Below are positions 1 through 64,000 of a stretch of DNA of 64,000 nt, piece by piece. Location of the stretch: positions 1 through 64,000 of the IMG/VR virus record IMGVR_UViG_2862830631_000005; one strand, written 5' to 3'. How positions within the stretch are numbered: the stretch's first letter is position 1; the number at the start of each line of letters is the position of its first letter. The position numbers were made by a program, and so were the translations under genes. The DNA is from a virus. Taxonomy: Duplodnaviria > Caudoviricetes. The notes under the pieces are model-generated. The model was not told the origin of the DNA. It worked only from the letters and a program-made list of their open reading frames with translations, and did no database searches.

Positions 1-66
1 ATGAGCGCGGGTGTCAGCCTGCGCTTTTGCGTGCCTACACGAGGCACGACAGGGAAGGGAACGACA

Positions 67-531
67 ATGCGCATTCACAGCAACGTCTTGACTGAGCAGC
101 ACTTTTACGAGGCGGCCATCGCTGCCGGTGTGACAGTCGTTGGCGTCCACCGACACGGGTCTAGGTCACGGGAACGTGCCTATGACTTCGGCATATCCGG
201 CAGTGGGCGCAGTGGCGGCCAGTGGGGGCATCGGGACTACAAGTCCGCAACGTGGGATGAGTGGGGCATCTTTCTCGCACATCTGTTCGAAGTGGACCAA
301 GATGCCCACACGGGCAAGCATGGCTATCTGTCGGCGGATCATTTCCACTGGGTGACAGGGGACCGATTCCGCTACCTCACGCCAGATGGGCAGCACAAGC
401 GTCACAACTGGCTCTCGGGAGACCATCGCGGCACGTCTGCGACCGGTTCCTACTGGGTCCAGTCGTGCGCCTGCGGTGCGATTCAACGATCGGTAAAGCA
501 CGGCCATAGCTGGGCTGAGATTGCAGCCTAA
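67..531 (+). CDS. hypothetical phage protein
   Basis: ORF; ATG at 67 follows GGGAAGGGA RBS. Confidence 0.7.
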   Translation: MRIHSNVLTEQHFYEAAIAAGVTVVGVHRHGSRSRERAYDFGISGSGRSGGQWGHRDYKSATWDEWGIFLAHLFEVDQDAHTGKHGYLSADHFHWVTGDRFRYLTPDGQHKRHNWLSGDHRGTSATGSYWVQSCACGAIQRSVKHGHSWAEIAA

Positions 532-614
532 CCGGGCAGGGTGAGCAGTAGTTAGCATTCCTAACTATTGCTCGCCTGGTGCGGTTAGACACCAACCATG
601 GGAAGGGGATAGCG

Positions 615-881
615 ATGCGTTACCTACTGACAACCAAGCTGTACGACGAAGACATCGTCACTAGCGAGTTCGACACGCGCGACGCGCTACTGGGTGAGCT
701 AATGCAACTCAGCCGGGAGTGCCGTTGGTACTTCGACACCGCCGACCTAGACCCGGTTACGGGGACGTTCTTCGGTGGCATCTACCAACCGCGCACCGGT
801 AAGGCCATTGGGATGTACAGCTACCGGGTGCACATGACGGAGTCCGACCGATTGCCGTCTGGTGCCGACATTCTGGGCTGA
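615..881 (+). CDS. hypothetical protein
   Basis: ORF with GGGAAGGGG RBS. Confidence 0.7.
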   Translation: MRYLLTTKLYDEDIVTSEFDTRDALLGELMQLSRECRWYFDTADLDPVTGTFFGGIYQPRTGKAIGMYSYRVHMTESDRLPSGADILG

Positions 882-1151
882 TCAGGCAGGGGAGGTTACA
901 GGGGTAACTCTGTAACCTCCCTGGTGTGATTAGACACACGAACCTCCCCGAGCTTTCGACTTGGGGAGGGGGAAGGAGACAAACCGATGATGACCCTAGA
1001 GGTAATCGGTTTGGTTCTCGCACTACCGCCGGCCATCTGGGCAACTTTCGAGCTGCTCAACCGTCGGAAGTAGTTGCGAGGCCCTGGTCACGGTTGTTAC
1101 CGCAGCCGTGGCCAGGCTCCGACCCTCAATATACACGGGAAGGGTAGAACA

Positions 1152-1424
1152 ATGGCAATCAACACTGAGGGCCCTTGGGTTGACGTTGTGTTCCTGCAGG
1201 GCGACGACTACGACGAAATTGCAGACATGGGCATCGATGAGATGGCCGCACACATGGCTCAATGGGATGACGGACAGGAAACCGATTACGCGCACACCCG
1301 CGAGGTTGCGTCGTGGGGATCTGATGACCGGCTTTACGAGGTCAACGTAGACGGCATCGATTACGTGATGTCCGCTAACTACGGTTTGGGCTACGCATCA
1401 CTGAATCGCCGCCCGCTGGGTTAA
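1152..1424 (+). CDS. hypothetical acidic protein
   Basis: ORF with GGGAAGGG RBS. Confidence 0.7.
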   Translation: MAINTEGPWVDVVFLQGDDYDEIADMGIDEMAAHMAQWDDGQETDYAHTREVASWGSDDRLYEVNVDGIDYVMSANYGLGYASLNRRPLG

Positions 1425-1502
1425 GTCAACGGTAGGCACACAAACATGGGTGTTGTGTGCCTATAGATGGACTTAAACCATCAACAGGGAAGGGATGAAA
1501 CA

Positions 1503-1838
1503 ATGGAGTACACAATCGGTGACGCGGCGGTGACTGTCGAACATGAAGGGTCGGACTTTGACCCTGATTTTCGCGCCTACCGTCAGCGATACACATACAC
1601 CATTACCACACCCGAATGGCAGTATGTCGACAACGATATTCGTTCGGGCTGCGATGCTGAGGTGGATGTGGCCGATGCATCACGCACACTATTCTCGTTT
1701 CTCAGTGCATGCGCTGAGTCTCGCAGCTACGGGGGCGGCGAGAACTATGACTTGTTCCCCGAACATGTTGGGGGATGGGCGGAAGAGAACAGCGACGAAC
1801 TGTCGATGCTGTCGATTGATCCGGCGGAACTCGATTAG
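1503..1838 (+). CDS. hypothetical acidic protein
   Basis: ORF with GGGAAGGGA RBS. Confidence 0.7.
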   Translation: MEYTIGDAAVTVEHEGSDFDPDFRAYRQRYTYTITTPEWQYVDNDIRSGCDAEVDVADASRTLFSFLSACAESRSYGGGENYDLFPEHVGGWAEENSDELSMLSIDPAELD

Positions 1839-1935
1839 ATAGGGAGGGGATTACTTAGTTTCTCGCAGATGTATAGCGAACCTAGGTAATCCCTGCTGTA
1901 CCTAATCAGGAAACATGGGAAGGGACTGGACAAAA

Positions 1936-2193
1936 ATGGATCCGAACGTAGCACTTGCTGAGGCATTAGCCGGAAACAGCCAAGCTGTCAAGGATTACAA
2001 CGCGTGGATTCAGCGCGGAGGGTTCGCGTCGCGCGTGTCAATTGACCCCGAAACTGATCTATTCATGCGCGGCGTTAAATACGCTGAGGTCCGATGGATC
2101 GGACGCAAGTATGTGACCTTGACCGAAGAAACGGTTCGCGGTCGCTACACTGGCAAGCTTTCCAGGGATCGGGTTACTCCAATTGGCAACTAG
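1936..2193 (+). CDS. hypothetical protein
   Basis: ORF with GGGAAGGGA RBS. Confidence 0.65.
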   Translation: MDPNVALAEALAGNSQAVKDYNAWIQRGGFASRVSIDPETDLFMRGVKYAEVRWIGRKYVTLTEETVRGRYTGKLSRDRVTPIGN

Positions 2194-2444
2194 ACAGGGA
2201 GGATGGCACGCGAGCATCGTTGTTCGCGTGCCGTCTGCTGTGTCTAGCAGCGCATACACGGGATCGGGTGGGTTACCGCTCGGGTCGTGAGATCAATGCA
2301 CTAGTGGACAGGCTGGCTATGTCTGGCCTGAGGTGGCGCAAGGTCTAAGCGCCGCGCACTACATGCGGAGTCTTGGGCCGGCGAGCGACACGTCGTCCCA
2401 GCTGCGGTAGTCGAACTCGATAAGTCTGGGAGGGTGTACGCCTA

Positions 2445-2567
2445 ATGGTGTGCGTGGAGTGTTACTCAGCCGAAGCTGCTCCCGGTGATGACTTGTGTGA
2501 CTTGTGTAAAGAGATCCGCGAGCGTGAGGCACGCGAAGATCTAGAGGAACTGAGACAACGAGTGTGA
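2445..2567 (+). CDS. 40-aa Cys-rich protein (CxxC..CxxC)
   Basis: MVCVECYS...LCDLCKE; GGGAGGG RBS; below the ORF-track size cut-off. Confidence 0.5.
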   Translation: MVCVECYSAEAAPGDDLCDLCKEIREREAREDLEELRQRV

Positions 2568-2646
2568 GTAGGGAGGGTGAGTCACAGACTTGTGCTGTGA
2601 CTTGCCTGCTGTACTCACAGCAACACACACGGGAAGGGAAGTCACC

Positions 2647-2844
2647 ATGATTGTTTGGCTAGTGGCTATCAATCATCACGCAAGCGGGTTGAACGCTACA
2701 GCGCACAGGACTCAGGTCGACGCGTTCGCGTATCTTCGCCAGCTCTATGCGGTGCCTGATTATCTGGCATTGCAGGATGTATTGGGCTGGATCGGCGCGA
2801 ATAGCGACGATGATGTCCTGGTCGACTATGACGAGATCACCTGA
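2647..2844 (+). CDS. hypothetical protein
   Basis: ORF with GGGAAGGGA RBS. Confidence 0.6.
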   Translation: MIVWLVAINHHASGLNATAHRTQVDAFAYLRQLYAVPDYLALQDVLGWIGANSDDDVLVDYDEIT

Positions 2845-3061
2845 GCATGGAGGGGGTTGCACGGCTGTGGGTATGACCTGCATCCGCGCATCCCCTGCTG
2901 TCAGCTCAGGCAGCACACACGCGGGAAGGGACGAACATGAACGTAGACATTCGGGAACCGAAGTCCACCACAGCACCTACACACGGAGAAGAGCCCATCG
3001 GCCTGCATGGTCGGTGAGCTCTTTGCTGTCGGTAGGCAGCGCACACGGGAAGGGGTTAACC

Positions 3062-3184
3062 ATGGAACATGACGAGGATCCGGAAACTTACGAAGTTACT
3101 CCGGAGATCATGGCAGCCATAGACGTTCTGGCGAACACTCAGAGGTGGTCCGTCAAGGATAACGTGACGGGCGATTGGTACTGA
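3062..3184 (+). CDS. small hypothetical protein
   Basis: ATG after GGGAAGGGG RBS. Confidence 0.5.
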   Translation: MEHDEDPETYEVTPEIMAAIDVLANTQRWSVKDNVTGDWY

Positions 3185-3242
3185 TCAGATCGGTGCCATG
3201 CAACCGACGAAAAAGGTCAAACACACTGGAAGGGAACGGCAA

Positions 3243-3416
3243 ATGGACATTCCTCATGACATACCACAACAAATCGAGATAGTGAAGCTGGCCAAAGCTG
3301 GCGACGACGCGGCGATCGAAGCGATCAACGCACTCCCCGATGGGTCTTGGATGCGTAACGCGCTCGCTGACCCGGGATGGCCAGAGTCACCACGCAGGTA
3401 CCCAACCTACGCGTGA
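3243..3416 (+). CDS. small hypothetical protein
   Basis: ATG after GGAAGGGA RBS. Confidence 0.55.
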   Translation: MDIPHDIPQQIEIVKLAKAGDDAAIEAINALPDGSWMRNALADPGWPESPRRYPTYA

Positions 3417-3639
3417 TGACGAAATGCACTGGTGAGTAGGCAGGGGACACAGCGGGGGTAACTCGTTGTGTGCCTGGTGTGCTCACACCTAGGGTGAGAG
3501 TCGACTTATGGGCGCCAAGTGGCTTGCAGTGACTCACTGTGCGCGGCAACCCCTTCCCCCGCTTGCGGCGGTGGGTTATTCGCCACCTGGCACCTTTATG
3601 TCGACTCTGACTCTGTTAATAGTGGGAAGGGGTCAGGGA

Positions 3640-3921
3640 ATGTTTATCAGGAATTTCGCACGTCACGGCGGCCACGAGTTTGTCCGCTCGGGTAAACGGT
3701 GGCCGTACGCCATAATCATGACCATAAAAGACTCGAGTACGGGCGAGCTGGGCGCAACAGTGCAGTGGGCTAGCACACTCGAACGTGCAGAGAGGCAGTA
3801 CAACGCCGACATGTCACGATGGACCCGGGTTCGCAACGGTGAGTCATTGCGCGGCTTGTACTCGACGGCCTTCTATCAGAGCGTGACCGACATTGTGATT
3901 GTCGGAACAACTACTGAGTAG
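3640..3921 (+). CDS. hypothetical protein
   Basis: ATG after GGGAAGGGG RBS. Confidence 0.55.
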   Translation: MFIRNFARHGGHEFVRSGKRWPYAIIMTIKDSSTGELGATVQWASTLERAERQYNADMSRWTRVRNGESLRGLYSTAFYQSVTDIVIVGTTTE

Positions 3922-3999
3922 GCAGGGTGCACAGCAGTTCTTCGGACCTGTTGTGCGCCTGGTGGATTCACGACCATCAACACTAGGAAAGGGAGAACA

Positions 4000-4683
4000 T
4001 TGGACAAGAAACAGAAGGTGACCGACAAGGTTGCCAAACTGCTACGCCAAGCCGAGGACGTGGCCGGGACACCCGAAGAGTCGGTGTTCCAAGCCAAAGC
4101 GTTCGAACTGCTGGCGAAGTACGGGTTGGACATGGCGCAGGTGGACGCCAAGCGCGCGAACCTAGACATCTCCGATATGCCTGACGCGATCCAGTGGGCC
4201 GCAAACCTCACCGGCACATACCAGTCCGCGCAACTGCTGCTGCTGAACGGAATCGCAAGAGCTCTGCACTGCCGGTGCGTCTGCACCCGCACTAACAGTT
4301 CGTACGTGGTGAACGTCTTCGGGATGGAACGGCACATCGAGCGTGTGAAGTTCCTGTGGGGCATCCTGCAGCCGCAGATGATGCGACAGGTCAAGTTGGC
4401 ACACCCCGGATACTACGGTGGCGGTGTCAAGTCCTATCGGCGGGCATGGATTGCCGGGTTCGCCAACACGATCGGTCAACGCGTGCGGGAACAGGAAGAC
4501 AAGGCTGTGACCGCGGCCGGTGCCCTCGTGCTCTACAAGGGGGACTCGCAGCGCGCCGAGGCTGCACTTCAGAAGGCATTCCCTGAGGCTCGCGACAAGC
4601 GGCAGTCGAACTACAACCGCAGTGGTTGGGAGGCCGGCGCCGCCGCTGGACGGAGCGCGCAATTCAATCGGGCTATCGCTTAA
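4000..4683 (+). CDS. DUF2786-domain protein
   Basis: N-terminal KVAKLLRQAE...PEE...AKAFELLAKYG helical motif typical of DUF2786. Confidence 0.75.
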   Translation: MDKKQKVTDKVAKLLRQAEDVAGTPEESVFQAKAFELLAKYGLDMAQVDAKRANLDISDMPDAIQWAANLTGTYQSAQLLLLNGIARALHCRCVCTRTNSSYVVNVFGMERHIERVKFLWGILQPQMMRQVKLAHPGYYGGGVKSYRRAWIAGFANTIGQRVREQEDKAVTAAGALVLYKGDSQRAEAALQKAFPEARDKRQSNYNRSGWEAGAAAGRSAQFNRAIA

Positions 4684-4843
4684 AGGGGGTGTGTTCCATG
4701 TGGTTCTGGATTCTGTTGGGGATCGTGTTCGCCTGCTGGCAGGTGCTCGGTCCCAAGCTCTAGACCCCGCGAGGTAGGAGAGCCCGTCAGTCGAGTACTG
4801 GCGGGCTTTCTGGTCTCTCGGGACCGTTTCACCAGGTCACGGG

Positions 4844-4867
4844 GTGAAACAGGTACGGACATAGATT
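4844..4867 (+). promoter_or_regulatory. GTGAAACAGGT site + N7 + -10 (TAGATT); candidate promoter of the operon leading to the guide arrays
   Basis: Genome-repeated 11-mer 7 nt upstream of a TANNNT hexamer. Confidence 0.55.
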
Positions 4868-4887
4868 CACAAAGCGAAGGGAGAACG

Positions 4888-5103
4888 ATGTCACTACATG
4901 TAGACGGGCCGAGCTGGGCGCACTGCGACCGATGCGGCTACTACCACAACGAGTCCATCGACTGCACGTATGACCCGTTCGATGACATGTGGGAGTGCGT
5001 CGGGTGTGAGGCCCTGATCTCTCGGGGCGATTGGTGCGAGGACTGCGCTGGCATGGAGTCATTCGCTCACTACCTACAGGAGACAGGGAGGGCATACCAG
5101 TGA
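4888..5103 (+). CDS. Cys-rich (zinc-binding) hypothetical protein
   Basis: Three CxxC motifs; GAAGGGAG RBS. Confidence 0.6.
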   Translation: MSLHVDGPSWAHCDRCGYYHNESIDCTYDPFDDMWECVGCEALISRGDWCEDCAGMESFAHYLQETGRAYQ

Positions 5104-5255
5104 AGGTTGAGTTGACCGCCGAGGAAGCTGGCGTGGTGCAGTATGCGCTCGAAACGCAGGCCGTCCGGTACAGCTATGACCCGTACTACAAGGCGCAGCG
5201 GTCACTTGGGCGTATCTGCGAGACGGTGGCTGCCCGGATAGCTGAGGCGTCATGA
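5100..5255 (+). CDS. small hypothetical protein
   Basis: GTGA overlap with upstream stop; GGGAGGG RBS. Confidence 0.5.
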   Translation: MKVELTAEEAGVVQYALETQAVRYSYDPYYKAQRSLGRICETVAARIAEAS

Positions 5256-5322
5256 GGTACGCGTGGGCGTTGTATGCGTCACTGCCGGCATGGATTGCGG
5301 TCCTCACGTATCTGGTGGCTTC

Positions 5323-5559
5323 ATGAGTAGTGGCGATCTGGAGGTGTGCGAATCAAACCGCCTCCTCTGGCAGATCAAGGCTATCGGGGCCAGGGCGCGC
5401 GGCGACTTCGAGGAGGAGTCCGCGGCGCTGCAGGCACTTCGCATTCTCGACACCACCTGTCCTCGCTGTACTGAGAGGCCGTCACTGGTCTACGACGGCG
5501 AGACTGGCCAAAGGCTGCCAGTTTGCAATGGGCCCAACGGTTGTGGGTACGGGACATGA
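5323..5559 (+). CDS. hypothetical zinc-ribbon protein
   Basis: CPRC...CNGPNGC; ATGA-coupled to next gene. Confidence 0.5.
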   Translation: MSSGDLEVCESNRLLWQIKAIGARARGDFEEESAALQALRILDTTCPRCTERPSLVYDGETGQRLPVCNGPNGCGYGT

Positions 5560-5852
5560 ACACGAAGCGCAGGTGTAAGCCGGAGACCGATGACCGCATA
5601 TACGAGTTCCACATTCCTGGGCGTACGACCCTTATCCCAGGGACCGAGGTATCCATTCAGGGCAAGCGTGGTCGGTACCGATTCCGCTACGCACGCAAGA
5701 CATCCCAGGGCAAGGATGAACTCACCTTCGTTGGCGGGCGGCTCGACGGCCAGGGGGAGAAGTTTGTGTCCGTCTACCCCGAGCGGGTGGCGCGGGTGCA
5801 CCGAACCGGCAAGACGTTAGTGAGCATCACGAAAGAGAAGTCCGGCAAATGA
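5556..5852 (+). CDS. hypothetical basic protein
   Basis: ATGA overlap with upstream stop. Confidence 0.6.
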   Translation: MNTKRRCKPETDDRIYEFHIPGRTTLIPGTEVSIQGKRGRYRFRYARKTSQGKDELTFVGGRLDGQGEKFVSVYPERVARVHRTGKTLVSITKEKSGK

Positions 5853-5853
5853 G

Positions 5854-6000
5854 ACTTGCCAGGGGAGGACAATGAACGGACCCCGCAACCCGCGGTCAAA
5901 CGAGAACCACCTCCCCGGCACCAAACTTCCGATAGGCGGGACAGACCATGCCCCCCGCACACTTCGCGGTCGACACTACCGCCCTCGCCTACCGGAACAA
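5854..6000 (+). ncRNA. stem-loop dual-spacer guide array 1 (2 units), TIGR-like
   Basis: Units 5854-5924 and 5925-6000: ACTT, outer stem, ACA-N9-CC, inner hairpin, TC(A/G)-N9-C(A/C), outer stem, A(C/A)CAA. Confidence 0.8.
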
Positions 6001-6026
6001 CCACGAAAACAGAAGGGATCAAACAA

Positions 6027-6491
6027 ATGTCACTGTCCACACTGATCAATCAGGTAATCGAAGAGCACCCCCTGTCGAACCCGTGGGATGTGGCCGAGAT
6101 GGTCGCGAAGCTCACCCCCGACGATGACGCCCGCGCGTTCTACGTCGAAGCACTGGTGCCCAGTGTGCGAATCGCGCTGGCCAACAAGCGAAACGCGGCG
6201 ATCAGTGCGACGCGGCGAACACAGTCCGGATCGCGGCGTCCACAGTCGAGCAAGGTCGACCGGGTGCGTGACGCATGGCAGGCGGCACTTAACGCCCTGG
6301 TGGCTGTCGGTAGCAATGAGTGGAAGCCGCTACGGGAGTGCACCGCCGAAGATCTGCGGGTTGTTATCGATGGGCGGATGCGCCATATCGAGTCGGTGCG
6401 CAGTCAGGTGTCGTATTACGAACGCTTGGTTGATGCGCTGATGGATCAGGATGTGTCGACGGTGGGTGAGCTGTCGGGCCCGGTTTCATGA
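6027..6491 (+). CDS. hypothetical helical protein between the two guide arrays (candidate partner)
   Basis: ATG 6027 after AGAAGGG RBS; its stop overlaps the start of array 2. Confidence 0.7.
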   Translation: MSLSTLINQVIEEHPLSNPWDVAEMVAKLTPDDDARAFYVEALVPSVRIALANKRNAAISATRRTQSGSRRPQSSKVDRVRDAWQAALNALVAVGSNEWKPLRECTAEDLRVVIDGRMRHIESVRSQVSYYERLVDALMDQDVSTVGELSGPVS

Positions 6492-6492
6492 G

Positions 6493-6722
6493 ACTTGCCG
6501 AGCTGGGACAATCACCAACCACCGCAGTTTGCAGCTGCGGCCATGTGGCGCGCACCCGGCTCGGCACCAAACTTGCACACAGCGGGCCAGCACCACAGCC
6601 TCGCCATTGCGCGAACAATGTGACGGCACCCGCTGTGTGCACCAACTTGCCAAGAGTGATGACAGAAGACCTCCACCGCAATTATGCGGTCAACTGGGCT
6701 TGCCCATCACTCTTGGCGTCAA
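6493..6722 (+). ncRNA. stem-loop dual-spacer guide array 2 (3 units), TIGR-like
   Basis: Units 6493-6570, 6571-6644, 6645-6722 with the same architecture; stems differ in sequence but all pair. Confidence 0.8.
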
Positions 6723-6748
6723 CTCACGAAACTGGAAGGGAACCAACA

Positions 6749-7471
6749 ATGTCCGCACTACTCGCAGACCCGACACTCGCCCTCGCCGCAGAAGTGGTGG
6801 ACGACCTCGAACGGGTACGCATCGCCAACGAGAACCGACTCCGCTCACTCACCGACCCTGAAATCTACGGGCTCACCATCCAACACCCAGACGTGCTCGC
6901 ACTCACCGGACTGGTGGAACAACTCAAGGATTCCGAGAAACAAGCCACCAAACACCTAGAGAAGGTGATGGCCCGACACCCACTCGGCACATGGGTGAAA
7001 GGTGCTACGGGAGTGGGTTATAAGCAGGCTGCCAGACTCCTCGCGGCACTGGGCGACCCATACTGGAATGACCTGTATGACAGGCCGCGAACATTCGATG
7101 AACTGTGCGCATTCAGCGGGCTTTCCATCAAGTCCGGCAAAGCGGTGCACAGATCTCGTGGGGTGCAGAGTAATTGGAACCCAGACGCCAGGATGCGGTT
7201 GTGGCTGGTCGCGCAGTCGTGCATCAAAACCAAGGGCGAGTATCGACAGGTGTACGACGCGGGCCGGGAGCGATACGCGGACGCTGTCCACGTTGTGGAA
7301 TGCCAACGGTGTGGTCCGAAAGGTAAACCTGCGCAGCCCGGTTCGCCGCTGTCGGCGGGGCATCAGCACGCCCGTGCGACGCGTCTGATCGTCAAAGCGG
7401 TGCTGAAAGATCTTTGGCAGGCAAGCCGTGCATGCCATGCAACCGCACAACCACAAAAGGAAGGTAAGTAG
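6749..7471 (+). CDS. IS110 Tnp/Nop-fold RNA-binding protein lacking RuvC (TasA-like)
   Basis: Coiled coil followed by GVGYKQAARLLAALGD..FDELCAFSGL..NWNPDARMRLWLVAQS, resembling the IS110 Transposase_20 domain; no N-terminal DEDD domain; GGAAGGG RBS. Confidence 0.75.
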   Translation: MSALLADPTLALAAEVVDDLERVRIANENRLRSLTDPEIYGLTIQHPDVLALTGLVEQLKDSEKQATKHLEKVMARHPLGTWVKGATGVGYKQAARLLAALGDPYWNDLYDRPRTFDELCAFSGLSIKSGKAVHRSRGVQSNWNPDARMRLWLVAQSCIKTKGEYRQVYDAGRERYADAVHVVECQRCGPKGKPAQPGSPLSAGHQHARATRLIVKAVLKDLWQASRACHATAQPQKEGK

Positions 7472-7474
7472 CTC

Positions 7475-7795
7475 GTGGCTCAGTCCCTCATCACCCACAC
7501 CGGGGTCAGCGTGTCCATGCTCAAGGAACGCATCGCCGACCTCACGCACGAACTCGAGGTCGCGCAGGAGGAATACGAGAACGCGCAACCAGTCGAGCCG
7601 CAGTCCATCGGGAGCGTCATCCGGTTCACCAACTGGAACGGCTACCTGTACGCCGCGATCAAGCTCGACAAGGGCTGGTACGTCACACAGGACGGCTCGC
7701 GTTCCGCGCGACAGGGCATCAAGCCGATGACGTGGGAGAAGCTGCTGGAGTGGGTCGGTGTCCGCAACTGGGAAGACATGGAGGTTCTGTCGTGA
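7475..7795 (+). CDS. hypothetical protein
   Basis: ORF with AAGGAAGG RBS. Confidence 0.7.
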   Translation: MAQSLITHTGVSVSMLKERIADLTHELEVAQEEYENAQPVEPQSIGSVIRFTNWNGYLYAAIKLDKGWYVTQDGSRSARQGIKPMTWEKLLEWVGVRNWEDMEVLS

Positions 7796-8055
7796 ACCTT
7801 CACGACCTCGCGAAGCCGGTGACTCCACCCAAGGTGATCAACCCGTTCGCCGGCAGGTGGACACCGGCCCCCAAGGGTGTCACTCCGGGCGCTGTGCGGC
7901 TTTCTGAGGAAGCTGCAGCCGAGTACCTTGGCCTCACCCGCATCGCACTCTCGACGCGGCGCAGGAGGGGAACTGGGCCCACCTACTACATGCACATGGG
8001 CCGCATAGCCTACGACATCGCCGTCCTCGACGCATACAAGGGGATGGGACAGTGA
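7792..8055 (+). CDS. excisionase/MerR-like HTH DNA-binding protein
   Basis: LSEEAAAEYLGLTRIALSTRRRRGTGPTY...IAY winged-HTH pattern. Confidence 0.7.
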   Translation: MNLHDLAKPVTPPKVINPFAGRWTPAPKGVTPGAVRLSEEAAAEYLGLTRIALSTRRRRGTGPTYYMHMGRIAYDIAVLDAYKGMGQ

Positions 8056-8237
8056 CGGCCTGCCCGACACCAAATAAAGTGCGGTACGCACACAAGGGGG
8101 AGGCGTTGCGGGAGATGCGGAGGATTCGCAGCCGAATCAAGCGCACAAAGAAGGCCCGCTACACCCCACTGGTCCCCTACAAGTGTGCGTGCGGCTCCGT
8201 CCACCTCACCTCGAACGTGGTCAGCTGCGATGGTTGA
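8052..8237 (+). CDS. small basic zinc-binding protein
   Basis: CPTPNK..YKCACGSVHLT. Confidence 0.6.
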   Translation: MTACPTPNKVRYAHKGEALREMRRIRSRIKRTKKARYTPLVPYKCACGSVHLTSNVVSCDG

Positions 8238-8269
8238 CGCGTGGACACATCTGGTGGATAGGGACTGAC

Positions 8270-8309
8270 GAAAACCCCGGCAACCTGATAATTAGGGGCC
8301 GGGGTTTTC
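8270..8309 (+). terminator. intrinsic terminator-like hairpin upstream of the integrase
   Basis: GAAAACCCCGG...CCGGGGTTTTC inverted repeat. Confidence 0.6.
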
Positions 8310-8392
8310 CTCTGTCTCCAGAATATTAGATAGGCTAGCAATCCATTAGGAGTGTGAACACGTCAACATTGCCTGGTGTACGATCGGACACC

Positions 8393-9784
8393 ATGAAGAC
8401 CGCCATGTACCTCCGCATCTCCGACATCAAGGTGGCGGGTGACACGCTCGGTGTTGAACGGCAGCGGGAAGACCTAATCAAACTGTGCGAGTCGAAGGGC
8501 TGGGACTGGGTCGAATACGTCGACAACGACAAGTCAGCCAGCAAGGGTGTGCGGCCGGCGTACCAGCGCATGCTCCGCGATATCAAAGCGGACAAGATAG
8601 GTGGCGTAGTCGTCTGGGATCTTGACCGCCTGTACCGCCAGCCGCGCGAGCTGGAAGATCTCATCGACCTTGCCGACGAGAAGCGACTGAACCTTGCCAG
8701 CGTGGACAAGGAGGTCGACCTTGCCACCGACAACGGCCGACTCTACGCCCGCATCAAGGGTGCAGTGGCTCGCAGCGAAGTTGAACGCAAGAGTGCGCGA
8801 CAGGTCCGCGCATTCGAGCAGCTCGCAGGATCCGGCAAGGGCTGGGGCCCAAGGGCATTCGGATACACCGAGGATCACGACAACCCGGGGATAGTGCCAG
8901 CAGAGGCTGACGCTGTGCAGCACGCCTACGCAGACGTACTCGCCGGGGTGTCACTGTATTCGATCGCCAGGCGGTGGAATGACGCGAAACTGTTCACGAC
9001 GAAGAAGAACCGACCCTGGACCAGCGGCAATGTCGCGCGCGTACTGAAGAGTCCCCGCTACGCCGGCTACCGCACATACCGCGGTGAGATCGTCGGCCGT
9101 GGCGATTGGCCGATCCTGGTTCCAGAGGAGACGTGGCAAGCCGTCAAGGCGATACTGGAAACCCCCGGCAGGCAGTTCAAGGGCCCGCGGGTGCGGACAA
9201 GGCTTCTCGGTGGCATTCTGCACTGCGGCGTCTGCGGTGAGGGCTTGGCGACCGGTGTACGCCAACCGAATGTACCCATCTATCGGTGCAAAACTCCAGC
9301 GTGCCACAAGATCTCCCGGAAGGCAGAGCCGATCGAAGAGTTCGTGGAGTACGTCATGGTGGAGAAGTTGAAGACAGTCCTATGGGAGGGCGACAAAGGC
9401 AACAAAGAGAAAGCCGAGGCACTCACCCAGGAGTCGGTCGCGTTGCGGTCCAGGCTCGACGCTCTGGCTGTGGATTTCGCTGACGGTACGTTGACTGCCA
9501 GCCAGATCAAAACTGCGACGCTGAGGATCCAGGAGCGGCTTCATGAGGTCGAGGATGCGTTACGTGGCATGGCGTCGTCATACGTGATGGAAGACATCGC
9601 ATGCGCAGACGATATTGACGCCGCGTGGGCCGCGCTGTCCATCGACCGCAAGCGTGCCGTCATCCAGACGTTATGCCGCTGCATCACAGTCAACCCGCTG
9701 GGCAAGGCCACGCCCAAGGCGCTCCACGGTGAGGGAGTCGTCTTCGACTGGCGTGAGGCCGATGAGTATGCCGATGCGGTCTAG
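8393..9784 (+). CDS. int: large serine integrase
   Basis: YLRIS catalytic Ser, DLDRLYR, recombinase domain, CGVCG..YRC..C zinc ribbon, coiled coil. Confidence 0.95.
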   Translation: MKTAMYLRISDIKVAGDTLGVERQREDLIKLCESKGWDWVEYVDNDKSASKGVRPAYQRMLRDIKADKIGGVVVWDLDRLYRQPRELEDLIDLADEKRLNLASVDKEVDLATDNGRLYARIKGAVARSEVERKSARQVRAFEQLAGSGKGWGPRAFGYTEDHDNPGIVPAEADAVQHAYADVLAGVSLYSIARRWNDAKLFTTKKNRPWTSGNVARVLKSPRYAGYRTYRGEIVGRGDWPILVPEETWQAVKAILETPGRQFKGPRVRTRLLGGILHCGVCGEGLATGVRQPNVPIYRCKTPACHKISRKAEPIEEFVEYVMVEKLKTVLWEGDKGNKEKAEALTQESVALRSRLDALAVDFADGTLTASQIKTATLRIQERLHEVEDALRGMASSYVMEDIACADDIDAAWAALSIDRKRAVIQTLCRCITVNPLGKATPKALHGEGVVFDWREADEYADAV

Positions 9785-9842
9785 CTGATCCTGCGACATC
9801 GCTGGCGACTCGGCGACGATAGCTTTCGCGCGGGCGATGGCT

Positions 9843-10031
9843 TCACTGCTCATCATAGTAATCCTGGACATCGGGAATCTTCGCGCCGACCTGAATCGCT
9901 CTGCGAGCGGCACCAATTGTCTTGTAGGAGCGCACACTTCGGTGCGAGTTGATGCTCATGTCAGTGTCCGACACGATCGCGCCGTCCCCCCGAACGGCGA
10001 CGACCGTGAAGAACTCGGTTGCTAGCGTCAT
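9843..10031 (-). CDS. hypothetical protein
   Basis: ATGA-coupled to upstream gene. Confidence 0.5.
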   Translation of the reverse strand: MTLATEFFTVVAVRGDGAIVSDTDMSINSHRSVRSYKTIGAARRAIQVGAKIPDVQDYYDEQ

Positions 10032-10441
10032 CCGCGATCGATGTCAGGGATGATCGACTCGGGCTTGAAGATCACCTTGTAGTGGTCGGTGGACACATCC
10101 GCACCTTCGAGCTGCTCCGCGACGTACGTCACGTTATCCGACAGGCCCAGGAAGTGCTTCCTGTACTCGTTGGGACCAGTCTTGCAGGTGACCTCGAGCT
10201 GCCCACCGGAATCGCTGATCGAACACAGGCCCTCAATGGTCAGCATGTACTCGTCGGTGATCCCGTTGTAGAACACGATCCGACGGTCGATCTTGAAGTT
10301 GTCGGCGTCCCTCGACAGGTTCTGCGACGCAACGTCCGCGTCGGTTGCACAGGCGGTGAGCCCAACGCCGGCAGCCACTGCCACGCCAGCCAGCACGGCC
10401 ATCTTCTTCATCATCATCGGCATCTCCTTGTTGTTACTCAA
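10028..10441 (-). CDS. conserved phage lipoprotein-like protein
   Basis: Signal peptide with LTAC lipobox; DADVASQNLS...RRIVFYNGIT. Confidence 0.75.
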   Translation of the reverse strand: MSNNKEMPMMMKKMAVLAGVAVAAGVGLTACATDADVASQNLSRDADNFKIDRRIVFYNGITDEYMLTIEGLCSISDSGGQLEVTCKTGPNEYRKHFLGLSDNVTYVAEQLEGADVSTDHYKVIFKPESIIPDIDRG

Positions 10442-10464
10442 CTACTCTGCGGACATCTTTGAAA

Positions 10465-11097
10465 TCATCGGTACGCCTTTTGGATCCGCTCAGTCACCCA
10501 CGACATCGGCACTGGGTGAAGTTCATGTGCATCTACACCGACGTGGATCTGCATGCTGGCCGGCCCAAGACTCCATGACAGTGGGGTGACTGAATGGGTG
10601 TGTCCGTGGATGATCGGCATGCCCTCATCCCTTAGACGCCACTGTGCGTGGCGGTCCGTATCGGTGTGGTCACCCGTGTACGGAAAGTGGCTCAGCAGGG
10701 CACTCATGTGGCCTGGCGGGGCAAGCGGAATTCTGATGCGGGCCCCTGAGGCAACATACTCGAAAGCCTGCGAGTACTCGTCGGCCCACTTATGGGCGTC
10801 GCGATGCAGCGGATGTACACCGTCGTGGTTGCCGGCGATGAGGCGCTTCCGCCCGGGGCGAACCTTGAGCCATGAGAGGGCCGCACGCTGGCCGCCAGTG
10901 CTCCCGGATGAAATGTCACCCAACACCCACACAACGTCGTCCACACCGATTGTGTTGTCCCAGTTGTTCGCGAGCGCCCGGTCGTGGGCGTCGACCTGGG
11001 CACCAAGGTAACTCGGGAGGATCCAACCCTTGGTGCGGTAGTTGGCTACCTTCGCGTGACCGATGTGTAGGTCTGCAATGAACCAGACTTTACTCAT
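10465..11097 (-). CDS. metallophosphoesterase (possible Bxb1 gp47-type RDF)
   Basis: DLH, GD, GNHD, HFPY, HGHTH calcineurin-like motifs. Confidence 0.85.
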   Translation of the reverse strand: MSKVWFIADLHIGHAKVANYRTKGWILPSYLGAQVDAHDRALANNWDNTIGVDDVVWVLGDISSGSTGGQRAALSWLKVRPGRKRLIAGNHDGVHPLHRDAHKWADEYSQAFEYVASGARIRIPLAPPGHMSALLSHFPYTGDHTDTDRHAQWRLRDEGMPIIHGHTHSVTPLSWSLGPASMQIHVGVDAHELHPVPMSWVTERIQKAYR

Positions 11098-11252
11098 GCC
11101 TTCTCGTCCAACTTCTTCATCGCGGTCGCGTATCCGAGAGTGATGGTTTCCGCGATCTGTTCGTTGGTGGCGCCTTCGTCCCACCGCACCACGATCCCCA
11201 CCTTGACCGGAAACTCCTTGTGTGTCGCCTTGAAAGCTATCTGGTTGCTCAT
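11094..11252 (-). CDS. small hypothetical protein
   Basis: 52-aa ORF MSNQIAFK..., AGGAG RBS, ATGA overlap. Confidence 0.5.
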   Translation of the reverse strand: MSNQIAFKATHKEFPVKVGIVVRWDEGATNEQIAETITLGYATAMKKLDEKA

Positions 11253-11288
11253 CTGTTGCACTCCTACCTGCGTGAATGTTGTTACGGC

Positions 11289-11621
11289 TCAGGGCAACTC
11301 TGGGTCGTAGGCTGCACCGCAGGTGAGGCACTGGCGGCGAGCCTTCGCGAGCGCCACCCGGCCGTCAATCTGAGCCTGGCGCGCCAACCGCTTCTGCTCC
11401 AGGATCTTTGGCCTCTGCTCACTGGCTTGGATCAACAGAGCAGAGATGCCCGCGACAACGATGAGCACAATGATGACTGTCGCGACGATCTCACCGGTAC
11501 CAAACATCGGTGGAGGGCCGGGAGGTGTGCACTCACTGGTGTCGACGGTGAGTACGTCGTGCGATACACCTGACGACGAGATCTTCCCGCAGTCTGGGAG
11601 ATTTATGATGACCTGGCTCAC
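11289..11621 (-). CDS. membrane protein
   Basis: One strong TM segment. Confidence 0.65.
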   Translation of the reverse strand: MSQVIINLPDCGKISSSGVSHDVLTVDTSECTPPGPPPMFGTGEIVATVIIVLIVVAGISALLIQASEQRPKILEQKRLARQAQIDGRVALAKARRQCLTCGAAYDPELP

Positions 11622-12304
11622 CAGCCAAACTCCCTTGGGACGTACACCTGATTCTGCGGGCGGATGAAATCCTCTTCGGCCGGCGGTTGATCAGACTCAG
11701 TGACTCGGACAAGCAGACGCCACCCGCGATGCTCAGACTGCGTCGCCTGGTGAATGTTCCACCAGTCCCACGTCATCCACTTACCCAGTGGGGCGCGCAG
11801 CTTCCGCAACGTGTGGCACTCGTTGACCTTCCGAGTCATCTCCGAGTACATCTGCTCGTCCTCATCGTGGTCGATCGGCAGATGCAGGAGCCCGTCGATG
11901 AACTCAGTCGCACAGTCCACACCGACATGCACAGTGTGATAGATCGGCCTGTACCCCTCGAAGTGCCTGGAAATCTGCAAGGGGAGAGATGGCTTCCCCC
12001 AATTCGCAGGGGTGACCGACGCGGCATCCACGCTGTAGCGGGGGACACCATCCGTGTGCCAGCCAGGGATCGCCGGCCACCAGCCTGGCATCAGCATCGA
12101 CACTTTGGTGTCCACGAAGATGTGCTTGTGGTTTCCGACCAGTGGGGCAGACTCGAGGCATTGGCGAAGTGCTGGGCCACCGAACAGCATCGCGTTGCTC
12201 AGGCTTGCGCGGCGCATGTTCGGAGTAGCTTCGATCAAGTCATAGTTGACATTGACCTTCTCGCCGATAACGGCCGGGTTGCTGTTGAACCAGTAGTAGC
12301 TCAT
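11618..12304 (-). CDS. 2OG-Fe(II) oxygenase-like protein
   Basis: GWHTDG (HxD), distal H (NIHQA), R-x-x-x-R strand. Confidence 0.6.
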   Translation of the reverse strand: MSYYWFNSNPAVIGEKVNVNYDLIEATPNMRRASLSNAMLFGGPALRQCLESAPLVGNHKHIFVDTKVSMLMPGWWPAIPGWHTDGVPRYSVDAASVTPANWGKPSLPLQISRHFEGYRPIYHTVHVGVDCATEFIDGLLHLPIDHDEDEQMYSEMTRKVNECHTLRKLRAPLGKWMTWDWWNIHQATQSEHRGWRLLVRVTESDQPPAEEDFIRPQNQVYVPREFGW

Positions 12305-12475
12305 TGCGAGAGACCCTCCCCGGAGTAGGCGGTGTTGGTGTAGCGCAAAAAGCTTCTGCTTTCGTAACTGAAGAGCACTATTTGGCTCCGCGCTAGCCGC
12401 ATCCACTCTTCGAGGAGTTTCTGTATGTGATGTTTGCCCATGTGAACGAACCTATCCCGCTACCTGTTTCACGCC

Positions 12476-12838
12476 TTAGCGCTCGTCGCCTGACCCCTGG
12501 ATCACGCCGCGGTCCTTCCGGTCGTACAGCTTCGCCAAATTCCTGGACGCGATGGATTCCAGGCTCACGCCGAGCTGCGTGGCGAGCAAGGCCACATACC
12601 ACAGGACATCACCGAGCTCGTCGGCGATCTTCGCGCGCGCAACGTCCCCGATGATCCCGTCGTCGTCGCGGAGGATCTTCTTCACCTTGCCGGCGACCTC
12701 ACCACCCTCGCCAGCCAAACCCATTGCCACGTACGACAACCCGGTGTATGAGTCGGCGTCGCCAGCACCAGGGTAGATAGCGGTTCCGAATGCGCGCTTC
12801 TGATACTCATCCATGCTCACGGTTAAAATCCTCTTCAT
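12476..12838 (-). CDS. MazG-like nucleotide pyrophosphohydrolase
   Basis: GLAGEGGEV..KK..ADELGDVLWY..NLAKL. Confidence 0.9.
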   Translation of the reverse strand: MKRILTVSMDEYQKRAFGTAIYPGAGDADSYTGLSYVAMGLAGEGGEVAGKVKKILRDDDGIIGDVARAKIADELGDVLWYVALLATQLGVSLESIASRNLAKLYDRKDRGVIQGSGDER

Positions 12839-13015
12839 ACACTTGCGGCAGAAGAAATCTGCCGATCTTGGAACGTCATTCGGCCTCGCACAGCTGCATC
12901 ATCGGGTGCTGCCCGCAGTAAGCCGGCTCGTCAATATGCCCAGAGATGGCGAGAATGCCGACACACACACCGACCAGCGCCACCAAGGCCACGAAGTAAG
13001 GCCACGCATTGCCCG

Positions 13016-13273
13016 TCACGCTGCCTGCTCGAACACTTCACCCCGGTCCTGGGCAAGCCTGAACCTCTCCGACGCGTTGAGCCCACCGCGCACACCGAAG
13101 CGCATGTCTCGCCACTGGCCGCGTTCTTCAGCCATGGCTGCCTCGAGGCACTGTGTACGGACATTGCACAACTACACACACGCGCGCTTCGCCGAGTTCC
13201 CTGCACTCCCGGCCGGCGGGTAGAACAACGCGGTGCCGATCTGTCGGCAGATCGGATCCTCATCCCACTTCAT
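13016..13273 (-). pseudogene. WhiB-family regulator interrupted by an in-frame TAG
   Basis: MKWDEDPICRQ..LFYP..AKRACV*LCNVRTQCL..FGVRGGL; TAG at 13172-13174. Confidence 0.75.
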
Positions 13274-13557
13274 TCGTTGTCTACACCCCCCTCTTGCGTG
13301 CCGTGAATCATCTCCATCGCGCGGCGGAAGCGATCACCCGCGGCCATCGTCTCCCCGCTCGGCACGTCGTTCGAAAACCAGGAAAGCTGGTTGATCCGAC
13401 CGTCCTTCGAGTCGTATCCGATGACCAGTAGCACGTCCTCCTTGCGATAAAAACACGTCACACCAAACCTGTGTTTGATGATGTGCGGCACAGACCAGCC
13501 GCGGTCCATCAGGGCTGCGTAGGCCATGTCCCGCTCGGTTGGTTTTCTGTAGCCCAT
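13270..13557 (-). CDS. hypothetical protein
   Basis: ORF directly after rtcB. Confidence 0.6.
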   Translation of the reverse strand: MGYRKPTERDMAYAALMDRGWSVPHIIKHRFGVTCFYRKEDVLLVIGYDSKDGRINQLSWFSNDVPSGETMAAGDRFRRAMEMIHGTQEGGVDNE

Positions 13558-13558
13558 C

Positions 13559-14761
13559 TCAGGTCCCCTTCACGTTGAGCACCTGGCGCAGCGTGGTGAT
13601 CACGTCGACCAGGGGTTCCGCATCGGCCATCACCTGGTCGATGTCCTTGTAGCAGCTGGGGATTTCGTCCACCAGCTTCTCTGCGATGTCCGACCGCCAC
13701 TCGATGCCCTGCATCTGGTCAGCGAGATCCTGTGCGGTGAAGAGCTTCTTGGCCTGGCTGCGCGAATGCCGTCGACCCGCCCCATGTGGTGCCGAGTACA
13801 GGCCAGGTGCGTACCCCTTGCCGCGCACCACGTACGACCGGCTGCCCATGGATCCGGGGATGACACCCGGCTTGCCCTCGGTCGCGTCGATAGCGCCCTT
13901 GCGAGTCAGCCACACGTACTTGTCACCGTGCAGCACGCGGGTCGTGTAGTTGTGGTGGCAGTTGATGCGCTCCAGCTCGACGCGCTGAGGCTGCACGCCC
14001 AGCCACCATGCGAACACCTGCACGAAGCGATCCATCATCTCGGCGCGGTTGAGATAGGCAAAACGCTGCGCCCACCCCAGATCCTTGATGTACCGGTTGA
14101 ATCCGTGCGTATCCTCCATGAGCCACGCCAGATCTCGGTGGGGCAGCTTCTCCCCAATCTGGTCGCAGAACACCTGTGCGGCCTTGATGTGGCGCTGGGC
14201 GATCTTGTTGCCCACACCACGAGAACCGCTGTGCAGGAACAGCCACACATTGTCCTCGGCGTCCACGCACAGCTCGATGAAGTGGTTGCCGCCGCCGAGT
14301 GATCCAAGCTGCTCCATCCACTTCGGCGAATGCGACAGGTCCACATCCAGGTCTTGCTGGAGCTGGGTCAACTCCTCGTGACGCTTCCGCGTGAATGAGA
14401 ACCTCGACAACGTCGAGTTGTAGTTGCCGGGGGAGAGCGGAATGGCCTCTTCGAGCTGTCGGCGCAACGACCCCAGGTCGCGACTCATCCCAGCACCGAA
14501 CAGCCGGTCGCCCGTGAAGCGCGTCTTGACTGCGATCATCCCGCAGCCGATGTCCACACCCACCGCGGCCGGCATCACCGCACCAACCGTGGGGATCACC
14601 GTGCCCACCGCAGAGCCCTTACCCGAATGGGCATCAGGCATCAACGCAATGTGCGGGTAGACGAACGGCATCGAGGCGATCTCGTTGGCCTGTTCGATGG
14701 TGGCCTGATCGATCTCACTCGCGAATGAAACAACCTTCGAGTTCAGCAGTGTGTAGCTCAC
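13559..14761 (-). CDS. rtcB: RtcB-family RNA ligase
   Basis: MPDAH, VGVDIGCG, LGSLGGGNHF, LHSGSRG, HHN, RKGA, PHGAGR motifs. Confidence 0.97.
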   Translation of the reverse strand: MSYTLLNSKVVSFASEIDQATIEQANEIASMPFVYPHIALMPDAHSGKGSAVGTVIPTVGAVMPAAVGVDIGCGMIAVKTRFTGDRLFGAGMSRDLGSLRRQLEEAIPLSPGNYNSTLSRFSFTRKRHEELTQLQQDLDVDLSHSPKWMEQLGSLGGGNHFIELCVDAEDNVWLFLHSGSRGVGNKIAQRHIKAAQVFCDQIGEKLPHRDLAWLMEDTHGFNRYIKDLGWAQRFAYLNRAEMMDRFVQVFAWWLGVQPQRVELERINCHHNYTTRVLHGDKYVWLTRKGAIDATEGKPGVIPGSMGSRSYVVRGKGYAPGLYSAPHGAGRRHSRSQAKKLFTAQDLADQMQGIEWRSDIAEKLVDEIPSCYKDIDQVMADAEPLVDVITTLRQVLNVKGT

Positions 14762-14964
14762 TTGCCCAGCACCTCCAGGGCCTTCTTCAGCTCCTTGCGC
14801 AGCTGCTTGATCTCCCCCACGGTGAGACGGGTGGCCGCCCACCTCGCGTGGTCGGTATCCATCTGCACCAGGATGTCCGCCTCCCGCGTGCCGATGGCGT
14901 CGATGTTGACCTCGCCGCCGCTCTTGGTCTTCATGCGGGTGGAAAACTTCTTGGTATTGATCAC
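14758..14964 (-). CDS. hypothetical protein
   Basis: Coupled ORF. Confidence 0.6.
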   Translation of the reverse strand: MINTKKFSTRMKTKSGGEVNIDAIGTREADILVQMDTDHARWAATRLTVGEIKQLRKELKKALEVLGK

Positions 14965-15179
14965 GATTCGAGCAGCTCCTTGATGATGTCGCCAATGAAG
15001 TGGTACGTCTTCGTGTGAATGGCCTTCTGGGATGTCTTAGCGCTCTGGTAGATCACGTCCACCTCGAAGTACACCGAGTCCGTGCCCTCTTCGCAGTAGC
15101 CGTTGAATGCAACATCGAAGATTGACCCGTAGCGCTCCCCAACCTCGGATAGAAGCCTGCACCCCAGGCGCTTCGACAT
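14961..15179 (-). CDS. hypothetical protein
   Basis: Coupled ORF; start uncertain. Confidence 0.5.
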   Translation of the reverse strand: MSKRLGCRLLSEVGERYGSIFDVAFNGYCEEGTDSVYFEVDVIYQSAKTSQKAIHTKTYHFIGDIIKELLES

Positions 15180-15342
15180 CGCATCGAAGCAACCCGGGAT
15201 GAGGCGTTCCTCCACCGCGGTCACAGAAGGCCCTGACGCTTCAGAAGAGCCCAGATGAGCATCCCGAGCCACCGCCAGAAAGTGGGGTTTCCCATTGCCA
15301 TGTCGAGTACATTACGGGCCCACCTGTTTCACTCCTGAACGC

Positions 15343-15369
15343 AAAAAACCCCAGGTCAGAGACCTGGGG
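15343..15369 (-). terminator. intrinsic terminator ending the tRNA cluster
   Basis: CCCCAGGTC-TCT-GACCTGGGG-TTTTTT on minus strand. Confidence 0.85.
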
Positions 15370-15375
15370 CTGTTG

Positions 15376-15446
15376 CAGTTCGTAGGGGACTCGAACCCCT
15401 ACCTACAGATTGAGAATCTGGGATGCTGCCTTTACACCAACGAACC
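15376..15446 (-). tRNA. tRNA-Glu(CTC)
   Basis: Cloverleaf, loop TT-CTC-AA, GGTTCGAGTCC T-arm. Confidence 0.9.
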
Positions 15447-15785
15447 ATTGCTGACGACCCACTGGCCGTCATCACGAACCTCCGTCTTAAGGTTCACCGG
15501 CCACATGTCGCGCTCAACTCGGGCCTTCAGAAGCGTCTCCTGGCCACACTGACGCTTCACCCATGTGCGGAACGTTGAGGTTTGCGCCATGCGCTTGAAC
15601 GCCAACCGCTTGTTCTGCAACTGACTGCGCTCATCGCGAGCCTCACCAACGGCGCCGGAAGCCCTGTGAGTGACTCGGACACCGGTTTCCCGCTTGTTCT
15701 GATTCTGCCCACCCTTGCCGCCGGCACGAAATGTGTCGACCTGGCAGTCATCAAGGGTGACCGAGAATGCTAGTTCCATACTCAC
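15432..15785 (-). CDS. GGQ peptidyl-tRNA hydrolase / ArfB(YaeJ)-like release factor
   Basis: FRAGGKGGQNQNK..V..H..ERSQLQNKRLA. Confidence 0.92.
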   Translation of the reverse strand: MSMELAFSVTLDDCQVDTFRAGGKGGQNQNKRETGVRVTHRASGAVGEARDERSQLQNKRLAFKRMAQTSTFRTWVKRQCGQETLLKARVERDMWPVNLKTEVRDDGQWVVSNGSLV

Positions 15786-15860
15786 GTCCCGACGACGGGA
15801 TTTGAACCCGTGTATCCACCTCGACAGGGTGGCGTCCTGGGCCGCTAGACGACACCGGGA
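15786..15860 (-). tRNA. tRNA-Asp(GTC)
   Basis: CCACC-CT-GTC-GA-GGTGG. Confidence 0.92.
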
Positions 15861-15936
15861 TTGTTGGACTTGACGCGTACCTCACGGGTCAACTTTCTGG
15901 GAATCAAACCCTGGAGCTGCTTGACCAAAACTCCCG

Positions 15937-16010
15937 CATTCCGAGCGGGATTCGAACCCGCACTCTCCTGAGTGAAAATCAGGTGGGATGACCAATTACC
16001 CTATCGGAAC
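15937..16010 (-). tRNA. tRNA-Glu(TTC)
   Basis: CCTGA-TT-TTC-AC-TCAGG. Confidence 0.92.
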
Positions 16011-16016
16011 ACAATG

Positions 16017-16084
16017 TGGAGTACCGGGGAATCGGACCCCGCCTCTGAGTTTGCAAAACTCGGAGTCTCACCAGACAGCACCCC
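16017..16084 (-). tRNA. tRNA-Ala(TGC), truncated D-arm
   Basis: G3:U70 pair, loop TT-TGC-AA, T-loop TCCGATT. Confidence 0.75.
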
Positions 16085-16085
16085 G

Positions 16086-16202
16086 TTAAGCCGCCTTCCG
16101 GCGATGTGGACGACCGTGCCCCTTGTTGCGTGCTCCGTATGTTGGAGTCAACGCATGATGATTGGGGCACAGCACTCGCAGATTCGCCCGCGAGTTGTTG
16201 GT
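16086..16202 (-). pseudogene. C-terminal remnant of an HNH homing endonuclease
   Basis: TNNSRANLRVLCPNHHALTPTYGARNKG...* with no N-terminal part. Confidence 0.65.
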
Positions 16203-16241
16203 GTAGGTCTCTTGACGGACCTATTGTGCAAAAAAGAGCTG

Positions 16242-16313
16242 AGCCCCTACGACGATTCGAACGCCGCACGCCGATTTACAAGATCGGAGCTTTTCCTACT
16301 AAGCTATAAGGGC
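16242..16313 (-). tRNA. tRNA-Thr(TGT)
   Basis: CCGAT-CT-TGT-AA-ATCGG. Confidence 0.92.
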
Positions 16314-16314
16314 C

Positions 16315-16385
16315 TGGTAGCCGGTCAAGGAATCAAACCCTGCTTAGTTGGATGTAAGCCAACCTTCGTCTCAGACTAACCAGCC
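16315..16385 (-). tRNA. tRNA-Val(TAC), truncated D-arm
   Basis: GTTGG-CT-TAC-AT-CCAAC; CCA encoded. Confidence 0.8.
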
Positions 16386-16386
16386 A

Positions 16387-16464
16387 TGGAGCATCCGCAC
16401 GGAATCGAACCGAAACTTTCAGGGTGGAAGCCTGACGTGCTAGACCGTTAAACACTACGGACGC
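16387..16464 (-). tRNA. tRNA-Gly(TCC)
   Basis: TCAGG-CT-TCC-AC-CCTGA; TCCA end. Confidence 0.92.
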
Positions 16465-16484
16465 ATAGGTATTCAATTATGTTG

Positions 16485-16551
16485 CGCGACAGGAGGGAGT
16501 CGAACCCCCATCCGACCGCTTAGGAGGCGGCTGGCCGTCCAGTGCTGCCGC
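16485..16551 (-). tRNA. tRNA-Arg(CCT), truncated D-arm
   Basis: GCCGC-CT-CCT-AA-GCGGT; GGTTCGACTCC. Confidence 0.8.
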
Positions 16552-16705
16552 ATCGGACCTTGCTAATGATCTCCAAGTCCTCATACTCGCGGGACTCTTC
16601 GTAATCCCACTCGCGCCGCCACAGACGATCCTCAGCGGCCCGCTGACGCAACGCCAACATGTCACCGCCACAACACCCTCGGCAACACGTCCTACGTCGC
16701 AGCAT
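16520..16705 (-). CDS. small hypothetical protein overlapping tRNA-Arg
   Basis: GGAGGT RBS; stop falls in the tRNA anticodon loop. Confidence 0.4.
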   Translation of the reverse strand: MLRRRTCCRGCCGGDMLALRQRAAEDRLWRREWDYEESREYEDLEIISKVRCGSTGRPAAS

Positions 16706-16727
16706 GGATGACACAGCTACCTCCAAG

Positions 16728-16802
16728 TGGTAGGGACACCGGGTACTGACCCCAGGATGCCGTCTTATCAGAACGGAGTGATAACCATTTCACTATGTCC
16801 CA
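16728..16802 (-). tRNA. tRNA-Ile(GAT)
   Basis: CCGTT-CT-GAT-AA-GACGG; atypical T-loop; CCA. Confidence 0.85.
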
Positions 16803-16803
16803 G

Positions 16804-16877
16804 TAGGCCCAGAAGGAATTGAACCCTCGTCCCCGGATTAAGAGTCCGGTGCTATTCCCAACTTCAGCTATAGGCCC
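16804..16877 (-). tRNA. tRNA-Lys(CTT)
   Basis: CCGGA-CT-CTT-AA-TCCGG. Confidence 0.92.
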
Positions 16878-16981
16878 ATATCCGGCAGTAACGGGGCCGG
16901 GGCCGAGTAGTCTTCAGCCACCCGATGGCCTACTACTACCTCTTTCGTCGTCGCGCCGGGTCAGGGCGGTCGGGATTTGCG

Positions 16982-17055
16982 TACTCGACGCGAGAGTCGA
17001 ACTCGCAAGCACCTGAGTTTGAATCAGGCGGCTTTGCCGGTTTGCCTAGTCGAGC
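16982..17055 (-). tRNA. tRNA-Leu(CAA), short variable loop
   Basis: CCTGA-TT-CAA-AC-TCAGG. Confidence 0.9.
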
Positions 17056-17056
17056 A

Positions 17057-17530
17057 TTACGCCGCAGCTTTCCACGGCTTGTTTGTGTCGCACTGAGAAT
17101 GACAGTTGGGACAGAGAAACCTCAGGTTCTCGGCGCGGTTATCGAGAGGGTTGCCGTCTATATGATCAATCTCCAGAACGATTGGAAGCCCCATCCATGA
17201 ATCATCCAACCCGCATAGCTCACACACCGCTGGACGACCGATCTCGCTCAGTGCGCGGCGAAGGCGTTTGACATCTTCACGGTTACTACCCTCAGGGCGA
17301 ACCACAAGGATCTCAGTGGCCGCCTTTCGGCGGTTTGACGTCCCTCGACCGGCAGTCGTGTTTCGAAAGTGGCTTGTATCCAACCCCATGCGTACCACAC
17401 GATTACGCATATGGAAGTGGCTACCGCCCGCCACCTTGATACCTAGTCTGCGGAGCACGTCTGACATCGACGTGCAACTAGCGACCGCATCCGCCACCTG
17501 GGCGTCGGTATATGTTCTTTGTCTCCCCAT
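17057..17530 (-). CDS. HNH homing endonuclease between two tRNA-Leu genes
   Basis: CELCG..LEIDHIDGNPLDNRAENLRFLCPNCH. Confidence 0.92.
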   Translation of the reverse strand: MGRQRTYTDAQVADAVASCTSMSDVLRRLGIKVAGGSHFHMRNRVVRMGLDTSHFRNTTAGRGTSNRRKAATEILVVRPEGSNREDVKRLRRALSEIGRPAVCELCGLDDSWMGLPIVLEIDHIDGNPLDNRAENLRFLCPNCHSQCDTNKPWKAAA

Positions 17531-17534
17531 TGCG

Positions 17535-17607
17535 TACCGAGGGCGGGGGTCGAACCCGCATACACCTGATTCTAAGTCAGGCGGCTCGCCAGATGGCCTA
17601 CCTCGGC
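17535..17607 (-). tRNA. tRNA-Leu(TAG), short variable loop
   Basis: CCTGA-CT-TAG-AA-TCAGG. Confidence 0.9.
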
Positions 17608-17652
17608 ATATCGGGGAAGCCCCCGTAGTTCGGGATCCCCCCTGTGACCTAT

Positions 17653-17727
17653 TGGAACCGGGAGTCGGATCTGCACCGACGTAGGTCGGCTTTGCAGGCC
17701 GCCGCTTAACTACTCAGCCATCCCGGC
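17653..17727 (-). tRNA. tRNA-Cys(GCA)
   Basis: loop CT-GCA-AA; U73-CCA. Confidence 0.88.
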
Positions 17728-17982
17728 TTGTTCCCACCCCGGCCAATCATGGATGGTGGGAATGCGGCCCTGAGATCCATTCAGAGCCACGTTCACCTGC
17801 AGGGCGTAGGAAAGCCATGGACGAAGGTCATCCACGTCCTCTCCGTTGCCCTCAGCCTCATCTCTGGCAGCCTGCAGGATCTCTGCTATCTGCTGTCGAC
17901 GGGCCACGACGGCCGGATGGCTGTTGAACCATTCGATCGCCGGCTGGAGAAACTTGGGATCTTCCTTCAGCAAGCCAGCCAT
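17710..17982 (-). CDS. hypothetical protein whose stop lies in tRNA-Cys
   Basis: MAGLLKEDPKF...; AGGGGAA RBS. Confidence 0.6.
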   Translation of the reverse strand: MAGLLKEDPKFLQPAIEWFNSHPAVVARRQQIAEILQAARDEAEGNGEDVDDLRPWLSYALQVNVALNGSQGRIPTIHDWPGWEQAGMAE

Positions 17983-17995
17983 CGTTTCCCCTAAG

Positions 17996-18069
17996 TGGTC
18001 AGACCGGACGGGCACGATCCGTCCCCTGCACAGTCACAGTGTGCAATGCTTCCGCTACACCACGGCCTT
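17996..18069 (-). tRNA. tRNA-His(GTG)
   Basis: GCACA-CT-GTG-AC-TGTGC; atypical T-loop ATCGTGC; CCA. Confidence 0.85.
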
Positions 18070-18072
18070 GTG

Positions 18073-18145
18073 CGCCCCTGAAAGGATTCGAACCTCCACA
18101 GGCATGGCTTCGTAGGCCATCGCTCTTCCGTTGAGCTACAGAGGC
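18073..18145 (-). tRNA. tRNA-Arg(ACG)
   Basis: ATGGC-CT-ACG-AA-GCCAT. Confidence 0.92.
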
Positions 18146-18181
18146 AGTTGAGCTTTAACCATCTGCTTTATTAGATTGCAG

Positions 18182-18529
18182 TTAGCGCAAAGGGTTTGAT
18201 ACCCTTCCGGCCAACCGCGATTCCTTAGCTGCTGGCCGCTCCTGGCTAGCAGGAGCAAGCAAGCACAACGCTCGATGCAACCAAGTAGCAGCCGCTAAGA
18301 GCCCGCCATCCGGGTCGTCCACCGCATAACACGGCAGATCACCAAACTTCTCACGGTACATCTCGATAGCAGTGGCATGCCCGCCCTCATAAGACCAACC
18401 GATGAACGCGCACGCACGCTCAGCCTCAGCCGTAGAAGGCAAGGGCCCCCAGAAGTCAGGCACGGCGCTGCCACCCATCCATTTCCATCTGACTGCGATG
18501 CGAACGGTGGTCGTCATCGTCATAACCAA
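18182..18529 (-). CDS. hypothetical protein
   Basis: ORF only. Confidence 0.4.
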   Translation of the reverse strand: MVMTMTTTVRIAVRWKWMGGSAVPDFWGPLPSTAEAERACAFIGWSYEGGHATAIEMYREKFGDLPCYAVDDPDGGLLAAATWLHRALCLLAPASQERPAAKESRLAGRVSNPLR

Positions 18530-18728
18530 CCGAAACGCAAATCAGGTACCAACCCGGCTTAACCCAAAGCTCAAGGTTCTCGCCGTGAACATTTAACCCA
18601 CTATCCTCGGCGACATACAGCAGGGCGTCAATCGACCGCTTAACAGCGTCGGGCGTCATAGCGCTATGACAGGCGTGATAAAAGAAATGCTTCTCAGGCA
18701 CACTCGGCATGAAACAACTCCCCCGCAT
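18456..18728 (-). CDS. hypothetical protein
   Basis: ORF only. Confidence 0.4.
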   Translation of the reverse strand: MRGSCFMPSVPEKHFFYHACHSAMTPDAVKRSIDALLYVAEDSGLNVHGENLELWVKPGWYLICVSVGYDDDDHRSHRSQMEMDGWQRRA

Positions 18729-18757
18729 ACTCGGCGACCATCTTCTTTGATTCCATC

Positions 18758-18831
18758 TGGTTGCGCAGCTGGGATTCGAACCCAGAGCCTCGGCTTATGA
18801 GACCGAGATGTTCCCCTTACACTACCGCGCA
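18758..18831 (-). tRNA. tRNA-Met(CAT)
   Basis: TCGGT-CT-CAT-AA-GCCGA; CCA. Confidence 0.92.
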
Positions 18832-18887
18832 ATATCCGGATTGGTTCGCCTCTCACCGGCATCGAGGAGTGGTTTCCACTTCATACG

Positions 18888-18962
18888 TCGGAACGCTTGG
18901 ATTCGAACCAAGGGCCTCCCGGGTTTCAACCGGGCGCTCTCACCTCACTGAGCTACGATCCG
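18888..18962 (-). tRNA. tRNA-Phe(GAA)
   Basis: CCCGG-TT-GAA-AC-CCGGG. Confidence 0.92.
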
Positions 18963-19040
18963 AGGAGTCCCACCCATTCATGCCAGCCCCTCTGGCAACC
19001 TGTATTCACTCTTAGTGGCCACCAGGCGGGTGGGGGTAAG

Positions 19041-19126
19041 CGGAGGGCTGTGGGCACGATCCACACGGGTTGTCTACCGCGCACCCCTTAGCAGGGGGCC
19101 CCAGCTCCCTGGCTGGTTAGCTCTCC
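19041..19126 (-). tRNA. tRNA-Ser(GCT)
   Basis: GCCCC-CT-GCT-AA-GGGGT; long variable arm. Confidence 0.85.
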
Positions 19127-19260
19127 AAAGTTCCCGGTCGCTCTGCCAGTTGAGACGTATACCCCTGACGCACCAACAGTCCTTCGCGCGAACTAGGTGT
19201 TGGCTCCCACCGTGCACGGCAGGCGACGAGGGCAGGTGGATTCGAACCACCAACCACCAG
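19127..19260 (-). ncRNA. circularly permuted tRNA mimic (YrlA/Y-RNA-like)
   Basis: Order 5' CTGGT, T-arm GGTGG TTCGAAT CCACC, acceptor 3' strand, insert, acceptor 5' strand, D-arm, ACCGG 3'. Confidence 0.7.
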
Positions 19261-19263
19261 TTG

Positions 19264-19352
19264 CGAAGAGCGGAGGTCTTGATCCCCAAGCAGCATCACC
19301 TGCTACCCGGTATTCGACACCGGTCGGGGCACTCGCCCCTGCTTCACTCTCC
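19264..19352 (-). tRNA. tRNA-Ser(CGA)
   Basis: CCGGT-GT-CGA-AT-ACCGG; long variable arm. Confidence 0.8.
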
Positions 19353-19409
19353 AGATGCCGGTCGAGTTGCTTTTACCCTGCGCCTCCCCGGCTTGTGGCG
19401 CAGCATGTG

Positions 19410-19483
19410 TGGAGTCACCGAGGCTTGAACTCGGCTCTGCTGGACTGCGAATCCGGCGTTTTACCTTGTTAAACTACAACCCC
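19410..19483 (-). tRNA. tRNA-Ala(CGC)
   Basis: G3:U70; loop TT-CGC-AG. Confidence 0.88.
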
Positions 19484-19710
19484 ATTGTGCGGTTTCGGGT
19501 GTCGCGATTCACCCTACCGAGAGGTCCGCTATCTCGGATCCGTGGTTGGATAACACAGCCAGCGGCATCGGACTGCGACCCCGTAAATTAACGTCACCAG
19601 GGATCAGGGCGGGTAGTTATCCGATCTACCAACGGCTAGTTCGGTCCGGCCCAGTTTTAACCCGCTCGGGCCGGGGGTGGGAAGCAGTTTGAATTGATGC
19701 TCAACAATCG

Positions 19711-19782
19711 CTGGAAACCCTGGATTCGAACCAAGAATGACGGGTTCAGATCCCGTAGTGTTGCCGGTTACACCAGTCTCCA
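19711..19782 (-). tRNA. tRNA-Gln(CTG)
   Basis: ACGGG-AT-CTG-AA-CCCGT. Confidence 0.92.
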
Positions 19783-20064
19783 ATGCTGGAAAGGCATTTC
19801 GGTCGGCCCACCTCTCCACTGGCCGGTGGGCAGTCGATTCGGGGTCGAGCCCCTCCCTCGTCTGTGTTCCCCACTAGGACTGGCCTTGCGAGCAGGGGCC
19901 CTCATGTTGGTGTCGCAAGCCACGAACGGGTGCCCCGTCAGTCCCAAGATTGGAGACGCTTAGTTCAGTAGGCCCAGCGTCACTGCCTACACGATCCCAG
20001 GCTGGGGACGGTCCTACTTTCCCTCACCGTGCCCACGGGTGGGAGTGGTACCTCTCGTGTGTTG

Positions 20065-20141
20065 TCTCGCCGTGAGGAGTCGAACCTCCACACCCGAAGG
20101 AAGGGCTTTACAGGCCCCGTTGCTCACCTATGCGCGACGAG
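20065..20141 (-). tRNA. tRNA-Tyr(GTA)
   Basis: GGGGC-CT-GTA-AA-GCCCT; variable arm; reduced D-arm. Confidence 0.85.
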
Positions 20142-20434
20142 ATTGGAGGTGCGGCCTACAGACAAATACCGCACTACCACGCCATTTCACCGGATTATCG
20201 TTTCCCGGCTTGTCCCCCAGATCCCTCCAGGAGGCGCGTACGCCTGGTCCTTGTGAACCACTGTTCATGTCGAAAGCTACTCTGCGGCGTTCCCTTCGCC
20301 GTTGGGATGGCCGTCCCATGGCTGCAGTACTGACCTACAAACAGGATCCGCCTTGCGGGCTCGTCCTGCCCCGATTCTGCTCCACAGTCGGGGATTAAGG
20401 CGCTTTAACTCTTCGACAGGGAAAGTCTTTTGCT

Positions 20435-20510
20435 TGGATAACATCACAGGAATTGAACCTGCGACCTTCTGTTCTCAATACAGATGCTCTACCAATTGAG
20501 CTAGATGTTG
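20435..20510 (-). tRNA. atypical tRNA, anticodon TGA (nominally Ser) with a class-I body
   Basis: TCTGT-AT-TGA-GA-ACAGA; 5-nt variable loop; C1:A72; U73-CCA. Confidence 0.8.
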
Positions 20511-20912
20511 TGACCGGAGACGTGCTTCCCCATGAAGGTCCGTAACCTTTTGAGCTACAGAATGCTTCACGCCTCTCGCGCTTCAGGCTGGCGACCTGTT
20601 TCGCGCTCTCCCTCAACCGCATGCGAGCCGTCGCCCGTCGCGAGATCGGTCATGGAACCCGCCTTCGCCTGCCAGGGCTCTGACTCAGTTCCTTCCGCAC
20701 CCACACCAGCCTTAGTCGATAACACTTTCGGGCCTACGTTAGGTCATGGTGTCCTCAGCACGTTGCCGTTGGACCATGTGTACCTCGGTGGCGCACCGCC
20801 CCTTCGAGGACGGTGTCGGGTTGTGGATTGCATGGATTGCCCTCACGGGTGGCGAGCTGTCACACTCACCTTTCAGTGCCTTACGGCACCTTATCGGCCA
20901 TGCCCGAAATCT
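20511..20912 (-). ncRNA. large structured ncRNA (GOLLD-like candidate)
   Basis: No credible minus-strand CDS; many GNRA-capped hairpins (GTGCC-GTAA-GGCAC, CCC-GTGA-GGG, ACG-GCAA-CGT) and long-range TTTCGGGC/GCCCGAAA pairing. Confidence 0.55.
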
Positions 20913-21017
20913 TGATGGGGCCTGGATTCTAACCAGGATCTCCAGGGAATGCCACGTCCGGACGTGGGGCCTGGGCTCTACCGGGGATCAAGCCGGCTGA
21001 TCTTGAGCTACACCCTC
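20913..21017 (-). ncRNA. tRNA-like element with hairpin insertions in D-loop and anticodon arm
   Basis: TAGCTCAA[GATCA..TGATC]CCCGGTAGAGC, CCAGG[CCACGTC-CG-GACGTGG]CCTGG, CCTGG-TTAGAAT-CCAGG. Confidence 0.6.
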
Positions 21018-21018
21018 G

Positions 21019-21091
21019 CTGGTCCGCCAGGATTCGAACCTGGAACTTCCTGGTTAACAGCCAAGCGTGTTGCCGGTTACACCACGAACCA
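21019..21091 (-). tRNA. tRNA-Asn(GTT)
   Basis: CTTGG-CT-GTT-AA-CCAGG. Confidence 0.92.
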
Positions 21092-21247
21092 ATGATTGCC
21101 GCCAAACCAGGTGGGGGGAGCTTTTGACCGCACGATGGCGGGGTGGCTGTTATGTCACCCGGTTTGGTAAGTCTTTCCCACCAGTGTGACGACAGGTGGG
21201 CGTGCCGGTCCTAAACGGACACACTCAGTTGACACTTTTTCATTGCG

Positions 21248-21319
21248 TCGGGAAGCACAGACTCGAACTGCGTACGCCCGCATCCGAAGCGGCCATGTTT
21301 ACCTTTACACCACATCCCG
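21248..21319 (-). tRNA. tRNA-Pro(CGG)
   Basis: loop TT-CGG-AT; CGGGATG acceptor. Confidence 0.88.
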
Positions 21320-21393
21320 ATTGGAAGCATGGCGGATGGAGTGGGCTCTGTACCATCTCTTACCTATGGCCATTCCCGACCATGCTTCACGAG

Positions 21394-21831
21394 TGGAGCT
21401 GGCGGGAGTCGAACCCGCGTCTTACGTTCTTCGTACTCAGTCTTCTACGTGCGTAGTCCAGACAGGTGTAATCCCAGCCAGCTACTGGACATACGGCTGC
21501 GGATTTGCTTCGGATTTACCCCCGAGTGGGCTGCAATTTTAGCCTACGGGTGCGCGGGCGCTACGGTCTGCCAACCATTCCTGCGGTCCCCGTATTAGCG
21601 ACGCTGGATTGGTAGACGGAACGGGTAAACCGCTCTACCCCAACGGACTTCAGCTAGGCTGCGACGAGAAACTCAGCCTCGATGTCCTCAACGGAGAAAT
21701 CGAGCTCAGCTTCCCAGGCAGCGAAGTCAGCATCAGTATCGACTGCGCTTAATTTGTTTTGCACTGTTACGGGCGTTGCATCCCGGCACGCTTCCCTGGA
21801 CTCTGTTCGCAATCGAAACCAGAACAGCCCC
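21394..21831 (-). ncRNA. ssrA: tmRNA
   Basis: 5' GGGGCTG..GGTTTCGA, 3' GGGTTCGACTCCCGCCAGCTCCA; tag ORF 21746-21654 ending LVAA*. Confidence 0.95.
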
Positions 21832-21876
21832 ATGAAACTTACTTGATATCCACTATTTAGTTCTCAAAGTACTGAG

Positions 21877-21947
21877 CAGGGTCGGAGGGATTCGAACCCC
21901 CATAAGCGGCTTTGGAGACCACGGTCCTGCCGTTGGACGACAACCCT
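21877..21947 (-). tRNA. tRNA-Trp(CCA)
   Basis: GTGGT-CT-CCA-AA-GCCGC. Confidence 0.92.
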
Positions 21948-22083
21948 AAAGCCAGGTATTCGACCACCAGCCCTGGCGCTGGCTGAACAGGGCACCACCC
22001 CTTGGTCTGGGCGGCCCGGTCGAGCGGCTTGGAATTTGTTCGAGCCCGGGCCTTCTGCAACCGCTTCGTGGTTACGGAAGGTA

Positions 22084-22116
22084 AGATTACAGGCACAAAA
22101 TCGGGGTGAAACAGGA
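22084..22116 (-). promoter_or_regulatory. candidate promoter of the RNA cluster: CCTGTTTCAC-N16-TAATCT
   Basis: Repeated 11-mer (1 mismatch) plus TANNNT just downstream of a terminator. Confidence 0.6.
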
Positions 22117-22120
22117 GAAC

Positions 22121-22161
22121 AAAAAGGGCCCCTAGCCAGCTCATTCGCCGACCGGGGCCCT
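22121..22161 (-). terminator. intrinsic terminator
   Basis: GGGCCCC...GGGGCCC-TTTTT. Confidence 0.6.
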
Positions 22162-22175
22162 CCTGTGGGCTTGGG

Positions 22176-22415
22176 TTACTGCTTGGTCGGGAACTTGCGA
22201 CGCGGACGGCTCGCTGGGGCCTGGCCGGTCACCATCAGATTGAGATCCTCGTTGGTAAACGGATCATGAGGTCCAGCACCGACGATCGGCTGAACGGACG
22301 CAGCCTGAATGGTGGCAGCCTCCGAGCTGCCGGCCACCACTGGCTTCTTCACGGCCGGCTCGACAGCCTCAACGGCTGGAGCCTCTTCGGCCTTCTTCGT
22401 GGCAGCAGTTGCCAT
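22176..22415 (-). CDS. hypothetical Ala/Pro-rich protein
   Basis: ORF with GAGG RBS, upstream promoter and downstream terminator. Confidence 0.65.
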   Translation of the reverse strand: MATAATKKAEEAPAVEAVEPAVKKPVVAGSSEAATIQAASVQPIVGAGPHDPFTNEDLNLMVTGQAPASRPRRKFPTKQ

Positions 22416-22460
22416 GTGTCATTACCTCACAGTGAAATATGTTGCAAGCTCTCTGCGTTT

Positions 22461-22469
22461 AGTATAGCA
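22461..22469 (-). promoter_or_regulatory. extended -10 (TGcTATACT)
   Basis: SigA-type consensus upstream of 22415. Confidence 0.55.
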
Positions 22470-22483
22470 CGGAGTTTGCTGGA

Positions 22484-22825
22484 TCAGTCCCGCCAGCGTC
22501 GCGACGTGACGTGAGCTGCCTTTTTCTGGGATCCCGCACCGAGACGCTGGTTGCAGACGAGATGCATCGGTTCCAGATTCTCCACGCTGTACTGCAGAGG
22601 GTCATCCCAGGCGAGATCCTTCACCGGGATGATGTGATTCACGGTGGGGGACATTGGATCTGGATACTTGAGGGATAGGTCGATCAGCTGGCCGCACGCA
22701 GGATACTTTCCGTTTCCGCGGAAAGCGCAGATCTGATTCGTACGCAATACGCGATTCTTGGCCTGCTGGAATCGAACCCCCGCACGGCCACGTGGACGCG
22801 GCCCGTTTTTCGAATGGGTTGGCAT
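22484..22825 (-). CDS. HNH endonuclease
   Basis: C..CG..TVNHIIP..NLEPMHLVCN. Confidence 0.85.
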   Translation of the reverse strand: MPTHSKNGPRPRGRAGVRFQQAKNRVLRTNQICAFRGNGKYPACGQLIDLSLKYPDPMSPTVNHIIPVKDLAWDDPLQYSVENLEPMHLVCNQRLGAGSQKKAAHVTSRRWRD

Positions 22826-22845
22826 AGAGGGTTCCTCCCTCTATT

Positions 22846-23616
22846 TTACCCCAAATCCCAGATGACGAAGTTGTCGCTGAACTGGTGGGTGCCATCCTCG
22901 GCGAGCCCGAACACCCTGGTAGCCGTGCCATCTGGGTACTGAAGAAGGCTGTTATACCGCTTGTGGTAGTGGCCGTGAATCAATATCCTTGGCCGTACCC
23001 CGTCGCAGATCTTCCGCAACACTGCACGGTGCGCGTTCGATGCGATGATCTCAGACCGGGGCCAGCCGCTGGTAATCGAGTCGACATCAGGGTCCGCTGC
23101 GATTCCGGGGATGTCGACACCGAGGGGGCAGTCGTGCGACACAACCACGTGGACCGGGCCGGCCGAGATTGCACGATCCACCTCGGCCTCGGTGATGTGC
23201 TCCTCATCCCACCACGACACTCCAGGCTTGCGCAGCTGCCGGTCAATGGAGTGGGCCCCACCCATTGCCATCCACATGTAGCCACCCAGCTCCCAGCGAT
23301 AACCGCGGGGAAGGTGCTTGATCCTCGGGTAGGCGGGATCCGACCAAGGTTCACCGCCGGAGGCAGCGACCCGCTCAACGATCTCCGGGTGGTACTCGTG
23401 GTTGCCGTCGACCCACCACAGCTCCATATCGTGACGGGACAGAGCAGAGTTCAGGGTGGACAGGTAGGCTTCTCGCGGCAACCCTGGGCCCCACCATCCG
23501 AAATCGCCGGCGTGAATGATCAGCTCAACACCTCGGTAGGCGAGTGACTCGACTATGTTGGACGCCCACGTCGAGTTTCCGTGCCAGTCGCCCACGACGG
23601 CAACCTTGTTGGTCAT
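22846..23616 (-). CDS. metallophosphoesterase
   Basis: GDWHG, GDFG, DGNHE, SHDCP, HGHYH. Confidence 0.9.
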   Translation of the reverse strand: MTNKVAVVGDWHGNSTWASNIVESLAYRGVELIIHAGDFGWWGPGLPREAYLSTLNSALSRHDMELWWVDGNHEYHPEIVERVAASGGEPWSDPAYPRIKHLPRGYRWELGGYMWMAMGGAHSIDRQLRKPGVSWWDEEHITEAEVDRAISAGPVHVVVSHDCPLGVDIPGIAADPDVDSITSGWPRSEIIASNAHRAVLRKICDGVRPRILIHGHYHKRYNSLLQYPDGTATRVFGLAEDGTHQFSDNFVIWDLG

Positions 23617-23668
23617 AGAACCATGTACCCTTCGATTCGTGAGAGGCGGATGACGGATATATCCCTAC

Positions 23669-24175
23669 TCACGCCGCCAGCTCCGGATAGAACGTCCTCA
23701 TGAACCCAGCAGATGACTTGTCGAGATCCTCCCAGTCGGTGAGGTTCCGCTCATAGACCGACTGGGCATCGTTCGCCTCGAAACCGGGGCGCTTCACCTG
23801 ATGAATCCACTCCAGGTTCGAAGCCGCAGTGTTGGTGACATCCCCATCCTTGAAGCGGATCGTGGAGGCTTGCCGGCCGAACGGCGGCTCACCATGGAAT
23901 GCCAGAGCCACCAGGAATGCCACGCGCTGCGCACGCGGAACAGCGGGCTTCCCAACCCGTGGGATCTGCACGTTCACATACATGTGCGCAATGTTCGTGT
24001 TGTGCTTCCGCAGATACGGCTTCAGGATCTGCTCAGAGAACCTGCGGATGTACGGATTCTCGGAGTGTGGGCTGTGAACGACGAGCTCATAGGGCAGCCG
24101 GCGAACCTCGCCATGCCTGGACGCTTCGAAACGGTGAGGGATGCCGGGAATCTTCCGCCATTCCGTCAGTTCCAC
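23669..24175 (-). CDS. NUMOD4/HNH-like protein, apparently degenerate active site
   Basis: EWRKIPG..ASRHGEVR NUMOD4; LVALAFHG..RFKDGDVTN..SNLEW lacks the usual catalytic His. Confidence 0.7.
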   Translation of the reverse strand: MELTEWRKIPGIPHRFEASRHGEVRRLPYELVVHSPHSENPYIRRFSEQILKPYLRKHNTNIAHMYVNVQIPRVGKPAVPRAQRVAFLVALAFHGEPPFGRQASTIRFKDGDVTNTAASNLEWIHQVKRPGFEANDAQSVYERNLTDWEDLDKSSAGFMRTFYPELAA

Positions 24176-24663
24176 GAAGCTACCTCGGCGGCGAACGCCG
24201 GGTTGCACAGCACCGCGGGGGAGCGCACATTGCGGAGATGGGCGACGATGTCTGCGCCGCTCATACCGCCCTGCATGTAGAGGGCCCTGGCTGTCACCAG
24301 GGACGACCGATTCAGTCCAGCCTGGCAATGCACCAGAACAGGCCCATCCTTGCGGCACACGTTGATCCAGGTGGCAATGGCGTCGATCTGCTCGAACCCC
24401 TGGTAGACGGAGTCGTACATTTCGACATAGAGCTCTGAGCTGATCTCCCGCGCCATCTCGTAGCGCTCCCACGGGTACACCGACACAACGTGATCGATGT
24501 CCTCAGGGAGCATCAGCCCGTCAGCGCATCCGCCCTGCCAGAGGTTGTCGCCGATGTAGGAGATGTACGGCACATCGAACGGCGTCAGGCCATGCGTCGC
24601 AACACCGGAGATGCGCTGAACGCGCGGGTCGTACTCGATATCGATTGCTGTTGGGTCAGCCAT
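24166..24663 (-). CDS. dual-specificity (Cys-based) phosphatase
   Basis: VLVHCQAGLNRS CX5R motif. Confidence 0.92.
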   Translation of the reverse strand: MADPTAIDIEYDPRVQRISGVATHGLTPFDVPYISYIGDNLWQGGCADGLMLPEDIDHVVSVYPWERYEMAREISSELYVEMYDSVYQGFEQIDAIATWINVCRKDGPVLVHCQAGLNRSSLVTARALYMQGGMSGADIVAHLRNVRSPAVLCNPAFAAEVASWN

Positions 24664-24879
24664 CTACCGACCTTCCTCTTCCCAGTAGGCTTCCATTACC
24701 TTCGTCACGACCTTGAACCAGTCGGGGCGGCCGTTCAGCTCTCCGTCTATCGCATCGAAGTAACTGTCTTCGGTTGCACTGGCTTCGATCTCGTCATCGA
24801 GATACTGGCGGTCAAGCTCGGCGATGAGTACATCCTCGAGCTGCTTGATGAGGACCGTGTCCTCGGCGCGGATCGGCAT
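24664..24879 (-). CDS. hypothetical acidic protein
   Basis: Coupled ORF. Confidence 0.6.
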   Translation of the reverse strand: MPIRAEDTVLIKQLEDVLIAELDRQYLDDEIEASATEDSYFDAIDGELNGRPDWFKVVTKVMEAYWEEEGR

Positions 24880-25118
24880 CAGGACTCCGTTGTGTGTCGA
24901 GCGATGGCGGCGTTGGCCCAGAACATCGCCTCTTCGAGCTTGGTTATTGCCAGAGACTTCTCACGGCCCGGTGGGACAATCCGGTCCAGTTCCAATGCGG
25001 TTATGTACAGCTCCGATCGCACACTTTCGTGGGCAACGCGCCTGTCTCGCGTCTCAGCAGCGTGAAACTTGAACCGGTGCTTGAGGTCGCTCGCCGTTGC
25101 TGGCGTTGTGTAACTCAT
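24879..25118 (-). CDS. Acb2/Tad1-like helical-hairpin protein (candidate signal sponge)
   Basis: GREKSLAITKLEEAMFWANAAIAR. Confidence 0.6.
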   Translation of the reverse strand: MSYTTPATASDLKHRFKFHAAETRDRRVAHESVRSELYITALELDRIVPPGREKSLAITKLEEAMFWANAAIARHTTES

Positions 25119-25129
25119 CCGCACCCCTC

Positions 25130-25876
25130 CTAGACGACTTCAGACGACTGGACCGACTTGGTGAACTGACCCCACTTGCCGCAGTCGTTGCAGTGGATCC
25201 TCTGGTAGAGGCGTGTGGCAGTCGGGCGGGTGCCCTTCAGGCGGTAGTTGCCGCTACCGCAGTTCGGGCACACCGGCATGCTTCCCTCGGGCTTGAAGAG
25301 ATTCAGGTTGATGCCCTTCACCCATGGGAGCATGAGGTGGTACAGCTCCTCGGTGAGCTCCACGTCGCGACGGTTGTACTTCTCCATCGCCTTGCGGGCC
25401 CGAGTGACCACTCCACGCTTCTCGGAGCGCAGGTCAGACCACATCCCGGGTGGAGTCTTGTCCTTGCCGTCCAAGCCGAGAGTGTCTGCGATGAACGCCA
25501 TCCGGTTGTAGAGGAACTGAAACTCGCGCTTCAGATTCACCATCAGGTCGATGTCGACATGACTCGCGGGTGGGAGGATCCCGTATTCGAGGAAGTGCGA
25601 CCTGAGGTGCTTGATGTCGAACTTCGCCGAGTTCCAGCCGATCACATAGTCGGCTTCATCGAGGACGGCGTGCGCCTTGCGGATCATTCCCTCATGGGTG
25701 TCATCCCATTCGGACGCGAAGTGAATGGCGTCGTCTCCCAGCCACTTCCACGCCAGGCAGATGGTCCTCGGTGGTTCGCGGAACTGCTCGGGCCTGATGA
25801 ACTTCGGGGAGAAGTCCCACACTTCAGCCAACCCGGCCTGGCGCTCAATGTCGAGCGTGACGATCCGTGCACTCAA
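25130..25876 (-). CDS. DnaQ/RNase H-like 3'-5' exonuclease with C-terminal zinc ribbon
   Basis: LDIE, GWNSAKFD, YNRRDV; CPNCG..CNDCG. Confidence 0.88.
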   Translation of the reverse strand: MSARIVTLDIERQAGLAEVWDFSPKFIRPEQFREPPRTICLAWKWLGDDAIHFASEWDDTHEGMIRKAHAVLDEADYVIGWNSAKFDIKHLRSHFLEYGILPPASHVDIDLMVNLKREFQFLYNRMAFIADTLGLDGKDKTPPGMWSDLRSEKRGVVTRARKAMEKYNRRDVELTEELYHLMLPWVKGINLNLFKPEGSMPVCPNCGSGNYRLKGTRPTATRLYQRIHCNDCGKWGQFTKSVQSSEVV

Positions 25877-25905
25877 TGCGGTCTCCTAATGTATTGGGAC
25901 ACAGT

Positions 25906-26343
25906 CTAGTTAGGCCGGATGAGTCCGTGAAACAGGTCCGGGAAGCGCCCTTCTTCTGGGCTCCCCTTCGAGCGAGCGGATGGCCGCGAGTCATACTCAG
26001 GCTTGTTGACCATGAACCACGCCAGAGCGAAGCAATGCCACGCAGCGGAGACAACATGCTTCGAACCGGTCTCCGGATCGATGTCCTCGCCGGCCCAGAA
26101 CGCGTTCAGGTGACGCTGCACGGCTGCATAGGAGTACTTCCAGTCGTACCCGCGCCGCCAGTTGTCATCCTCATACTTCTCGGCACCCCTGCCGTAGTGC
26201 TCGGCGAGCTCCCACAGTACGGTGGGCGGGATGAGGTCGAAACGTGCCAGCTTCGAACCCTTCTCGCCGCCCGACTCGCTGACGGTGCGAACCTCGCCAG
26301 GAACGGAAGTTGGTGGCGTAACAGGATGCTGCCCCTCAGTCAC
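25906..26343 (-). CDS. DUF5664 dATP/dGTP diphosphohydrolase-like
   Basis: RFDLIP..GAEKY..NWRRG..RHL..GEDIDPETG..H. Confidence 0.85.
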   Translation of the reverse strand: MTEGQHPVTPPTSVPGEVRTVSESGGEKGSKLARFDLIPPTVLWELAEHYGRGAEKYEDDNWRRGYDWKYSYAAVQRHLNAFWAGEDIDPETGSKHVVSAAWHCFALAWFMVNKPEYDSRPSARSKGSPEEGRFPDLFHGLIRPN

Positions 26344-26702
26344 GCAACCGTCTTCCACACCGTGACGGTCTCCGTGGCTGGGTACACCTCGTCGGTTGGG
26401 CCCTCGTAGTAGCCGCCGTCGAACGACGCATACCAGCCGTCGCGCCGAAAGTAGCGGGTCTCGCCCTTCTCGCCGAGAATCTTCACGACGGCCCAATACT
26501 GGTCCCCCTGGCCCTCGCCGCCGAACTGCTCCGAGAGCTCAGCAATTCCGATATCTGGGATGTCGACACACTTCTTGCCCCATTCCAGCTCCTCAAGGAA
26601 GTCGTCCCACCCATCACAGCAGCCGTACCGGTCGGGGATGTCATTGTCGTCCCACGAGCCCGACGCGATCGAGGCATCCAGATCTTCGACTGTGTAACTC
26701 AT
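26340..26702 (-). CDS. tandem paralog 4, unknown function
   Basis: SYTVEDL..FRRDGWYASFDG..GP..EV..TVW. Confidence 0.75.
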   Translation of the reverse strand: MSYTVEDLDASIASGSWDDNDIPDRYGCCDGWDDFLEELEWGKKCVDIPDIGIAELSEQFGGEGQGDQYWAVVKILGEKGETRYFRRDGWYASFDGGYYEGPTDEVYPATETVTVWKTVA

Positions 26703-27019
26703 AGCTTCTCCCAAACGGTGATGGTCTTCTGTACCGGCTTGACTTCCACGGTTGGCCCATCGAAGGACGAGCCGACGAACGAGGCATACCAGCCGTGGCG
26801 CTTGAAGATTCGCGTGCCGTCAGCGTTCTCGACGGAGAACACGAACCAGCGCTCCTCACCGGAACCCTCGCCGCCACCCTTCGATTCGAGTACCTTCGCA
26901 GTGCCGATCCCAGGTACCCCTACTCCGGTGGACATGTACTCGAACTCATGCCACGACCCACCCCATGGGGCTTCGTCGTTCTCGATGGCCTCATCGAGCT
27001 CCGCGATGGTGTAACTCAC
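26699..27019 (-). CDS. tandem paralog 3
   Basis: SYTIAEL..FKRHGWYASFVG..GP..EVKP..TVW. Confidence 0.75.
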   Translation of the reverse strand: MSYTIAELDEAIENDEAPWGGSWHEFEYMSTGVGVPGIGTAKVLESKGGGEGSGEERWFVFSVENADGTRIFKRHGWYASFVGSSFDGPTVEVKPVQKTITVWEKL

Positions 27020-27375
27020 ACTGCCTCCCAAATAGTTCGCTGGACCTTGGCCGGCTTGACTTCCTTCGGCCCCCCGTAAAACAGGCTGTAACCCGCGTAC
27101 GACGAGTAGTAGCCAGGCCACTTCCAGAACGTCCTGGAGCCGTCGAAACCTTCGACACGGAACACCAGGTATGTGTCACCCTCGTCCCAGTAGTCGCGGT
27201 TCTCTTCCTGCTCCTGCTCGAAGAACGCCCACCCGATACCGTCGATGCGGACGGACTCCTGTCCGAGAAGGGCCTCATAGAACGGGTGGCTGGCGCACCG
27301 ATCCCGGTCACTGTCAGGCTTCGGGAACTGTTCGAACACCGCCTCTTTCAGCGACTCCACGGTGTATGACTTCAT
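27016..27375 (-). CDS. tandem paralog 2
   Basis: SYTVESL..WKWPGYYSSYAG..GPKEVKP..TIW. Confidence 0.75.
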   Translation of the reverse strand: MKSYTVESLKEAVFEQFPKPDSDRDRCASHPFYEALLGQESVRIDGIGWAFFEQEQEENRDYWDEGDTYLVFRVEGFDGSRTFWKWPGYYSSYAGYSLFYGGPKEVKPAKVQRTIWEAV

Positions 27376-27695
27376 CAGATCGCCTCCCAGATGCGCGTCC
27401 TCATCTCAATTCCCCTGACCTCTTCGAGGTGCCCATGTCCGACCCCGCCGAACGAGTGACTCTTGGAGGTGACCTTGAAGAACCGCTCTTCCGAGTAGTC
27501 CCGGATACTGAACACAAACCACGACTGGTCGAAGTCCTGGTCAGCTTCGATCAGGACTGCGTCACCTACGCCGGGGATCCAGACACCACGGCCTCCCGCC
27601 TCCTCTAGGCGGTAAAAGAAAGCATCCCAGCCGTGGTCGCCAGTCCAGCGCAGCGTCACGAACTTCTCGATGATGCTCAGTGGGTAGGGGTTCAC
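27375..27695 (-). CDS. tandem paralog 1
   Basis: IPGVGDA..WFVFSI..FFKV..SFGG..EEV..IWEAI. Confidence 0.65.
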   Translation of the reverse strand: MNPYPLSIIEKFVTLRWTGDHGWDAFFYRLEEAGGRGVWIPGVGDAVLIEADQDFDQSWFVFSIRDYSEERFFKVTSKSHSFGGVGHGHLEEVRGIEMRTRIWEAI

Positions 27696-28483
27696 AGCTC
27701 CTCCAGGTAACTCTTGTGCAGTTGGTGGTGGCGCACGTAGTCCATGTCCGGTTTCACGAACTCGCCGAAGTTCGAGACGATGAACTTCGCGCTCTCGCCC
27801 TTCGTCAGTGACGTGATAGTTCGACGCAACGCCCACTGATATGCGGCGCCAGGGGAGTGCTGGTAGTTGCGCGGGATGATGATCCGCTCAAGGGCCGTCA
27901 CGTAGATCTCCTCACGGAACAGGCGCACCTGCTGGTCGTGAGGGAGGGCCCACACCTTGCCCATATCCATCTGGACGGTCTTCCCGTCCTTCAGGCAGTC
28001 GTCGTAGATCGGCTTTCCTGGGGTGTAGGCGACCGACCGGTGAATCGAGTCGTGGTCGTAGATGCGCGTCACAGCGTCCGCGAAGAACTCGTCAGCCTCC
28101 ATGGTCAGGTCGACGCGCTTCTTGCCGTGGCGGTCCTCCCAGATGGCGTACAGGGTGTCGTGCCAGTCGGGCAGAAGCTTGGCGCCACCCTTCTGTAGGG
28201 TGAGGAGGTCGGCCATGTGCTTCTGCCATGAGCCGTTCCTAAGCTCCCAGTAGGCGTGAGAGTGTTTGATCGTGTACAGCTCATCCGGTGTGGCGAGACG
28301 CTGCTCCCCGCGACCCATGACGTTGTACAGCCTGTCGTCCCAGAACAGGTCGCCGGGAAGCTCACCAGTGAAAGCTGTGATGACTTGCGGGTCTTCATTG
28401 GTGAAGGCATCGAAGTCCTTCGGGTCGCGCCAGTTCGGGAACCACGAGCGGGCCGCTGTCGATCCAATGACTAGCGTGGTCAC
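27692..28483 (-). CDS. nucleotidyltransferase-fold protein
   Basis: VIGS..DFD pol-beta-type motif. Confidence 0.6.
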   Translation of the reverse strand: MTTLVIGSTAARSWFPNWRDPKDFDAFTNEDPQVITAFTGELPGDLFWDDRLYNVMGRGEQRLATPDELYTIKHSHAYWELRNGSWQKHMADLLTLQKGGAKLLPDWHDTLYAIWEDRHGKKRVDLTMEADEFFADAVTRIYDHDSIHRSVAYTPGKPIYDDCLKDGKTVQMDMGKVWALPHDQQVRLFREEIYVTALERIIIPRNYQHSPGAAYQWALRRTITSLTKGESAKFIVSNFGEFVKPDMDYVRHHQLHKSYLEEL

Positions 28484-28752
28484 TGGTGCTTCTTCCGGAG
28501 GCGTGCGACGCGGCGACGAATCCGAGACCGGCGGATCTGGGGGACTCCGCGCATCACTCCGCGGATCTGCTCGCGGTTGGGTACGCGCTCCCAACGTTCC
28601 GGGGCGTCCTCGTCATTCTCGGGAACCATCTGCGCGTGAGCGTGGTCGTCGTGGCCGGCGTAGCCACTTGTCTCGTCAAACTCATCGAGTGCGGCCTGGT
28701 CGTTGATCTCGTTGTAGCGCTGTTCGTCGTAGTAGGGGTTCACAGCGTTCAC
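28480..28752 (-). CDS. hypothetical protein
   Basis: Coupled ORF. Confidence 0.5.
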   Translation of the reverse strand: MNAVNPYYDEQRYNEINDQAALDEFDETSGYAGHDDHAHAQMVPENDEDAPERWERVPNREQIRGVMRGVPQIRRSRIRRRVARLRKKHQ

Positions 28753-28970
28753 AGCGTGCCTCCGATGAGCATCCATGCTTCCTTCAGCATGTGGAAGACA
28801 CGCGGAGCGATGCGATCAGTCAGTTCGCTCCACTCTTCGTCTGTGTACTCGTTGGCCTGGTCTGGTGGTAGTACGTAGGTCCCCAGTATGTCTGCGATAT
28901 CGTCTACGTCGCAGACAGTTTCCTGGAGATGCCAGAAGACGCACTCCTTGACCATTTCATCCTCGGTCAC
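28749..28970 (-). CDS. hypothetical protein
   Basis: Coupled ORF. Confidence 0.55.
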   Translation of the reverse strand: MTEDEMVKECVFWHLQETVCDVDDIADILGTYVLPPDQANEYTDEEWSELTDRIAPRVFHMLKEAWMLIGGTL

Positions 28971-29431
28971 TGCTCACCACATCCGTTCCGCTTGTCGAAT
29001 CGCTTCCAGTGGATCCATCCCTGTGGGCAGTGGAATCCCCACGAGCGGATCTTCGGGCCGGTGAAAATCAATGTCCAGGCCGGCTTGTCGCGGCGCACGA
29101 AGCCGTCGACCCAGGTCTTCCAGACGCCCGGAACCTTGGCCTCCACTATCTTGGTGTCCAACTCAACGCGGTGCGCGGTATCAGCTCTGCGGATTGCGAA
29201 CGACCCGGGCCGCCGCCACCTCATCCAGCCGTCCTCACGGTGCTCCCAGTACCCACCCCTGAGGACTAGTGACGCGAACCACCACGGGTGGTCATGTAGA
29301 GCTCTGTCTTCATCGGATGACAGGAAGTGATGAAGGTAGATGTTGAAGAACTTGTTCCGTGGAATGATGTGCCAGCGGCGAAGGTAAGCGCCCCCACTGC
29401 TATTCATCAGGACGACATTCGGAGCCTTCAC
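28967..29431 (-). CDS. cupin-like protein
   Basis: LHDHPW..GGYWE..AHRV. Confidence 0.7.
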   Translation of the reverse strand: MKAPNVVLMNSSGGAYLRRWHIIPRNKFFNIYLHHFLSSDEDRALHDHPWWFASLVLRGGYWEHREDGWMRWRRPGSFAIRRADTAHRVELDTKIVEAKVPGVWKTWVDGFVRRDKPAWTLIFTGPKIRSWGFHCPQGWIHWKRFDKRNGCGEQ

Positions 29432-29610
29432 AGTCCCCTCACCTTCTTCTCAACTTCCCAGGCGATGTCGAGTGCGTGGTCGAGGACCAACACTGCGGTG
29501 GAGAAGACGGCAGCTGTGGGTGCCCACTGCAGCACTGGCTTGCAGAGCTGAACACCGTGAAACCTCTCGATCGGAGGCATGATGATGTCCGCCACTTTGT
29601 CCGTAATCAC
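29428..29610 (-). CDS. hypothetical protein
   Basis: Coupled ORF. Confidence 0.45.
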   Translation of the reverse strand: MITDKVADIIMPPIERFHGVQLCKPVLQWAPTAAVFSTAVLVLDHALDIAWEVEKKVRGL

Positions 29611-29843
29611 TTGATCGCCTGCATGATTCGTCGGGCGATCCACGGAATGGAGATGACCTGCGTCGGCATGCCGCCGCGTTCGCATTCCTCGTTTTGCTTG
29701 GACCAGTGGGTAACGATCGTCTCTACGTCGCGGAGCTTGGCCTCAGCCTTGTCTGCGCGCGCAGTCTCAAGGCTCACCTTCTGAGTGAGGTACCTGACTT
29801 GACCATCGAGAGACACGTAACCGCCCCAGTAGAACTCATCCAT
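29607..29843 (-). CDS. hypothetical protein
   Basis: ORF just downstream of motif-linked promoter. Confidence 0.55.
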   Translation of the reverse strand: MDEFYWGGYVSLDGQVRYLTQKVSLETARADKAEAKLRDVETIVTHWSKQNEECERGGMPTQVISIPWIARRIMQAIK

Positions 29844-29852
29844 CGGAAAGTG

Positions 29853-29885
29853 AGTCTACGGAGCGGTTTTGAGTGTGAAACAGGT
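29853..29885 (-). promoter_or_regulatory. ACCTGTTTCAC-N16-TAGACT promoter
   Basis: Repeated 11-mer plus -10, 9 nt before ATG. Confidence 0.6.
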
Positions 29886-30011
29886 GAAAAAGTAGAACCC
29901 CCCTCGGCGGCGCGTGGACGGCGTCAAGAACATCGAGGGGGGTGCCACCCCGGAGCTAACTCAACAGGGGGCCATCTCTAGTATACCAGGACACTAAGAT
30001 GGCCTAACTAG

Positions 30012-30623
30012 TTAGACTCCGAGAGTTGAAAACAGTTCGCGCAGAACGACATTGAACCACGTCGCCTTGCGGTCCATCTGTGGGGCAAGCTCATCCGCCT
30101 TCAACGACGGATTACGCAGCACAAGGTTGACAACCTTCATGCACTCGCCGTGGTCGTGGGAGCCCAAGTAGCTCCCCAGGTCGAGTTCAAACCCCGGCTT
30201 CGACATCAGCAGGTCGCGGGCCTCGCGGGCACGACGCAGACGGTCCTGGTACTTCTTGTTGATCGCAGGGTTCGGGTGGAGCTGGCTAGTGTCCTCAATC
30301 CCGCTGGACGACACAAAACCCTTGATCTGCAACCACACCGGTCGCTGGGCCAGACGTTCCGCCTCGGTCATTCCGCCCCACACGCCGTACTGCTCATCGT
30401 TCGACAGGGCGAACTCGGCGCAGTCCTGCTTCACCGGACAGATCTCACAGATCTGCTTCGCCTCGGCCTCGGAGCGAGACACCATGACATCAGCGAGCGT
30501 CGGGTCAATCCCCTCCTCGAGGAGGTCGTCCCGGGAATCGAAGTGCGTGTCTTCGGGCTCACACAACCCGCGTGAACGCCAATCCATGTCCTGTGCGTTG
30601 ATTCCAAGCGTGGCAGTCACCAC
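30012..30623 (-). CDS. WhiB-family regulator with C-terminal extension
   Basis: WRSRGLC..AKQICEICPVKQDC..YGVWGG. Confidence 0.9.
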   Translation of the reverse strand: MVTATLGINAQDMDWRSRGLCEPEDTHFDSRDDLLEEGIDPTLADVMVSRSEAEAKQICEICPVKQDCAEFALSNDEQYGVWGGMTEAERLAQRPVWLQIKGFVSSSGIEDTSQLHPNPAINKKYQDRLRRAREARDLLMSKPGFELDLGSYLGSHDHGECMKVVNLVLRNPSLKADELAPQMDRKATWFNVVLRELFSTLGV

Positions 30624-30639
30624 AATCTCCTTGCTCCCT

Positions 30640-31014
30640 TTAGGTGACCGGAGTGACCGGCACCTTCTTAATCAATGCAACCAACTCGGCAACCGTCATC
30701 GACACCCACTGCTTCATGGGGTCTGTGGTTCCCTTGCGCTTGTGGATGAAAATCCCCGCCAGCGCCCCGGCGTTCACGGCCTGCTTCTTCGCGTCTCCTG
30801 TTCCATCCGGCAGGTCCAATCGGGCAACATCCTTAGTCTGAATAACTAAATCGTGGCCGTCGATTCGGACGTTGACGATGTCGCCCTTATCCTTCGCCCC
30901 CCAGCGTGGCGCGCGCTGAATGTTTGGATCCCCCAGCGCTTCGCGCAGCCCCTTGGCAATCAAGGATTCGAACGCCGAGCCCGCCTGACGTGCGGACTTT
31001 GGCTTCCGAGCCAT
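30640..31014 (-). CDS. Holliday-junction resolvase-like PD-(D/E)XK nuclease
   Basis: GSAFE..DKGDI..IQTK. Confidence 0.75.
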   Translation of the reverse strand: MARKPKSARQAGSAFESLIAKGLREALGDPNIQRAPRWGAKDKGDIVNVRIDGHDLVIQTKDVARLDLPDGTGDAKKQAVNAGALAGIFIHKRKGTTDPMKQWVSMTVAELVALIKKVPVTPVT

Positions 31015-31156
31015 AGTTCCAGCTACCTTCCGATACAGGCGTACCGTGCTGTCTACGTAGCCTCTGGCCTGACGCTGTCAACATCACGGAGGTTACGTTA
31101 GCAGTGGGGTACGACAAACTTACGTAGGGGTTAGCGCGAGTCATATAACGGTTATG

Positions 31157-31519
31157 TCACAGGATGAGATCCGGCCGGCAAGCCTCCTCGAATGGCAGCG
31201 AGTCGATGAGATCCTGCCGCACCTGACTAACCTCACGCTCACGATCAGCGCGACGGCCCTTGGCCGCGGGCGTAGGCAGCCAGACACCAGCCACCCACAC
31301 CGAATGCTCCTTGTTGTCGACACAGTTCGCCTTGATGCACTCCGGGCGAACAGGGCACATGCCGCAGACCCTGTCAATGACCTCGCGATCAGCTACCGGC
31401 TTCGGCACCTCATCTGGCCAGCGTATTTCGTCATCACGCGTGGGCGGGAGCGTATGGTCAACAGAACCGTCACATGACGCATGTTGCACATACTCATCCC
31501 TCGTGCGCCACATCTTCAT
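31157..31519 (-). CDS. divergent WhiB-like protein
   Basis: ASC..VCGMCPVRPEC..VWVAG. Confidence 0.65.
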   Translation of the reverse strand: MKMWRTRDEYVQHASCDGSVDHTLPPTRDDEIRWPDEVPKPVADREVIDRVCGMCPVRPECIKANCVDNKEHSVWVAGVWLPTPAAKGRRADREREVSQVRQDLIDSLPFEEACRPDLIL

Positions 31520-32817
31520 GCGCCCACCGCGTAAAACCCGGGATCGAATCGAGCCTGGTCGAACCGCTCAATCAACCTCAACGTTCCCTCGGTACCAGTA
31601 CGGTTCTTAACCACCGTCAGGTTCATCATCGGGATCTTCGACTCCTCGCCGTTCTCGTCGGCCGGCCGCGACAGGACCCACGCAACGTCGGCCGTCTGCT
31701 CAAGTCCGCCAGACTCACGAAAGTCTGACTTCACCGGTAGTCGCGGCTTACCGCGGGGATCCTCCAGATTCCGGTTGAGCTGGGCCGCCATCACCACCAC
31801 ACAGTCCAGCTTGCGGGCGATATTGCGGGCCGCCTGTGCAATATGCGCGACCTGCTGCTCGCGGTTGTCGCCCTTCGACATCTGCAAGTACTGGGCGTAG
31901 TCGATGAACACGCAGTCAAGGCCCTTGCGCTGCTTATGAATCCGACACGCCTGTGCGATCTCCTCGATCGTGTAATCCGGGGTGTCGTCCACCTCGAAAC
32001 TCATCCCAGCCGACGCACCAACCCACTGGGAGATCTTCTGCATTGTGTCCGGGGACATCTTGCGCGAAGTGAGCTCACGGTAGGGGACATGAGCACCGCA
32101 GGCCAGCACGCGGCCCATGAGATCTTCCTTGGACAGCTCAAGGGAGAAGACAAGCGTATTCTGGTGCATGAGAGCGCAATACAACCCGATCTGGGCGCCC
32201 ATGATTGTCTTTCCGCAACCCGGGCGAGCACCAATCAGGTAGAGACGCTGGCGCTGCAGGCCACCGTTCAGCTTCTGGTTGAGATGCGGCCATGGCGTCT
32301 CCAAAGACGGGCGGTCATCATCCTGGTGTTCAGTCCAGTTGACGAACAGGTCATGGAACGACATCGAAGTCGCTTCCTGCTCTTCATCAACGTCATCGAG
32401 GAACGTGCGGATATCTTCCAGCGCGGCGGGGACCTCATCCGCGTCCGACGTGATCGCCAGCATGCGGCGTCCAAGATCCTGGGCCTTACGGAGCTTCCAC
32501 TGATCCTTAATGATGTCCGCGTAGTACGAAACCCCAGCAGATACCGGGGCCTCTTCCATGCACTGATGCAGGTACGGTGCGCCACCAGCCCGTCGAAGCT
32601 CATTGTTCTTCCGCAGCTTCGCGAAAACGGTAGCGGCGTCGATATCTTCGCCGTCCAGGTACATGACCTGGATCGTCTCGAAGAGCAGCTGATTCGCGGG
32701 AAGGTAGAAGTGCTTCCCCTGGATACCCTTTAGGTCGCCGAAGACTCCGGAATTGTGGAGGATTGCACCGATGACACCGCGTTCTGCTCGGGGGTCGTGG
32801 GCTGGCTGGTCTGACAC
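31516..32817 (-). CDS. dnaB: DnaB-like replicative helicase
   Basis: GARPGCGKT, FSLE, IDY, QLNR, RESGGLEQTAD, KNR. Confidence 0.96.
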   Translation of the reverse strand: MSDQPAHDPRAERGVIGAILHNSGVFGDLKGIQGKHFYLPANQLLFETIQVMYLDGEDIDAATVFAKLRKNNELRRAGGAPYLHQCMEEAPVSAGVSYYADIIKDQWKLRKAQDLGRRMLAITSDADEVPAALEDIRTFLDDVDEEQEATSMSFHDLFVNWTEHQDDDRPSLETPWPHLNQKLNGGLQRQRLYLIGARPGCGKTIMGAQIGLYCALMHQNTLVFSLELSKEDLMGRVLACGAHVPYRELTSRKMSPDTMQKISQWVGASAGMSFEVDDTPDYTIEEIAQACRIHKQRKGLDCVFIDYAQYLQMSKGDNREQQVAHIAQAARNIARKLDCVVVMAAQLNRNLEDPRGKPRLPVKSDFRESGGLEQTADVAWVLSRPADENGEESKIPMMNLTVVKNRTGTEGTLRLIERFDQARFDPGFYAVGA

Positions 32818-33305
32818 TCCGGGAACTTGCTCCTAACAACCTCGGTGATCCACAGGCGCGCCTGCTCCTTGAACCAGATCGACAGCGCCTCCTCGACGGT
32901 CACACCGGGCGTGAAGTTCTCGAAGATCTCATCAGGCGGATACACCTTCGGCATCGAGATCTGGAAACGATCTTCGACTGCCTTCACATTCGCGGTAGAC
33001 CACTGCTGGCGCAACCACTTCAGCTGCGCCTCTGACTCGTCGGCGAACAGATCGGTGTCGTCGTAACGCCCCTGCTGAAGCCAACGATGTGGTGCTGGGA
33101 CGTAGGTGAGATCTTCCCCGACCTCAGTCGAGTAACGCTTGGCCGCCTTGACGATGTGATGCAGGTCCGCGCCCTGTTCGGCGAGCTGCGAGAACACACG
33201 CTCAGCTTCAGTCGGCGCGACATGCTTCGGGTACGCCGCCCAGAACGCGTCGAAAGCCTTGCGATGCTTCCTACGTGCCTGGGCCGGCGTCAGCCTCTCG
33301 ATCAC
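32730..33305 (-). CDS. replication initiator/helicase loader-like protein
   Basis: FDAFWAAYPK..P..WL..GRY motif; directly upstream of DnaB. Confidence 0.6.
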   Translation of the reverse strand: MIERLTPAQARRKHRKAFDAFWAAYPKHVAPTEAERVFSQLAEQGADLHHIVKAAKRYSTEVGEDLTYVPAPHRWLQQGRYDDTDLFADESEAQLKWLRQQWSTANVKAVEDRFQISMPKVYPPDEIFENFTPGVTVEEALSIWFKEQARLWITEVVRSKFPECQTSQPTTPEQNAVSSVQSSTIPESSAT

Positions 33306-33721
33306 CAGTCAGGGGTGTCGTTCGATCCCCACGGATCCGCGGCCTGAGTGGACCCGGAAGACTGGCCACGGTCGATGCGGGCCGTTGCGAAGCGCAGGCT
33401 CGGGCCGATCTCGTACAGCTCGACCTCAAGCACGGTGCGGTTCTGACCGTCCTTCTCGTAGCTGCGCTGCTTCAGGACTCCGGTGCCGATGACCTTCGAC
33501 CCCTTCGTGAGTGTCTCCGCGACATGCTCAGCGTAGTCACCCCAGATGCTGCACCGCAGGAACGTGGCGTCGCCGTCCTCCCACTGGCCGGTCTGCTGAT
33601 TCTTGCGGCGAGAGTTGTTGGCGATGTTCATCGAAGCGACCGCCTTGCCGCCCTGCGTGAACCGCAACTCAGGGTCAGCGGTCAGCGTCCCATCCTTGAT
33701 CGTTACCTCAGGCAGGCTCAA
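33302..33721 (-). CDS. ssb: single-stranded DNA-binding protein
   Basis: GTLTADPELRFT..acidic/aromatic C-terminal tail. Confidence 0.95.
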   Translation of the reverse strand: MSLPEVTIKDGTLTADPELRFTQGGKAVASMNIANNSRRKNQQTGQWEDGDATFLRCSIWGDYAEHVAETLTKGSKVIGTGVLKQRSYEKDGQNRTVLEVELYEIGPSLRFATARIDRGQSSGSTQAADPWGSNDTPDW

Positions 33722-34095
33722 TGTTCATCCCCTTCGACGTGCCAGTCTTCAAGCTCGTAGTTCGCTAGTCGTTGGTCAGTGTAGGAGGGCTCATCTGGCG
33801 TGAAACAGGTAGAAAAACGCCGGTACAACAGCACCGGGACAGTCGCGGGATCCTCCCACGACTTCAGCGCGAATCCCTCTTCGCGGGCGAGCCTGGGGTG
33901 CGACTCAATCCACCCATGACAGCCCGTCGTACCTGATCCACAGACGGCCGTGATGTTTGTGAGCGACCAAGGTCCGCCATGGCTGCGCTTAACACGGTGG
34001 TGCATAGTAGTAGGGCCGTATCGACCGCAGCGTTCACAACGGCCACCTGATCGCTGCGCGACAAGCCGTCGAGCTTCCCGCTCATCCCTTCTCAC
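33718..34095 (-). CDS. HNH endonuclease
   Basis: CERCG..HHR..N..CGSGTTGCH. Confidence 0.85.
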   Translation of the reverse strand: MRRDEREARRLVAQRSGGRCERCGRYGPTTMHHRVKRSHGGPWSLTNITAVCGSGTTGCHGWIESHPRLAREEGFALKSWEDPATVPVLLYRRFSTCFTPDEPSYTDQRLANYELEDWHVEGDEH

Positions 34096-34264
34096 GCCGC
34101 CTGCTGTTCAGTTCCTCGCAGTGGTGTGCTCGCATGCGCTTGAGGACAGTTCCAAACTTCTCCGTCCGACCGGAGAACACCAGCTGCCCATTCTTGTCGT
34201 ACACAGGAGCCCCGTCAGGAAGTCGCGCCGGCATCGCTGGCGCGTGGAAGTGTGACGGCCTCAT
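34082..34264 (-). CDS. hypothetical protein
   Basis: Coupled ORF. Confidence 0.5.
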   Translation of the reverse strand: MRPSHFHAPAMPARLPDGAPVYDKNGQLVFSGRTEKFGTVLKRMRAHHCEELNSRRREKG

Positions 34265-34623
34265 CGACCCACCGACCTGTACTCGATGTCGAAATCGTGG
34301 TCACCCTCCAGGTGTGAGTAGGGGAACCAGCGCCGCGGGAACTCCCAACCGTGCGCCTCGAACCACTCCTGATCCCATTCGGGTGTCGCAGTGGCCCAGG
34401 CATACTCACCGTCGGGCATCATCGCCACGGATGTCCGGACGTTGACCTCCTCGCCGAACTCGCGCATGTAGTCGCCCATGTAGTCGCAGTACCACGCCCC
34501 AGGCTTCAGGTCGATCTCGACCAGGCCGTCATGATCCCTGTCAAGCACCCAGCGGCGCAGAAAATTGTGTGCAAAGAACGCTGCTACCGCGCCGAGCACG
34601 GTGGCAATGAGCTTCTTCACCAT
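34261..34623 (-). CDS. hypothetical protein with N-terminal hydrophobic segment
   Basis: ORF with RBS. Confidence 0.6.
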   Translation of the reverse strand: MVKKLIATVLGAVAAFFAHNFLRRWVLDRDHDGLVEIDLKPGAWYCDYMGDYMREFGEEVNVRTSVAMMPDGEYAWATATPEWDQEWFEAHGWEFPRRWFPYSHLEGDHDFDIEYRSVGR

Positions 34624-35117
34624 GGCTTCTCCTCAAGATCCTCAGGAACTTCCTGGGTGATGTCAGTTGTGGTAGACGACCAGCTGCGCAGACGGCCGCC
34701 CGTGGGCTCTGGCCCCGGGGCCCAGCGGGCAACGACCTTCACGCCGAGCTGGAAGTTCTCCAGATCGTTCGGCATGTACTTGTCTGCGAATGCCCACGCG
34801 AGTCGCGTATCGATGAGACGGTAAGACACCCAACCGTTCTTGGCGTACAAGGTGAGCAACGGAACCCCGAATGGGGTAGTCGACACCTCCACCAGCGGGT
34901 CGGTCCACTCCACTCCGAATCCGCGGCGAAGCAACGTCACGTTCGGAGCTGCCAGGCAAACACCGTCCTCGACAACAAGATTGTCGACAGGACCGTACGC
35001 GGACATGACGATGTCGTTGTAGTGCTCGACTCCATCAGAGTCCACATACCCGTCAGGGCCGTACGGGCCCGTGATCGTCAGGAGTTCCTTCTTCACCAAG
35101 TTCACGGGTCCACTCAT
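34617..35117 (-). CDS. hypothetical protein
   Basis: ORF. Confidence 0.6.
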   Translation of the reverse strand: MSGPVNLVKKELLTITGPYGPDGYVDSDGVEHYNDIVMSAYGPVDNLVVEDGVCLAAPNVTLLRRGFGVEWTDPLVEVSTTPFGVPLLTLYAKNGWVSYRLIDTRLAWAFADKYMPNDLENFQLGVKVVARWAPGPEPTGGRLRSWSSTTTDITQEVPEDLEEKPW

Positions 35118-35397
35118 CGAAATCACCTTCCCGTTTCTCGCTCTCGGCGGTGCGCGCATTCAGCCATCGCCTCAAAGCTTCCGCAGCTGCCGCTGTGTAC
35201 TTGGGGCCGCTCTTCAGGCCCTTCTTCTGCAGCACTTCCCGACGTTCCCTGTCGTACATGTCGAGTAGCGCCCGCACGTTTTCGACCTTGCCGGCGGGGT
35301 AGTCTGTGGTCTCTTCCACCTCGGCGATCGTCAACGAGAACGCCACGAAGAGCAGCTCCGCAATCCTCAGCGGGACAGTGGGTTCACCGGTCGCCAT
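35053..35397 (-). CDS. hypothetical protein
   Basis: ORF. Confidence 0.55.
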   Translation of the reverse strand: MATGEPTVPLRIAELLFVAFSLTIAEVEETTDYPAGKVENVRALLDMYDRERREVLQKKGLKSGPKYTAAAAEALRRWLNARTAESEKREGDFDEWTRELGEEGTPDDHGPVRP

Positions 35398-35740
35398 CGT
35401 CGTTCATGTCGTCCTCGAGCTTGGAGAACAGGTCGTCGGCGAACTCCTGCTGGGCCGCGCGGATCTCCTCGCGCAGATGCTCTTCCATCACGATCGACAG
35501 TGCGTTCGCCTGGTAGGCGGCCTCCAGGCCGTAGTTCGAGATGATGTAGCTGGCCAGCGTAGTGTTGTACACGTCGAGCCATGCAGCGATCGCATTTCGG
35601 TACTGGTCGGGGATCCGAGAGTGACTGCTCAGCATATCCAGGAAGACCCGCGGCCAATCGGCCAGACCGTGCGGCAACATCACCCCACCAATGGGACTGT
35701 TTTCCGGCAACTGCATCGGCTCAGGTAGCTTGTTAGCCAC
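35384..35740 (-). CDS. hypothetical protein
   Basis: ORF with GAGGA RBS. Confidence 0.6.
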   Translation of the reverse strand: MANKLPEPMQLPENSPIGGVMLPHGLADWPRVFLDMLSSHSRIPDQYRNAIAAWLDVYNTTLASYIISNYGLEAAYQANALSIVMEEHLREEIRAAQQEFADDLFSKLEDDMNDDGDR

Positions 35741-35896
35741 GACTATTCCTCTCTGCCTCGGTGATCCCAGCGAGAAAGTCACCCACCGCGGACGGCGGCA
35801 TAATCGCTGAGACATTCACGCGCACAAGACCACTCTCGTACAACTCCGTATCGGTGTTGCTGACACTGACCTGCTTCGGCCACGCTGTAGGCCAAC

Positions 35897-36268
35897 TCAC
35901 GAGAACGCTCCAATGTTCAACAACTTGTTCCGCAGTGCGAGATTGATGGCGTCCTTCTCCAATGAATGGATTCGGCGCTCGCACAACCCAAGCTGGGCGT
36001 GCGCAATGTCCATCTTGATCCGGGCGTCGATTACGGCCGGTTCCGTCTGCGCGTAAGCCTTCGCCTTACCGACAGCTCCACCCCAGCGCATCGTCGCCTC
36101 AGCTTCCTTGAGGGCGTGCTGGGTTTCGAAGTAGCGCGCCTGTGCTCGGTGCCAGGCGATCATCTTGTCCCACTTGTCAACCAGGTAGGAGTTCTTGTCC
36201 AGGCGCGTGTCGAGGAGATAGGGATTCATCTCCGTGTAGACGTACTCGGCGTCGTCATCCCAGGTCAT
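35897..36268 (-). CDS. hypothetical helical protein
   Basis: TGATG coupling with ClpP-like gene. Confidence 0.65.
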   Translation of the reverse strand: MTWDDDAEYVYTEMNPYLLDTRLDKNSYLVDKWDKMIAWHRAQARYFETQHALKEAEATMRWGGAVGKAKAYAQTEPAVIDARIKMDIAHAQLGLCERRIHSLEKDAINLALRNKLLNIGAFS

Positions 36269-36789
36269 CAGGCAACCTCGTCAACCAGCTGAAGACTCAA
36301 TGCTTCAGATCCGAGGATCTCGCGGTCCCAGGGCTGCGAGAGTGACCTGATGTCCCAGTAGGAAACCCCACAACGCTCGGCGATCAGTTCAGCGGTGCGG
36401 CGCTCATAGTTCTCCATTGATTCCAACCTGGCCTTCAGGACCGACTGAAATTCGTCGCGCGCACTCATCGACGGCTCGTGCCACATCTGCACATCGAGCT
36501 CGCCCTGGACGCGATGATCGCCGGCCTGAACCAGCAGGGTTGCGATCGATCCAGCCCACCCACGAACCTTCGTGACGATGTGGAATCGCCCATTGCCGGC
36601 GTGCTCAGAAAGTGCCCGCAACTCAGAGAACAGCGCTGTACCGTCAGGGACCGATCCGCCACCACTGTTGATGATGAACTCGATCTCCTTGATCGATGGA
36701 TGATCTGCGATATCCCGTAGCTCCATGATGGCCGCGCGCACGGACTCCTCATCGACCTCTGCGTCAAAGTAGATGGAATGCGTGCTCAT
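36268..36789 (-). CDS. ClpP-like protease
   Basis: INSGGGSV, AGSIA (catalytic Ser), MWHEP, EALSLQLVD. Confidence 0.85.
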   Translation of the reverse strand: MSTHSIYFDAEVDEESVRAAIMELRDIADHPSIKEIEFIINSGGGSVPDGTALFSELRALSEHAGNGRFHIVTKVRGWAGSIATLLVQAGDHRVQGELDVQMWHEPSMSARDEFQSVLKARLESMENYERRTAELIAERCGVSYWDIRSLSQPWDREILGSEALSLQLVDEVA

Positions 36790-37688
36790 AGCGTGATCCT
36801 CTTGAACTCAGGGACGATTCGGAGCTTGCGCGCCCACTGGCCGCACCTGACGATGTCTCGCCCGCGGCCCAGCGGAACCATGTGGATGGTCCACACCCAC
36901 TCACCCCAGTCGTCGGGCTGCTGAGGGCAGTGGAACATCAATGCGGTGGCATAGTCACAGTCATGCGAGGCAAACTCGGCTGTACTGTCTGCGTTGGGAT
37001 ACCAGTCCGCCCATGGGATGCTCTGGCACACAATGTCATCCCGGTACAGCTGCCCCTCGACGTAGAGGGCGAGCTGGCCCGACACACCCATTCGGTATGC
37101 GTCGTCCTTACCGGTCTTGATGTCAACCATGTAGCGCTCGCCGTCAATCTCGGCGATACGGTCAGCTGAGCCGGCGGCCCGCAGGGTCGACTGCCGGCCA
37201 TCGGGCAGTAGGATCGTCCGGTTCGCCTGCAGGAATACCTCGCGAGCGAGGATCCTCAACCGTGAACTCGAAGCGATGTACTTGTGGTAGCCATCCAACG
37301 GGCCCTTGAACTCCTCCGGAACCAGAGACCAGTCCAGAGTGTCCGTCTCCACAGCCTCACAGAAGTCGTGGATAGCGGTGCCGCGGTCAGCCTTCGTGTC
37401 CGACCCGCCGATCTTCTCCGCAGTGCCGATGACATCCTTGAAGTCACCCTTTGCGGTGTCCCAGTCGCCACCCTTGGCTACCAACGCCTTGACGCGCGCC
37501 TCAACAGACTTGTCGCGCGCCATGCCGATCATGGCCTTCGTCTGGTAGTACTGGAACAGCCCGTCCGACGCCTTGTCGATGTCCTTCGCTAGCGTCGAGG
37601 GTCGCGAATATCCGATGCGCTTGCCACCCTCCGGTGGGTAGAGCATCGGTCGCTTGTAGCGATCCCGAGGGATGTTCCAGTCGGTGAT
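36786..37688 (-). CDS. RecE/Cas4-like PD-(D/E)XK exonuclease (start uncertain)
   Basis: RGTAIH..E..AGSAD..VDIKTG..QLALY; frame open upstream of ATG 37646. Confidence 0.8.
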   Translation of the reverse strand: MTDWNIPRDRYKRPMLYPPEGGKRIGYSRPSTLAKDIDKASDGLFQYYQTKAMIGMARDKSVEARVKALVAKGGDWDTAKGDFKDVIGTAEKIGGSDTKADRGTAIHDFCEAVETDTLDWSLVPEEFKGPLDGYHKYIASSSRLRILAREVFLQANRTILLPDGRQSTLRAAGSADRIAEIDGERYMVDIKTGKDDAYRMGVSGQLALYVEGQLYRDDIVCQSIPWADWYPNADSTAEFASHDCDYATALMFHCPQQPDDWGEWVWTIHMVPLGRGRDIVRCGQWARKLRIVPEFKRITL

Positions 37689-37846
37689 GGTTGTATTCCT
37701 AAGAGGCGAAGAGTAGGACGGCTATCAGCAACCAAAAGCCAACGAGCATAACGTAATACTGGCTCACGGCATTGAGAGGACGACGATGAGCAAGGCGAGG
37801 CCGATGGAGAAGAGGTAGCTCGACAGCACGTAGCCGCCTTCCATCT

Positions 37847-38521
37847 TTACTTCTCCTCCGCGCCGAGAACGTTCTTCGCTACCAGCTCGCGGTAGTGGTC
37901 GGCGGTGGCGCTCAACGCCTCCACATTCGTTGAGGTCAGCAGGTTCTCGCCGTACTTCTCCTTGAAGTAGGCGGTTGCCTCCTTGGAGGTCTGACCCGCT
38001 TCCTTCACCGCGTCCTTGACGACCGCGAGAGCCTTTCGGACAGCAGCAGTCTGGGCGTCATCGGCGTTCGGTGCAGGCTTCGGGCGGGACTTCGCACGCC
38101 CAGAGGCCGCGTTGCCGTCATCGTCATTGTCGGCGACCAAGCCGAGGACAGCCATGTAGGCGTAGCGGCGCGCGTAGGTGATCGCCGAGCCCTGCGCCTG
38201 CGGGTCGTTCTTCACAGGCCGAAGGATCATCTCCGAGGTGATGGAGTCCCATCCGGAGGCCCCACCCTCCCATACCACAACGGTGCGCAAGGTGTCGTAC
38301 GGCTTGCCCTCGATGACGGTGTAGCTGGGCAGCTGCGTGACGGCCAGCCCATGCTTGGCCAGGACCGGCTGAGCTTCCTTCATCACCGCGGGAAGGTCGG
38401 CGTAGGTGCTCTTGAAGAACGGGTTCGCCGTATCCTTCGCAACGACGCCGAACTCGGCCTGCGCGGCAACGAGTGCCTCGGTGAGTCTGCCGTGGATGTA
38501 CTTGCTTTCAGTCTCGGTCAA
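37847..38521 (-). CDS. ERF-family ssDNA annealing protein
   Basis: NPFFKSTYADL, QAQGSAITYARRY, DDDG. Confidence 0.92.
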   Translation of the reverse strand: MTETESKYIHGRLTEALVAAQAEFGVVAKDTANPFFKSTYADLPAVMKEAQPVLAKHGLAVTQLPSYTVIEGKPYDTLRTVVVWEGGASGWDSITSEMILRPVKNDPQAQGSAITYARRYAYMAVLGLVADNDDDGNAASGRAKSRPKPAPNADDAQTAAVRKALAVVKDAVKEAGQTSKEATAYFKEKYGENLLTSTNVEALSATADHYRELVAKNVLGAEEK

Positions 38522-38598
38522 AGAGGGCTCCTGCGTAGAGAATTAGCCCGAATGGCACCCATAGTTGCCACGGGATGAAGAAGATCGGACTGATGAGG

Positions 38599-38781
38599 TC
38601 AGTCAAAGAGGATGCCGGCGAGCATTCCGACGAAGAACAGGATCACCACTGATACCCCGAACGCGGCAAGCGTGGGTGCAGCGACAAGCCACCACGACCA
38701 CGCCGCGATAGGGTCCACCCCGGCCAGCTTGAGGATGGTGAGGACAATACTGGCGATGATGCCCAGTCCGGTGATGTTCAC
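38599..38781 (-). CDS. small membrane protein
   Basis: Two TM segments, LKLAG..WSWWLV. Confidence 0.7.
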   Translation of the reverse strand: MNITGLGIIASIVLTILKLAGVDPIAAWSWWLVAAPTLAAFGVSVVILFFVGMLAGILFD

Positions 38782-39131
38782 GCGCGGATACCCTTCTGTT
38801 GGGCACGGTTGATGGTGCCCTGATCACGGATGGTGTCGGCAAGGATCGCGAGGACGGACTCGCTCGACGCGTCGCTGCCGTTCGGGATATGTCGGGCTAC
38901 CGCCTTGTAGGCAGACCACCAGGTGCGCTCTTCATCAACAGCGCCCGCGCGGGGGAGTGCCTTGTCGAGCGCCTGGAGGAAGGAGAGCTTCTCCTCAACC
39001 ATCAACCTCTTGGCGATGTTGAGGGCAGCTAGTAGCCCATCCGGGTCGCTCGTGATAACACCGTTGTGGCGCTTAGCTACTCGCCTCAGTGTTGCCGGAT
39101 AACCCATGTACCACATTCTTAGAGGGCACAT
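38778..39131 (-). CDS. hypothetical protein
   Basis: ORF; start uncertain. Confidence 0.6.
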   Translation of the reverse strand: MCPLRMWYMGYPATLRRVAKRHNGVITSDPDGLLAALNIAKRLMVEEKLSFLQALDKALPRAGAVDEERTWWSAYKAVARHIPNGSDASSESVLAILADTIRDQGTINRAQQKGIRA

Positions 39132-39139
39132 CGGGTGGT

Positions 39140-39657
39140 GTGAAACAGGTGGGAGCGCCCCGGGTCACGACTCCCGGGGCGGCGCGCCTGCGCACCTGAC
39201 CTTCAGCGGGGAAGGGAGTTCGCCGCGTCGTCAGGCCCCTCGGTAAGTGTAAGGGGTGCCCATCGTAGTTGTTGACACCCGTCACCGACGGAAAACTGAG
39301 AGTTCCCTGTGAGAATATGACAGCGGGGGCGTAAATGTCCAGTTCGTGGACGTGTACCTGTTTCACACCCCACGAGTCTCAAGGTAGCGTCCTCGCGCAG
39401 AGAGGATTGGCGAGGCAACGAGCACCTAGCGAAGCCCTAGCCTTCGGGATCGAAGGCGTCTACGGGAGCGGGTCGGCTGGTACGAGCGCCTGAAACGAAA
39501 CGTAGCTCATACCAACAATCCCAACAGTACTTGTTTCTACTTCGAAAATACTTATATCCCAAGATATCCCGTTACTTACGTAACCAACCTACGTAACGCG
39601 CGCGCGCGAGACAGCGACCTGTTTCACGCAAAAAAATCCCTGCAAAACTCACTTCCC
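39140..39657. promoter_or_regulatory. divergent control region with three ACCTGTTTCAC sites and an AT-richer tract
   Basis: Motif at 39140, 39356, 39617; transcription diverges here. Confidence 0.6.
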
Positions 39658-40059
39658 GTGAGCAAAATTGTGACCACCGAGAGAAAGCCAGCAGTCGCGG
39701 CCGTGCCCGCTACCAAGACGCTGATCCTGGAGGAGGGACGCATCACCTTCACCGAGTCGGAAGACGGTCGGAGGTGGGACGGCGTGGTAGGCACGCCAGT
39801 GACCTTCCACACCGAGGATGCGTTGAACCTGTTCCTCGCGGCTCTCGCCAAGATCGCTGACACGTCGTCCCCAAAGATCGTCAGAAACAGCGAGGAGCTG
39901 GCCGAACAGCCGGAGGGGATTCGCTGGAAGTCCAGCTACAACGGTGGGACGTACACCGTCAAAGACGGTGCAGTCCGTTACGCACCGACGTGGGAAGCTA
40001 GCGCGTCGGCACCGGTTAAGTGCGTGACGCCGAAGGCATTCCCGCTGGTGCGTGCCTGA
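39658..40059 (+). CDS. hypothetical protein
   Basis: ORF; TGATG coupling. Confidence 0.65.
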   Translation: MSKIVTTERKPAVAAVPATKTLILEEGRITFTESEDGRRWDGVVGTPVTFHTEDALNLFLAALAKIADTSSPKIVRNSEELAEQPEGIRWKSSYNGGTYTVKDGAVRYAPTWEASASAPVKCVTPKAFPLVRA

Positions 40060-40862
40060 TGGGAAAGCACAACACGCAGTGGCATGCCGAAATCGCCAAA
40101 AGCAACATCATCCTCCTCACCGAAGTTGGATCCGGACTACACGGAGTCACCATCTCCGGGACCGATGACCACGACGAGATGGGTGTGTGCATCACCCCAC
40201 CAGAGTGCGTCATCGGCACGCAGAAGTTCGAGCAGTACCAGGACCGCTGGCACCTCGATGGTCTGCGCATCGCCGAGGGACAGAGATCCGGCCCGGGTGA
40301 CACAGACCACGTCACCTACTCCCTGCAGAAGTACGCGCGACTGGCCGCGGACGGCAACCCGACCGTACTGATGCCTCTCTTCGCGCCGCGGGAGAAGACC
40401 TACGTCGAGACCGAACTCGGCGCAGAGTTGCGGGCGAATCGCGACCTGTTCCTCAGCAAGCAAGCCGGCGCGCGATTCCTCGGATACCTTGTCGCACAGC
40501 GTGAACGGGCACAGGGCCTCCGCGGCAAGAAGCACACCAACCGCCGCGAGCTGGTCGAGAAGTTCGGCTACGACACCAAAATGATGTACCACGCCATCCG
40601 GCTGGCCATCCAGGGAACACAACTGATGGACATCGGAGTGGTGGTTCTTCCGATGATGAAGACTCACCGAGAGCTCCTACTGCGCGTCCGCGAAGGTGCC
40701 TTCTCACTGGAGCATGCACTCGACATCCTCGCGGCCCTCACGGACGACCTACGCGAGGCCATCGCGTACAGCACGCTACCGGACAAGCCCAACACCGATG
40801 AGCTCGATGACTTCCTCATCGGCATGCACAACCGTCACTGGACATCGAAAGGAATGCTATGA
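40059..40862 (+). CDS. RlaP/YcgL-like nucleotidyltransferase
   Basis: VGSGLHG..DDHDE..GNPT..YDTK..HAIRL. Confidence 0.85.
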   Translation: MGKHNTQWHAEIAKSNIILLTEVGSGLHGVTISGTDDHDEMGVCITPPECVIGTQKFEQYQDRWHLDGLRIAEGQRSGPGDTDHVTYSLQKYARLAADGNPTVLMPLFAPREKTYVETELGAELRANRDLFLSKQAGARFLGYLVAQRERAQGLRGKKHTNRRELVEKFGYDTKMMYHAIRLAIQGTQLMDIGVVVLPMMKTHRELLLRVREGAFSLEHALDILAALTDDLREAIAYSTLPDKPNTDELDDFLIGMHNRHWTSKGML

Positions 40863-41173
40863 GCTCCAAGCTGAACCCCACCCCAGGTCTGCATCAGGTC
40901 GTCCCGAACGTCGACCCAGAGCTGGCTGTGAAGATCACCGGACGCAACGCCGGGGCGATCACATACCTGCTGTCCCTCACCGCGGAGAAGCTCGGGATGG
41001 GTGTGGACGTTACCTTCAGCTTCGCATCCGACGGCTCACTACAGGAGGTCGTCACCACCAACGAAACAGGGTGGACCGCGGTTGCGCGCCAGGGTGAGTA
41101 CGTCGTCACCAACGAAGAGGGCGCAGCGTTCATCACCCAGGCTGAGTACGAGTCGGAATTGCGCGCACTGTGA
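40859..41173 (+). CDS. hypothetical protein
   Basis: Coupled ORF. Confidence 0.65.
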   Translation: MSSKLNPTPGLHQVVPNVDPELAVKITGRNAGAITYLLSLTAEKLGMGVDVTFSFASDGSLQEVVTTNETGWTAVARQGEYVVTNEEGAAFITQAEYESELRAL

Positions 41174-41442
41174 GCGGATTCCAAACCTACACCCACAACC
41201 CAACAGAGGTTGACGCGCTGCAGGTGGCGAAGCCGTGGAACAAGATCAAGGTCCACGTCCCGTTCGCACACCCGGTCTACCAGGCGAACGGCCGCACCAT
41301 CGAGTACTTCAAGATCTCAACCCCAGGTGAGCTGACGGTGAAGAAGGCCCATCCTGGCGACTGGATCGTGAAGTACCCCACTGGGTGCGTCTCGGTGCTC
41401 ACCGATGAGCAGTTCCAGCGCTACTACGGCGAGGGGGAGTGA
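41170..41442 (+). CDS. hypothetical protein, YorJ/Tad2-like-fold candidate
   Basis: EVDALQ..AHPGDWIVK..F..YY motif common in phages. Confidence 0.55.
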   Translation: MSGFQTYTHNPTEVDALQVAKPWNKIKVHVPFAHPVYQANGRTIEYFKISTPGELTVKKAHPGDWIVKYPTGCVSVLTDEQFQRYYGEGE

Positions 41443-41687
41443 TGCGCAGTAACGGCGCGCTCGTCTACGTGGGGATCATTGTGTGGCTGGTCGTCATCGT
41501 TGCGACTGCTATCGCACTGGCCGGCTGTCAGCCGGCCGAATCACCCAACCATGATGTCGGCACCTACGAACCATCCGACCCGGGTGGGTTTGTGGTCACA
41601 CCCCGCGGAGGGGTTGGCATCGACCTTGGTGGTGGTGTGTATATCGACCCTGCTACCGGCGGGGTCGGAGTCGGGATCCCGTTCTGA
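41439..41687 (+). CDS. lipoprotein-like membrane protein
   Basis: TM segment plus LAGC lipobox. Confidence 0.6.
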   Translation: MMRSNGALVYVGIIVWLVVIVATAIALAGCQPAESPNHDVGTYEPSDPGGFVVTPRGGVGIDLGGGVYIDPATGGVGVGIPF

Positions 41688-42328
41688 TGAGCCAGCCAGA
41701 CATCCTGAAGTACATCAGATTCGCTGAAGAGAATCTGGAGGAGGTTGTTCTCCCGAACTCCTACGGCGACTTCCACGCCAAGGGGTTGGACTACCTGTGC
41801 CTCTACCGGTCTCCGGGATACACCGTGAAAGTGTACCTCTTCCCTGATGGGATGGAGAATCAGGAGTATGGCGAGGTAGTGAATCCGCACGACCACCGAT
41901 ACGACTTCCACACGCGATGCCTATCCGGTGTGATCGAGAACCAGTGGTACCGGATCCCTCCCTGCTGGGATGGTGAATCCGAGGGTGACGAGTGCGGACA
42001 GATGTACAACGTATTCGCTTGGGACACACCACTGCTGGGTGGCGATGGCTTCCGTTACATGGATCGCGTCCCGCTTCAGCGAAACGAGGTTCGGCAGTTC
42101 CCGAAGGGGCAGACATACTACATGTCCGCCGAGGAATACCACACGATCCGCGTTGTCGAACCAGAGACGGCGATACTTCTGGTTCAGTACGAGGATGTCA
42201 TCCCAGTTGGTTTGCCGACACTGACGTTCACACAGTCCGACAAGGCCCCATCGATCGACGGGCTCTACAGCGGGTTCACCGCAGACCAGGCGCTCGACAA
42301 GCTGCAACTTCTGAAGGATCTCCTATGA
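41687..42328 (+). CDS. cupin-like protein
   Basis: PHDHRY..G.IEN..YHTI. Confidence 0.65.
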   Translation: MSQPDILKYIRFAEENLEEVVLPNSYGDFHAKGLDYLCLYRSPGYTVKVYLFPDGMENQEYGEVVNPHDHRYDFHTRCLSGVIENQWYRIPPCWDGESEGDECGQMYNVFAWDTPLLGGDGFRYMDRVPLQRNEVRQFPKGQTYYMSAEEYHTIRVVEPETAILLVQYEDVIPVGLPTLTFTQSDKAPSIDGLYSGFTADQALDKLQLLKDLL

Positions 42329-42636
42329 AGAGCATGAAAGACCTCACCTCCGAGCTCGCTGCCGCTGAGAAGGTCGTGGAGAACATCAAGCTGGAGATCG
42401 AGAACTTCGATGACTACCCGCTGGGCACTGTCTTGAAGCGTACGGACGACCGTCTCTTTGGGACGTTCGTGTACGCAATCAAGATGGCGAGCATCAACAG
42501 CGCGCACCTGGAGAAGTCCCATGTGCCAGTTTGGCGGGTTATCTACGATGACTTCTCCGGATTCAGCGATACTCTTCCGGGCCTGAAGAGCGAAGGAACC
42601 TGGAAGGTGGCCTACATGCCCGAGGGGACGTGGTGA
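42325..42636 (+). CDS. hypothetical protein
   Basis: ATG overlapping upstream stop. Confidence 0.6.
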   Translation: MKSMKDLTSELAAAEKVVENIKLEIENFDDYPLGTVLKRTDDRLFGTFVYAIKMASINSAHLEKSHVPVWRVIYDDFSGFSDTLPGLKSEGTWKVAYMPEGTW

Positions 42637-42849
42637 TTCTCGGAATGACAGGGACGAGGAATCCCCTGACGAGACAGCAGCTGAAGTGGCTGGATGTGAA
42701 TGCATGAGTGGGAGGCGTTGGGCTGAGGGGGATTCAGCAAGCCAGGCGCAGGGACACCTCTACACCCTGTCCGACGCCGATATTGACGGTGACAGTGGAG
42801 ACCAGCTCGTCGGTAGCCTGGAAGTTGACGCAGGCTCCAGATAGGGCAC

Positions 42850-42893
42850 AAAAACAAACCCCCCAACCCATCACAGCGGGTTGGGGGGTTTCG
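42850..42893. terminator. bidirectional terminator between convergent operons
   Basis: AAACCCCCCAACCC...GGGTTGGGGGGTTT. Confidence 0.8.
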
Positions 42894-42909
42894 TCTGTCT
42901 CCGTGGCTC

Positions 42910-43161
42910 TCAGGCGGCCACAGGCACAGCCTGAGTGAGCTCACGAATCTTGTCGATACGGAAGTCTCCCCACCAGTCATCGGTCTCGGCGACATGCACC
43001 ACAGGGGCCACCTCGAAGCCGCGCGCCTTCAACGCTGCAGCAGCCTCGTGATCCTGGTCGATCCGCACCTCCGTGAACATCACACCCCCCCGGGTCAACT
43101 GGCTCTTCGTGAGGTTGCACTTGTGGCAGTTCGGGCCAGTTGTGAACACAGTGACGGTCAT
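42910..43161 (-). CDS. nrdH: NrdH-like glutaredoxin
   Basis: CHKC, APVV, WGDFRIDKI. Confidence 0.9.
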   Translation of the reverse strand: MTVTVFTTGPNCHKCNLTKSQLTRGGVMFTEVRIDQDHEAAAALKARGFEVAPVVHVAETDDWWGDFRIDKIRELTQAVPVAA

Positions 43162-44180
43162 CGGATCCCTTCAGCGACCGACCGCAAGAAACGCACCGCG
43201 GGGTCGAGGTTGTAGTTACAGTGAGGTGCCGTGGCGAACGGCTGAGTAGTGATGAACTGACCGCCCAAGATGATCGCGTAGAACATCGCCGGGATCTCCA
43301 CCACCGGCCGGCGCAGAATCTCACCGATCTGCTCCAACAGCGAATCGGTGCCGACCCATAGTCCGTCGAGATTCTGCACCACCTTGTAGATGGCCGTCAT
43401 CATCTCACCGGCATTGGAATCCGGTGTGTCAGTGTAGATGTCGCGGCCGAATCCACTGTTCGCGCCGTGAGCGAAGTCGAACCACCAATCAGGAGTATCG
43501 ACTAGCAGATCATCCGAAATGCCCTGACCATCAGGGATCGGAACACCCTCATACAGGTTACCATTCGCGACGCCAAGTTCGCGCATAGGATTACCGAGCG
43601 TTACCGCGGCGATCACATCGCCGAGTCGGTCGTGCAGCTCGCCACCCTCGGCGAGGATGTCGTACTTCCACACCAACGAGATGACGATCGCTCCCTGGCT
43701 GTACCCGATCAGCGCAAACTTGCCCTTGCGGAGCTTGATCTGCTTGATAAGCTCGCGCCGGCCCTTCTGCACCGAAGGGCCCATAGGGAAGGCGTCGGCC
43801 GGGTAGTTGCCGATCGGCTGCCACTCCCATAGGTCCAGCAGCTGCCTTGCGATGTCGGCGGGATACCCGGGGCCCACCGGGTCACGCTGTCCCGTCCCGT
43901 GGACAGTGAACAGAACCGGCTTCGCGCGTTCGATCAGACCCAACGCGACCTGTGTGGCCCAGTCCAGAACGCCATCGGTGCGCAGATCGGTCCCGTACTG
44001 AATGTTGTACCGAACCTGGAACTGCTTAAGCACCTGGACGAATGTGACCGTTGCCAGGTCTCCGTCAGGGCCGTACGGGTCTTCGAGGATCTTCCCGTAC
44101 GAGTACTTGGCCTTCAGCTTGCGCTTCGCCTCACGCACGGGCTCGCCGCGCATGCCGAGCTCCCACCCAATCCAAGCCAT
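43158..44180 (-). CDS. lysB: lysin B (cutinase-like esterase)
   Basis: N-terminal PG-binding region, GYSQG, GNP. Confidence 0.92.
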   Translation of the reverse strand: MAWIGWELGMRGEPVREAKRKLKAKYSYGKILEDPYGPDGDLATVTFVQVLKQFQVRYNIQYGTDLRTDGVLDWATQVALGLIERAKPVLFTVHGTGQRDPVGPGYPADIARQLLDLWEWQPIGNYPADAFPMGPSVQKGRRELIKQIKLRKGKFALIGYSQGAIVISLVWKYDILAEGGELHDRLGDVIAAVTLGNPMRELGVANGNLYEGVPIPDGQGISDDLLVDTPDWWFDFAHGANSGFGRDIYTDTPDSNAGEMMTAIYKVVQNLDGLWVGTDSLLEQIGEILRRPVVEIPAMFYAIILGGQFITTQPFATAPHCNYNLDPAVRFLRSVAEGIR

Positions 44181-44251
44181 GGGTTACCTTCTTTCGTGCA
44201 GAACAAACAAGCCCCTCCGCGAAACACGCAGGGGCCGTTCGTTGTTAGGTG

Positions 44252-44560
44252 TCAGTCCTTGTAGGACGCGATTAGGCGTTCAACCACATCTGGGTTCCGC
44301 GCCGCAGCGACAGCCGCCTCCGTAGCGATCTCCGGGTTGTTATCGATGGCGTTGAGAACCTGGTCCACGGTCGCCTCGTTGCGGACAAACCACGTCGCAG
44401 CACCAACCACGGCTGAGACACCGACAGCGATGGCGTGAATCCACGGCATGTCGCTGGAAGCGTCGATAGCCGCACCCAGTCCCTCCATGCCGGCGAACGA
44501 CACAGAGAACGCCGCAACGGCCTTCTTAACCTCGCGGACGCGAGTCATGAACGTAGTCAC
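44252..44560 (-). CDS. holin-like membrane protein
   Basis: Two hydrophobic segments, between lysins. Confidence 0.65.
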   Translation of the reverse strand: MTTFMTRVREVKKAVAAFSVSFAGMEGLGAAIDASSDMPWIHAIAVGVSAVVGAATWFVRNEATVDQVLNAIDNNPEIATEAAVAAARNPDVVERLIASYKD

Positions 44561-45930
44561 GCAACCTCCCCTTCATATGCCTCGAGCACCTCATCCGGGA
44601 TGGCGTCAAGGTCGCGACGTGCGCGAGCCATCACCGTTGGGTTGTCGCCGTACTTTCCGTCGCCGTGAGCTGCGCGGCGAATGCGGTCGATCGCATCGGC
44701 ATCCCCGTCCTCGGCGTCCTCCTTGACGGTCGCGCGGTGCCGCATGCCGTCAACGTTCAGCAGCATGCCGACCAGCGTGTCGACAGGCCCCTCACCAGGT
44801 GTCGCGTACATCGAACGCGACTCCCACTTGGCGGTCAGCTCGAAATGCACGCGCTTCAGCAGCTCACGATCAGCGTCAGTGAACATGTCGTCCTCTTCTG
44901 TTGCACCCGCATAGAACATCTGCAGGTAGGTGTTAAATAGGTCCCATGGGAATCCAGCACCAACATCGGTGTGGTTGGTGAACCCCAACCCGACATTGAT
45001 TCCGTAGTGGTCGGTGACACCGCTGCTGGAACGTAGGCTCTGGTATCCGCTCGCGCTCTTGCCAACGCGCACAATCGGATCGATGCCGTACTTGTGGCAG
45101 TCCTGGGCGGCGAGGAACGCGGCGATCTTGATGCCGGTCCCCATGTTGTCGATCCACTGCTGGCGCGTCCACGACGCATACGACGGTGTGAACACCAGGT
45201 TGATCGTGACGTTGTTGCCGCCACCGACAGACCACGCGGCGCGATCGGTGTCAACGAGATCCCAGGCAACACCATCGTTTCCGACTAGATAGTGGTACGA
45301 GCGGTCGCCCATACCGTCCATCCAGCGGTCCAAGTCGAGGCCAGTCATGTTGCCCTCCTCGGTGTGGAGGACGAACAGGCGCGGCTTCAGGCCACCGCGG
45401 GATTGCGATCCGCTTCCGTCGATGATGTTGTGCTCCGTGAAGAACGCTGACGGCGCAGAAGGTGTGCCGCCAGACACGACCCTGTTGTACAGCGCGACAG
45501 CCTCGCCCCACGCCTCGTCGTAGCGGTGCTTGAATTCCTCGGCGCAGTTCTGAACGTCGTAGACCCACATGCCAGGAGTACGGGAATCGTCGTCATAGGG
45601 ACGCTTCAGGAGTTCATCGAAGAACATCCGCGTCGACTCAACGACATCCATCCTCTTGGAGGCGCCTTCATAACCAGTGCCACCCCACCACGGAGGCTGC
45701 TGCTGGTACGGTCCAGAGGACAACCCATCGGATCCAATCTTGTCGTACGGAAACGCAAGAGTGTCAGGATCCTTCGCATTCGCATACATCACGAAGTTGC
45801 ACTCAACCTTGACGCACGCGACCGCCATCTTCTGGCCGATGGGCTTCACACCCATCTCGTTTCCCACCTTGATGATGGTGGACACATACTGCTCAGGGGT
45901 CAGGTATGGCCCAGGGGTAACCAATGGCAT
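44557..45930 (-). CDS. lysA: lysin A (amidase plus N-terminal lysozyme-like domain)
   Basis: LHTEE, SYHY, AWSVG, HTDVG Amidase_2 motifs. Confidence 0.9.
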   Translation of the reverse strand: MPLVTPGPYLTPEQYVSTIIKVGNEMGVKPIGQKMAVACVKVECNFVMYANAKDPDTLAFPYDKIGSDGLSSGPYQQQPPWWGGTGYEGASKRMDVVESTRMFFDELLKRPYDDDSRTPGMWVYDVQNCAEEFKHRYDEAWGEAVALYNRVVSGGTPSAPSAFFTEHNIIDGSGSQSRGGLKPRLFVLHTEEGNMTGLDLDRWMDGMGDRSYHYLVGNDGVAWDLVDTDRAAWSVGGGNNVTINLVFTPSYASWTRQQWIDNMGTGIKIAAFLAAQDCHKYGIDPIVRVGKSASGYQSLRSSSGVTDHYGINVGLGFTNHTDVGAGFPWDLFNTYLQMFYAGATEEDDMFTDADRELLKRVHFELTAKWESRSMYATPGEGPVDTLVGMLLNVDGMRHRATVKEDAEDGDADAIDRIRRAAHGDGKYGDNPTVMARARRDLDAIPDEVLEAYEGEVA

Positions 45931-45938
45931 GGCAGTCC

Positions 45939-46910
45939 TTACGGTGTGTCGCCGATAATCCAGTCCGACACCTGGATTCCGGCAGCTGCGAGATCTGAGC
46001 GGAAGCCGAACCCGACATGCTGCTCACCCTCTCCGTGATCGATCAATCCGGTGTTGTCGGTCCACGTGACGATCGGAGTTAGACTTGTCCCCTTGTAGAG
46101 GCTGTAGGTGTCGGTAAGAGGGTTGTAGACACCCGTGTAGTTCGTGTTGTTCGAGGTGTCACCCTCGACCTCGGCGCGGATCGAAAACTCAGTCGGACCA
46201 GTTCCGGTGATGATGCCGATGCGGTCGTTGTCCCACGACCCCAATCCCCACACCTGCTTGTGATAGAAGCCAACCCAGTTGGTCATGTCGTAGTTCGAAC
46301 ACACAACAGCCCAGGCGTAGCCGTTCGAGTTCGCACCGCCACGAATCGTGTTGTACGTCAAGCGAACAGCGTCGGACTTTAGTGGTGCGAAGTAGAGCAT
46401 CGCCACGTCCTTGTAGAACGCGCCGGCTGCAACGCCATTCGGAAGTGAACGACCGGAGTTGTCGTACACCGTTGGTGTGCCATCCATGATCCGCCAAGCT
46501 GGGTCATGAACTGGACCAACGTTCGCGAACGAGTAGCGGTACTGCACGCCCTCGAACTCGGTGCTGTTCGCTGGGGCGTCCGGGAACGGTGCCTCATTGC
46601 GGATCACAATGCCCTGAACGCGCAGCGTCACCTCGCCGCCGTACTCAGTTGACAGAGTCCACGTCGCACCGCGGGGGAGCTTGTCGGTCACCTCGGCCGG
46701 CTCATAGAACGAGATCTCACCGCCATTGACGACGCCGCTGAACACGCCAAGTGTCTGACCGTAAGAGTTGCTCACAGTCAGGTAAGCGGTTGTGCTGTAG
46801 GGGAAAGTCTTACCGCGACCAAGAGAGTAGACGTAGCGCAGCGGGTTCCCGCGGCTCAGCTCAAGCGAGCGGTTACTCTCGACACGGACCTGGGGACGCC
46901 AAACGCCCAT
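45939..46910 (-). CDS. minor tail protein
   Basis: Beta-rich, end of tail module. Confidence 0.7.
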   Translation of the reverse strand: MGVWRPQVRVESNRSLELSRGNPLRYVYSLGRGKTFPYSTTAYLTVSNSYGQTLGVFSGVVNGGEISFYEPAEVTDKLPRGATWTLSTEYGGEVTLRVQGIVIRNEAPFPDAPANSTEFEGVQYRYSFANVGPVHDPAWRIMDGTPTVYDNSGRSLPNGVAAGAFYKDVAMLYFAPLKSDAVRLTYNTIRGGANSNGYAWAVVCSNYDMTNWVGFYHKQVWGLGSWDNDRIGIITGTGPTEFSIRAEVEGDTSNNTNYTGVYNPLTDTYSLYKGTSLTPIVTWTDNTGLIDHGEGEQHVGFGFRSDLAAAGIQVSDWIIGDTP

Positions 46911-46937
46911 TAAGTCCTCACCTTCATTTTATCACGC

Positions 46938-47303
46938 TTAAGTAGCGCGCTTAACCTTGTTGATGCGCTGGCGAAGGGCGAGACGCTCGTCATCCGTCAG
47001 CCCAGTGATCTTCGGGAAGTAGTCATCCAAGGTGTCCGTCAAGCCAGTCACGGCGTCGACCACCTTGTCCATACGCTCCCGCAACTCGTTATTCTCATTG
47101 CGCACTTCCTCACGGAAAGCGGCAGACAACTTCTGCAGTGTCTGGACCTCATCGAGCTCGTGCTGCTCGCGGGCCGCCTCCTCCTCCCGATGACGCTTCT
47201 TCCACCCAAACAGGGTGTCCCACACAGCCTTCAGCGCTCCACCACTGAGGAATGCGGAAAGTACACCGATAAGAGCGACGGCCAAATTGATGTCAATAGT
47301 CAC
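46938..47303 (-). CDS. membrane protein with coiled coil
   Basis: N-terminal TM helix. Confidence 0.65.
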   Translation of the reverse strand: MTIDINLAVALIGVLSAFLSGGALKAVWDTLFGWKKRHREEEAAREQHELDEVQTLQKLSAAFREEVRNENNELRERMDKVVDAVTGLTDTLDDYFPKITGLTDDERLALRQRINKVKRAT

Positions 47304-47309
47304 GGATAA

Positions 47310-49280
47310 TCACCCTGTGTCGATGTCGTACTGTTCCAACACCCACTTCCAGAACCAGTTTTCGGTTGGTGTCACCACGACAGGGACATCATCAGCTGGC
47401 CGGCGAGGAGTTCCTTGGTATGCCTCCTCGACCTTCTCCTTCATCTGTGAGGCCGCGTTCGGGCTCACCCACCACTGCCCCTTCAGGTAAGGCAAGTCCT
47501 CCTGAGTGAGCACATATGTGGTGTTCTCGAAGTTCCACGCAATGTGGCTAGGGTCGAACAGGTCAGGCTCGTCGTAAGCCGTGTGATATTCCGACTTTCC
47601 CTTGTCAGCGTTCTTCATCGCCAACACGTTCGTGTGATCGGCAGGGGAGTCCGCCCAACCGTCGTACCGTCGCGCAAAGTCGATGACGTGCCAACGCGTA
47701 TTCGTCAGGGTCGCTTCACCGATGGTTTCGCCGACCTCTACAGTCCCGATGCCACCGCCACCGCCAGTGGAGCGCAACGGATTACCGGTGAGGATAAACA
47801 TCAGCTCATCCGCAGGCGGTGCAGTGTCGTCATCCCAGTGCAGTGCCAGCCAATGCGACACAACCTGCGCGCCCTGGGACTGAGCTAGGACGATCTTCTT
47901 CCCAGGCGTGCTCCGCACTGCGGCATCGAGCATTGCGACACCGTCAGAGATTGAGGTGCTCTTCAACGATGCGGGGTACTTGATCTGCACCATGTTGTAC
48001 GGCGCGGATGCAAACCTGCCCTGGAACTTCTCAGGCATGTCGTTGTACAGGTTGAAGCACAGACCCGAAAGCGTGAAGACAGTCCCGGACTCGAACACCT
48101 GGAATGCCCGGCCAGCCATCATGTGCAGGTGCGACAAGTCAGCTGCCATCGCACCCGCCAGGCTGATAGCCGACCCAGCGAGGATAGAGTCGACACCACG
48201 GACAGACGCCACGATGCCGCCATAGAATGGCTGCGCCCCGTAGCCAACAATCAGCGGATTAGCGAGCGTTGCGCCCATGCTTCCGGTCTCCACCTCGACA
48301 CCCGACATGCCGGCAGTAGGCGTAGCTAGAAGAGCTGCCAATGCGGAATCAGCCGGGATGTTCTCCCCGACGAGCCCCGCGGCAGGTGCCTGCAGGTCAG
48401 CGGAGATCGCTGCGTCGAGTTCGTGCTCACCAGTGAGCGACGCCGTCACTGCGCTCAACTGGGAGGCCACAGAGCCTCGCTGCGACTGTCCGCCCGTCAT
48501 GACCGACTTGAGGATCCCCAATGCAGCGCCGAGCGTTCCTGGGTAGCTCTGCGCCGCGGGAAGGCTGGCCAGTACGGGACGCAGGGATGCCGACATCGCC
48601 CCCTGGGGGGTCAGCGGATACATCTCGAAGGCCGCGCCGGCATAGTCTGCACCACTGACGCGGCTCGCGGTGAACGTCACCGACGACGCTCCAGGTGCAT
48701 AGCCGACGACGCCCTGACAGTACTGACCAACGTCCATGTACGTGATCAGCGTCTGGTTGTAGTCAGACACCGCGGTCGAGAACAACGGCTCCATGTGGCC
48801 GGCGTGATGGATCATCCGCTCAGCCGCCGATGACATAGTCAACGAGAACGTCGAACCGGACTCAGTTCCCGCCGCGATCGTGTGGCCGCCAACACTGTCA
48901 ACGCCGCGATACAGGGTCGCCTCAGCGTTGATGCGGAACACTGCAGAGGTGCTCTCCAGAGTCCACTCGATATACACCGGGTGGGTGCCGCCTACTGGAT
49001 TCGCCAACACGAAATGCTGAATGTGTCCAGTGCTCGACAAACCGGTGTCGTTGTCACCCCACGCCATCGGGAATGGCGTCATCTCGGTGCCATTCCACTG
49101 CACCGTGTAGTCGATCGTGCCAGTGTTACTGGTGGAGTAGCCGATGATGGTTACGACCAGAAGGTCGTAAGGCATGGTCGTGCCAGCGGCGAAGTCTGAC
49201 GTAGTGTTGTACGCGCTGCCGCTGAACTCTAGGTAGTCGCCCCCGGTGAGGCTGGCGGAACCAACATGGGAGATAGGCAT
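47310..49280 (-). CDS. minor tail protein with C-terminal PE-PPE/cutinase-like hydrolase domain
   Basis: AQSQGA nucleophile elbow, GNP, YDGWADSP, His. Confidence 0.8.
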   Translation of the reverse strand: MPISHVGSASLTGGDYLEFSGSAYNTTSDFAAGTTMPYDLLVVTIIGYSTSNTGTIDYTVQWNGTEMTPFPMAWGDNDTGLSSTGHIQHFVLANPVGGTHPVYIEWTLESTSAVFRINAEATLYRGVDSVGGHTIAAGTESGSTFSLTMSSAAERMIHHAGHMEPLFSTAVSDYNQTLITYMDVGQYCQGVVGYAPGASSVTFTASRVSGADYAGAAFEMYPLTPQGAMSASLRPVLASLPAAQSYPGTLGAALGILKSVMTGGQSQRGSVASQLSAVTASLTGEHELDAAISADLQAPAAGLVGENIPADSALAALLATPTAGMSGVEVETGSMGATLANPLIVGYGAQPFYGGIVASVRGVDSILAGSAISLAGAMAADLSHLHMMAGRAFQVFESGTVFTLSGLCFNLYNDMPEKFQGRFASAPYNMVQIKYPASLKSTSISDGVAMLDAAVRSTPGKKIVLAQSQGAQVVSHWLALHWDDDTAPPADELMFILTGNPLRSTGGGGGIGTVEVGETIGEATLTNTRWHVIDFARRYDGWADSPADHTNVLAMKNADKGKSEYHTAYDEPDLFDPSHIAWNFENTTYVLTQEDLPYLKGQWWVSPNAASQMKEKVEEAYQGTPRRPADDVPVVVTPTENWFWKWVLEQYDIDTG

Positions 49281-49301
49281 TCAGGCCCCTAGGAGAGGCC
49301 C

Positions 49302-49730
49302 TTATGGACCCTCAGGAAGATCGATGGTCGCCGACGAAATCGACACAGTCGAACCGGCAGTGATCGAAGTGGTATTCATGATCAGGTCAGCGCTGGACGT
49401 GCCGACAGTTCCCTGGAACACGGCCGAACCGCCGGTCTGCGTCTTGATGCGGAAGTACCCAGCTGTTCCAGTCGCATCAGCCGAGGCGTCGGCAGTGATT
49501 GACGCGAAGGTGGCGCGGGCACCAGTACCAGTGTCGGTCAGGCCGGAGAATGCAGTGGCCTGGCATGTCAGGCTCGCCAGGAGCGTTCCGGTCTGAGATG
49601 CATCGGCGTTCGCCGGGGCAGCCCCAGAGTAGATCTCGATGACAGCTGCACTGCCGGCATCGATAGCAGCACCGAGCGCGGTAAGCATCTGCTGTGCTGC
49701 GGAGTTCGTGATGTATGCGGCGTTAGCCAT
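49302..49730 (-). CDS. virion/tail structural protein
   Basis: Ala/Thr/Gly-rich beta protein. Confidence 0.7.
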   Translation of the reverse strand: MANAAYITNSAAQQMLTALGAAIDAGSAAVIEIYSGAAPANADASQTGTLLASLTCQATAFSGLTDTGTGARATFASITADASADATGTAGYFRIKTQTGGSAVFQGTVGTSSADLIMNTTSITAGSTVSISSATIDLPEGP

Positions 49731-50073
49731 TCGGAATCCTCACCTTAACCTTCGCGGCCCCACCGATGTCCTGAGGCTCAAACCGATGCAGGAGCCACAC
49801 ATCGAGCTTCAGCTTGTTTGAATCAGCAGTCACAGCATGGGCATTCAGCCCGCGCGAGCGGAACGTCGCCGCAGCATCGCGGAATACGTCGACCGCCGCT
49901 ACGCACTCCTCAAGACTCCACGCCTCGAACTCACTGAAGTCGTCCGGGTGGGCTGCGACATACTCGTCGCACACCTTCCTGGCGGCAGCCTCGTCACGTC
50001 CGCCTCCGGTCGTCTTGTCCCACGCATCGAACAGCGCGTCCAGCGCGGTAGCATCATTCTTCTTCGTCGCCAT
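49723..50073 (-). CDS. hypothetical protein
   Basis: GAGGAG RBS. Confidence 0.65.
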   Translation of the reverse strand: MATKKNDATALDALFDAWDKTTGGGRDEAAARKVCDEYVAAHPDDFSEFEAWSLEECVAAVDVFRDAAATFRSRGLNAHAVTADSNKLKLDVWLLHRFEPQDIGGAAKVKVRIPNG

Positions 50074-50084
50074 AGCTTCTCCTC

Positions 50085-50453
50085 TTAGATCTCGGCGGTC
50101 GGGTCGTAGACGCACTTCCACTCGTCCTCCGGAAGCAGCACCGGCTCGGTACTGAAGGTTGGGCTCCCCAGACCGCTGAACTCCCACAACGGAAGTCCGG
50201 CCGAGTTCGTGATCCTTGTAGCTGAAATCCCAGTCCTGTGGTTGCGTAGAATCGTCCCCTCAGGCGAACCTGTCCACAGAAGCTTCGCCTTAGCGCACGC
50301 GTCGCGAGCCATCTGTCGAACTGCAGACATCACGTCGTCCGACGACCCGGCCTGCAGCGCCGTCTGGAGGTCTTCGGATGGCCCAGTGGTGTAAAGGTTG
50401 TGGTCAACCTGTGTTGCGTACGCGTCGTACGCGATGTCGATATCGCTGATCAA
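50085..50453 (-). CDS. hypothetical tail-region protein
   Basis: Coupled ORF. Confidence 0.6.
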   Translation of the reverse strand: MISDIDIAYDAYATQVDHNLYTTGPSEDLQTALQAGSSDDVMSAVRQMARDACAKAKLLWTGSPEGTILRNHRTGISATRITNSAGLPLWEFSGLGSPTFSTEPVLLPEDEWKCVYDPTAEI

Positions 50454-52270
50454 TTCGTGACTCCTGTCCTGGCGATTCCCCAGTACGTCTTCGCGCCAGA
50501 GCCCTCGCCAGTGATCAAGCTGGAGGCAGCTGAAGGCGAGTAGTAGCCGAGCTGCACCCAGTCGTTCGCGTCGAGGTATAGCGACACGGAGGCGAAGATT
50601 CCCTCCGGGTAATCCGGTGAGTAGTAGGTATCTCCACCGCCGGTGATCCTGGTTCCAGAGAAGTGGCCGACCGGCTGTCCGATGTACATCTCGGGAGCAT
50701 CGTTGTGGTAGAGGATCAGCGACAGGTTGTTCGGCGTGTTACCAGCGAGGGATACGCGCGCATAGACGGTGTACCAACCCTTCACCGATACGGTGAACTT
50801 TCCAGTTGTGAAGTCGTACAGGATGTCCGACGTGCTGGCGTAGACGTTGTCGAAGAAGTTGTCAGGGAATAGGTGTGTCCCGCTGGAGATGGACAGCTCT
50901 GCGGTGTCGGCGCGGAACATGCGAGCACCGGATCCGGTTACCTCGGCCGGCTGGTTGTCACCGCCAGCGAATGCCCACATCGTGCCGGGTGGAATGGTTC
51001 CAGACGCAGAAGCGTAGGCGAATCCCAACCCACCAGTACCGCGGTACGACATGCCGACCTGTGAGGTGGTGCCAACCTCGGTGTGCGTGAGGATGACCTT
51101 GCTGCCCTCTAGGAGGCGGAAGACGCGCAAGCCGCCGATCGTTCCACACTCCAACGCGTACAAACCCTGTGCCTTGTAGCTGAAGCCTGTTGTCTTCGTT
51201 GCCCAGATGATGCGGGTGCCGCCAACTACGCAGCCGAGCTCTGCGCGGTACTTCTCCATCGACGCGTACACGTACGTATCACCGGCAGCGTTCTTGCGTC
51301 CGTGGATCTCATTGCGTCCACTGTTGCCCAGGAATGTGACCGGCGCTGAGCCAGACACCATCCAAATCTTCTGGTAGTCGGTCGCGGTCGCCAAAGCGTT
51401 GTACACGTAGGCATCTGTCGCGTCCGTGTCGTTGACTGAATGCCAGTCGGCGCCGACACCGTTGACGATCTCAAAGTGGCCGCCACCGCCAGTGCGGATG
51501 TGCGTGAAGTCCGATCCGAACGTAGAACCGCTAGGTAGAGCGGTGAAGTCCACCAGGAAGGACACGCCGCCGACAGCCTGGTTGTTCTGATTGCTTTGCA
51601 ACGCAGTCACCTGCGCACTCAGCGCCGAGATTGTCGACGCCGCATCCTGCATCGCCTGCTGCGCCTGGTCGTGATCGAACAGGTTGCCAACCCAGCCGAA
51701 GAAGCTGGTCACGATATTGTCGATGGTCTGCTGAATGTCGTAGCGGATCTGCAGTCCCCACGTTCCAAGGTCTGTGGTGTCACCGTCCTCGACGCCGCTG
51801 AGAACCTCGATGATGTCGCCGATGATTGGGACCTGCTGAAGCATCTGAGCAAACGCTTGTGCAGCCGCCTGAATGGCCGCGATGAGGGCGTTGAAGAACG
51901 TGCCCAGATCGTTGTAGTCGCCGTCCTCAACGCCAGTGATGACTTCGATCAGCTCACCGAGGAACGGCACCTTGCCCAGCGTGTTCAGCAGTTCGGACGT
52001 GTGTCCGATCCCTGACTGGTCAACGTCCGGGAAGAGCTTGGCACTGAAAGCCGCGAGGGCCGCATGAATGATCCCCTTGGAGGCATCGACACCCTCGAAC
52101 ACCTGGTCCGAGTATCCGGACATCTGTCCGCGTACTTCGGCCTTCTTGGCGGCCTCAACGTTTTCCCGAGTCCGATTAGCGAGGACAGAAAGCCCTGCGC
52201 CAACAACCGCGCCGTCATGGCCGGTGATGTCGTAGCCAGAGGGATCGCTACCCGAAGGGATAGCACCCAT
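50450..52270 (-). CDS. minor tail protein
   Basis: Repeated IEVITGVEDGD..DLGT motif of mycobacteriophage tail proteins. Confidence 0.85.
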   Translation of the reverse strand: MGAIPSGSDPSGYDITGHDGAVVGAGLSVLANRTRENVEAAKKAEVRGQMSGYSDQVFEGVDASKGIIHAALAAFSAKLFPDVDQSGIGHTSELLNTLGKVPFLGELIEVITGVEDGDYNDLGTFFNALIAAIQAAAQAFAQMLQQVPIIGDIIEVLSGVEDGDTTDLGTWGLQIRYDIQQTIDNIVTSFFGWVGNLFDHDQAQQAMQDAASTISALSAQVTALQSNQNNQAVGGVSFLVDFTALPSGSTFGSDFTHIRTGGGGHFEIVNGVGADWHSVNDTDATDAYVYNALATATDYQKIWMVSGSAPVTFLGNSGRNEIHGRKNAAGDTYVYASMEKYRAELGCVVGGTRIIWATKTTGFSYKAQGLYALECGTIGGLRVFRLLEGSKVILTHTEVGTTSQVGMSYRGTGGLGFAYASASGTIPPGTMWAFAGGDNQPAEVTGSGARMFRADTAELSISSGTHLFPDNFFDNVYASTSDILYDFTTGKFTVSVKGWYTVYARVSLAGNTPNNLSLILYHNDAPEMYIGQPVGHFSGTRITGGGDTYYSPDYPEGIFASVSLYLDANDWVQLGYYSPSAASSLITGEGSGAKTYWGIARTGVTN

Positions 52271-52273
52271 TGG

Positions 52274-52735
52274 TTACTCCTGTTTTGGCTTACTGCTGAT
52301 GTAATTCACCAGCGTGATCAGCTTCTTGATCTCGCCCTCGTACTGCTTCGCGAACTTCGCGCGCTCCTCGTCGGACCCAACGGAATGGATCTTCTTCAGG
52401 AGTTCCGCGTACTCCGGGTGCTCATCGGCGAGCATCTCGAGAACCTCTTCGGCCGCCTGCTCCATCGTCTGCGGTTCAGCGTCCGCAGGCTTCTCGTCAA
52501 CAATCTCGGCCGGCTGGAACTGCCCACCCCCGACAGCCCACTTCGTCGCGAGCTCGGGGTGCCATCGAATCCCCAAGTCCCAATAGAGCTCAGAAGTTGG
52601 CTCCCAGGACTGGATCACAGCGCCAGGCTGATTGGGGTGAACACCAGGTCGCGGGTCCACGAACCCAACGCCCAGAAGCCACGCCAATCCCTTCGGGTGG
52701 TCAGGGTCGGGTGGATGCACATTGAAAGGTGCCAT
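52274..52735 (-). CDS. minor tail protein (DUF2744-like)
   Basis: W..S..WDLGIRWHPELATK. Confidence 0.75.
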   Translation of the reverse strand: MAPFNVHPPDPDHPKGLAWLLGVGFVDPRPGVHPNQPGAVIQSWEPTSELYWDLGIRWHPELATKWAVGGGQFQPAEIVDEKPADAEPQTMEQAAEEVLEMLADEHPEYAELLKKIHSVGSDEERAKFAKQYEGEIKKLITLVNYISSKPKQE

Positions 52736-52787
52736 AAGTCTGCTCCTACACTACTTTCTATTCTAGCAAACTAATTAGCGCACCTAG

Positions 52788-54524
52788 TTATGCGATGAGG
52801 TGGACGCCGATGTTCTGAACGATGTCGCGGATCTTCTTCGCGAGACGGGCGATCCGCTCACCAACGCTCATCGCAGCCTTGTTCTGGCCGAACTTCGCCT
52901 GAACGGTCAACGGTGTATCCCCGGAGTGATCCCAGGACGGGATGATCTCCTCGCACTGGTTGACGAAAATGATGTTGTGGTATCCGCGAGAGGTCGAACC
53001 AACGCGGGAACCGATCTCGAAGTGCGAGCCGGGGATGATCCAACTGTTGCCGTTCATCGAGATGAGATGCGAAGTCTCAGAGCGCGTTGCAAGGAACCCA
53101 CCACGCAGCGCTGCGATGGCACTCAGGCTCCACACATTGTTCTCAGCGCCCTGCTGGTAGACCTCCCAGAGATGCACCCAGCCGAGCTGCTTTGCGCGGC
53201 CTACGTTCTTCCAGTCAATCCACGCCAGGATCGTCCCCACCAGGAACGGCATGATCACGTCCGCCGCGATGTCGCCGGCTGAGGAGAAACCGCCAAGTAG
53301 GAAGTACCCCAGGATGTTTCCGGTGGTCGAGATGATCAACCGCGCGATAGCGTCAGCTGCCGGGTTGTCACCACCGATCACAACATTCGGCGCGGTAGCT
53401 GGACTCCACGTCAACTCCGATGTTTCCATCGGAGTCCATGAGTTGTCCCTGACTACAAGCCAGGGAGCCTGGGCAAGGGTGGCCAACCACCCCGATCCGT
53501 AGTACTCGTCAGGGTAGTAGGTCTCATCGTCTGCGATCGTCCTCGCAGTGTCCTCAACGAACCCGCCGACATACTGAACAACGCTGCGCGCCATTCCATC
53601 GACAATCGATCCGCCAAGGAAAGTTCCGCCGAGAGCCTCGTTGTAGTAGCCGGAATCGTCGTCAAGCCAGAAGACGAGTGCACCGTTCTTTGGCTGATCA
53701 ACGAACAGCAACCCATCCTCGGTCTCACCTTCGTCGGTGAAGCAGCGGCGGTACTTGAGGGTCAGCTGCGCATCATCCAAAGCATCAGCGAGAACCGAGT
53801 CGATCGGGTTCATACGGGTGCCCAGGACGGTCCACAGCGACGAGTCATCTAGTGGGAGGGCCTTAGCCTTAACGTGGACCTGCCAGTTCTCCCACTGGCC
53901 TGGAGCCCACCCAATCCACTCGGACAGATCGAATGGATCATCCGGCAGCGTCCACAAATTGCCCTCGCGGCGAATGAGATTCAGCAAGATCATGGTAGAA
54001 CAGGCCCACTTCGCAGGGCCCAAAATAGGTAGCACCCTCGGCCACTGGAAGAGACCAAGTGGCAGAGCAGGATTCGGGGGTCCTAGCAAGAACTGCAGGA
54101 ACTGCAAGTCGTCGTTGAACGTCAGTTCCATATAGTGGATGCCGTCACGCTGCTTCTTCGCGTGATGGTGCAGAAGGCCCGTCCAGCGCAGCTTCCCGCC
54201 GAACATATCCACGCGGATTACTACGTTCTTGCACTGATTAGGATCGTTTGGGATCTCCCGCATCCACTCCGAGATGTAGTGGTCGAAACGCAACTCCATG
54301 ACCGCGGTGGTTGAGACGTTCTTCTTGAACGGGAACGATGCTCGAATGGTGTCGTTGTAGTGGACGCGGCCGAAGTACTCCAAGCCTTCGGATCCATCAG
54401 CAGGGTTGCGGTAGAAGGTGATAGTCGGCTTAGCCGCGCGCATCCATGCGAGTTCCTGACGCCAAGAGGCGACATTGGTCTCGATAGAATCTAGTGCCTT
54501 AGCACGCTCAAGCGTGAGGGTCAT
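52788..54524 (-). CDS. minor tail protein (baseplate hub-like)
   Basis: Position after Dit; PNPALP..QWPR..GPAKW. Confidence 0.85.
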   Translation of the reverse strand: MTLTLERAKALDSIETNVASWRQELAWMRAAKPTITFYRNPADGSEGLEYFGRVHYNDTIRASFPFKKNVSTTAVMELRFDHYISEWMREIPNDPNQCKNVVIRVDMFGGKLRWTGLLHHHAKKQRDGIHYMELTFNDDLQFLQFLLGPPNPALPLGLFQWPRVLPILGPAKWACSTMILLNLIRREGNLWTLPDDPFDLSEWIGWAPGQWENWQVHVKAKALPLDDSSLWTVLGTRMNPIDSVLADALDDAQLTLKYRRCFTDEGETEDGLLFVDQPKNGALVFWLDDDSGYYNEALGGTFLGGSIVDGMARSVVQYVGGFVEDTARTIADDETYYPDEYYGSGWLATLAQAPWLVVRDNSWTPMETSELTWSPATAPNVVIGGDNPAADAIARLIISTTGNILGYFLLGGFSSAGDIAADVIMPFLVGTILAWIDWKNVGRAKQLGWVHLWEVYQQGAENNVWSLSAIAALRGGFLATRSETSHLISMNGNSWIIPGSHFEIGSRVGSTSRGYHNIIFVNQCEEIIPSWDHSGDTPLTVQAKFGQNKAAMSVGERIARLAKKIRDIVQNIGVHLIA

Positions 54525-54542
54525 CTTGGATCAAACCTCTAG

Positions 54543-55535
54543 TTAGAGAACGCCAATGGGGCGCGACCACGGCCTCGTGTACCACTTGGGAATCTCCAGG
54601 CGCATCGCATAGCCGGCGACCGCGTCGCGAACCTTGACCGGGATGGTTGAGTAAGTCCCACCAGGGATCGGGTACAGCAAGTCCTGTCCCTTCCAGAGGC
54701 CCTGGAGGTGCATCCTGTTGGCTGCGAGCAGGGTCTGGACTCGCGGATCCGAGTCAGCGACGCAGCCTGCGTCGACTGGAAGAAACGGCAGTTCGACGGT
54801 GCGGCCGGAATCCATTACGCCGCGCGCGTACTCCTGGTTTCCGAACGAGAAATCAGGAAGTCGCCATCGGGCCTGATCGGTAAGAGTCCACTTCGGCCAC
54901 ACCGGGACATCGCAATCGACATCGAGGCGCACCGAAGTCTTCCCGATGCTTCCGTCGCCCTCCCACTCATAGAAGTCGGATGGCCCCACGAAGAATGGCA
55001 ACTCGGCTGCCACCGTCATCACAACGGTCGACATGGCGTAGAGAGCCGGATCCTTCCCCTCCCATGAAGCTGACTCGTATGCCTGCGGTTCCTCCAGGAG
55101 GCGAACCTTGAGGTCGCGATAGCCATCCGACGTGGTGAAACGAATCGTGCTCTCCTGCACGTAATCCCATGCGAAACGCCACTTCGAGTCGATGGTCCTC
55201 CACGTCTCAGGGTCGTCGTCGTCGGCGAAGATGTTGACCGTGAAGACGACATCGCGTCGCTCCCAGCGAAAGTCAACGAATGTCTGGCCGAACGCTCCAG
55301 GTAGCCACAATGACTTCACCGGGGCGTCGATTGCACCCTTCAGGTTCGGCATGAGCTCGACGCCCTGGTCGCCCTTTCCATGGCCAGAGATCACGAAGTG
55401 CTCTCCATGGACGCCGAAGATCTCAATCCTGGCGGTGCGCTCCGAAAACTGGCCTGCCCCAGCGGGGAATGAACCAGTGGGAGGTAGCGGTCCACCGCCT
55501 AGCTGAATGGGGAGTAGTTCACTTACCTTTCCCAC
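54543..55535 (-). CDS. distal tail protein
   Basis: GDQGVEL..RDLKVRL..VWPKW..WRLPDFS..RPW. Confidence 0.85.
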   Translation of the reverse strand: MGKVSELLPIQLGGGPLPPTGSFPAGAGQFSERTARIEIFGVHGEHFVISGHGKGDQGVELMPNLKGAIDAPVKSLWLPGAFGQTFVDFRWERRDVVFTVNIFADDDDPETWRTIDSKWRFAWDYVQESTIRFTTSDGYRDLKVRLLEEPQAYESASWEGKDPALYAMSTVVMTVAAELPFFVGPSDFYEWEGDGSIGKTSVRLDVDCDVPVWPKWTLTDQARWRLPDFSFGNQEYARGVMDSGRTVELPFLPVDAGCVADSDPRVQTLLAANRMHLQGLWKGQDLLYPIPGGTYSTIPVKVRDAVAGYAMRLEIPKWYTRPWSRPIGVL

Positions 55536-55550
55536 ACCAGCCCCTCTCTA

Positions 55551-57230
55551 CTAGTTAATGTCGACCGCGTACGCGTTGAGCTGGTCGAACTCGGCGTAGG
55601 ACTGCCACGAGTAGAGGCCGAAGATTTGCTCGTTATGCGACGTGGTGAAGCTGCCAACGGGATGCCAGTCAGTAGCCCCGTCAAAGCGGAAGAACGCGGT
55701 ACGCTTGGACCCCTCGACACGCATCGCCAACCACACCCACGTGTCAGTGAGGTCTGTTCCGTCACCGATGTTCATCACGAACGGCTGGTCGAAACCGTCG
55801 AAAGCCTTGACCTGCCAGTTGTTTACAGATGCCCTCACGAGTGAGACATGAGTAGCGCCGCCGAAGTATCCGTCCGTTCCCGACCCGGAAACCATCAACC
55901 CAGCAGATAGGTCGTTGAACTCTCCGCGGATCCGCATCTTCGTCTCAACCCAGTAGTTCTCGGGAAGGAAGACATACTTGCGCGCAATACGCATATCCTG
56001 ACCAGGCTCAGTTGCAGCAGTTGGGAACGAGATGGTCGTCCCCGTGCACACCGCCTGGGTCCTGTCGGGTGGCTGGGTCCACAAGTCGGTGGGGACAGTG
56101 CCGATCGGATAGTCAAGGTTGTCCTCAAGCAGGACCACATTGCGCATGGTCTGCGGGACGGGTGCTCGGTCAGGCTTGTCGTCCAACCACATGCCGGCCG
56201 ACGCGGACACCTTCAGCGTCGCTGGCGTCATGGTGCCCTGGTTGTACTGACCGATCGGCATCACAACCTTGACGTGACTGTTGAACCGAATTGGGTCAGC
56301 CGTGAAGAACCGGTACATCGTCTGGTGCGTGCCCGCGGTGATATCAGTGTCCGGGGCGCGGCCAGCTGGATATCCACCCTCAGGCATGGCATACCAACCG
56401 CCAGTGAAGAAATCCTCGGTGCCTGAAGCCATTACAGCGGCGATGAGCTCGCCGTCAACGAAGATCTGCACGTTCCCCTCAAGGAACGTCGCCTCAAAAT
56501 CCTGCGCAGACGACACCGACAGGTAGAGGTGCTCAAGCTGGCCCGACCCATCAATATCAACGACAGTCAGCTTGCCGCGCGCCGGGAACGCATCATTCTT
56601 GACGCTGGCAACCTTGTACGTCTGGAACGCCCGCGGAGCATTGTCGTAGCGGAACTTGACATGCCCGTACACCGCGCCAAGGTCTGAGCTTGTCTTGTTG
56701 ATCATCTCAACGCGCATGTAGCGGCTGAACGGAGCGAACAAGTTTCGGTACGCCGAAGCCTGGCCAGAGTCGAATCCACGCTTCGTGCGTCCAACGCTCG
56801 GGGTGGAGAACTCACCACCGCGCGGCCCGTACATGAAGAAGTCGTTGATGGACAAGTCGATGGCCGGCACAGTGTTGTTATCCAGGTAGACGCGGATTCG
56901 TCCGCCGTCCTCAACGAACGAATCGCGCGTCATGTCACCGCCGTTCGCGGCGAACCACACCTGCTCAAGTACGCCAGAACCGTGTGCCTCACCGAGGATC
57001 AGAGGCTTCTCACCAGCTGGGGCGGTAGCGTCAGCACGCGCAACACCAAGCTCCTGCGCCGTCAGGACAGTTCGTCCATGCGCAACGGCGAACCCCGGTG
57101 GAGTGACGCCAGCAGACCCGGATTCGAGATATCCAAACCTGGCCTCATGCTTGTTGACCTGCTTGGCGATATCGTTCACAGCGTCAGCTGGGAGGTACTC
57201 GCCATCAATCCAGTCGATCTTGAGAGTCAT
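55551..57230 (-). CDS. DUF2961/GH172-like glycoside hydrolase in tail module
   Basis: EGNVQIFVDGE..SGTEDFFTGGWY..YRFFTADPIRF. Confidence 0.8.
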   Translation of the reverse strand: MTLKIDWIDGEYLPADAVNDIAKQVNKHEARFGYLESGSAGVTPPGFAVAHGRTVLTAQELGVARADATAPAGEKPLILGEAHGSGVLEQVWFAANGGDMTRDSFVEDGGRIRVYLDNNTVPAIDLSINDFFMYGPRGGEFSTPSVGRTKRGFDSGQASAYRNLFAPFSRYMRVEMINKTSSDLGAVYGHVKFRYDNAPRAFQTYKVASVKNDAFPARGKLTVVDIDGSGQLEHLYLSVSSAQDFEATFLEGNVQIFVDGELIAAVMASGTEDFFTGGWYAMPEGGYPAGRAPDTDITAGTHQTMYRFFTADPIRFNSHVKVVMPIGQYNQGTMTPATLKVSASAGMWLDDKPDRAPVPQTMRNVVLLEDNLDYPIGTVPTDLWTQPPDRTQAVCTGTTISFPTAATEPGQDMRIARKYVFLPENYWVETKMRIRGEFNDLSAGLMVSGSGTDGYFGGATHVSLVRASVNNWQVKAFDGFDQPFVMNIGDGTDLTDTWVWLAMRVEGSKRTAFFRFDGATDWHPVGSFTTSHNEQIFGLYSWQSYAEFDQLNAYAVDIN

Positions 57231-57239
57231 TCTTTGTCC

Positions 57240-60200
57240 TTAAACGCCGTACTTGCCGATGTAAGGCATCGCTTCCTGCGCAGCGGTTGTGCGCTGCTGA
57301 CGCTTGAACTCGTCAAGGTTCGTCAGCTGATAGACGTTGTCGCCGTTGTGAACACGGCCCTGAACCATCGAAGGAACGCCCGAGGTATCTGGCTGGGCCG
57401 GCAGTAGGGGAGTGCCAGATGCACTTGCAGTTGATCCGTTCGTCGCAGTTCCCACGAGCAGCGACGACAAGACGTTCGTCAAGCCAGTTGCGATCTGGCC
57501 GCCGATCTGGAATCCGGCCTGAATGCCAGCCCCGGCGAGCTGCCCACCAGCGCCACCAGCGAGTCCGCCTGCGCCGGCAGTCGCGCCCATCGAGGCTCCA
57601 GACGCGGCCATCGATGCAGCGGTAGCCACGAGAGACCCGACATGGTTCCACGCACCCTGAATGCCTGAACTCAACGCAGGGAGGTTGTGCTCCTGCGATG
57701 AAGGTGCAGCACCAAGGCTTGCCCGAGGGTCAGCCGACTGCGACGCATCAGCGCCAGGCTGTGCCGAACCAACGCCGCCGGTTCCCGAGAGCAGCCCAGC
57801 CAGGCCACCGACGTTCGTCAGTGCGTCCTGCACGCCAGGGAGAGCACCAGGGTCTGGAGCGGGAGCAGTCGCCCCAGGCCCCGGTGCACCTCCGGTCGAA
57901 GGGGTGGTGCCAGCACCAGCCCCAAGTGTGAGAGGCCCGGGAGTAGCGGGCTGCGGAACGCCTGGCTGCTGGCCTGGCTCAGGTGGAGCGGGAGGCTGCG
58001 GCGTCTGCGGGAGCGGACCTGGAGTCTGCCCCGGGTAAGGCTGCGGCATCCACCAGCCGCCACCCTCGAACTGGCCGGCGTTCACCAGATGCATGAAGTC
58101 CAGGCCGTACTTCTTCACGGCGTAGTCGCGCATCATGAACTCGCCCTTGGACCCCATCAGTGGGACAGAGTCCGAGCGCCCAGTGCCAGGCCCGGTGATC
58201 AGTCCACCGCCGGCCTTACCTGGAATAGGTAGCCCAAGCTGTGGCGGATTCCACTGCGCGAAGACCCGGGCACCCCTACCCTCTGGTCGCACATCGAAAG
58301 GCGTGTAGCTGCCACCGCGTGGAAGTAGGAGCTCATTCTCTGCTCGCCCGAAGTGCGAGAGAGACTCGCGTCCAGCACGTCCAGACAGCCACAACCCGTG
58401 GGAGCCGCGCGGTACAAGCAGCTGCATTACATACGGCGAAGGACGCCCACCAGCGCCGACACTGGTTGATGTGTATCCGGGATCGGAGAATGTGCGGCCG
58501 AGCAACCTGGTCAGGTCGTCATTGGGGTGGATGTTCCCGAAGCCGGCTGCGTCGAGCTCGCGGTTGACAACGAAGTCGTCCGGTACGCGGTTTGCCTTCC
58601 CGAACGCGCTGTCAATCCCGGCTACCTGCCGCAGATGCTCTGATAGCGCGTCACTGCCGACCAGGTGACCCTTGCCGCTGGCAAGCGCTCGGAGCGTGCC
58701 GTTGACACCAGACCCCTTTGTGTACCCGTAGATGGCGTCGAGCTCGGCCGGAGTGAACGGGTTGTCCGACTTGCTGTACGGCCAGATATCGTTCGCGTAC
58801 GCCCGCGCCCTGCCGAGATCCATCGCATCCGGGGCGGTGTGCGCGTGCGCAGGGGTGGCACCCTTCAGGAATCCGCGACGTGCAGCACTGCTCGCCACCG
58901 AGCCTGCACGTGTTCCCTTCAGTGCCGCGCCACCAGGAACGAACGCCGACGCGATGTCAAACGCGGACATACCGGCCGCGCGAGCAGGGTTACGACCCCA
59001 CTCATCCCAGTGGACGGTGTTCTTACCGAACTGCCTCCACGCATCCCCAACAGATGGGGAACCGCCTCCACCGAGCCCAACAAGTGGTGCTAGACCGCGT
59101 GCAGCGCCACCGACCGCCATGGCTGGGTTGCCGACAGCCTGGTAGATCCCCTTACCTGCATCCCAAGCCGAGGACCCGACGCCGCCGAGGAAGTCTCCGA
59201 CCTTTCCGAAGAACCCTCCACCCGAGAAGCGTGGTAGCCGGCGAGCGTTCAGATCATCGAACAGCTGCTTGCCGTAGTAGCGGGTGGCATCCCTATTGGT
59301 GACGAACTCACCACGCGACAGCCACGCCAAACCACTATTCGGATGACCACCGCTCTTGAACCCGTGCCCCTGGCCGATCTGGTTTGGAACGCCAGTGTTC
59401 GGGTCCTGCCCGTACTGCGACTTCGTGTAGGCAATCGCCGCGACGATCTGAGACCACGGGTCATTGATCGATCCGCCGACAGCGTTGTAGGAGTCAAACG
59501 TCGATGGCAGGAAGTTGAACAGACCCATGACCTGCTGGGTTCCGCCCTGTCCGTCGGAGTCATTCCCGTTGAACGAGAACGGATCACCGCCAGACTCAGT
59601 ATCGATCTGCTTGACGAGAGCGTTCTCCCACGCGGCAGCGTTGGTGATTCCAAGCTGAGGCCCGTACATCTGCAGCGCCTGACGGATCATGGCGCGATAA
59701 GCGTTTCCGCCCTTCTTGCCAGGTGAAGCGAGACCACCGCCCTGCTGAAGAAGGTTGTCGTTGAATGCGATCGGCTGGATAGGAAGACCAGTCGAAGGGT
59801 CAACCTCGATAGGCAGCTGCCCGTTGCCGTACAGGAACTGGTTCAGGTACTGCCCTGATCCACCGTCACCAACGACATTGCCGAGTCCGCCGATGCCCTG
59901 CTGGAGCAGCTGCGAGAAGACATCCCCACCGCCGCCACCTGAGGAACCGCCAAGGTTCAGCCACCCTGACGCTGCCTGGCCGGCGCCATTGCCCACCTGT
60001 CGGGTGAGATCAGCAAGCCAATTGAAGTTGATCCCAGTGAGGTCGGTGAGCAGCTGCGTGCCGATCCCGAGCAGGCTGGAACCGATATTCCCAGCCTGGC
60101 CAACCAGGAACTGGGCGATGTTCGAAGGCTGCATAAAGTCGGGCAGCCCAGCGATATTCCCGAAGAGGCCGCCGCTGGAATCTCCAGTCAGCATGTCAGC

Positions 60201-63200
60201 AGTGACGCCGCCAGGTAGTCCACCCGGGTACTGCTGCATCAAACCTGGCAGCATGTACTGCTCGGCCCCGGTTGGGTAACCACCTCCAGTGGTCTTCACG
60301 TGAATGTGATCGCGATGACCCTGCGTATCGCCAGAACGGCCCAACGCATGGCCGTCCCCACCCACTGGCTGCCAGAAGTCCTGCCAGATGGTGGAATCCA
60401 CGCCCATGGCAGCACCGTTGGCCTGAAGCCACTGGTTGATCTGATCTCCGAGCGCCTTACCCTCTGGGGTGTTGTAGTTCGGGATCATGATGTCGATGGC
60501 CTTGCCAGACGGGTGATCCTCGATGGCGTCCTCGCGGTAGCCGCCGATGTTCGCGATCTGTGGGAACATCGCTTCGACCGCGCGCTTCACGCCGATCGTG
60601 TTGACCTGCAGGTTGCCCTCACCGCCCAGGCGTGACTGCAGCGGCACGCCTGCCATCTGACCGCCGACGCTGGCCAGTGGGTTCATCAACCCGGCCACGG
60701 GGATCCCGTTGATCTGCGGCATGCCGGCAGCTGCGACCACGCCGGGGATTACCGGGGTGATGCCGGCGTTATTGACGCCCGGGTATCCGCCAGTTAGGTG
60801 CGTGCTCGACACGGTCGACGCAGGGGGTGCCGAAACAGGCCCTGGCTGCCCCTGAGGAGCTCCAGAACTGTTTGCTGGGGTGGTTGGCTTAGGGGACTGA
60901 ACTGGAGGCGCAGGAGTGGCCTCAGGGGCCTTCGGTGAAACTCCCGGAGTCAACCCAAGGAAGTCCTTCGCATATGCGTCGAAGAACCCACGAGGACGTG
61001 AACCTGGAGCACCACTCTGGCCGAGGTCATACCCATGCTGGGCATCCAAAGCGCTACGCGACAACTTCGTGTTCGCGTACGGTGGCTTCTCCCAGTTAGG
61101 AGTGATATCAACCGGCCCAGCCTTAGTGGCAAGGTTGTCCTCATACCAGTGCCAGCCCTGCTTGATTGAGTCAATGGCAGCACGGCCGAAAGTCACGCGC
61201 TCATCCATGCGCGTAGAGCTGTTGGCAACACCCGCCTTGTTCTTAGGCTGAGGGCGATCCAAAATCGACGGAGTGACAGGACCGAACCATCCACCCGAGT
61301 CGAAGCGCGGAAGCTCCATACCATTCAGGCGGTTAAAGAAGTCGACGCCGTAGTACTTCACCGCGGCTGCATTGGTCACATGCTCACCGCGCGACAGCAT
61401 CGCCAGGTTCGCATCATCGCGAGGGCCGCCGACGCCACCAACAAGGCCACCATCGGCGAACTTGTCAATGTACTTCTCGGTACCGTCAACAGTGAGGTTC
61501 GTGCGGAAACGTCCATCACCGTTCGGTGCGACAGTCCCATCCTCGGCCGGCACAGCAGGCTTGCGGTCAGTGATGACGACCGCATTGCCGGCATCATCGA
61601 TATGAACCTCAGAAACACCAGAGCCGGCGAACACGCCAACACCTGGCTTCACCGACCCGAGGCCGTTGGCAAGTGTGTTCACCTGCTGGGCCTGCGCGGC
61701 ACCAGCGCTCAAGCTGTTCGGGATGTCGCGCAACGCAGATAGCGACGCAAAGAGATCGCCCTGGCCGGTCGACTTCACCACGCCCTGAAGGTCATCCGGG
61801 AGGTTTCCAGTCGCACGCTTTCCAGCGATAACCCCCTGCTTAGCTACTTCAGGTAGCCAGGACGGAATGTTTTGGTCAACGAGCATCGCTGAGTACGCAG
61901 CGCGAACCTTGTCGAGTGCCTTCTGGTCCGTACTGGCTGCAAGTGCTAGATCACGAGCACTGACGCCGTACTTCTCCCAGATATCACCCGACTTCTTCCA
62001 AGAATCCGAGTTCTGGACGGCCTTCGTTGCCATGTCGTTGCCGCGCTGAAGAACGCTCTGACGCTCGGCGTCGTTGATCGGCAGGAGGGCCCGACCGAAC
62101 TGGTTAGGGCCAGCGAGCCCAGAACGGGCAGCCGCATCAATCGTGTTGACCTGGCCCTGGCCCTGGAACGTGAACGTCTGGGCAGCCTGCAACGCGGCAG
62201 CCTTGTCAGCCGAACCCGTAGTCTGATCTACGGTCGTCTGCAGCTGCTTCAGAGCCTCGTTATGGGCATCGGCATCCTGCGCAGCCTTACGGTGAGCATC
62301 ACCGAGAGCGCTGATACCCAAGGTCAGTGCGGAGATTGCAGCCGAGAAAGCAAGACCTGGGCCGATGAACAACCCGAGCCCCTTCAGGGCGCCGAGAAGC
62401 GATCCACGCCCAGCGCTACCGATCTTCCCGGCAGCGACGACGGCTGCCCCGCCGGCATTCTCGAACTGCTTCGTCAGATCCTTCGTTGACGACAACGCTG
62501 GGAAGGCAGCCTTGTCGACATTCTTCACAGCCTCGGCCGACAACTTGATCGGCTTAGCGGCACCAGCTGCAACCCCGCCCAGCGACTGCAAATTCGCCTT
62601 GAACTCGTTCAGCCCACGGTTCATCGGACCGAAGAAGTTCGAGGTGCGGTGATACTGGGCCAGACCGCCCATCACCTTGCCGTAGTTCTGCCACGCAGTG
62701 GTCAAACCCTCAACGATCGGGCGAGCAGTACGCCACGACAGATAAGCGATCAGCAGGTTCTTCGCCAGGCCAGTGTTCTTCTCGACCCATCCGGCGATCT
62801 TCGAGAACGTTCCCAGCACCGAGAAGAGGACAGTGGACCATTCGCGTGCGGTCTCAACCATGTCCCCGATGAACGGACGCATATCCTTGACGGCGGACAG
62901 AATCTGACCGACAAGATCGCGTGCACGTGAGAAGTAGTTAGTCAACCCCTGCTGGGTCGAAGGCTCCTTCAGGAAGTCAGCCAGCCTCGACGTAGCGCGC
63001 TCGATGGTGGTGATGAAACCGCCCTCGAACCCGGTGGTCTGCGCGAATGCACGCGACACCGAGGAGATGATCGAAGCGATGTTCAACAGCGTGTTGCCAA
63101 GCGCAGTAAGCGAATCAAGACCAGAGTCGATCCACTCATTCAGCGTCCCGTCATCGGAAACTCGCTGAGTGAATGCATCGAACCTGTCGAGCACGCGCGT

Positions 63201-64000
63201 GAATGCGTCGGCGATGCGCGGAAGGAACTGCGCTGAATCGGAAGTCAGGCGCAGAACGCCGTCGATCAACGGCTGGAAGGCAGCGGAGAAACGCTGCAAA
63301 GCAGTGCCATTGGCACCAAAAATGCGGTCCAGGAACGACTGATTCTGATCAGTCCCCAAAGACGCGGCCAGAGCCTTCAGATTGGCATTCAGGCCGGAAG
63401 CAGTACGACTCAACCCACGATCAAGCGTGGGCAGCGCCTTGTTACCAAGATTCGTGATCGTACGATCCAAATCCTGGAACAGGTTGTTCTGAGAGTTGCC
63501 AGACAGGCGATTCCATGCGCCCTTGAAGTCCAGAAGCGCGCGCACAGCAGACTGTGCATTCGGAGCAAGCTTCTCCATGGCCTTGTCGAGCTCGGAGATG
63601 TTGCCCTTCTCGACAGTGTCGAGGGCGTCAGAGATGCGATCGAGCGCATCAACTACAGAGTCGGCGTTCTGCACGCCCTTCTGGTTTGCGTCGAAAGTAT
63701 CCTCGGCAACGCGCTTCGCGCGGACCTGCACATCCTGCAGATGGTCAACAGCCTGCAGGTAGCTCAACTGATCACGGCGAAGTTCCAGCAGCGAACGCTG
63801 TCCGCCCTCGCGCAGGCGCTGAGCAGCCTCCTGCACGCCCAGAACCGCGTCAGCGACATTCAGCGACGAGCGACGGTTCTCGCGGTTAAGATCCTGGATC
63901 TCGCGGATCGTGTCGCGGACGGCCGAACGGTAATCACGGTACGAGCGCTCAAGGTCGCGATTCGCCCGCTGCTGGTCACGAGCGTTCTGCTCTGCATTCT
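57240..64000 (-). CDS. tape measure protein (5'-truncated by window) with peptidase, SLT and ADP-ribosyltransferase domains
   Basis: >2200 aa Ala/Gly-rich helical ORF open to the window edge; HPSGKAID..HRDHIH; ESGG..GLFNF; R..YTSTS..ENE. Confidence 0.93.
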   Translation of the reverse strand, partial: NAEQNARDQQRANRDLERSYRDYRSAVRDTIREIQDLNRENRRSSLNVADAVLGVQEAAQRLREGGQRSLLELRRDQLSYLQAVDHLQDVQVRAKRVAEDTFDANQKGVQNADSVVDALDRISDALDTVEKGNISELDKAMEKLAPNAQSAVRALLDFKGAWNRLSGNSQNNLFQDLDRTITNLGNKALPTLDRGLSRTASGLNANLKALAASLGTDQNQSFLDRIFGANGTALQRFSAAFQPLIDGVLRLTSDSAQFLPRIADAFTRVLDRFDAFTQRVSDDGTLNEWIDSGLDSLTALGNTLLNIASIISSVSRAFAQTTGFEGGFITTIERATSRLADFLKEPSTQQGLTNYFSRARDLVGQILSAVKDMRPFIGDMVETAREWSTVLFSVLGTFSKIAGWVEKNTGLAKNLLIAYLSWRTARPIVEGLTTAWQNYGKVMGGLAQYHRTSNFFGPMNRGLNEFKANLQSLGGVAAGAAKPIKLSAEAVKNVDKAAFPALSSTKDLTKQFENAGGAAVVAAGKIGSAGRGSLLGALKGLGLFIGPGLAFSAAISALTLGISALGDAHRKAAQDADAHNEALKQLQTTVDQTTGSADKAAALQAAQTFTFQGQGQVNTIDAAARSGLAGPNQFGRALLPINDAERQSVLQRGNDMATKAVQNSDSWKKSGDIWEKYGVSARDLALAASTDQKALDKVRAAYSAMLVDQNIPSWLPEVAKQGVIAGKRATGNLPDDLQGVVKSTGQGDLFASLSALRDIPNSLSAGAAQAQQVNTLANGLGSVKPGVGVFAGSGVSEVHIDDAGNAVVITDRKPAVPAEDGTVAPNGDGRFRTNLTVDGTEKYIDKFADGGLVGGVGGPRDDANLAMLSRGEHVTNAAAVKYYGVDFFNRLNGMELPRFDSGGWFGPVTPSILDRPQPKNKAGVANSSTRMDERVTFGRAAIDSIKQGWHWYEDNLATKAGPVDITPNWEKPPYANTKLSRSALDAQHGYDLGQSGAPGSRPRGFFDAYAKDFLGLTPGVSPKAPEATPAPPVQSPKPTTPANSSGAPQGQPGPVSAPPASTVSSTHLTGGYPGVNNAGITPVIPGVVAAAGMPQINGIPVAGLMNPLASVGGQMAGVPLQSRLGGEGNLQVNTIGVKRAVEAMFPQIANIGGYREDAIEDHPSGKAIDIMIPNYNTPEGKALGDQINQWLQANGAAMGVDSTIWQDFWQPVGGDGHALGRSGDTQGHRDHIHVKTTGGGYPTGAEQYMLPGLMQQYPGGLPGGVTADMLTGDSSGGLFGNIAGLPDFMQPSNIAQFLVGQAGNIGSSLLGIGTQLLTDLTGINFNWLADLTRQVGNGAGQAASGWLNLGGSSGGGGGDVFSQLLQQGIGGLGNVVGDGGSGQYLNQFLYGNGQLPIEVDPSTGLPIQPIAFNDNLLQQGGGLASPGKKGGNAYRAMIRQALQMYGPQLGITNAAAWENALVKQIDTESGGDPFSFNGNDSDGQGGTQQVMGLFNFLPSTFDSYNAVGGSINDPWSQIVAAIAYTKSQYGQDPNTGVPNQIGQGHGFKSGGHPNSGLAWLSRGEFVTNRDATRYYGKQLFDDLNARRLPRFSGGGFFGKVGDFLGGVGSSAWDAGKGIYQAVGNPAMAVGGAARGLAPLVGLGGGGSPSVGDAWRQFGKNTVHWDEWGRNPARAAGMSAFDIASAFVPGGAALKGTRAGSVASSAARRGFLKGATPAHAHTAPDAMDLGRARAYANDIWPYSKSDNPFTPAELDAIYGYTKGSGVNGTLRALASGKGHLVGSDALSEHLRQVAGIDSAFGKANRVPDDFVVNRELDAAGFGNIHPNDDLTRLLGRTFSDPGYTSTSVGAGGRPSPYVMQLLVPRGSHGLWLSGRAGRESLSHFGRAENELLLPRGGSYTPFDVRPEGRGARVFAQWNPPQLGLPIPGKAGGGLITGPGTGRSDSVPLMGSKGEFMMRDYAVKKYGLDFMHLVNAGQFEGGGWWMPQPYPGQTPGPLPQTPQPPAPPEPGQQPGVPQPATPGPLTLGAGAGTTPSTGGAPGPGATAPAPDPGALPGVQDALTNVGGLAGLLSGTGGVGSAQPGADASQSADPRASLGAAPSSQEHNLPALSSGIQGAWNHVGSLVATAASMAASGASMGATAGAGGLAGGAGGQLAGAGIQAGFQIGGQIATGLTNVLSSLLVGTATNGSTASASGTPLLPAQPDTSGVPSMVQGRVHNGDNVYQLTNLDEFKRQQRTTAAQEAMPYIGKYGV

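Follow-up and report, generated by a model that had tools for sequence, protein, structure and literature searches.

Hairpins that lie between many same-strand genes of the integrase-ending arm of a prophage are copies of one intercistronic RNA module, repeated along a Cluster-M-like operon. The DNA analysed here (the window, 64,000 nucleotides) is the beginning of an approximately 81-kb prophage related to the Cluster M mycobacteriophages, and the same layout is found in five Cluster M phages. From 5′ to 3′, the module consists of a 7-bp basal stem, in whose 5′ strand the upstream gene usually has its stop codon, a conserved core, an upper hairpin, variable and at least 12 bp long, a short C/A-rich linker and an unusual Shine-Dalgarno (SD) word near the start codon, GGAAGGG in the window. 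The conserved core, the register of the stop codon and an alternative fold point to a predicted role in the cutting or the re-reading of mRNA. Our preferred but tentative explanation, which draws on analogy with other phages, is that the hairpins may be processing sites of the RNase III type, cleavage of which would give protected RNA ends.

Inspection of the sequence located all nine hairpins of the initial annotation where it had placed them, on the + strand only, and a tenth + strand copy was found beyond them (Table 1). Covariance model R1, built from five copies, all from the window, recovered eight of the nine, missing that at 2976, and identified 11 copies in phage Rey. Model R2, built from 40 copies from six genomes, mostly phage copies, recovered all nine as well as the tenth and thus 10/10 window copies. 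At E≤10, R2 did not match these hairpins in antisense anywhere in the window or its flanks; its sole − strand row (15333-15380, E 1.1) is weak and unrelated. A simple definition (GNAGG, 24-60 nt, CTGN′T, with N pairing with N′ and at least five of six pairs above the core) matched the window 11 times on the + strand, with nine matches within 1-4900, and never on the − strand; the + strand matches at 41607 and 45658 look like chance. In 100 dinucleotide-preserving shuffles, counted on both strands, the mean was 0.74 matches and the maximum 4. All ten copies fold as described, with minimum free energies (MFE) of -30.1 to -43.7 kcal/mol and z scores of -4.2 to -9.9, and 0 of 200 shuffles equalled them in stability. 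The copies differ in detail. In copy 7, A-U replaces G-C above the core, the upper stem is similar to those of copies in phages Reindeer and Nanosmite, and the hairpin overlaps a 26-codon ORF (2937-3017), the upstream gene ending elsewhere. Structured spacers of 197 nt and 153 nt follow copies 4 and 8, respectively. Of two other intergenic hairpins, one has a similar architecture without the core or an R2 match and is possibly a decayed copy; the other, at a junction without the motif, is unrelated.

Table 1. Hairpin copies and associated features of the window. Core spans run from the G of the 5′ core to the end of the 3′ core; R2 scores are in bits and MFE values in kcal/mol.
Feature	Position	Strand	Core (5′/3′)	Core span	R2	MFE	z	Stop triplet or remark
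Copy 1	528..588	+	GGCAG/TGGTG (C-G type)	535-581	55.1	-41.1	-8.55	TAA 529-531, upstream gene's stop, within basal stem
Copy 2	878..933	+	GGCAG/TGGTG	885-926	62.3	-39.8	-8.30	TGA 879-881, within basal stem
Copy 3	1833..1907	+	GGGAG/TGCTG (G-C type)	1842-1898	50.5	-31.8	-4.88	TAG 1836-1838
Copy 4	2190..2247	+	GGGAG/TGCTG	2197-2240	60.9	-43.7	-9.92	TAG 2191-2193
Copy 5	2563..2619	+	GGGAG/TGCTG	2571-2611	60.9	-35.9	-6.67	TGA 2565-2567
Copy 6	2841..2909	+	TGGAG/TGCTG	2848-2900	38.5	-38.6	-4.18	TGA 2842-2844
Copy 7	2976..3036	+	CGGAG/TGCTG	2984-3028	33.8	-35.0	-5.54	
Copy 8	3432..3486	+	GGCAG/TGGTG	3439-3479	51.1	-35.6	-6.98	TGA 3433-3435, not the stop of gene 3243-3416
Copy 9	3914..3971	+	GGCAG/TGGTG	3921-3964	55.4	-30.1	-4.42	TAG 3919-3921, upstream gene's stop, overlapping
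Copy 10	4764..4824	+	GGTAG/TGGTC (U.G type)		24.9 (E 2.2e-5)	-40.4	-5.72	comes after a 21-codon ORF with stop TAG 4761-4763
Coreless hairpin	1424..1481	+				-22.4	-3.54	
Unrelated hairpin	1074..1132	+				-31.2	-4.56	
Alternative 3′ hairpin (example)	577..594	+						TGGTG pairs with CACCA just 3′ of basal strand
GGAAGGG	601..607	+						start-associated; one of 11 in 1-6750
Other GGAAGGG (first positions)	53, 1138, 1488, 1918, 2632, 2924, 3048, 3228, 3625, 6734	+						

The core had been described as a "5x5 internal element". It is in fact a helix, folding not as an open loop but with single G.G and A.G mismatches around a two-pair step; in the MFE structures these 1x1 mismatches lie 7-11 pairs up from the base. 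The core pairs are G.U, N-N′, A.G, G.U and G-C, with 7 bp between them and the base and at least 12 bp between them and the loop, and the basal strands read CTGAR.../...YTCAG. The exchange between C-G and G-C, postulated from the window copies, is real, and U.G was found as a third state: in 94 copies N-N′ is G-C in 58, U.G in 22, C-G in 14 and never unpaired. The other positions hardly vary, the first pair being G.U in 93 copies and A-U in one, the fourth G.U in 86, A-U in seven and G-C in one, and A.G occupying its position in 95 of 96 copies. A conserved irregular core at a fixed place suggests recognition of both sequence and shape.

The helix around the core covaries in homologues, as had been anticipated. 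In a set of 94 distinct copies from 14 sources, 21 of the 24 modelled pairs changed on both sides. Cells were paired in 90.0% of cases, compared with 65.6% after shuffling and 39.7-44.3% after sliding, counts that overstate the number of independent events because the copies are paralogues and orthologues and the alignments were fitted to the structure of the model. In 60 copies, the variable pairs comprised 999 Watson-Crick, 71 G.U and 25 A.C cells. A strand-specific structure on the mRNA-sense strand is supported: of the two strands, the sense strand gives the more stable fold in 95 of 96 copies, with a mean advantage of 11.65 kcal/mol.

At E≤1e-8, R2 detected 9-13 copies per phage in the right arms of Rey, Bongo, Reindeer, Nanosmite and MrMagoo. 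Each of these marks a gene boundary, has the sense of the leftward genes and precedes a conserved ribosome-binding repeat. Eight IMG/VR contigs were also matched by the covariance model, which found nothing elsewhere in the host genome and nothing in 150 related genomes. In Rfam 15 no family reached its gathering score in window 1-5000, and at E≤5 there were only two weak, unrelated lncRNA matches. The covariance search proposed in the initial annotation thus yielded homologous copies in phages and no counterpart in Rfam. In PMC7953290, an announcement of 2021 which cites Pope et al. (2014, J Virol 88:2461), stem-loops are placed upstream of the conserved repeats CR3/CR4 in the Cluster M right arm. 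The kind of hairpin is therefore already known from Cluster M phages, and the prophage hairpins are the same element, of which they constitute a further member; R1 finds the Rey copies and R2 the window copies, as expected of homologues. They differ in the C-G core pair, which occurs in four window copies and three IMG/VR contigs and is absent from the five Cluster M phages, and in the downstream word, GGGAAGGG in the window and ACACGGAGAAGGGA in the five phages, where ACACGGAGAAGGGA comes after the hairpins while a shorter relative, ACACGGGAAGGG, takes this place in the window.

The prophage shares with the Cluster M phages a serine integrase (40-41% identity), three right-arm proteins, a tRNA array and a tmRNA. 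The integrase gene (8354-9784) lies downstream of the ten hairpins (526-4824) on the same strand. Between window 1-6000, the part of the arm compared, and phage records there was no large-scale nucleotide similarity to Cluster M; the only match comprised 361 bp (1489-1849, 82.3%) and was to Rey alone. The prophage is a relative rather than an established member of the cluster.

Modules of comparable outline are known from Cluster K phages. According to PMC3203893 and PMC12699233, SAS is a conserved word that many non-structural genes carry where ribosomes bind, always in one orientation and with a function still unverified in 2025; in front of about half of the SAS stands an imperfect inverted repeat (ESAS) with arms of 17 bp and a variable spacer of 4-13 bp, for which the authors found little evidence of an mRNA hairpin. 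One-way repeats, a word at the ribosome-binding site and an inverted repeat before it are features also of the window modules. The sequences are unrelated, since the 13-bp SAS consensus with up to two mismatches has no match in the window, and unlike ESAS the window-type module displays overwhelming compensatory changes and is tied to the upstream stop codon.

The gene content of the arm varies among relatives while the modules persist, and a DNA-level element, either a recombination linker or cassette boundary (attC-like, a "boundary sequence") or a protein-binding palindrome, would account for this mosaicism. The Rey homology begins at the ribosome-binding site of a gene and ends at the 5′ core of the hairpin behind it (copy 3), at 1849, within the 5′ half; the gene concerned in Rey is 172. 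Integron attC sites are imperfect palindromes that follow each promoterless small gene in a one-way array beside the integrase. The hairpins described here resemble them in their conserved basal stem, irregular centre and variable top, but attC is recognized as a folded bottom strand with R-box words by a tyrosine integrase. The sense-strand asymmetry reported above argues against an attC site, as do basal strands unlike the R-box words and the serine integrase, the only recombinase seen; moreover, each unit of the module has a conserved ribosome-binding word. In the hyperplastic regions of T4-type phages, PeSL cassettes (early promoter and stem-loop) are repeated regulatory modules on either side of many small, uncharacterized ORFs of a mosaic region and may double as recombination joints. 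The module lacks a promoter, and its core is kept as RNA pairs: on the opposite strand, the near-invariant G.U pairs would read C.A. Within each copy the 5′ half agrees with the 3′ half, so that exchange inside the element is rare, and mosaic joints are possibly a by-product of conserved words. We therefore consider a DNA-level function very unlikely.

The sequence 3′ of every copy is C/A-rich, as the initial annotation had stated. For the same reason, an intrinsic terminator was rejected: the C/A-rich sequence stands in place of a U-tract, and no terminator-like site with a U-tract exists on the + strand in 1-5000, in keeping with the earlier view that these are not typical terminators. GGAAGGG occurs 13 times on the + strand, 11 times within 1-6750, each 6-11 nt 5′ of a start codon. 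The distance between stem and SD word is 1-64 nt and once 138 nt, and the linker and SD region are mostly unpaired beside the hairpin. This openness and the very high stability of the hairpins would suit passive structures, such as blocks to 3′ exonucleases, insulators that keep ribosome-binding sites unstructured or weak attenuators free of a U-tract; stabilizing intercistronic hairpins are common in bacteria. Passive hairpins do not need a conserved core, a fixed stop register or a covarying second partner. No promoter-like sites were found between the genes, a promoter has no space ahead of the next gene, and a U-tract is lacking. A purely passive role is accordingly quite improbable.

The second partner belongs to the 3′ core strand, to which a covarying, perfectly complementary segment directly after the basal stem can also pair. 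Two folds are thus available, the long hairpin, or the upper hairpin together with a small 3′ hairpin of 5-7 bp. An RNA with its 5′ end at 577, for example, forms the small hairpin beginning with base 1 (-6.2 kcal/mol). Equivalent partner segments follow eight of the ten window copies, and in 8/10 an RNA beginning at the 3′ core strand forms a hairpin from base 1 or 2 with -6.0 to -9.8 kcal/mol. A full 5/5 complement of the 3′ core strand is present within 10 nt in 53 of 85 distinct copies, compared with 4.1 when partners were swapped between core types and 7.8 in shuffled sequence, and a matching complement exists for each of the six core variants. The stability of the long hairpin is much the greater, so that the small one comes into play only after removal or occupation of the 5′ strand. 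It fits a processing site with a 5′ stabilizer; a ribosome-driven switch explains it equally.

Processing on a polycistronic mRNA has well-known precedents. RNase III sites lie between cistrons in the early genes of T7 and the early mRNA of the Bacillus phage SP82. They are irregular hairpins of about two helical turns, those of one phage share an irregular centre, and once one strand has been cut the upstream RNA keeps a hairpin at its 3′ end. The modules of the prophage likewise appear as irregular intercistronic hairpins on what is here, from sequence alone, predicted to be early polycistronic mRNA. Their helices, located between cistrons and without a U-tract, contain at least 24 irregular pairs; T7-type sites have an irregular helix of at least about 20 bp with an internal mismatch or loop, and the module has 24 modelled pairs. 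At least ten sites per operon, a stop in fixed register within the stem and a covarying second partner are not known for T7. The processing explanation is suggested by a sense-strand RNA structure, a real covarying helix, the conserved irregular core and the alternative 3′ hairpin, and by a size and place that fit the phage RNase III sites; the mostly open SD region is also in its favour. According to this scenario, a double-strand-specific endoribonuclease, for which host RNase III is the prime candidate, would nick the mismatch-bearing core of the long hairpin in its 3′ strand. The upstream cistron would then end in the upper hairpin, protecting its 3′ end, while the downstream cistron would start with the 3′ core strand, which would snap onto its downstream partner. 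The resulting 5′-terminal hairpin would shield the 5′ end just before the open linker and the ribosome-binding site, so that the design of T7 early mRNA would be used at every gene boundary. Rules for RNase III processing in vivo in E. coli are treated in PMC6212723.

A protein could also bind the core at every junction without cleavage. Such an operator, recognized by a phage or host RNA-binding protein, would shut off or time translation across the operon or titrate the host protein, ribosomal protein S15 being a speculative candidate. In phages with three different downstream ribosome-binding repeats, 94 distinct copies in all, the core hardly varies. The rRNA site of S15 has a G.U/G-C step next to a purine mismatch, and by eye helix 22 of the host 16S rRNA contains G.U followed by G-C beside a purine-purine mismatch, which by the step is G.G and not A.G. 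No Rfam family matched, the S15 leader included. A Pfam scan of nine window proteins, eight of them without a match, showed no RNA-binding or nuclease domain in the operon, and PHROGs assigned an RNA function to none of ten proteins. The operator leaves the alternative 3′ hairpin unexplained and appears unlikely.

What processing does not by itself explain is the stop triplet. The claim that the hairpins mostly start at the upstream stop codon holds for six of the ten window copies, in which the stop lies in the basal stem in one fixed register, and fails for those at 3432 and 2976, where the genes end elsewhere. Among all 96 copies, a stop triplet stands exactly 7 nt 5′ of the core in 87; in 57 the longest upstream ORF actually terminates on it, a stop at -3 serves in 11 more, and in 26 the stop is elsewhere than in the fixed register. 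An ORF reaches the element in 44 Cluster M and window copies, and in 38 of these it ends on that triplet. Its fixed distance points to the ribosome. In the main rival to processing, which we regard as possible, a terminating ribosome would drive a two-state switch that would favour re-initiation. A ribosome with a stop codon in its A site covers about 12 nt beyond it. The basal stem and core would then be melted, with the upper hairpin intact where the mRNA enters; its 3′ strand released, the core would pair anew with the downstream partner and keep the stop and the next ribosome-binding site side by side over the base of the upper hairpin, amounting to translational coupling over a gap of about 90 nt, akin to shunting or bypassing. 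The covariation of the alternative helix agrees with such a switch, as do the weak, wobble-rich core, which would be easily exchanged, and the junctions without a module, at which genes mostly overlap or closely abut. The full complement is also somewhat commoner in copies with the stop in register (49/70) than in those with a stop further upstream (12/26), which leans toward the ribosome and away from processing. Arguing against the switch are the copies with a stop elsewhere and the variable spacing to the next start. A mechanical device, furthermore, requires neither an invariant A.G nor a near-invariant G.U, and the SD region is hidden in neither fold, so that an on/off logic is not evident.

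RNase III-type processing remains our preferred reading of the module. In a bolder version of the ribosomal model, which we hold to be rather doubtful, each boundary would be a two-state RNA device in which the terminating ribosome is handed over the foot of the intact upper hairpin and reaches the next, unusual SD site; with the stop 7 nt before the weak core, the lower helix alone would be melted, and the covarying downstream partner would capture the 3′ strand set free. If true, ribosome shunting or bypassing would have in this module a bacterial counterpart, used at least ten times in one operon.

The hairpins at 528-4824 of the window form a sense-strand RNA module with an irregular conserved core, a fixed register to the upstream stop codon, an alternative 3' hairpin that covaries, and a ribosome-binding region left open. 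Inspection of the sequence found every one of the nine copies listed in the initial annotation as described there. MAFFT alignments of nine and of six copies put the 5' core wrongly in the longer copies, and a five-copy seed was therefore used for the first covariance model (A3, R1). R1 recovered eight of the nine window copies together with 11 sites in the right arm of mycobacteriophage Rey. The second model, R2, trained on 40 sense-strand matches from the window and five Cluster M phages, recovered all nine and added a tenth. No antisense match to the hairpins was obtained with R2 at E<=10 in the window plus flanks. A plain definition consisting of the core and six pairs matched 11 times on the + strand, nine of them within the operon, and not at all on the - strand (shuffle mean 0.74). 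The ten copies fold with -30 to -44 kcal/mol (z -4.2 to -9.9). The initial annotation had suggested a covariance model and an Rfam search; both were carried out, and Rfam returned no match and holds no family for these hairpins.

Each of the phages Rey, Bongo, Reindeer, Nanosmite and MrMagoo contains 9-13 copies at E<=1e-8, all of them in sense orientation relative to the leftward genes. A degenerate motif scan of IMG/VR yielded 33 stretches, seven of which were judged to be named Cluster M genomes and were left out; R2 matched nine of the 26 scored at E<=0.001, and matches at E<=1e-8 occur in eight contigs (L016, L017, L023, L028, L029, L031, L042 and L044). A search of 150 further genomes from the same family gave no R2 match, and neither, at E<=0.001, did the rest of the 6.2 Mb host genome, where 150 of 1387 first-look candidates were scored. 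The degenerate pattern also gave at least 120 single matches among genome contigs of unrelated taxa, which are read as chance.

The anatomy of the hairpin was derived from 96 matches in 14 sources, 94 of them distinct, at E<=1e-8, a cut that loses weaker sense copies, including two in the window (see table); the six main sources supply 71 sense rows at E<=0.01 versus 60 at 1e-8. Read from the base up, the core consists of a variable pair (G.G 43, G-C 25, C-G 18, others 10), a G.U pair (93, and A-U once), the covarying pair N-N' (G-C 58, U.G 22, C-G 14, never unpaired), an A.G mismatch (95 of 96), a second G.U pair (86, A-U 7, G-C 1) and a top G-C pair (87, A-U 7), with the A.G mismatch lying between wobble pairs. 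Paired cells amount to 90.0% in an alignment that was itself fitted to the model, as opposed to 65.6% after shuffling and 39.7-44.3% after sliding. Covariation in homologues, which the initial annotation had proposed as a check, is evident from two-sided changes in 21 of 24 pairs, and its claim of exception-free covariation in the core extends to ten times as many copies, with a third state added. The C-G state of N-N' occurs only in the window, L023, L029 and L031. Because the copies form subfamilies, the independent events at this single pair are few; the whole helix has many. The hairpin core is shared by all these IMG/VR contigs, which use three kinds of downstream ribosome-binding word. 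A variant copy kept in four phages retains TGGTG on the 3' strand and has an altered 5' strand that can instead fold on itself into a small CTGAG...CTCAG hairpin.

The sense strand is more stable than the antisense strand in 95 of the 96 copies (mean 11.65 kcal/mol), and the variable pairs, counted in 60 copies, include 71 G.U against 25 A.C. Both the sense bias and the G.U excess are as an mRNA structure predicts and argue against a site in duplex DNA or a DNA hairpin of the bottom strand; a role at the DNA level is accordingly considered very improbable.

The hairpins stand in a fixed relation to the end of the preceding gene. Counting from the first core G.U, the triplet that begins 7 nt upstream is TGA, TAG or TAA in 87 of 96 copies and is the stop codon of the longest upstream ORF in 57. 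The remaining ORFs stop at -3 (11 copies), -6 (1), -11 to -21 (24) or +1 (2), and for one copy no long upstream ORF was found. In the window and the five phages (60 copies), 44 ORFs extend as far as the element, and for 38 of them the register triplet is the stop. Spacing between the hairpin and the following ribosome-binding word is looser: 11-16 nt is usual, L017 has 1-5 nt, a second group has 36-64 nt, and 138 nt occurs once. Given the fixed stop register versus this loose spacing, the hairpin goes with the 3' end of the gene before it. A 26-codon ORF, preceded by a good start-associated word, starts 27 nt past copy 6 and ends in the 3' arm of copy 7, which its translation would melt. The long non-coding spacers after copies 4 and 8 each fold into a large extra structure, that after copy 8 being a long imperfect hairpin. 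Reindeer and Nanosmite carry, just before the integrase and alongside the tmRNA of the cluster, a protein annotated as release-factor-like with an RF-1 domain; it may be of interest should the hairpins influence termination.

The 3' basal strand is immediately followed by the 3' core strand's reverse complement, which varies with the core: TGCTG is followed by CAGCA, TGGTG by CACCA, TGGTC by GACCA, TGGTT by AACCA, TGCTC by GAGCA and TACTG by CAGTA. A complement of five out of five bases (G.U allowed) was found within 10 nt in 53 of 85 distinct 3' segments, compared with 4.1 (maximum 9) when downstream parts were swapped between core types and 7.8 (maximum 14) after shuffling. RNA starting at the 3' core strand forms a hairpin from its first or second base in eight of the ten window copies (-6.0 to -9.8 kcal/mol); the exceptions are copy 3, which is weak, and copy 8, which takes another fold. 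The small hairpin and the lower half of the long hairpin are mutually exclusive. The much greater stability of the long hairpin means that the small one can form only if the 5' strand is cut off or held by a ribosome.

The early mRNAs of T7 and SP82 contain RNase III sites with an irregular centre, and the helices described here resemble those sites in size, place and irregular centre. By this analogy, RNase III-type processing is tentatively ranked first among the readings, with the enzyme as a putative agent. It would cut the 3' strand at the core, and every cistron would thereby receive a 3' hairpin and a 5' hairpin; such a cut would give the second helix a lasting job. A switch driven by the ribosome is ranked second and is regarded as doubtful; it alone accounts for the stop register. 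It is mildly favored by the full complement being more common among copies with an in-register stop (49 of 70) than among the others (12 of 26). The initial annotation had proposed processing sites, 5' stabilizers or a protein-binding site. This interpretation is partly supported: the sense-strand mRNA structure and the covariation stand, and any agent acting on the hairpins is a putative one. That they serve as operators for a protein is unlikely, and that they are passive is less likely still.

Four further candidates were rejected: a GGAG nuclease like RegB of T4, because GGAG is missing from the C-G and U.G cores; selenocysteine insertion, because TAG and TAA also occupy the stop position; a pseudoknot between the basal stem and the small hairpin, because no loop nucleotides remain to span the helices; and a CRISPR-like or TIGR-like array, because the "spacers" are protein genes.

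The word GGAAGGG occurs 13 times on the + strand, 11 times within 1-6750 and there each time 6-11 nt ahead of a start. The three kinds of downstream word in the IMG/VR contigs are the window-like ACACGGAAGGGA, ACAAGATTGGAGA and plain GAAGGAGG. The host 16S gene ends in ...CACCTCCTTT, followed by CT; read by eye, GGGAAGGG offers partners for all of the final eight bases of the 16S rRNA (five Watson-Crick and three G.U pairs), and this eight-base pairing with the rRNA tail may be why the word departs from the standard Shine-Dalgarno sequence. In Rey, two hairpins stand back to back, and the 5' arm of the second resembles the conserved ribosome-binding repeat (ACGGAGAAGGG), which is therefore sequestered in a stem at this site. 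Another word, ACTTGC(C/A), has four occurrences in a stretch of 800 nt, of which three fall in the 258-nt gap ahead of a gene of PHROG 4285 (label transposase), and may represent another repeat family or an operator set. The sole megablast hit for window 1-6000, a stretch of Rey, starts at the ribosome-binding word of a gene and breaks off within the 5' core of that gene's hairpin; thus the mosaic joint falls at conserved words. This suggests that the words double as recombination joints, probably as a by-product.

The window corresponds to G000:C178:29115-93114 of a 6.2 Mb assembly with 69% G+C. The G+C content falls from 0.68-0.74 to about 0.58-0.62 across contig positions ~29 kb to ~110 kb. 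The ORFs left of base 1 are high in G+C and have, by eye, the appearance of an aldolase and a cation-efflux protein; at the far end Pfam identifies adenylosuccinate synthetase (purA). From the G+C fall and the host-type genes on both flanks, the window start is one end of a prophage of ~81 kb; no direct repeat of at least 13 bp shared by the two ends was found. Judged by sequence, its nearest named relatives are the Cluster M mycobacteriophages. The serine integrase found by tblastn is 40-41% identical to those of Bongo and MrMagoo, and homologues of Rey gp172, gp153 and gp149 lie on the same strand (tblastn). The genes in 1-9800, all + from the host junction to the integrase, correspond to the right arm of Cluster M genomes, which is transcribed leftward. 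The junction immediately precedes the hairpin operon's first gene, and the integrase is ~8.4 kb away at the operon's far end; integration therefore cuts the operon off from the upstream region of the free phage. The window also contains 21 tRNAs, a tmRNA and a GOLLD RNA.

Coordinates of the features (window positions unless a locus or phage is named)
Feature	Position	Strand	Remark
Host-prophage junction	1		
Rey-like stretch	1489-1849		Rey 80858-81217; 82.3%
Spacer after copy 4	2248-2444		
26-codon ORF	2937-3017		
Hairpin copy lost at E<=1e-8	2975-3037	+	
Spacer after copy 8	3487-3639		hairpin across about 3493-3620
Tenth hairpin copy, lost at E<=1e-8	4764-4824	+	
ACTTGC(C/A) words	5854, 6493, 6571, 6645	+	
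PHROG 4285 gene	6749-7471		
Serine integrase	8354-9784	+	tblastn match 8381-9757
tRNA gene array enclosing GOLLD RNA	15376-21947	-	21 genes
GOLLD RNA	20147-20575	-	162.1 bits; gathering score 150
tRNA nested in GOLLD RNA match	20438-20510		
tmRNA beside GOLLD RNA	21391-21831	-	
Variant hairpin copy	L004 13138-13198; L005 (Reindeer) 9108-9168; L007 10084-10144; L001 (Rey) 8294-8354		
Back-to-back hairpins	L001 (Rey) 10751-10875		
RF-1-domain protein	L005 (Reindeer) 1001-1153; L006 (Nanosmite) 654-998		
Host flanks	L002 about 8900-9115; L003 16672-17970		purA right, high-G+C ORFs left

The conserved repeats CR1-CR4 of Cluster M phages were described in a genome announcement that already noted the stem-loops (2021, for phages Estes and Aziz; PMC7953290, citing Pope et al. 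2014). In the mycobacteriophage literature searched, this announcement was the sole description found, and no function of the hairpins was found in print. Hairpins of this kind are thus already published for Cluster M phages; the present set lies in a prophage and has a variant core pair and a variant ribosome-binding word. The hairpins could be of use as insulators between genes in synthetic mycobacterial operons. If they are RNase III substrates, they would be an actinobacterial counterpart of the T7 and SP82 early-mRNA design, and rules for the mycobacterial enzyme could be drawn from them; should a switch be driven by the ribosome, the mechanism would be new. Together with the start-associated word, the hairpins have a putative role in organizing how an entire arm of small genes without assigned function is expressed, in large temperate actinobacteriophages of one family and in their prophages.

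Follow-up and report, generated by a model that had tools for sequence, protein, structure and literature searches.

The phage protein P154 (154 aa) and TasA, a Nop-domain TIGR-associated protein without a nuclease domain, are encoded by genes that show near-obligate, co-diverging linkage. In the stretch of phage DNA analyzed here (64,000 nt, hereafter the window), the P154 gene (6027..6491, + strand) lies between two sub-arrays of stem-loop TIGR guide units, and the second of these is followed by tasA (6749..7471, + strand; 240 aa). We propose that the P154 family is a dedicated upstream partner of the ~240-aa stem-loop TasA clade, acting as a non-enzymatic, nucleic-acid- or RNP-binding subunit of the TasA-tigRNA complex, a reading whose chances we judge to be about even. 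An earlier note, made from the letters of the window, had described a helical protein of 154 aa flanked on both sides by guide arrays and accompanied by a TasA-like guide-binding protein lacking a nuclease domain; the open reading frame, the arrays (two units upstream and three downstream, each folding better than its shuffles), and the identity of the neighbor are all confirmed below.

TIGR-Tas systems are presented, in the accessible parts of the literature, as single-protein RNA-guided machines. A near-obligate P154 is a concrete candidate for two questions, namely how stem-loop guides mature and what the natural role of nuclease-free TasA is, and among the phages of the clade are many cultivated ones of Mycobacterium smegmatis and Gordonia, in which gene deletion and pull-down are routine. 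For engineering, a TasA of 240 aa is very small, and a need for P154 may decide whether it could be used as a stand-alone protein. The sources cited below (Faure et al., Science 2025, PMC12045711; bioRxiv 10.64898/2026.09.09.750476; bioRxiv 10.64898/2026.08.11.744272) were accessible in part, and statements on them refer to those parts.

Linkage of P154 and TasA across phages and hosts

The TasA profile retrieved 79 loci from IMG/VR, one of which lacked upstream DNA and was left out. A P154 match lay upstream of tasA and on the same strand in 76 of the remaining 78, and two TasA loci of this clade, L046 and L088, had no P154 upstream. Dereplication at 90% TasA identity left 61 loci with both genes, separated by a median gap of 332 nt (range 11-999). 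Among contigs of GTDB genomes, P154 was encoded directly upstream of TasA in 25 of 25 loci, with hosts labeled Mycobacterium, Streptomyces, Kitasatospora, Gordonia, Nocardia, Tsukamurella, Microbacterium, and others; Rhodococcus is also among the hosts spanned by the pairs, which belong to phages and prophages of Actinomycetota. Six of the seven TasA loci of isolate phages carried P154. In Bethlehem (P154 gp72, TasA gp71), Omega (gp22, gp21), and Peregrin (gp186, gp187) the two genes are separated by gaps of 336, 255, and 441 nt, respectively. In prophiFSAT01-1 gp26 lies between P154 (gp25) and TasA (gp27). TasA forms the C-terminal part of the gene product encoded directly after P154 in BENtherdunthat (gp58 followed by gp59) and in Rich (gp51 followed by gp50). 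The Peregrin homolog aligns end to end with the window P154 at 23% identity. The locus of a Microcystis phage with a distant TasA (26% identity) is without P154. Searches of the phage collection with tblastn found P154 in 86 records and TasA in 91. Co-occurrence with TasA-like genes across phages, which the earlier note had proposed as a check on its idea, was thus found in the viral, bacterial, and isolate sets.

The linkage was also seen from the other side, with a degenerate DNA pattern for the WKxLGDCT motif of P154 as the query. All 12 P154 genes found in metagenome contigs had TasA downstream; in viral DNA 4 of 20 matching stretches were real P154 genes, and 3 of these were followed by TasA, so that the P154-first searches gave 15 of 16 in total. 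The exception, L101, is a record of 29.9 kb that is 39% complete and has no TasA match anywhere in it; its P154 homolog (7229-7780, - strand; 183 aa) ends about 130 nt from a convergent 514-aa open reading frame. Homologs occurring independently of the arrays or the Tas-like gene, which the earlier note had named as evidence against its idea, are represented among the P154-first loci by this one fragment.

The neighbors of the pair behave differently. DUF7246, PHROG 1342, and three more neighbors of P154 and TasA in the window recur in 0-1 of the 61 dereplicated loci, as compared to 61 of 61 for TasA, and the annotated genes flanking the pair differ among the isolate phages as well. Moreover, where the gap between P154 and TasA is only 11-48 nt, as in loci L034 and L076, the stem-loop units sit elsewhere, so the adjacency of the two genes is independent of the array. 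Retention of order and adjacency down to ~25% identity, in loci whose other neighbors turn over, argues for a functional dependence between the two proteins. Pairwise identities of P154 and TasA are correlated across loci (Mantel r = 0.52, a value reached by 0 of 2000 permutations), which for adjacent genes shows co-inheritance, not binding. In all 1830 locus pairs P154 had diverged further than TasA (mean identity 26% vs 52%); it evolves about twice as fast.

In the contig L113, from a Mycobacterium MAG, a 433-aa open reading frame (1292-2593) lies between the P154 homolog and tasA, leaving a gap of 1475 nt; its motifs look like those of a cytosine-5 DNA methyltransferase, making it a candidate for such an enzyme. 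A similarly long gap is present in L114.

The locus, its guide arrays, and TasA

The window has a GC content of ~0.60 and lies on a 111-kb contig within a 6.23-Mb bacterial assembly; the phage collection contained no near-identical DNA. Its gene content includes a tape measure gene, minor tail genes, an endolysin gene, a serine integrase gene, an RtcB ligase gene, and 21 tRNA genes. The contig carries tail, lysis, integrase, and tRNA genes; rather than a short prophage, it may represent the entire genome of a large temperate phage of about the size of Omega.

The genes of the locus are all on the + strand. A DUF7246 gene directly precedes the upstream sub-array (5849..6026; recognized from repeats D1, D2, and D5, the unit parse, and folds), the start of which overlaps its stop codon. 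The P154 gene begins at ATG 6027 behind a GAAGGGA Shine-Dalgarno-like run, located in the leader that follows the two upstream units, and ends with TGA at 6489-6491, overlapping the downstream sub-array (6488..6748; inverted repeats I5, I6, and I12, the unit parse, and folds), after which tasA begins. ATGA stop/start overlaps at 5849 and 6488, together with the lack of promoter- or terminator-like sites on the + strand between 4600 and 8264, fit co-transcription, and the sequence is consistent with P154, the arrays, and tasA forming one operon or transcript. As the mobile unit we propose P154, array, and tasA in this order, with or without a further array in front.

Five tandem stem-loop units of ~72-78 nt were recognized, two upstream (about 5854-5925 and 5925-5996) and three downstream (6493-6570, 6571-6645, and 6645-6720). 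Each folds better than its dinucleotide shuffles, with z-scores of -3.28 and -2.80 for the upstream and -4.24, -5.28, and -5.75 for the downstream units and 0-2 of 200 shuffles as good; folds of single units were used, and RNAalifold on a MAFFT alignment of the five misaligned the 3' arms. Every unit starts with ACTT followed by a terminal stem of 11-13 bp, the sequence of which varies from unit to unit as its arms remain complementary (I5 and I6 are perfect 13-bp arms, I12 is 12 bp). We parse the remainder as a box-C-like triplet, a 9-nt spacer A, an inner hairpin, a second box-C-like triplet, and a 9-nt spacer B before the closing arm; the triplets that precede the spacers are ACA, CCA, TCA, or TCG, and the box assignments are our own, modeled on published descriptions. 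Stem-loop TIGR arrays have been described as having variable palindromic stems, two short spacers, and box C/D anchors (PMC12045711), with a conserved CUU at the stem's base and, in some cases, a hairpin separating the spacers (bioRxiv 10.64898/2026.09.09.750476), and all five units of the window share the variable palindromic stems, two spacers, box-like triplets, and CUU at the stem base. A K-turn is not apparent in any of the five units, and Rfam had no family for them, the sub-threshold matches being mir-571 (25.8 bits, gathering threshold 40) and isrG (13.7 bits, threshold 100).

Both sub-arrays open with the same 12-nt sequence, ATGAGACTTGCC, at 5849-5860, where it overlaps the DUF7246 stop codon, and at 6488-6499, where ATGAGACTTGCC overlaps that of P154. 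The leaders before the next start codon (6002-6026 and 6725-6749) are 80% identical, with repeats D1 and D5 covering the shared ends. Array and leader look as if they had been duplicated around P154.

Intergenic stretches of the isolate phages fold into tandem stem-loops of the same kind. Across loci, stem units were counted with a detector that is noisy (background ~3.5-3.9 units per kb) and of whose output only the CTT-led subset discriminates. The density of CTT-led units was 2.93 per kb in the gap between P154 and TasA vs 0.13-0.34 per kb in coding sequences and distant flanks (~10-20 times), with mild enrichment on the outer sides of the pair (0.57 per kb upstream of P154, 0.79 per kb downstream of TasA). 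By these densities, P154 between two arrays is a minority layout, and P154 adjoining tasA is the constant feature. In Omega (2983-4511 of locus L002), the P154 homolog, array, and tasA are on the strand opposite to the neighboring head-tail and glycosyltransferase genes, with stem-loop units both upstream of the P154 homolog and between the two genes, and the whole looks like an inserted cassette.

To search for targets of the five guides, spacer A was joined to the reverse complement of spacer B, allowing a gap of 0-2 between them, a geometry inferred from the description of cleavage in PMC12045711. The 6.23-Mb assembly contained no site with at most one mismatch, and its two-mismatch sites (4, 4, and 2) were no more numerous than those found with control geometries; no site with at most two mismatches was present in the window or in 151 actinophage loci (0.99 Mb). 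Since close matches are lacking in all three, the guides do not appear to be directed at their own phage or host.

TasA was assigned by several profiles. It matches NCBIfam NF052498 (TIGR_Tas_endo, in full 'TIGR-Tas system RNA-guided endonuclease') with 219.6 bits against a cut-off of 100, over all profile positions (1-215 of 215) and residues 10-227; Pfam PF02371 with 26.5 bits against a cut-off of 21.3; and PHROG 4285 with an E-value of 4.5e-97. The TasA family profile also recognizes the solved TasR (chain 9mty_A; E 1.2e-23) as well as TasH (E 1.3e-10). No further Pfam family was found at E<=1, no HNH or RuvC nuclease domain was detected, and a Tas profile covering residues 10-227 of 240 leaves no room for one. 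Judged by these matches, the open reading frame at 6749-7471 is a true TasA, nuclease-free and with a Nop-type RNA-binding domain. In public records, the TasA neighbors of PHROG 4604 genes, the family to which P154 belongs, are annotated as 'transposase', 'DNA binding protein', or 'hypothetical'.

The tasA frame is also open backwards through the downstream array to ATG 6488, which forms the ATGA overlap with the P154 stop, giving an open reading frame of 327 aa (6488-7471), and for many relatives of the window TasA in databases the called length is 340-420 aa. The short form of 240 aa is suggested by the Shine-Dalgarno-like run in front of ATG 6749, and tasA may also be translated through the array as the 327-aa form.

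The P154 family and its predicted structure

The match of P154 to PHROG 4604 (E 4.2e-42) is full-length, with residues 1-154 aligning to profile positions 1-159 of 159. This family has no assigned function, and its members include Bethlehem gp72 and Omega gp22; P154 is 30-42% identical to phage proteins of this kind. An exhaustive phmmer search yielded 377 cluster representatives at E<=1e-3, nearly all of 150-180 aa, and none of 400 other genomes of the host's order encoded a match at E<=1e-5. We found no fusions of P154 with TasA and no other longer forms, in a search that was weak for such cases. A predicted protein of 3945 aa, P0006, aligns with residues 72-140 of P154 at 13 separate places along its length; the Pfam matches of P0006 are scattered and of the low-complexity type, and it may be a translated tandem repeat.

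The AlphaFold2 model of P154, built from an alignment of 136 sequences, has a pLDDT of 93.5 and a pTM of 0.72 and consists of five helices and one beta-hairpin: three helices, the third of 33 residues, are followed by a basic, poorly conserved loop, a fourth helix, the hairpin, and a terminal helix of 34 residues. Folded separately, the C-terminal half gave the same helix, beta-hairpin, and long helix with a pLDDT of 95.6. The conserved positions are R55, S74, K76, R81, W84, W99, K100, D/E104, C105, T106, D109, and R117, most of them basic, aromatic, or hydroxyl residues in a protein that is otherwise near-neutral (family median pI 6.2). Across the family C105 is replaced solely by hydrophobic residues, so it looks buried. 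No catalytic triad of His, Asp, or Glu is conserved in the family, which has a single conserved Asp among Arg, Lys, Ser, Thr, and Trp. Conservation of this kind points to a surface that binds a ligand, probably nucleic acid, rather than to an active site.

Family and fold searches returned no match for P154 beyond its own relatives. In Pfam nothing rose above sub-threshold noise; among the 136 members scanned, six families were matched by any member at E<=0.01, none of them ParB, and the most frequent, Opi1, was matched by two members. NCBIfam and PADLOC gave nothing, the P154 profile produced one row against PDB sequences (E 0.96), and the ESM Atlas gave no usable feature match, its structure rows all having a TM below 0.4. 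Foldseek returned no PDB row at E<=1e-3 for either the whole model or the C-terminal half. The best VIA match of the whole model was to F-BAR helices (Z 6.1, rmsd 3.5, 68 residues), and the matches were generic helical ones; for the C-terminal half the best Z was 4.5, with single helices throughout. In BFVD the fold matches were family members alone, from phage Omega, from Rich, and from two further viral proteins. VIA rows for 9mty_B, the coiled coil of TasR (Z 5.8, rmsd 2.4 over 52 aligned residues), and for an IS110 chain (9t56_A; Z 5.2) were within generic helical-hairpin noise and were set aside, and an origin of P154 as a duplicated TasA coiled coil was rejected on an hhalign probability of 0.1%.

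The earlier note had proposed P154 as an effector or a partner. Of these, the partner is favored by the near-constant adjacency, order, and strand of the two genes among varying neighbors, and the effector has lost ground, as P154 shows no enzyme signature. By analogy with the effectors recruited by nuclease-free CRISPR types, P154 might be brought to the target by TasA-tigRNA and act there on DNA, RNA polymerase, replication, or a host factor. A TasA without a nuclease domain, the tight linkage of the two genes, and the roughly twofold faster evolution of P154, as expected of a component facing a changing target, would all fit this picture; however, neither an enzymatic signature nor an enzymatic fold was found in Pfam, NCBIfam, PADLOC, PDB sequences, Foldseek, or VIA, which argues against a catalytic effector, and catalysis is unlikely for a helical protein of 154 aa whose Cys is buried and in which neither an acidic nor a His cluster is conserved. 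TasA proteins of other clades, furthermore, bind guides and repress transcription alone (bioRxiv 10.64898/2026.09.09.750476). We regard the effector as unlikely.

Comparably unlikely, in our judgment, is that P154 regulates the module, either as a small dimeric DNA-binding protein (winged-helix-like with a coiled coil) governing transcription of the array/tasA operon or as a brake holding TasA inactive until it is required. The C-terminal half, in which a helix and a beta-hairpin that both carry conserved basic residues precede a long helix, has a secondary-structure order compatible with a winged-helix protein (HTH, wing hairpin, and dimerization helix); 10 of the 27 listed Foldseek rows for this half are HTH or winged-helix proteins of the MerR, MarR, CRP, RosR, and MqsA types (E>2, probability <=0.11), and P154 is the first gene of the unit. 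None of these fold matches is significant, however, and no HTH family of Pfam was matched among the 136 members scanned. Phage regulators, moreover, usually swap freely, whereas P154 stays with TasA down to 23% identity.

A proposed role for P154 in the TasA-tigRNA complex

Returning to P154 as a subunit of the TasA-tigRNA complex, we infer that the two proteins act together physically and that P154 binds nucleic acid, with a step of action that we envisage as follows. P154 would be a non-enzymatic, probably dimeric, subunit, the contact surface of which would be a basic and aromatic patch comprising R55, K76, and R81 with W84 on one helix and continuing through W99 and K100 on the beta-hairpin to R117 on the long helix. 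This patch would hold the long terminal stems of the guide precursor and their ACUU/CCAA linkers, or else DNA beside the target. As a result, guide maturation or loading would be aided, or the RNA-guided roadblock formed by TasA on foreign DNA would be stabilized. PlTasA, as solved, grips the long stem through hairpins at its periphery together with a basic patch (residues 314-321; bioRxiv 10.64898/2026.08.11.744272); these elements reach residue 321, whereas the window TasA has 240 residues and may lack them, which makes it plausible that the contacts are supplied in trans. What stands against the subunit reading, at the level of sequences and models, is that P154 has no homology or fold match to any RNA- or DNA-binding family. 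The P154 homolog of L101 without TasA, the P154-free TasA loci (L046, L088, and the Microcystis phage), and the lack of fusions in the weak search for them also count against it.

A more specific version of this role, to which we give a somewhat better chance than to the effector or the regulator and which is still rather improbable, is a system-encoded assembly and maturation factor, in which a new RNA-binding fold would grip the terminal stem and the ACUU/CCAA linker, set the site at which a host RNase cuts, and stay bound as the second subunit. If this is true, actinophage TIGR-TasA would be a two-protein RNP resembling box C/D snoRNPs, with P154 in the place of L7Ae. L7Ae and 15.5K, of box C/D snoRNPs and the U4 snRNP, are likewise small proteins that bind a structure flanking the guide RNA beside a Nop-domain protein; the likeness is a functional analogy alone. 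The L7Ae fold is an alpha-beta-alpha sandwich, whereas P154 is predicted to be helical with one hairpin and no L7Ae family is among its Pfam matches at E<=1. A comparison between Tas proteins and snoRNPs has been drawn before (PMC12045711).

Published work on stem-loop systems bears on guide maturation in several ways. Stem-loop Tas proteins are without the RNA-processing loop of dual-repeat Tas proteins, and the mechanism of maturation was called uncharacterized (bioRxiv 10.64898/2026.09.09.750476). In the same preprint, stem-loop arrays were processed in E. coli, which its authors credit to a host RNase; taken together with TasA proteins of other clades working alone, this means that P154 is not universally required. 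For the actinobacterial BlTasA, the addition of flanking genes sharpened processing; those genes lay downstream of tasA (bioRxiv 10.64898/2026.09.09.750476), whereas P154 is encoded upstream. The P154 loci resemble those of PlTasA, BlTasA, and MbTasA in having a nuclease-free, Nop-domain TasA and the same type of unit. They differ in that the latter are described, in the accessible texts, as one protein plus RNA, whereas the P154 loci add a second conserved gene to a TasA of 240 aa.

P154 might instead be a passenger, an independent gene (for example one for anti-defense or exclusion) that shares a mobile cassette with tasA, which we consider quite improbable. The homolog of L101 without TasA, the TasA loci L046 and L088 without P154, and the unrelated 433-aa open reading frame that separates the genes in L113 are what such a passenger would leave. 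However, the two genes keep the same order and strand and remain adjacent in 76 of 78 viral, 25 of 25 bacterial, and 12 of 12 metagenomic loci down to ~25% identity, and all other neighbors turn over; passengers are not usually so retained.

The closest published arrangement is that of TasParB, the ParB-like protein whose gene shares an operon with certain tasA genes (Faure et al., Science 2025, PMC12045711). As with P154, a small second gene accompanies a nuclease-free TasA, the guide arrays precede, follow, or separate the two genes, and the operon is conserved with varying flanks. That P154 is a diverged TasParB is nevertheless very improbable, since ParB families were matched neither by P154 at E<=1 nor by any of the 136 members scanned at E<=0.01, the listed Foldseek and VIA matches of the whole model or the C-terminal half include no ParB chain, and the published loci have dual-repeat arrays, whereas those of P154, in actinobacterial phages, have stem-loop arrays and encode a protein whose predicted fold has no known match. 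The ParB-like and anti-sigma folds suggested in the earlier note likewise drew no support from the family and structure searches.

Returning to P154 as the upstream partner of TasA, it is likely, from the sequence comparisons, an undescribed second protein of these TIGR-Tas systems. In its accessible part, PMC12045711 describes TasA as not clearly associated with other proteins, the exception being a ParB-like gene that is found occasionally, and the accessible part of bioRxiv 10.64898/2026.09.09.750476 makes no mention of ParB or of accessory or co-occurring neighbor genes. TasParB was the sole named Tas partner found in the accessible literature, and supplementary tables or TIGRSafari might list a P154 neighbor. 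The neighbor analysis of PMC12045711 clustered proteins at 50% identity, which would split a family with a mean pairwise identity of 26% into numerous small clusters, so the association may have been missed.

Two further features of the window concern other genes. The 21 tRNA genes (15375-21947, - strand) adjoin the gene for an RtcB-type tRNA ligase (13559-14995, - strand; PHROG 1075, E 6.9e-152). The tape measure protein (57240-63836, - strand; 2197 aa) matches PHROG 3895, annotated as an ADP-ribosyltransferase exoenzyme toxin, over part of its length (residues 1659-1844; E 2e-20).

Follow-up and report, generated by a model that had tools for sequence, protein, structure and literature searches.

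The window analysed here is a stretch of 64,000 nucleotides (positions 1 to 64,000 of the IMG/VR record IMGVR_UViG_2862830631_000005). It is part of a 111-kb contig from a 6.2-Mb genome in 210 contigs and resembles the Cluster M and MabI mycobacteriophages. ARAGORN predicted 21 tRNA genes between positions 21947 and 15375, all on the minus strand, and Rfam added two weaker tRNAs at 16731-16802 (42.7 bits) and 16485-16551 (32.7 bits). The last gene of this array is a tRNA-Glu(CUC) at 15375..15446, and a tRNA-Asp(GUC) was placed by ARAGORN at 15786..15859, both on the minus strand. The Rfam tRNA model independently recovered the two genes at 15376..15446 (55.8 bits, gathering threshold 29) and 15787..15859 (57.8 bits). 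The acceptor stem, the discriminator and C74 of the tRNA-Asp were read from the sequence, and the tRNA-Glu is 94% identical to the annotated tRNA-Glu(ctc) of phage Nanosmite (gene 120).

An ORF of 117 codons plus TAA, with a GTG start, occupies 15432..15785 on the minus strand and is flanked directly on both sides by these same-strand tRNAs. It encodes a protein with the GGQ motif and an RF-1 domain, as supported by Pfam, PHROG, a family alignment and an AF2 model. The GTG (15785-15783) abuts tRNA-Asp position 74 (C, 15786) with 0 nt between them, so that the start codon lies at the tRNA 3' boundary. At the other end, the final four sense codons (G-S-L-V) and the TAA, 15446..15432, are positions 1-15 of the tRNA-Glu. 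The stop codon is T13-A14-A15 in the D-arm/loop, and tRNA position +1 coincides with a codon boundary of the ORF. The initial annotation had described both of these junctions, and ARAGORN, Rfam, the ORF and the sequence itself agree on them. RNase P matures the 5' end of tRNAs by cutting at +1; at the sequence level, the predicted site for tRNA-Glu (15446/15447) is 12 nt before the TAA. The part of the ORF upstream of this site, 15447..15785 on the minus strand, has 113 codons and ends on AAT (N113), which is the natural length of the protein as judged from its homologues. The stop-in-tRNA overlap is deterministic and not due to chance, and its key point is the absence of a dedicated stop codon from a bona fide domain gene.

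The surroundings of the gene are those of a phage tRNA array. Immediately after the tRNA-Glu, a terminator-like hairpin with 11 pairs (7 G-C) and a T-run was located at 15337..15371 on the minus strand; the hairpin also appears in the MFE fold, and the z score was -4.9 for 15335..15500. Farther downstream, an RtcB-like RNA ligase is encoded at 13559..14995 on the minus strand (Pfam RtcB 1.6e-107; phrog_1075). It lies about 440 nt downstream of the GGQ gene on the same strand, with the tRNA-Glu, the terminator-like hairpin and a small ORF between them, and the order RF-1, tRNA-Glu, RtcB is also found in the MabI prophages. Within the same array, the Rfam model RF00023 detected a phage-encoded tmRNA at 21391..21831 on the minus strand (104.7 bits), which was not called by ARAGORN. 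Its tag, read from the Rfam-aligned resume codon, has 30 residues and ends in -LVAA. A GOLLD RNA is present at 20147-20575 (162.1 bits). The host genome has its own tmRNA (141.6 bits), and the search of that genome for ArfB gave no match above the model cutoff. According to the available text of a report on mycobacterial and mycobacteriophage tRNA array units, such units carry RF-1, Pth, tmRNA and HNH genes and a structured RNA of about 430 nt (PMC5966550), and the element in the window is one such array. The word 'overlap' has 0 occurrences in that text, which makes no mention of gene-tRNA overlap. For a comparable prophage, prophiGD54-2, PMC8092301 lists 21 tRNAs together with a tmRNA and a release factor.

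The protein was compared with known families by sequence and by fold. Its match to Pfam RF-1 (PF00472) had an E-value of 5.5e-17 and 62.2 bits (cutoff 35), and its match to phrog_3122 (2.5e-56) covered residues 2-113. phrog_3122 is a phage family of small GGQ proteins, named 'RF-1 peptide chain release factor' in GenBank phage records. The protein from the window keeps G25-G26-Q27 and all 12 invariant columns of a 39-sequence family alignment. The AF2 model (pLDDT 86.2) shows a GGQ alpha/beta core, a long helix at residues 70-93 and a terminal beta-hairpin at 101-112, whereas residues 113-117 form a coil with the lowest pLDDT block (63). The best Foldseek matches of this model were RF2 and RF1 (E-values from 5e-6 to 1e-3, TMq about 0.5). 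By sequence and fold, the protein is nearest to domain 3 of RF1/RF2 and is a stand-alone GGQ domain with the class-I release factor domain-3 fold.

Three other identities were rejected. The ArfB/ICT1 model NF006718 scored 24.5 bits, where the cutoff is 100, and its match was confined to residues 7-40; the C-terminal half was modelled as a long helix and a beta-hairpin, where ArfB has a linker and a basic C-terminal tail, and no ArfB or ICT1 chain was among the listed sequence or fold matches. The PrfH (RF-H) model TIGR03072 gave 59.6 bits against 166.65 and was matched at positions 104-164 of 200 only. The protein is therefore not ArfB, ArfA or PrfH, as the PrfH and ArfB models cover the GGQ part only. 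Even so, the locus has a likeness to the PrfH-RtcB pair, for which a rescue-and-repair concept is outlined in the accessible part of PMC6514570: a GGQ release-factor homologue is encoded near an RtcB ligase, and the PrfH model matches its GGQ part. Unlike PrfH, it has 117 aa instead of about 200, has no codon-recognition-like domain and scores under the cutoff. Since the protein consists of a lone GGQ domain of the RF1/RF2 type and is neither ArfB nor ArfA, the label 'rescue factor' is used here as a hypothesis.

For the comparison with relatives, we assembled 80 loci, comprising 8 GenBank phage stretches, 6 stretches from genome contigs and 66 IMG/VR contigs. In each, the homologous frame was extended to its stop codon and the tRNAs were called by ARAGORN. 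Four homologue loci had about 60% GC, a composition at which coding density under a TGA=Trp reading does not discriminate. Ten loci, three from GenBank MabI prophages and seven from IMG/VR contigs, which may be partly redundant, were syntenic with the window, having tRNA-Asp, the GGQ gene and tRNA-Glu in the order of the M. abscessus MabI prophages. None of these ten (0/10) has the overlap with tRNA-Glu. In nine the stop precedes the tRNA by 6 nt, and in the tenth by 41 nt. Most GGQ homologues in the 80 loci are not adjacent to tRNAs. A same-strand tRNA within 50 nt of the GGQ stop was found in 17 of the 80, and in 15 of these 17 the stop precedes the tRNA by 5-41 nt, including loci of other lineages with gaps of 6 nt (L024 and L043/L045), 7 nt (L040) and 5 nt (L077). 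The exception is L052/L053, in which the GGQ stop lies 27 nt into a tRNA-Thr (52.9 bits), again just after the conserved G-K-W core. The stop-in-tRNA layout of the GGQ gene recurs independently there.

The protein sequences gave the same picture. The closest proteins are those of Nanosmite (86%) and EniyanLRS (84%), whose genes sit among protein genes and not among tRNAs. Homologue lengths are 112 in the MabI prophages, 113 in EniyanLRS and 114 in Nanosmite, compared with the 113 codons up to the tRNA in the window. Among the 120 best of 788 database homologues, the most common number of residues after the C-terminal Trp is three (42 of 120), and the tRNA-Glu-derived tail occurs once, in the protein of the window itself (0/119 others). 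Searches for a closer relative of the junction were negative within their scopes. A megablast of 15000-19000 returned short tRNA matches only, from four records, and an exact-pattern scan of viral and metagenome contigs for the tRNA-Glu 5' sequence gave no match. In 400 same-family genomes, one of them flagged as unpublished, a search with the GGQ protein yielded, outside the genome of the window, only full-length matches of the host RF1/RF2 type. The initial annotation had made conservation of the overlap in related phages a check on its proposal and lack of conservation a ground for rejecting it. With 0/10 syntenic loci, 1/120 homologues and no closer relative of the junction, the overlap, judged from the sequences compared, is lineage-specific for the GGQ gene.

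The joint looks like that of a cassette. In Nanosmite, Rey and Aziz, tRNA-Asp and tRNA-Glu(ctc) are 59-76 nt apart with no ORF between them. When the window was aligned with Nanosmite, homology broke at C74 of tRNA-Asp and restarted 3 nt before tRNA-Glu. The same TAA is already present at tRNA-Glu positions 13-15 in Nanosmite, where no ORF enters the tRNA, and the tRNA-Glu of MabI has TAG at these positions. On this comparison, the in-tRNA TAA is older than the overlap. The simplest history would be that a GGQ cassette came to lie in the tRNA-Asp/tRNA-Glu spacer and that the 3' joint lost the stop codon and the 6-nt spacer in this phage, so that the conserved tRNA-Glu nucleotides T13-A14-A15 would close the frame four codons in.

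Closure of a frame inside a tRNA is to be expected in general, as tRNAs have stop codons at conserved positions. We counted the first stops in 125 tRNAs from 12 arrays, which were picked for holding a GGQ gene and are not an unbiased tRNA-array sample. For frames entering at +1, the commonest first stop ends at position 15 (23 tRNAs), and for frames entering at +2, the first stop ends at position 10 in 68 tRNAs. A stop within 18 nt was found in 75 of the 125 tRNAs, against 21.8 +/- 4.3 in shuffles.

The initial annotation also pointed to the same layout at 17710 and 16520. The geometry was correct at both sites, and the two differ in that only the first is a real gene. The ORF at 17710..17982 (or ..18015) on the minus strand ends in a TAG (17712-17710) that lies 16-18 nt inside tRNA-Cys (17653..17727). 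Its product matched phrog_15799 with an E-value of 6.2e-19, and tblastn gave matches in 29 phage records. Within this family, the stop is inside the next tRNA in 5/5 loci (Bongo, PegLeg, Reindeer, Nanosmite and the window), and the partner is one of two tRNAs: the frame runs 10 nt into tRNA-Leu(CAG) in the four phages and 18 nt into tRNA-Cys in the window. The overlap can be read from the GenBank feature tables of 3 of the 4 phages, the tRNA of Reindeer being called by ARAGORN only. A related-locus search of viral contigs with the phrog_15799 protein confirmed no relative.

The ORF at 16520..16726 on the minus strand stops in the anticodon loop of the weak tRNA at 16485..16551, whose anticodon was read as CCT (Arg) and which was found by Rfam only; Nanosmite is annotated with a 68-nt tRNA-Arg(cct). 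As the ORF has no phage homologue, no PHROG match and a flat GC1/2/3 profile instead of a coding-type one, it is probably not a gene, and its position is probably due to chance. The ORFs at 21857-22144, which runs through tRNA-Trp, and at 19074-19289 had no PHROG match and were not taken as genes either.

Two further genes are embedded in the array. An HNH endonuclease is encoded at 17057..17530 on the minus strand between two tRNAs: tRNA-Leu(tag) precedes its ATG by 3 nt, and tRNA-Leu(caa) follows its stop by 1 nt. The distance from the stop to the next tRNA is +1 nt for this gene, +36 nt for a phrog_14116 gene, -18 nt for the phrog_15799 gene and -15 nt for the GGQ gene. Tight packing is therefore general in this array, as seen from the gaps of its four real genes.

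Comparable overlaps between CDSs and tRNAs occur in Cluster M phages, which share the phage group and the array with the window (Bongo gp105, PegLeg gp107 and gp102, and Nanosmite gp110). These CDSs run 10 nt into the next tRNA, with the stop on U8-A9-G10; for example, the HNH gene gp102 of PegLeg enters tRNA-Met by 10 nt. They are different genes from the GGQ gene, and the gene at 17710 in the window belongs with them through the phrog_15799 family. In the related literature, as far as its text was available, we found no discussion of the Cluster M overlaps.

On the 5' side of the gene, GTG directly follows tRNA-Asp position 74 in the window and in 10/10 syntenic loci. Exact abutment with ATG was found after tRNA-Leu(CAA) in L025, tRNA-Ser(GCU) in L027/29/35 and tRNA-Thr(UGU) in L067, so that the GGQ start abuts position 74 in four lineages and with four different tRNAs. 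C74 is encoded in 268 of the 269 tRNAs of these arrays. In the sample of 125 tRNAs from arrays picked for holding the GGQ gene, an ATG or GTG opening at least 50 codons occurred eight times at offset 0 after the tRNA; offsets 1-60 averaged 1.32, with at most 5 at any one of them. No Shine-Dalgarno sequence was found outside the tRNA upstream of the GGQ start. For mycobacteria, the available text of PMC4633059 states that leaderless translation needs an ATG or GTG at the 5' end of the RNA and that such a codon is also sufficient for it. Taken together, these data suggest that tRNA 3' processing creates a translated 5' end. Processing of tRNA-Asp would leave the GUG at the RNA 5' end or at most 1 nt from it, and a leaderless start would then be possible on mycobacterial ribosomes.

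Combining the two ends, the GGQ gene would be one cistron, with tRNAs on either side, in a long operon formed by the phage tRNA array on a single strand. This operon would run from 21947 to 15375 as one transcript and be closed by the terminator-like hairpin. The full 117-aa protein could come only from RNA with tRNA-Glu still attached, and a ribosome terminating at the TAA would have to melt the acceptor and D stems of this tRNA. Each RNase P cut that matures tRNA-Glu would instead yield a stop-less message ending on codon 113 (AAT); because the part before the tRNA has the natural length of the family, this message would encode a protein of normal length. Ribosomes reaching this end would need either tmRNA, from the host or the phage, with tagging, or stop-independent release. 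The cut fragment would carry no 3' hairpin and may be short-lived. The proposal of the initial annotation that tRNA maturation should create a non-stop mRNA thus holds as sequence-level logic, with an RNA predicted to end without a stop on codon 113.

What this arrangement is for is a separate question, and on balance we lean, with modest confidence, towards the overlap being a tolerated by-product of extreme packing and of mosaic recombination at tRNA boundaries and not a dedicated switch. The relatives would differ only in that a ribosome on their cut RNA would reach a stop codon with 5-7 nt of RNA left, and this is the reason for preferring tolerance. The overlap would be cheap, because stops are built into the tRNAs and the residues added at the C-terminus are disordered. 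Three observations were counted against tolerance. The first is the independent recurrence of a GGQ overlap in L052/L053, right after the G-K-W core. The second is the 5/5 conservation with two tRNA partners in the phrog_15799 family, which is more stable than a neutral accident predicts. The third is that the 5' end of tRNA-Glu is exactly where the stop belongs. This placement, the phage tmRNA with its degradation-type tag end and the lack of a host ArfB above the cutoff fit a functional non-stop design equally well.

A reading that we consider doubtful keeps the overlap free of any non-stop message. Here the protein would be made solely from unprocessed or only-5'-processed transcripts, the cut piece would be degraded untranslated, and there would be a 117-aa form only and no meaningful role for tmRNA. 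The position of the strong terminator-like hairpin, solely after tRNA-Glu, speaks for it, since an RNase P-cut fragment would lack this 3' stabiliser. The relatives also keep just 5-7 nt after the stop, which suggests that such cistrons are normally expressed from the precursor, and the added residues form a short, disordered tail. However, this argument is pure inference on RNA decay, and the exact abutment of start codons to tRNA ends in four lineages suggests that processed RNAs are translated.

A similarly doubtful proposal is that the excision of tRNAs serves large phage tRNA arrays as a general means of expression, like the tRNA punctuation of mitochondria, and that some of the embedded cistrons are obligately non-stop. 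The cuts that mature the tRNAs would release the embedded cistrons as leaderless messages whose start directly follows position 74, and they would set the 3' ends within a few nucleotides of the stop or upstream of it. The GGQ and phrog_15799 genes would then be obligately non-stop after processing, and their yield would depend on how tmRNA, from the phage or the host, competes with stop-independent release, in which the GGQ protein of the array itself may take part. In mitochondrial tRNA punctuation, excision of the flanking tRNAs frees mRNAs that are leaderless and, in some cases, have incomplete stop codons. By analogy, the GGQ cistron lies directly between same-strand tRNAs, with its start 0-1 nt from a predicted tRNA 3' processing site; its 3' end would be set by RNase P, and GGQ rescue factors belong to the same system. 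The analogy has its limits. This is a bacterial phage, the tRNA processing is predicted, and no stop would be completed by A-addition at the GGQ gene, because the RNA before the tRNA ends in AAT and added A residues give no in-frame stop. At the level of abstracts and passages, we found neither stop-in-tRNA cistrons nor tRNA punctuation described for phages or bacteria, and the punctuation matches listed were all mitochondrial.

The initial annotation favoured an arfA-like feedback loop. The rescue-factor genes of E. coli (ArfA) and B. subtilis (BrfA) produce their proteins from non-stop mRNA, and tmRNA keeps this expression low. For ArfA, the part of PMC3989581 that was available describes RNase III cleavage that produces a non-stop mRNA, tagging of the product and an unstable full-length protein. 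By analogy, a cut inside the GGQ ORF before its stop would give a non-stop message and a truncated product of functional length, with tmRNA opposing its expression. Unlike in the ArfA and BrfA systems, RNase P acting on a tRNA would account for the cut here, in place of RNase III or a terminator; unlike ArfA, the product has a GGQ hydrolase domain and is not an RF2 recruiter, and the arrangement is not conserved among homologues. An evolved feedback of this kind would require a deliberate RNase P cut: with ample tmRNA the product would be tagged and destroyed, and with tmRNA saturated the 113-aa protein would be released, possibly by itself, and would add rescue capacity. This agrees with the predicted cut, which falls between two codons precisely where the protein naturally ends, with the phage tmRNA in the same array and its -LVAA tag end, with a host that has tmRNA and no ArfB above the cutoff, with the independent second case in L052/L053 and with the ArfA precedent (PMC3989581, as far as available). 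Nevertheless, we consider the feedback loop quite unlikely. The tRNA-Glu tail is seen in 0/10 syntenic relatives and in 0/119 of the other best homologues (120 best of 788), and in 15 of the 17 comparator loci whose next tRNA lies no more than 50 nt downstream, the stop stays 5-41 nt ahead of it. The TAA in the tRNA predates the overlap, as it pre-exists in Nanosmite. Additionally, the protein is neither ArfA nor ArfB (24.5 bits against 100 for the ArfB model), and its rescue activity is putative.

It is very unlikely that tRNA-Glu(CUC) is a pseudo-tRNA, that the GGQ gene is in decay within a dead prophage or that the stop was lost through an error of the draft assembly. The genome is a 210-contig draft and the junction is unique to this element, but the score of the tRNA-Glu is 55.8 bits, its acceptor stem has 7 bp and it shares 94% identity with an annotated tRNA of the sequenced phage Nanosmite. 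In addition, the protein keeps all 12 family-invariant residues, and the bases just before the tRNA contain no stop in any of the three frames, so that a single indel error would not restore one.

Some elements of this picture are already known, namely the module of tRNA array, tmRNA, RF-1 and HNH genes, the non-stop control of ArfA and the tRNA punctuation of mitochondria. If the processed RNAs are translated, tRNA maturation, leaderless initiation and ribosome rescue would all be linked on a single transcript in phage tRNA arrays. Such a link would parallel mitochondrial gene expression in an unexpected way and would offer a reason for the carriage of a tmRNA and a minimal GGQ hydrolase by these phages. 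Protein genes that overlap tRNAs are usually avoided in annotation, and this practice would change. Even under the ordinary reading, in which the overlap is tolerated, this case shows conserved tRNA nucleotides (U8-A9-G10 and N13-A14-R15) serving as fallback stop codons, and such built-in stops make the loss of a gene's own stop nearly cost-free.

The tRNA array of the window, which lies on the minus strand, carries further structured RNAs. A phage tmRNA was found at 21391-21831 (-) with 104.7 bits, a feature for which ARAGORN returned no call. The tag that it encodes, as given by the resume codon placed in the Rfam alignment, comprises 30 residues and is acidic and unusually long, ending in the canonical -LVAA, whereas the host tmRNA tag has 12 residues. 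A GOLLD RNA (Rfam RF02032; 162.1 bits against a gathering threshold of 150) was located within the array at 20147-20575 (-), and tRNA-Ser(tga) is nested inside it at 20435-20510. PMC5966550 reports that about 81% of the tRNA arrays of mycobacteria contain a structured RNA of ~430 nt, and the GOLLD RNA of the window is probably this element. Just downstream, a weak tRNA-Sec-like match at 20065-20142 (-) remained below threshold (27 bits against a gathering value of 47; E 0.071). At the upstream edge, a hairpin followed by a T-run was read by eye at 22120-22158 (-), upstream of tRNA-Trp, and is not listed by the terminator scan. The gene ahead of it, phrog_15606 (22176-22415), may be terminated by this hairpin, which may also mark where the transcription unit of the array begins.

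For the encoded 3' ends, we counted 269 ARAGORN-called tRNAs from the window array and 24 related loci. C74 is encoded at the end of 268 of them; the full CCA is encoded in 68 of these 268, and most carry the single C only. Flush or overlapping joints between genes and tRNAs also occur in annotated relatives. The HNH gene gp102 of PegLeg runs 10 nt into tRNA-Met (L086 47-56). In prophi86-1, with joints at L007 126 and 608/609, tRNA-Leu(caa) is directly followed by the start of gene 126, and the last base of gene 127 immediately precedes tRNA-Lys(ttt).

Internal stops were checked in 46 homologue frames of the small GGQ gene, the RF-1-domain ORF of the array. Four of these contain one in-frame TGA each (L040:2214, L044:2223, L064:2205, and L038:2187), all in loci of 60-64% GC, and the homology goes on beyond the TGA. 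In three of the four, the TGA falls at an alignment column that is Trp almost without exception (W75 in the protein of the window), and in the remaining one at a Phe/Trp column. The TGA could be read as Trp; no tRNA(tca) was found within the four 4-kb loci. It could also represent programmed, prfB-like control of a release factor-like gene, or the four homologues could be pseudogenes. In two virome contigs, a small GGQ gene lies 1-1.8 kb upstream of a tRNA whose anticodon is CTA and which ARAGORN labels 'Pyl' (L059:3284-3362 and L075:4133-4210); judged by their anticodon, these tRNAs would be amber-suppressor-like.
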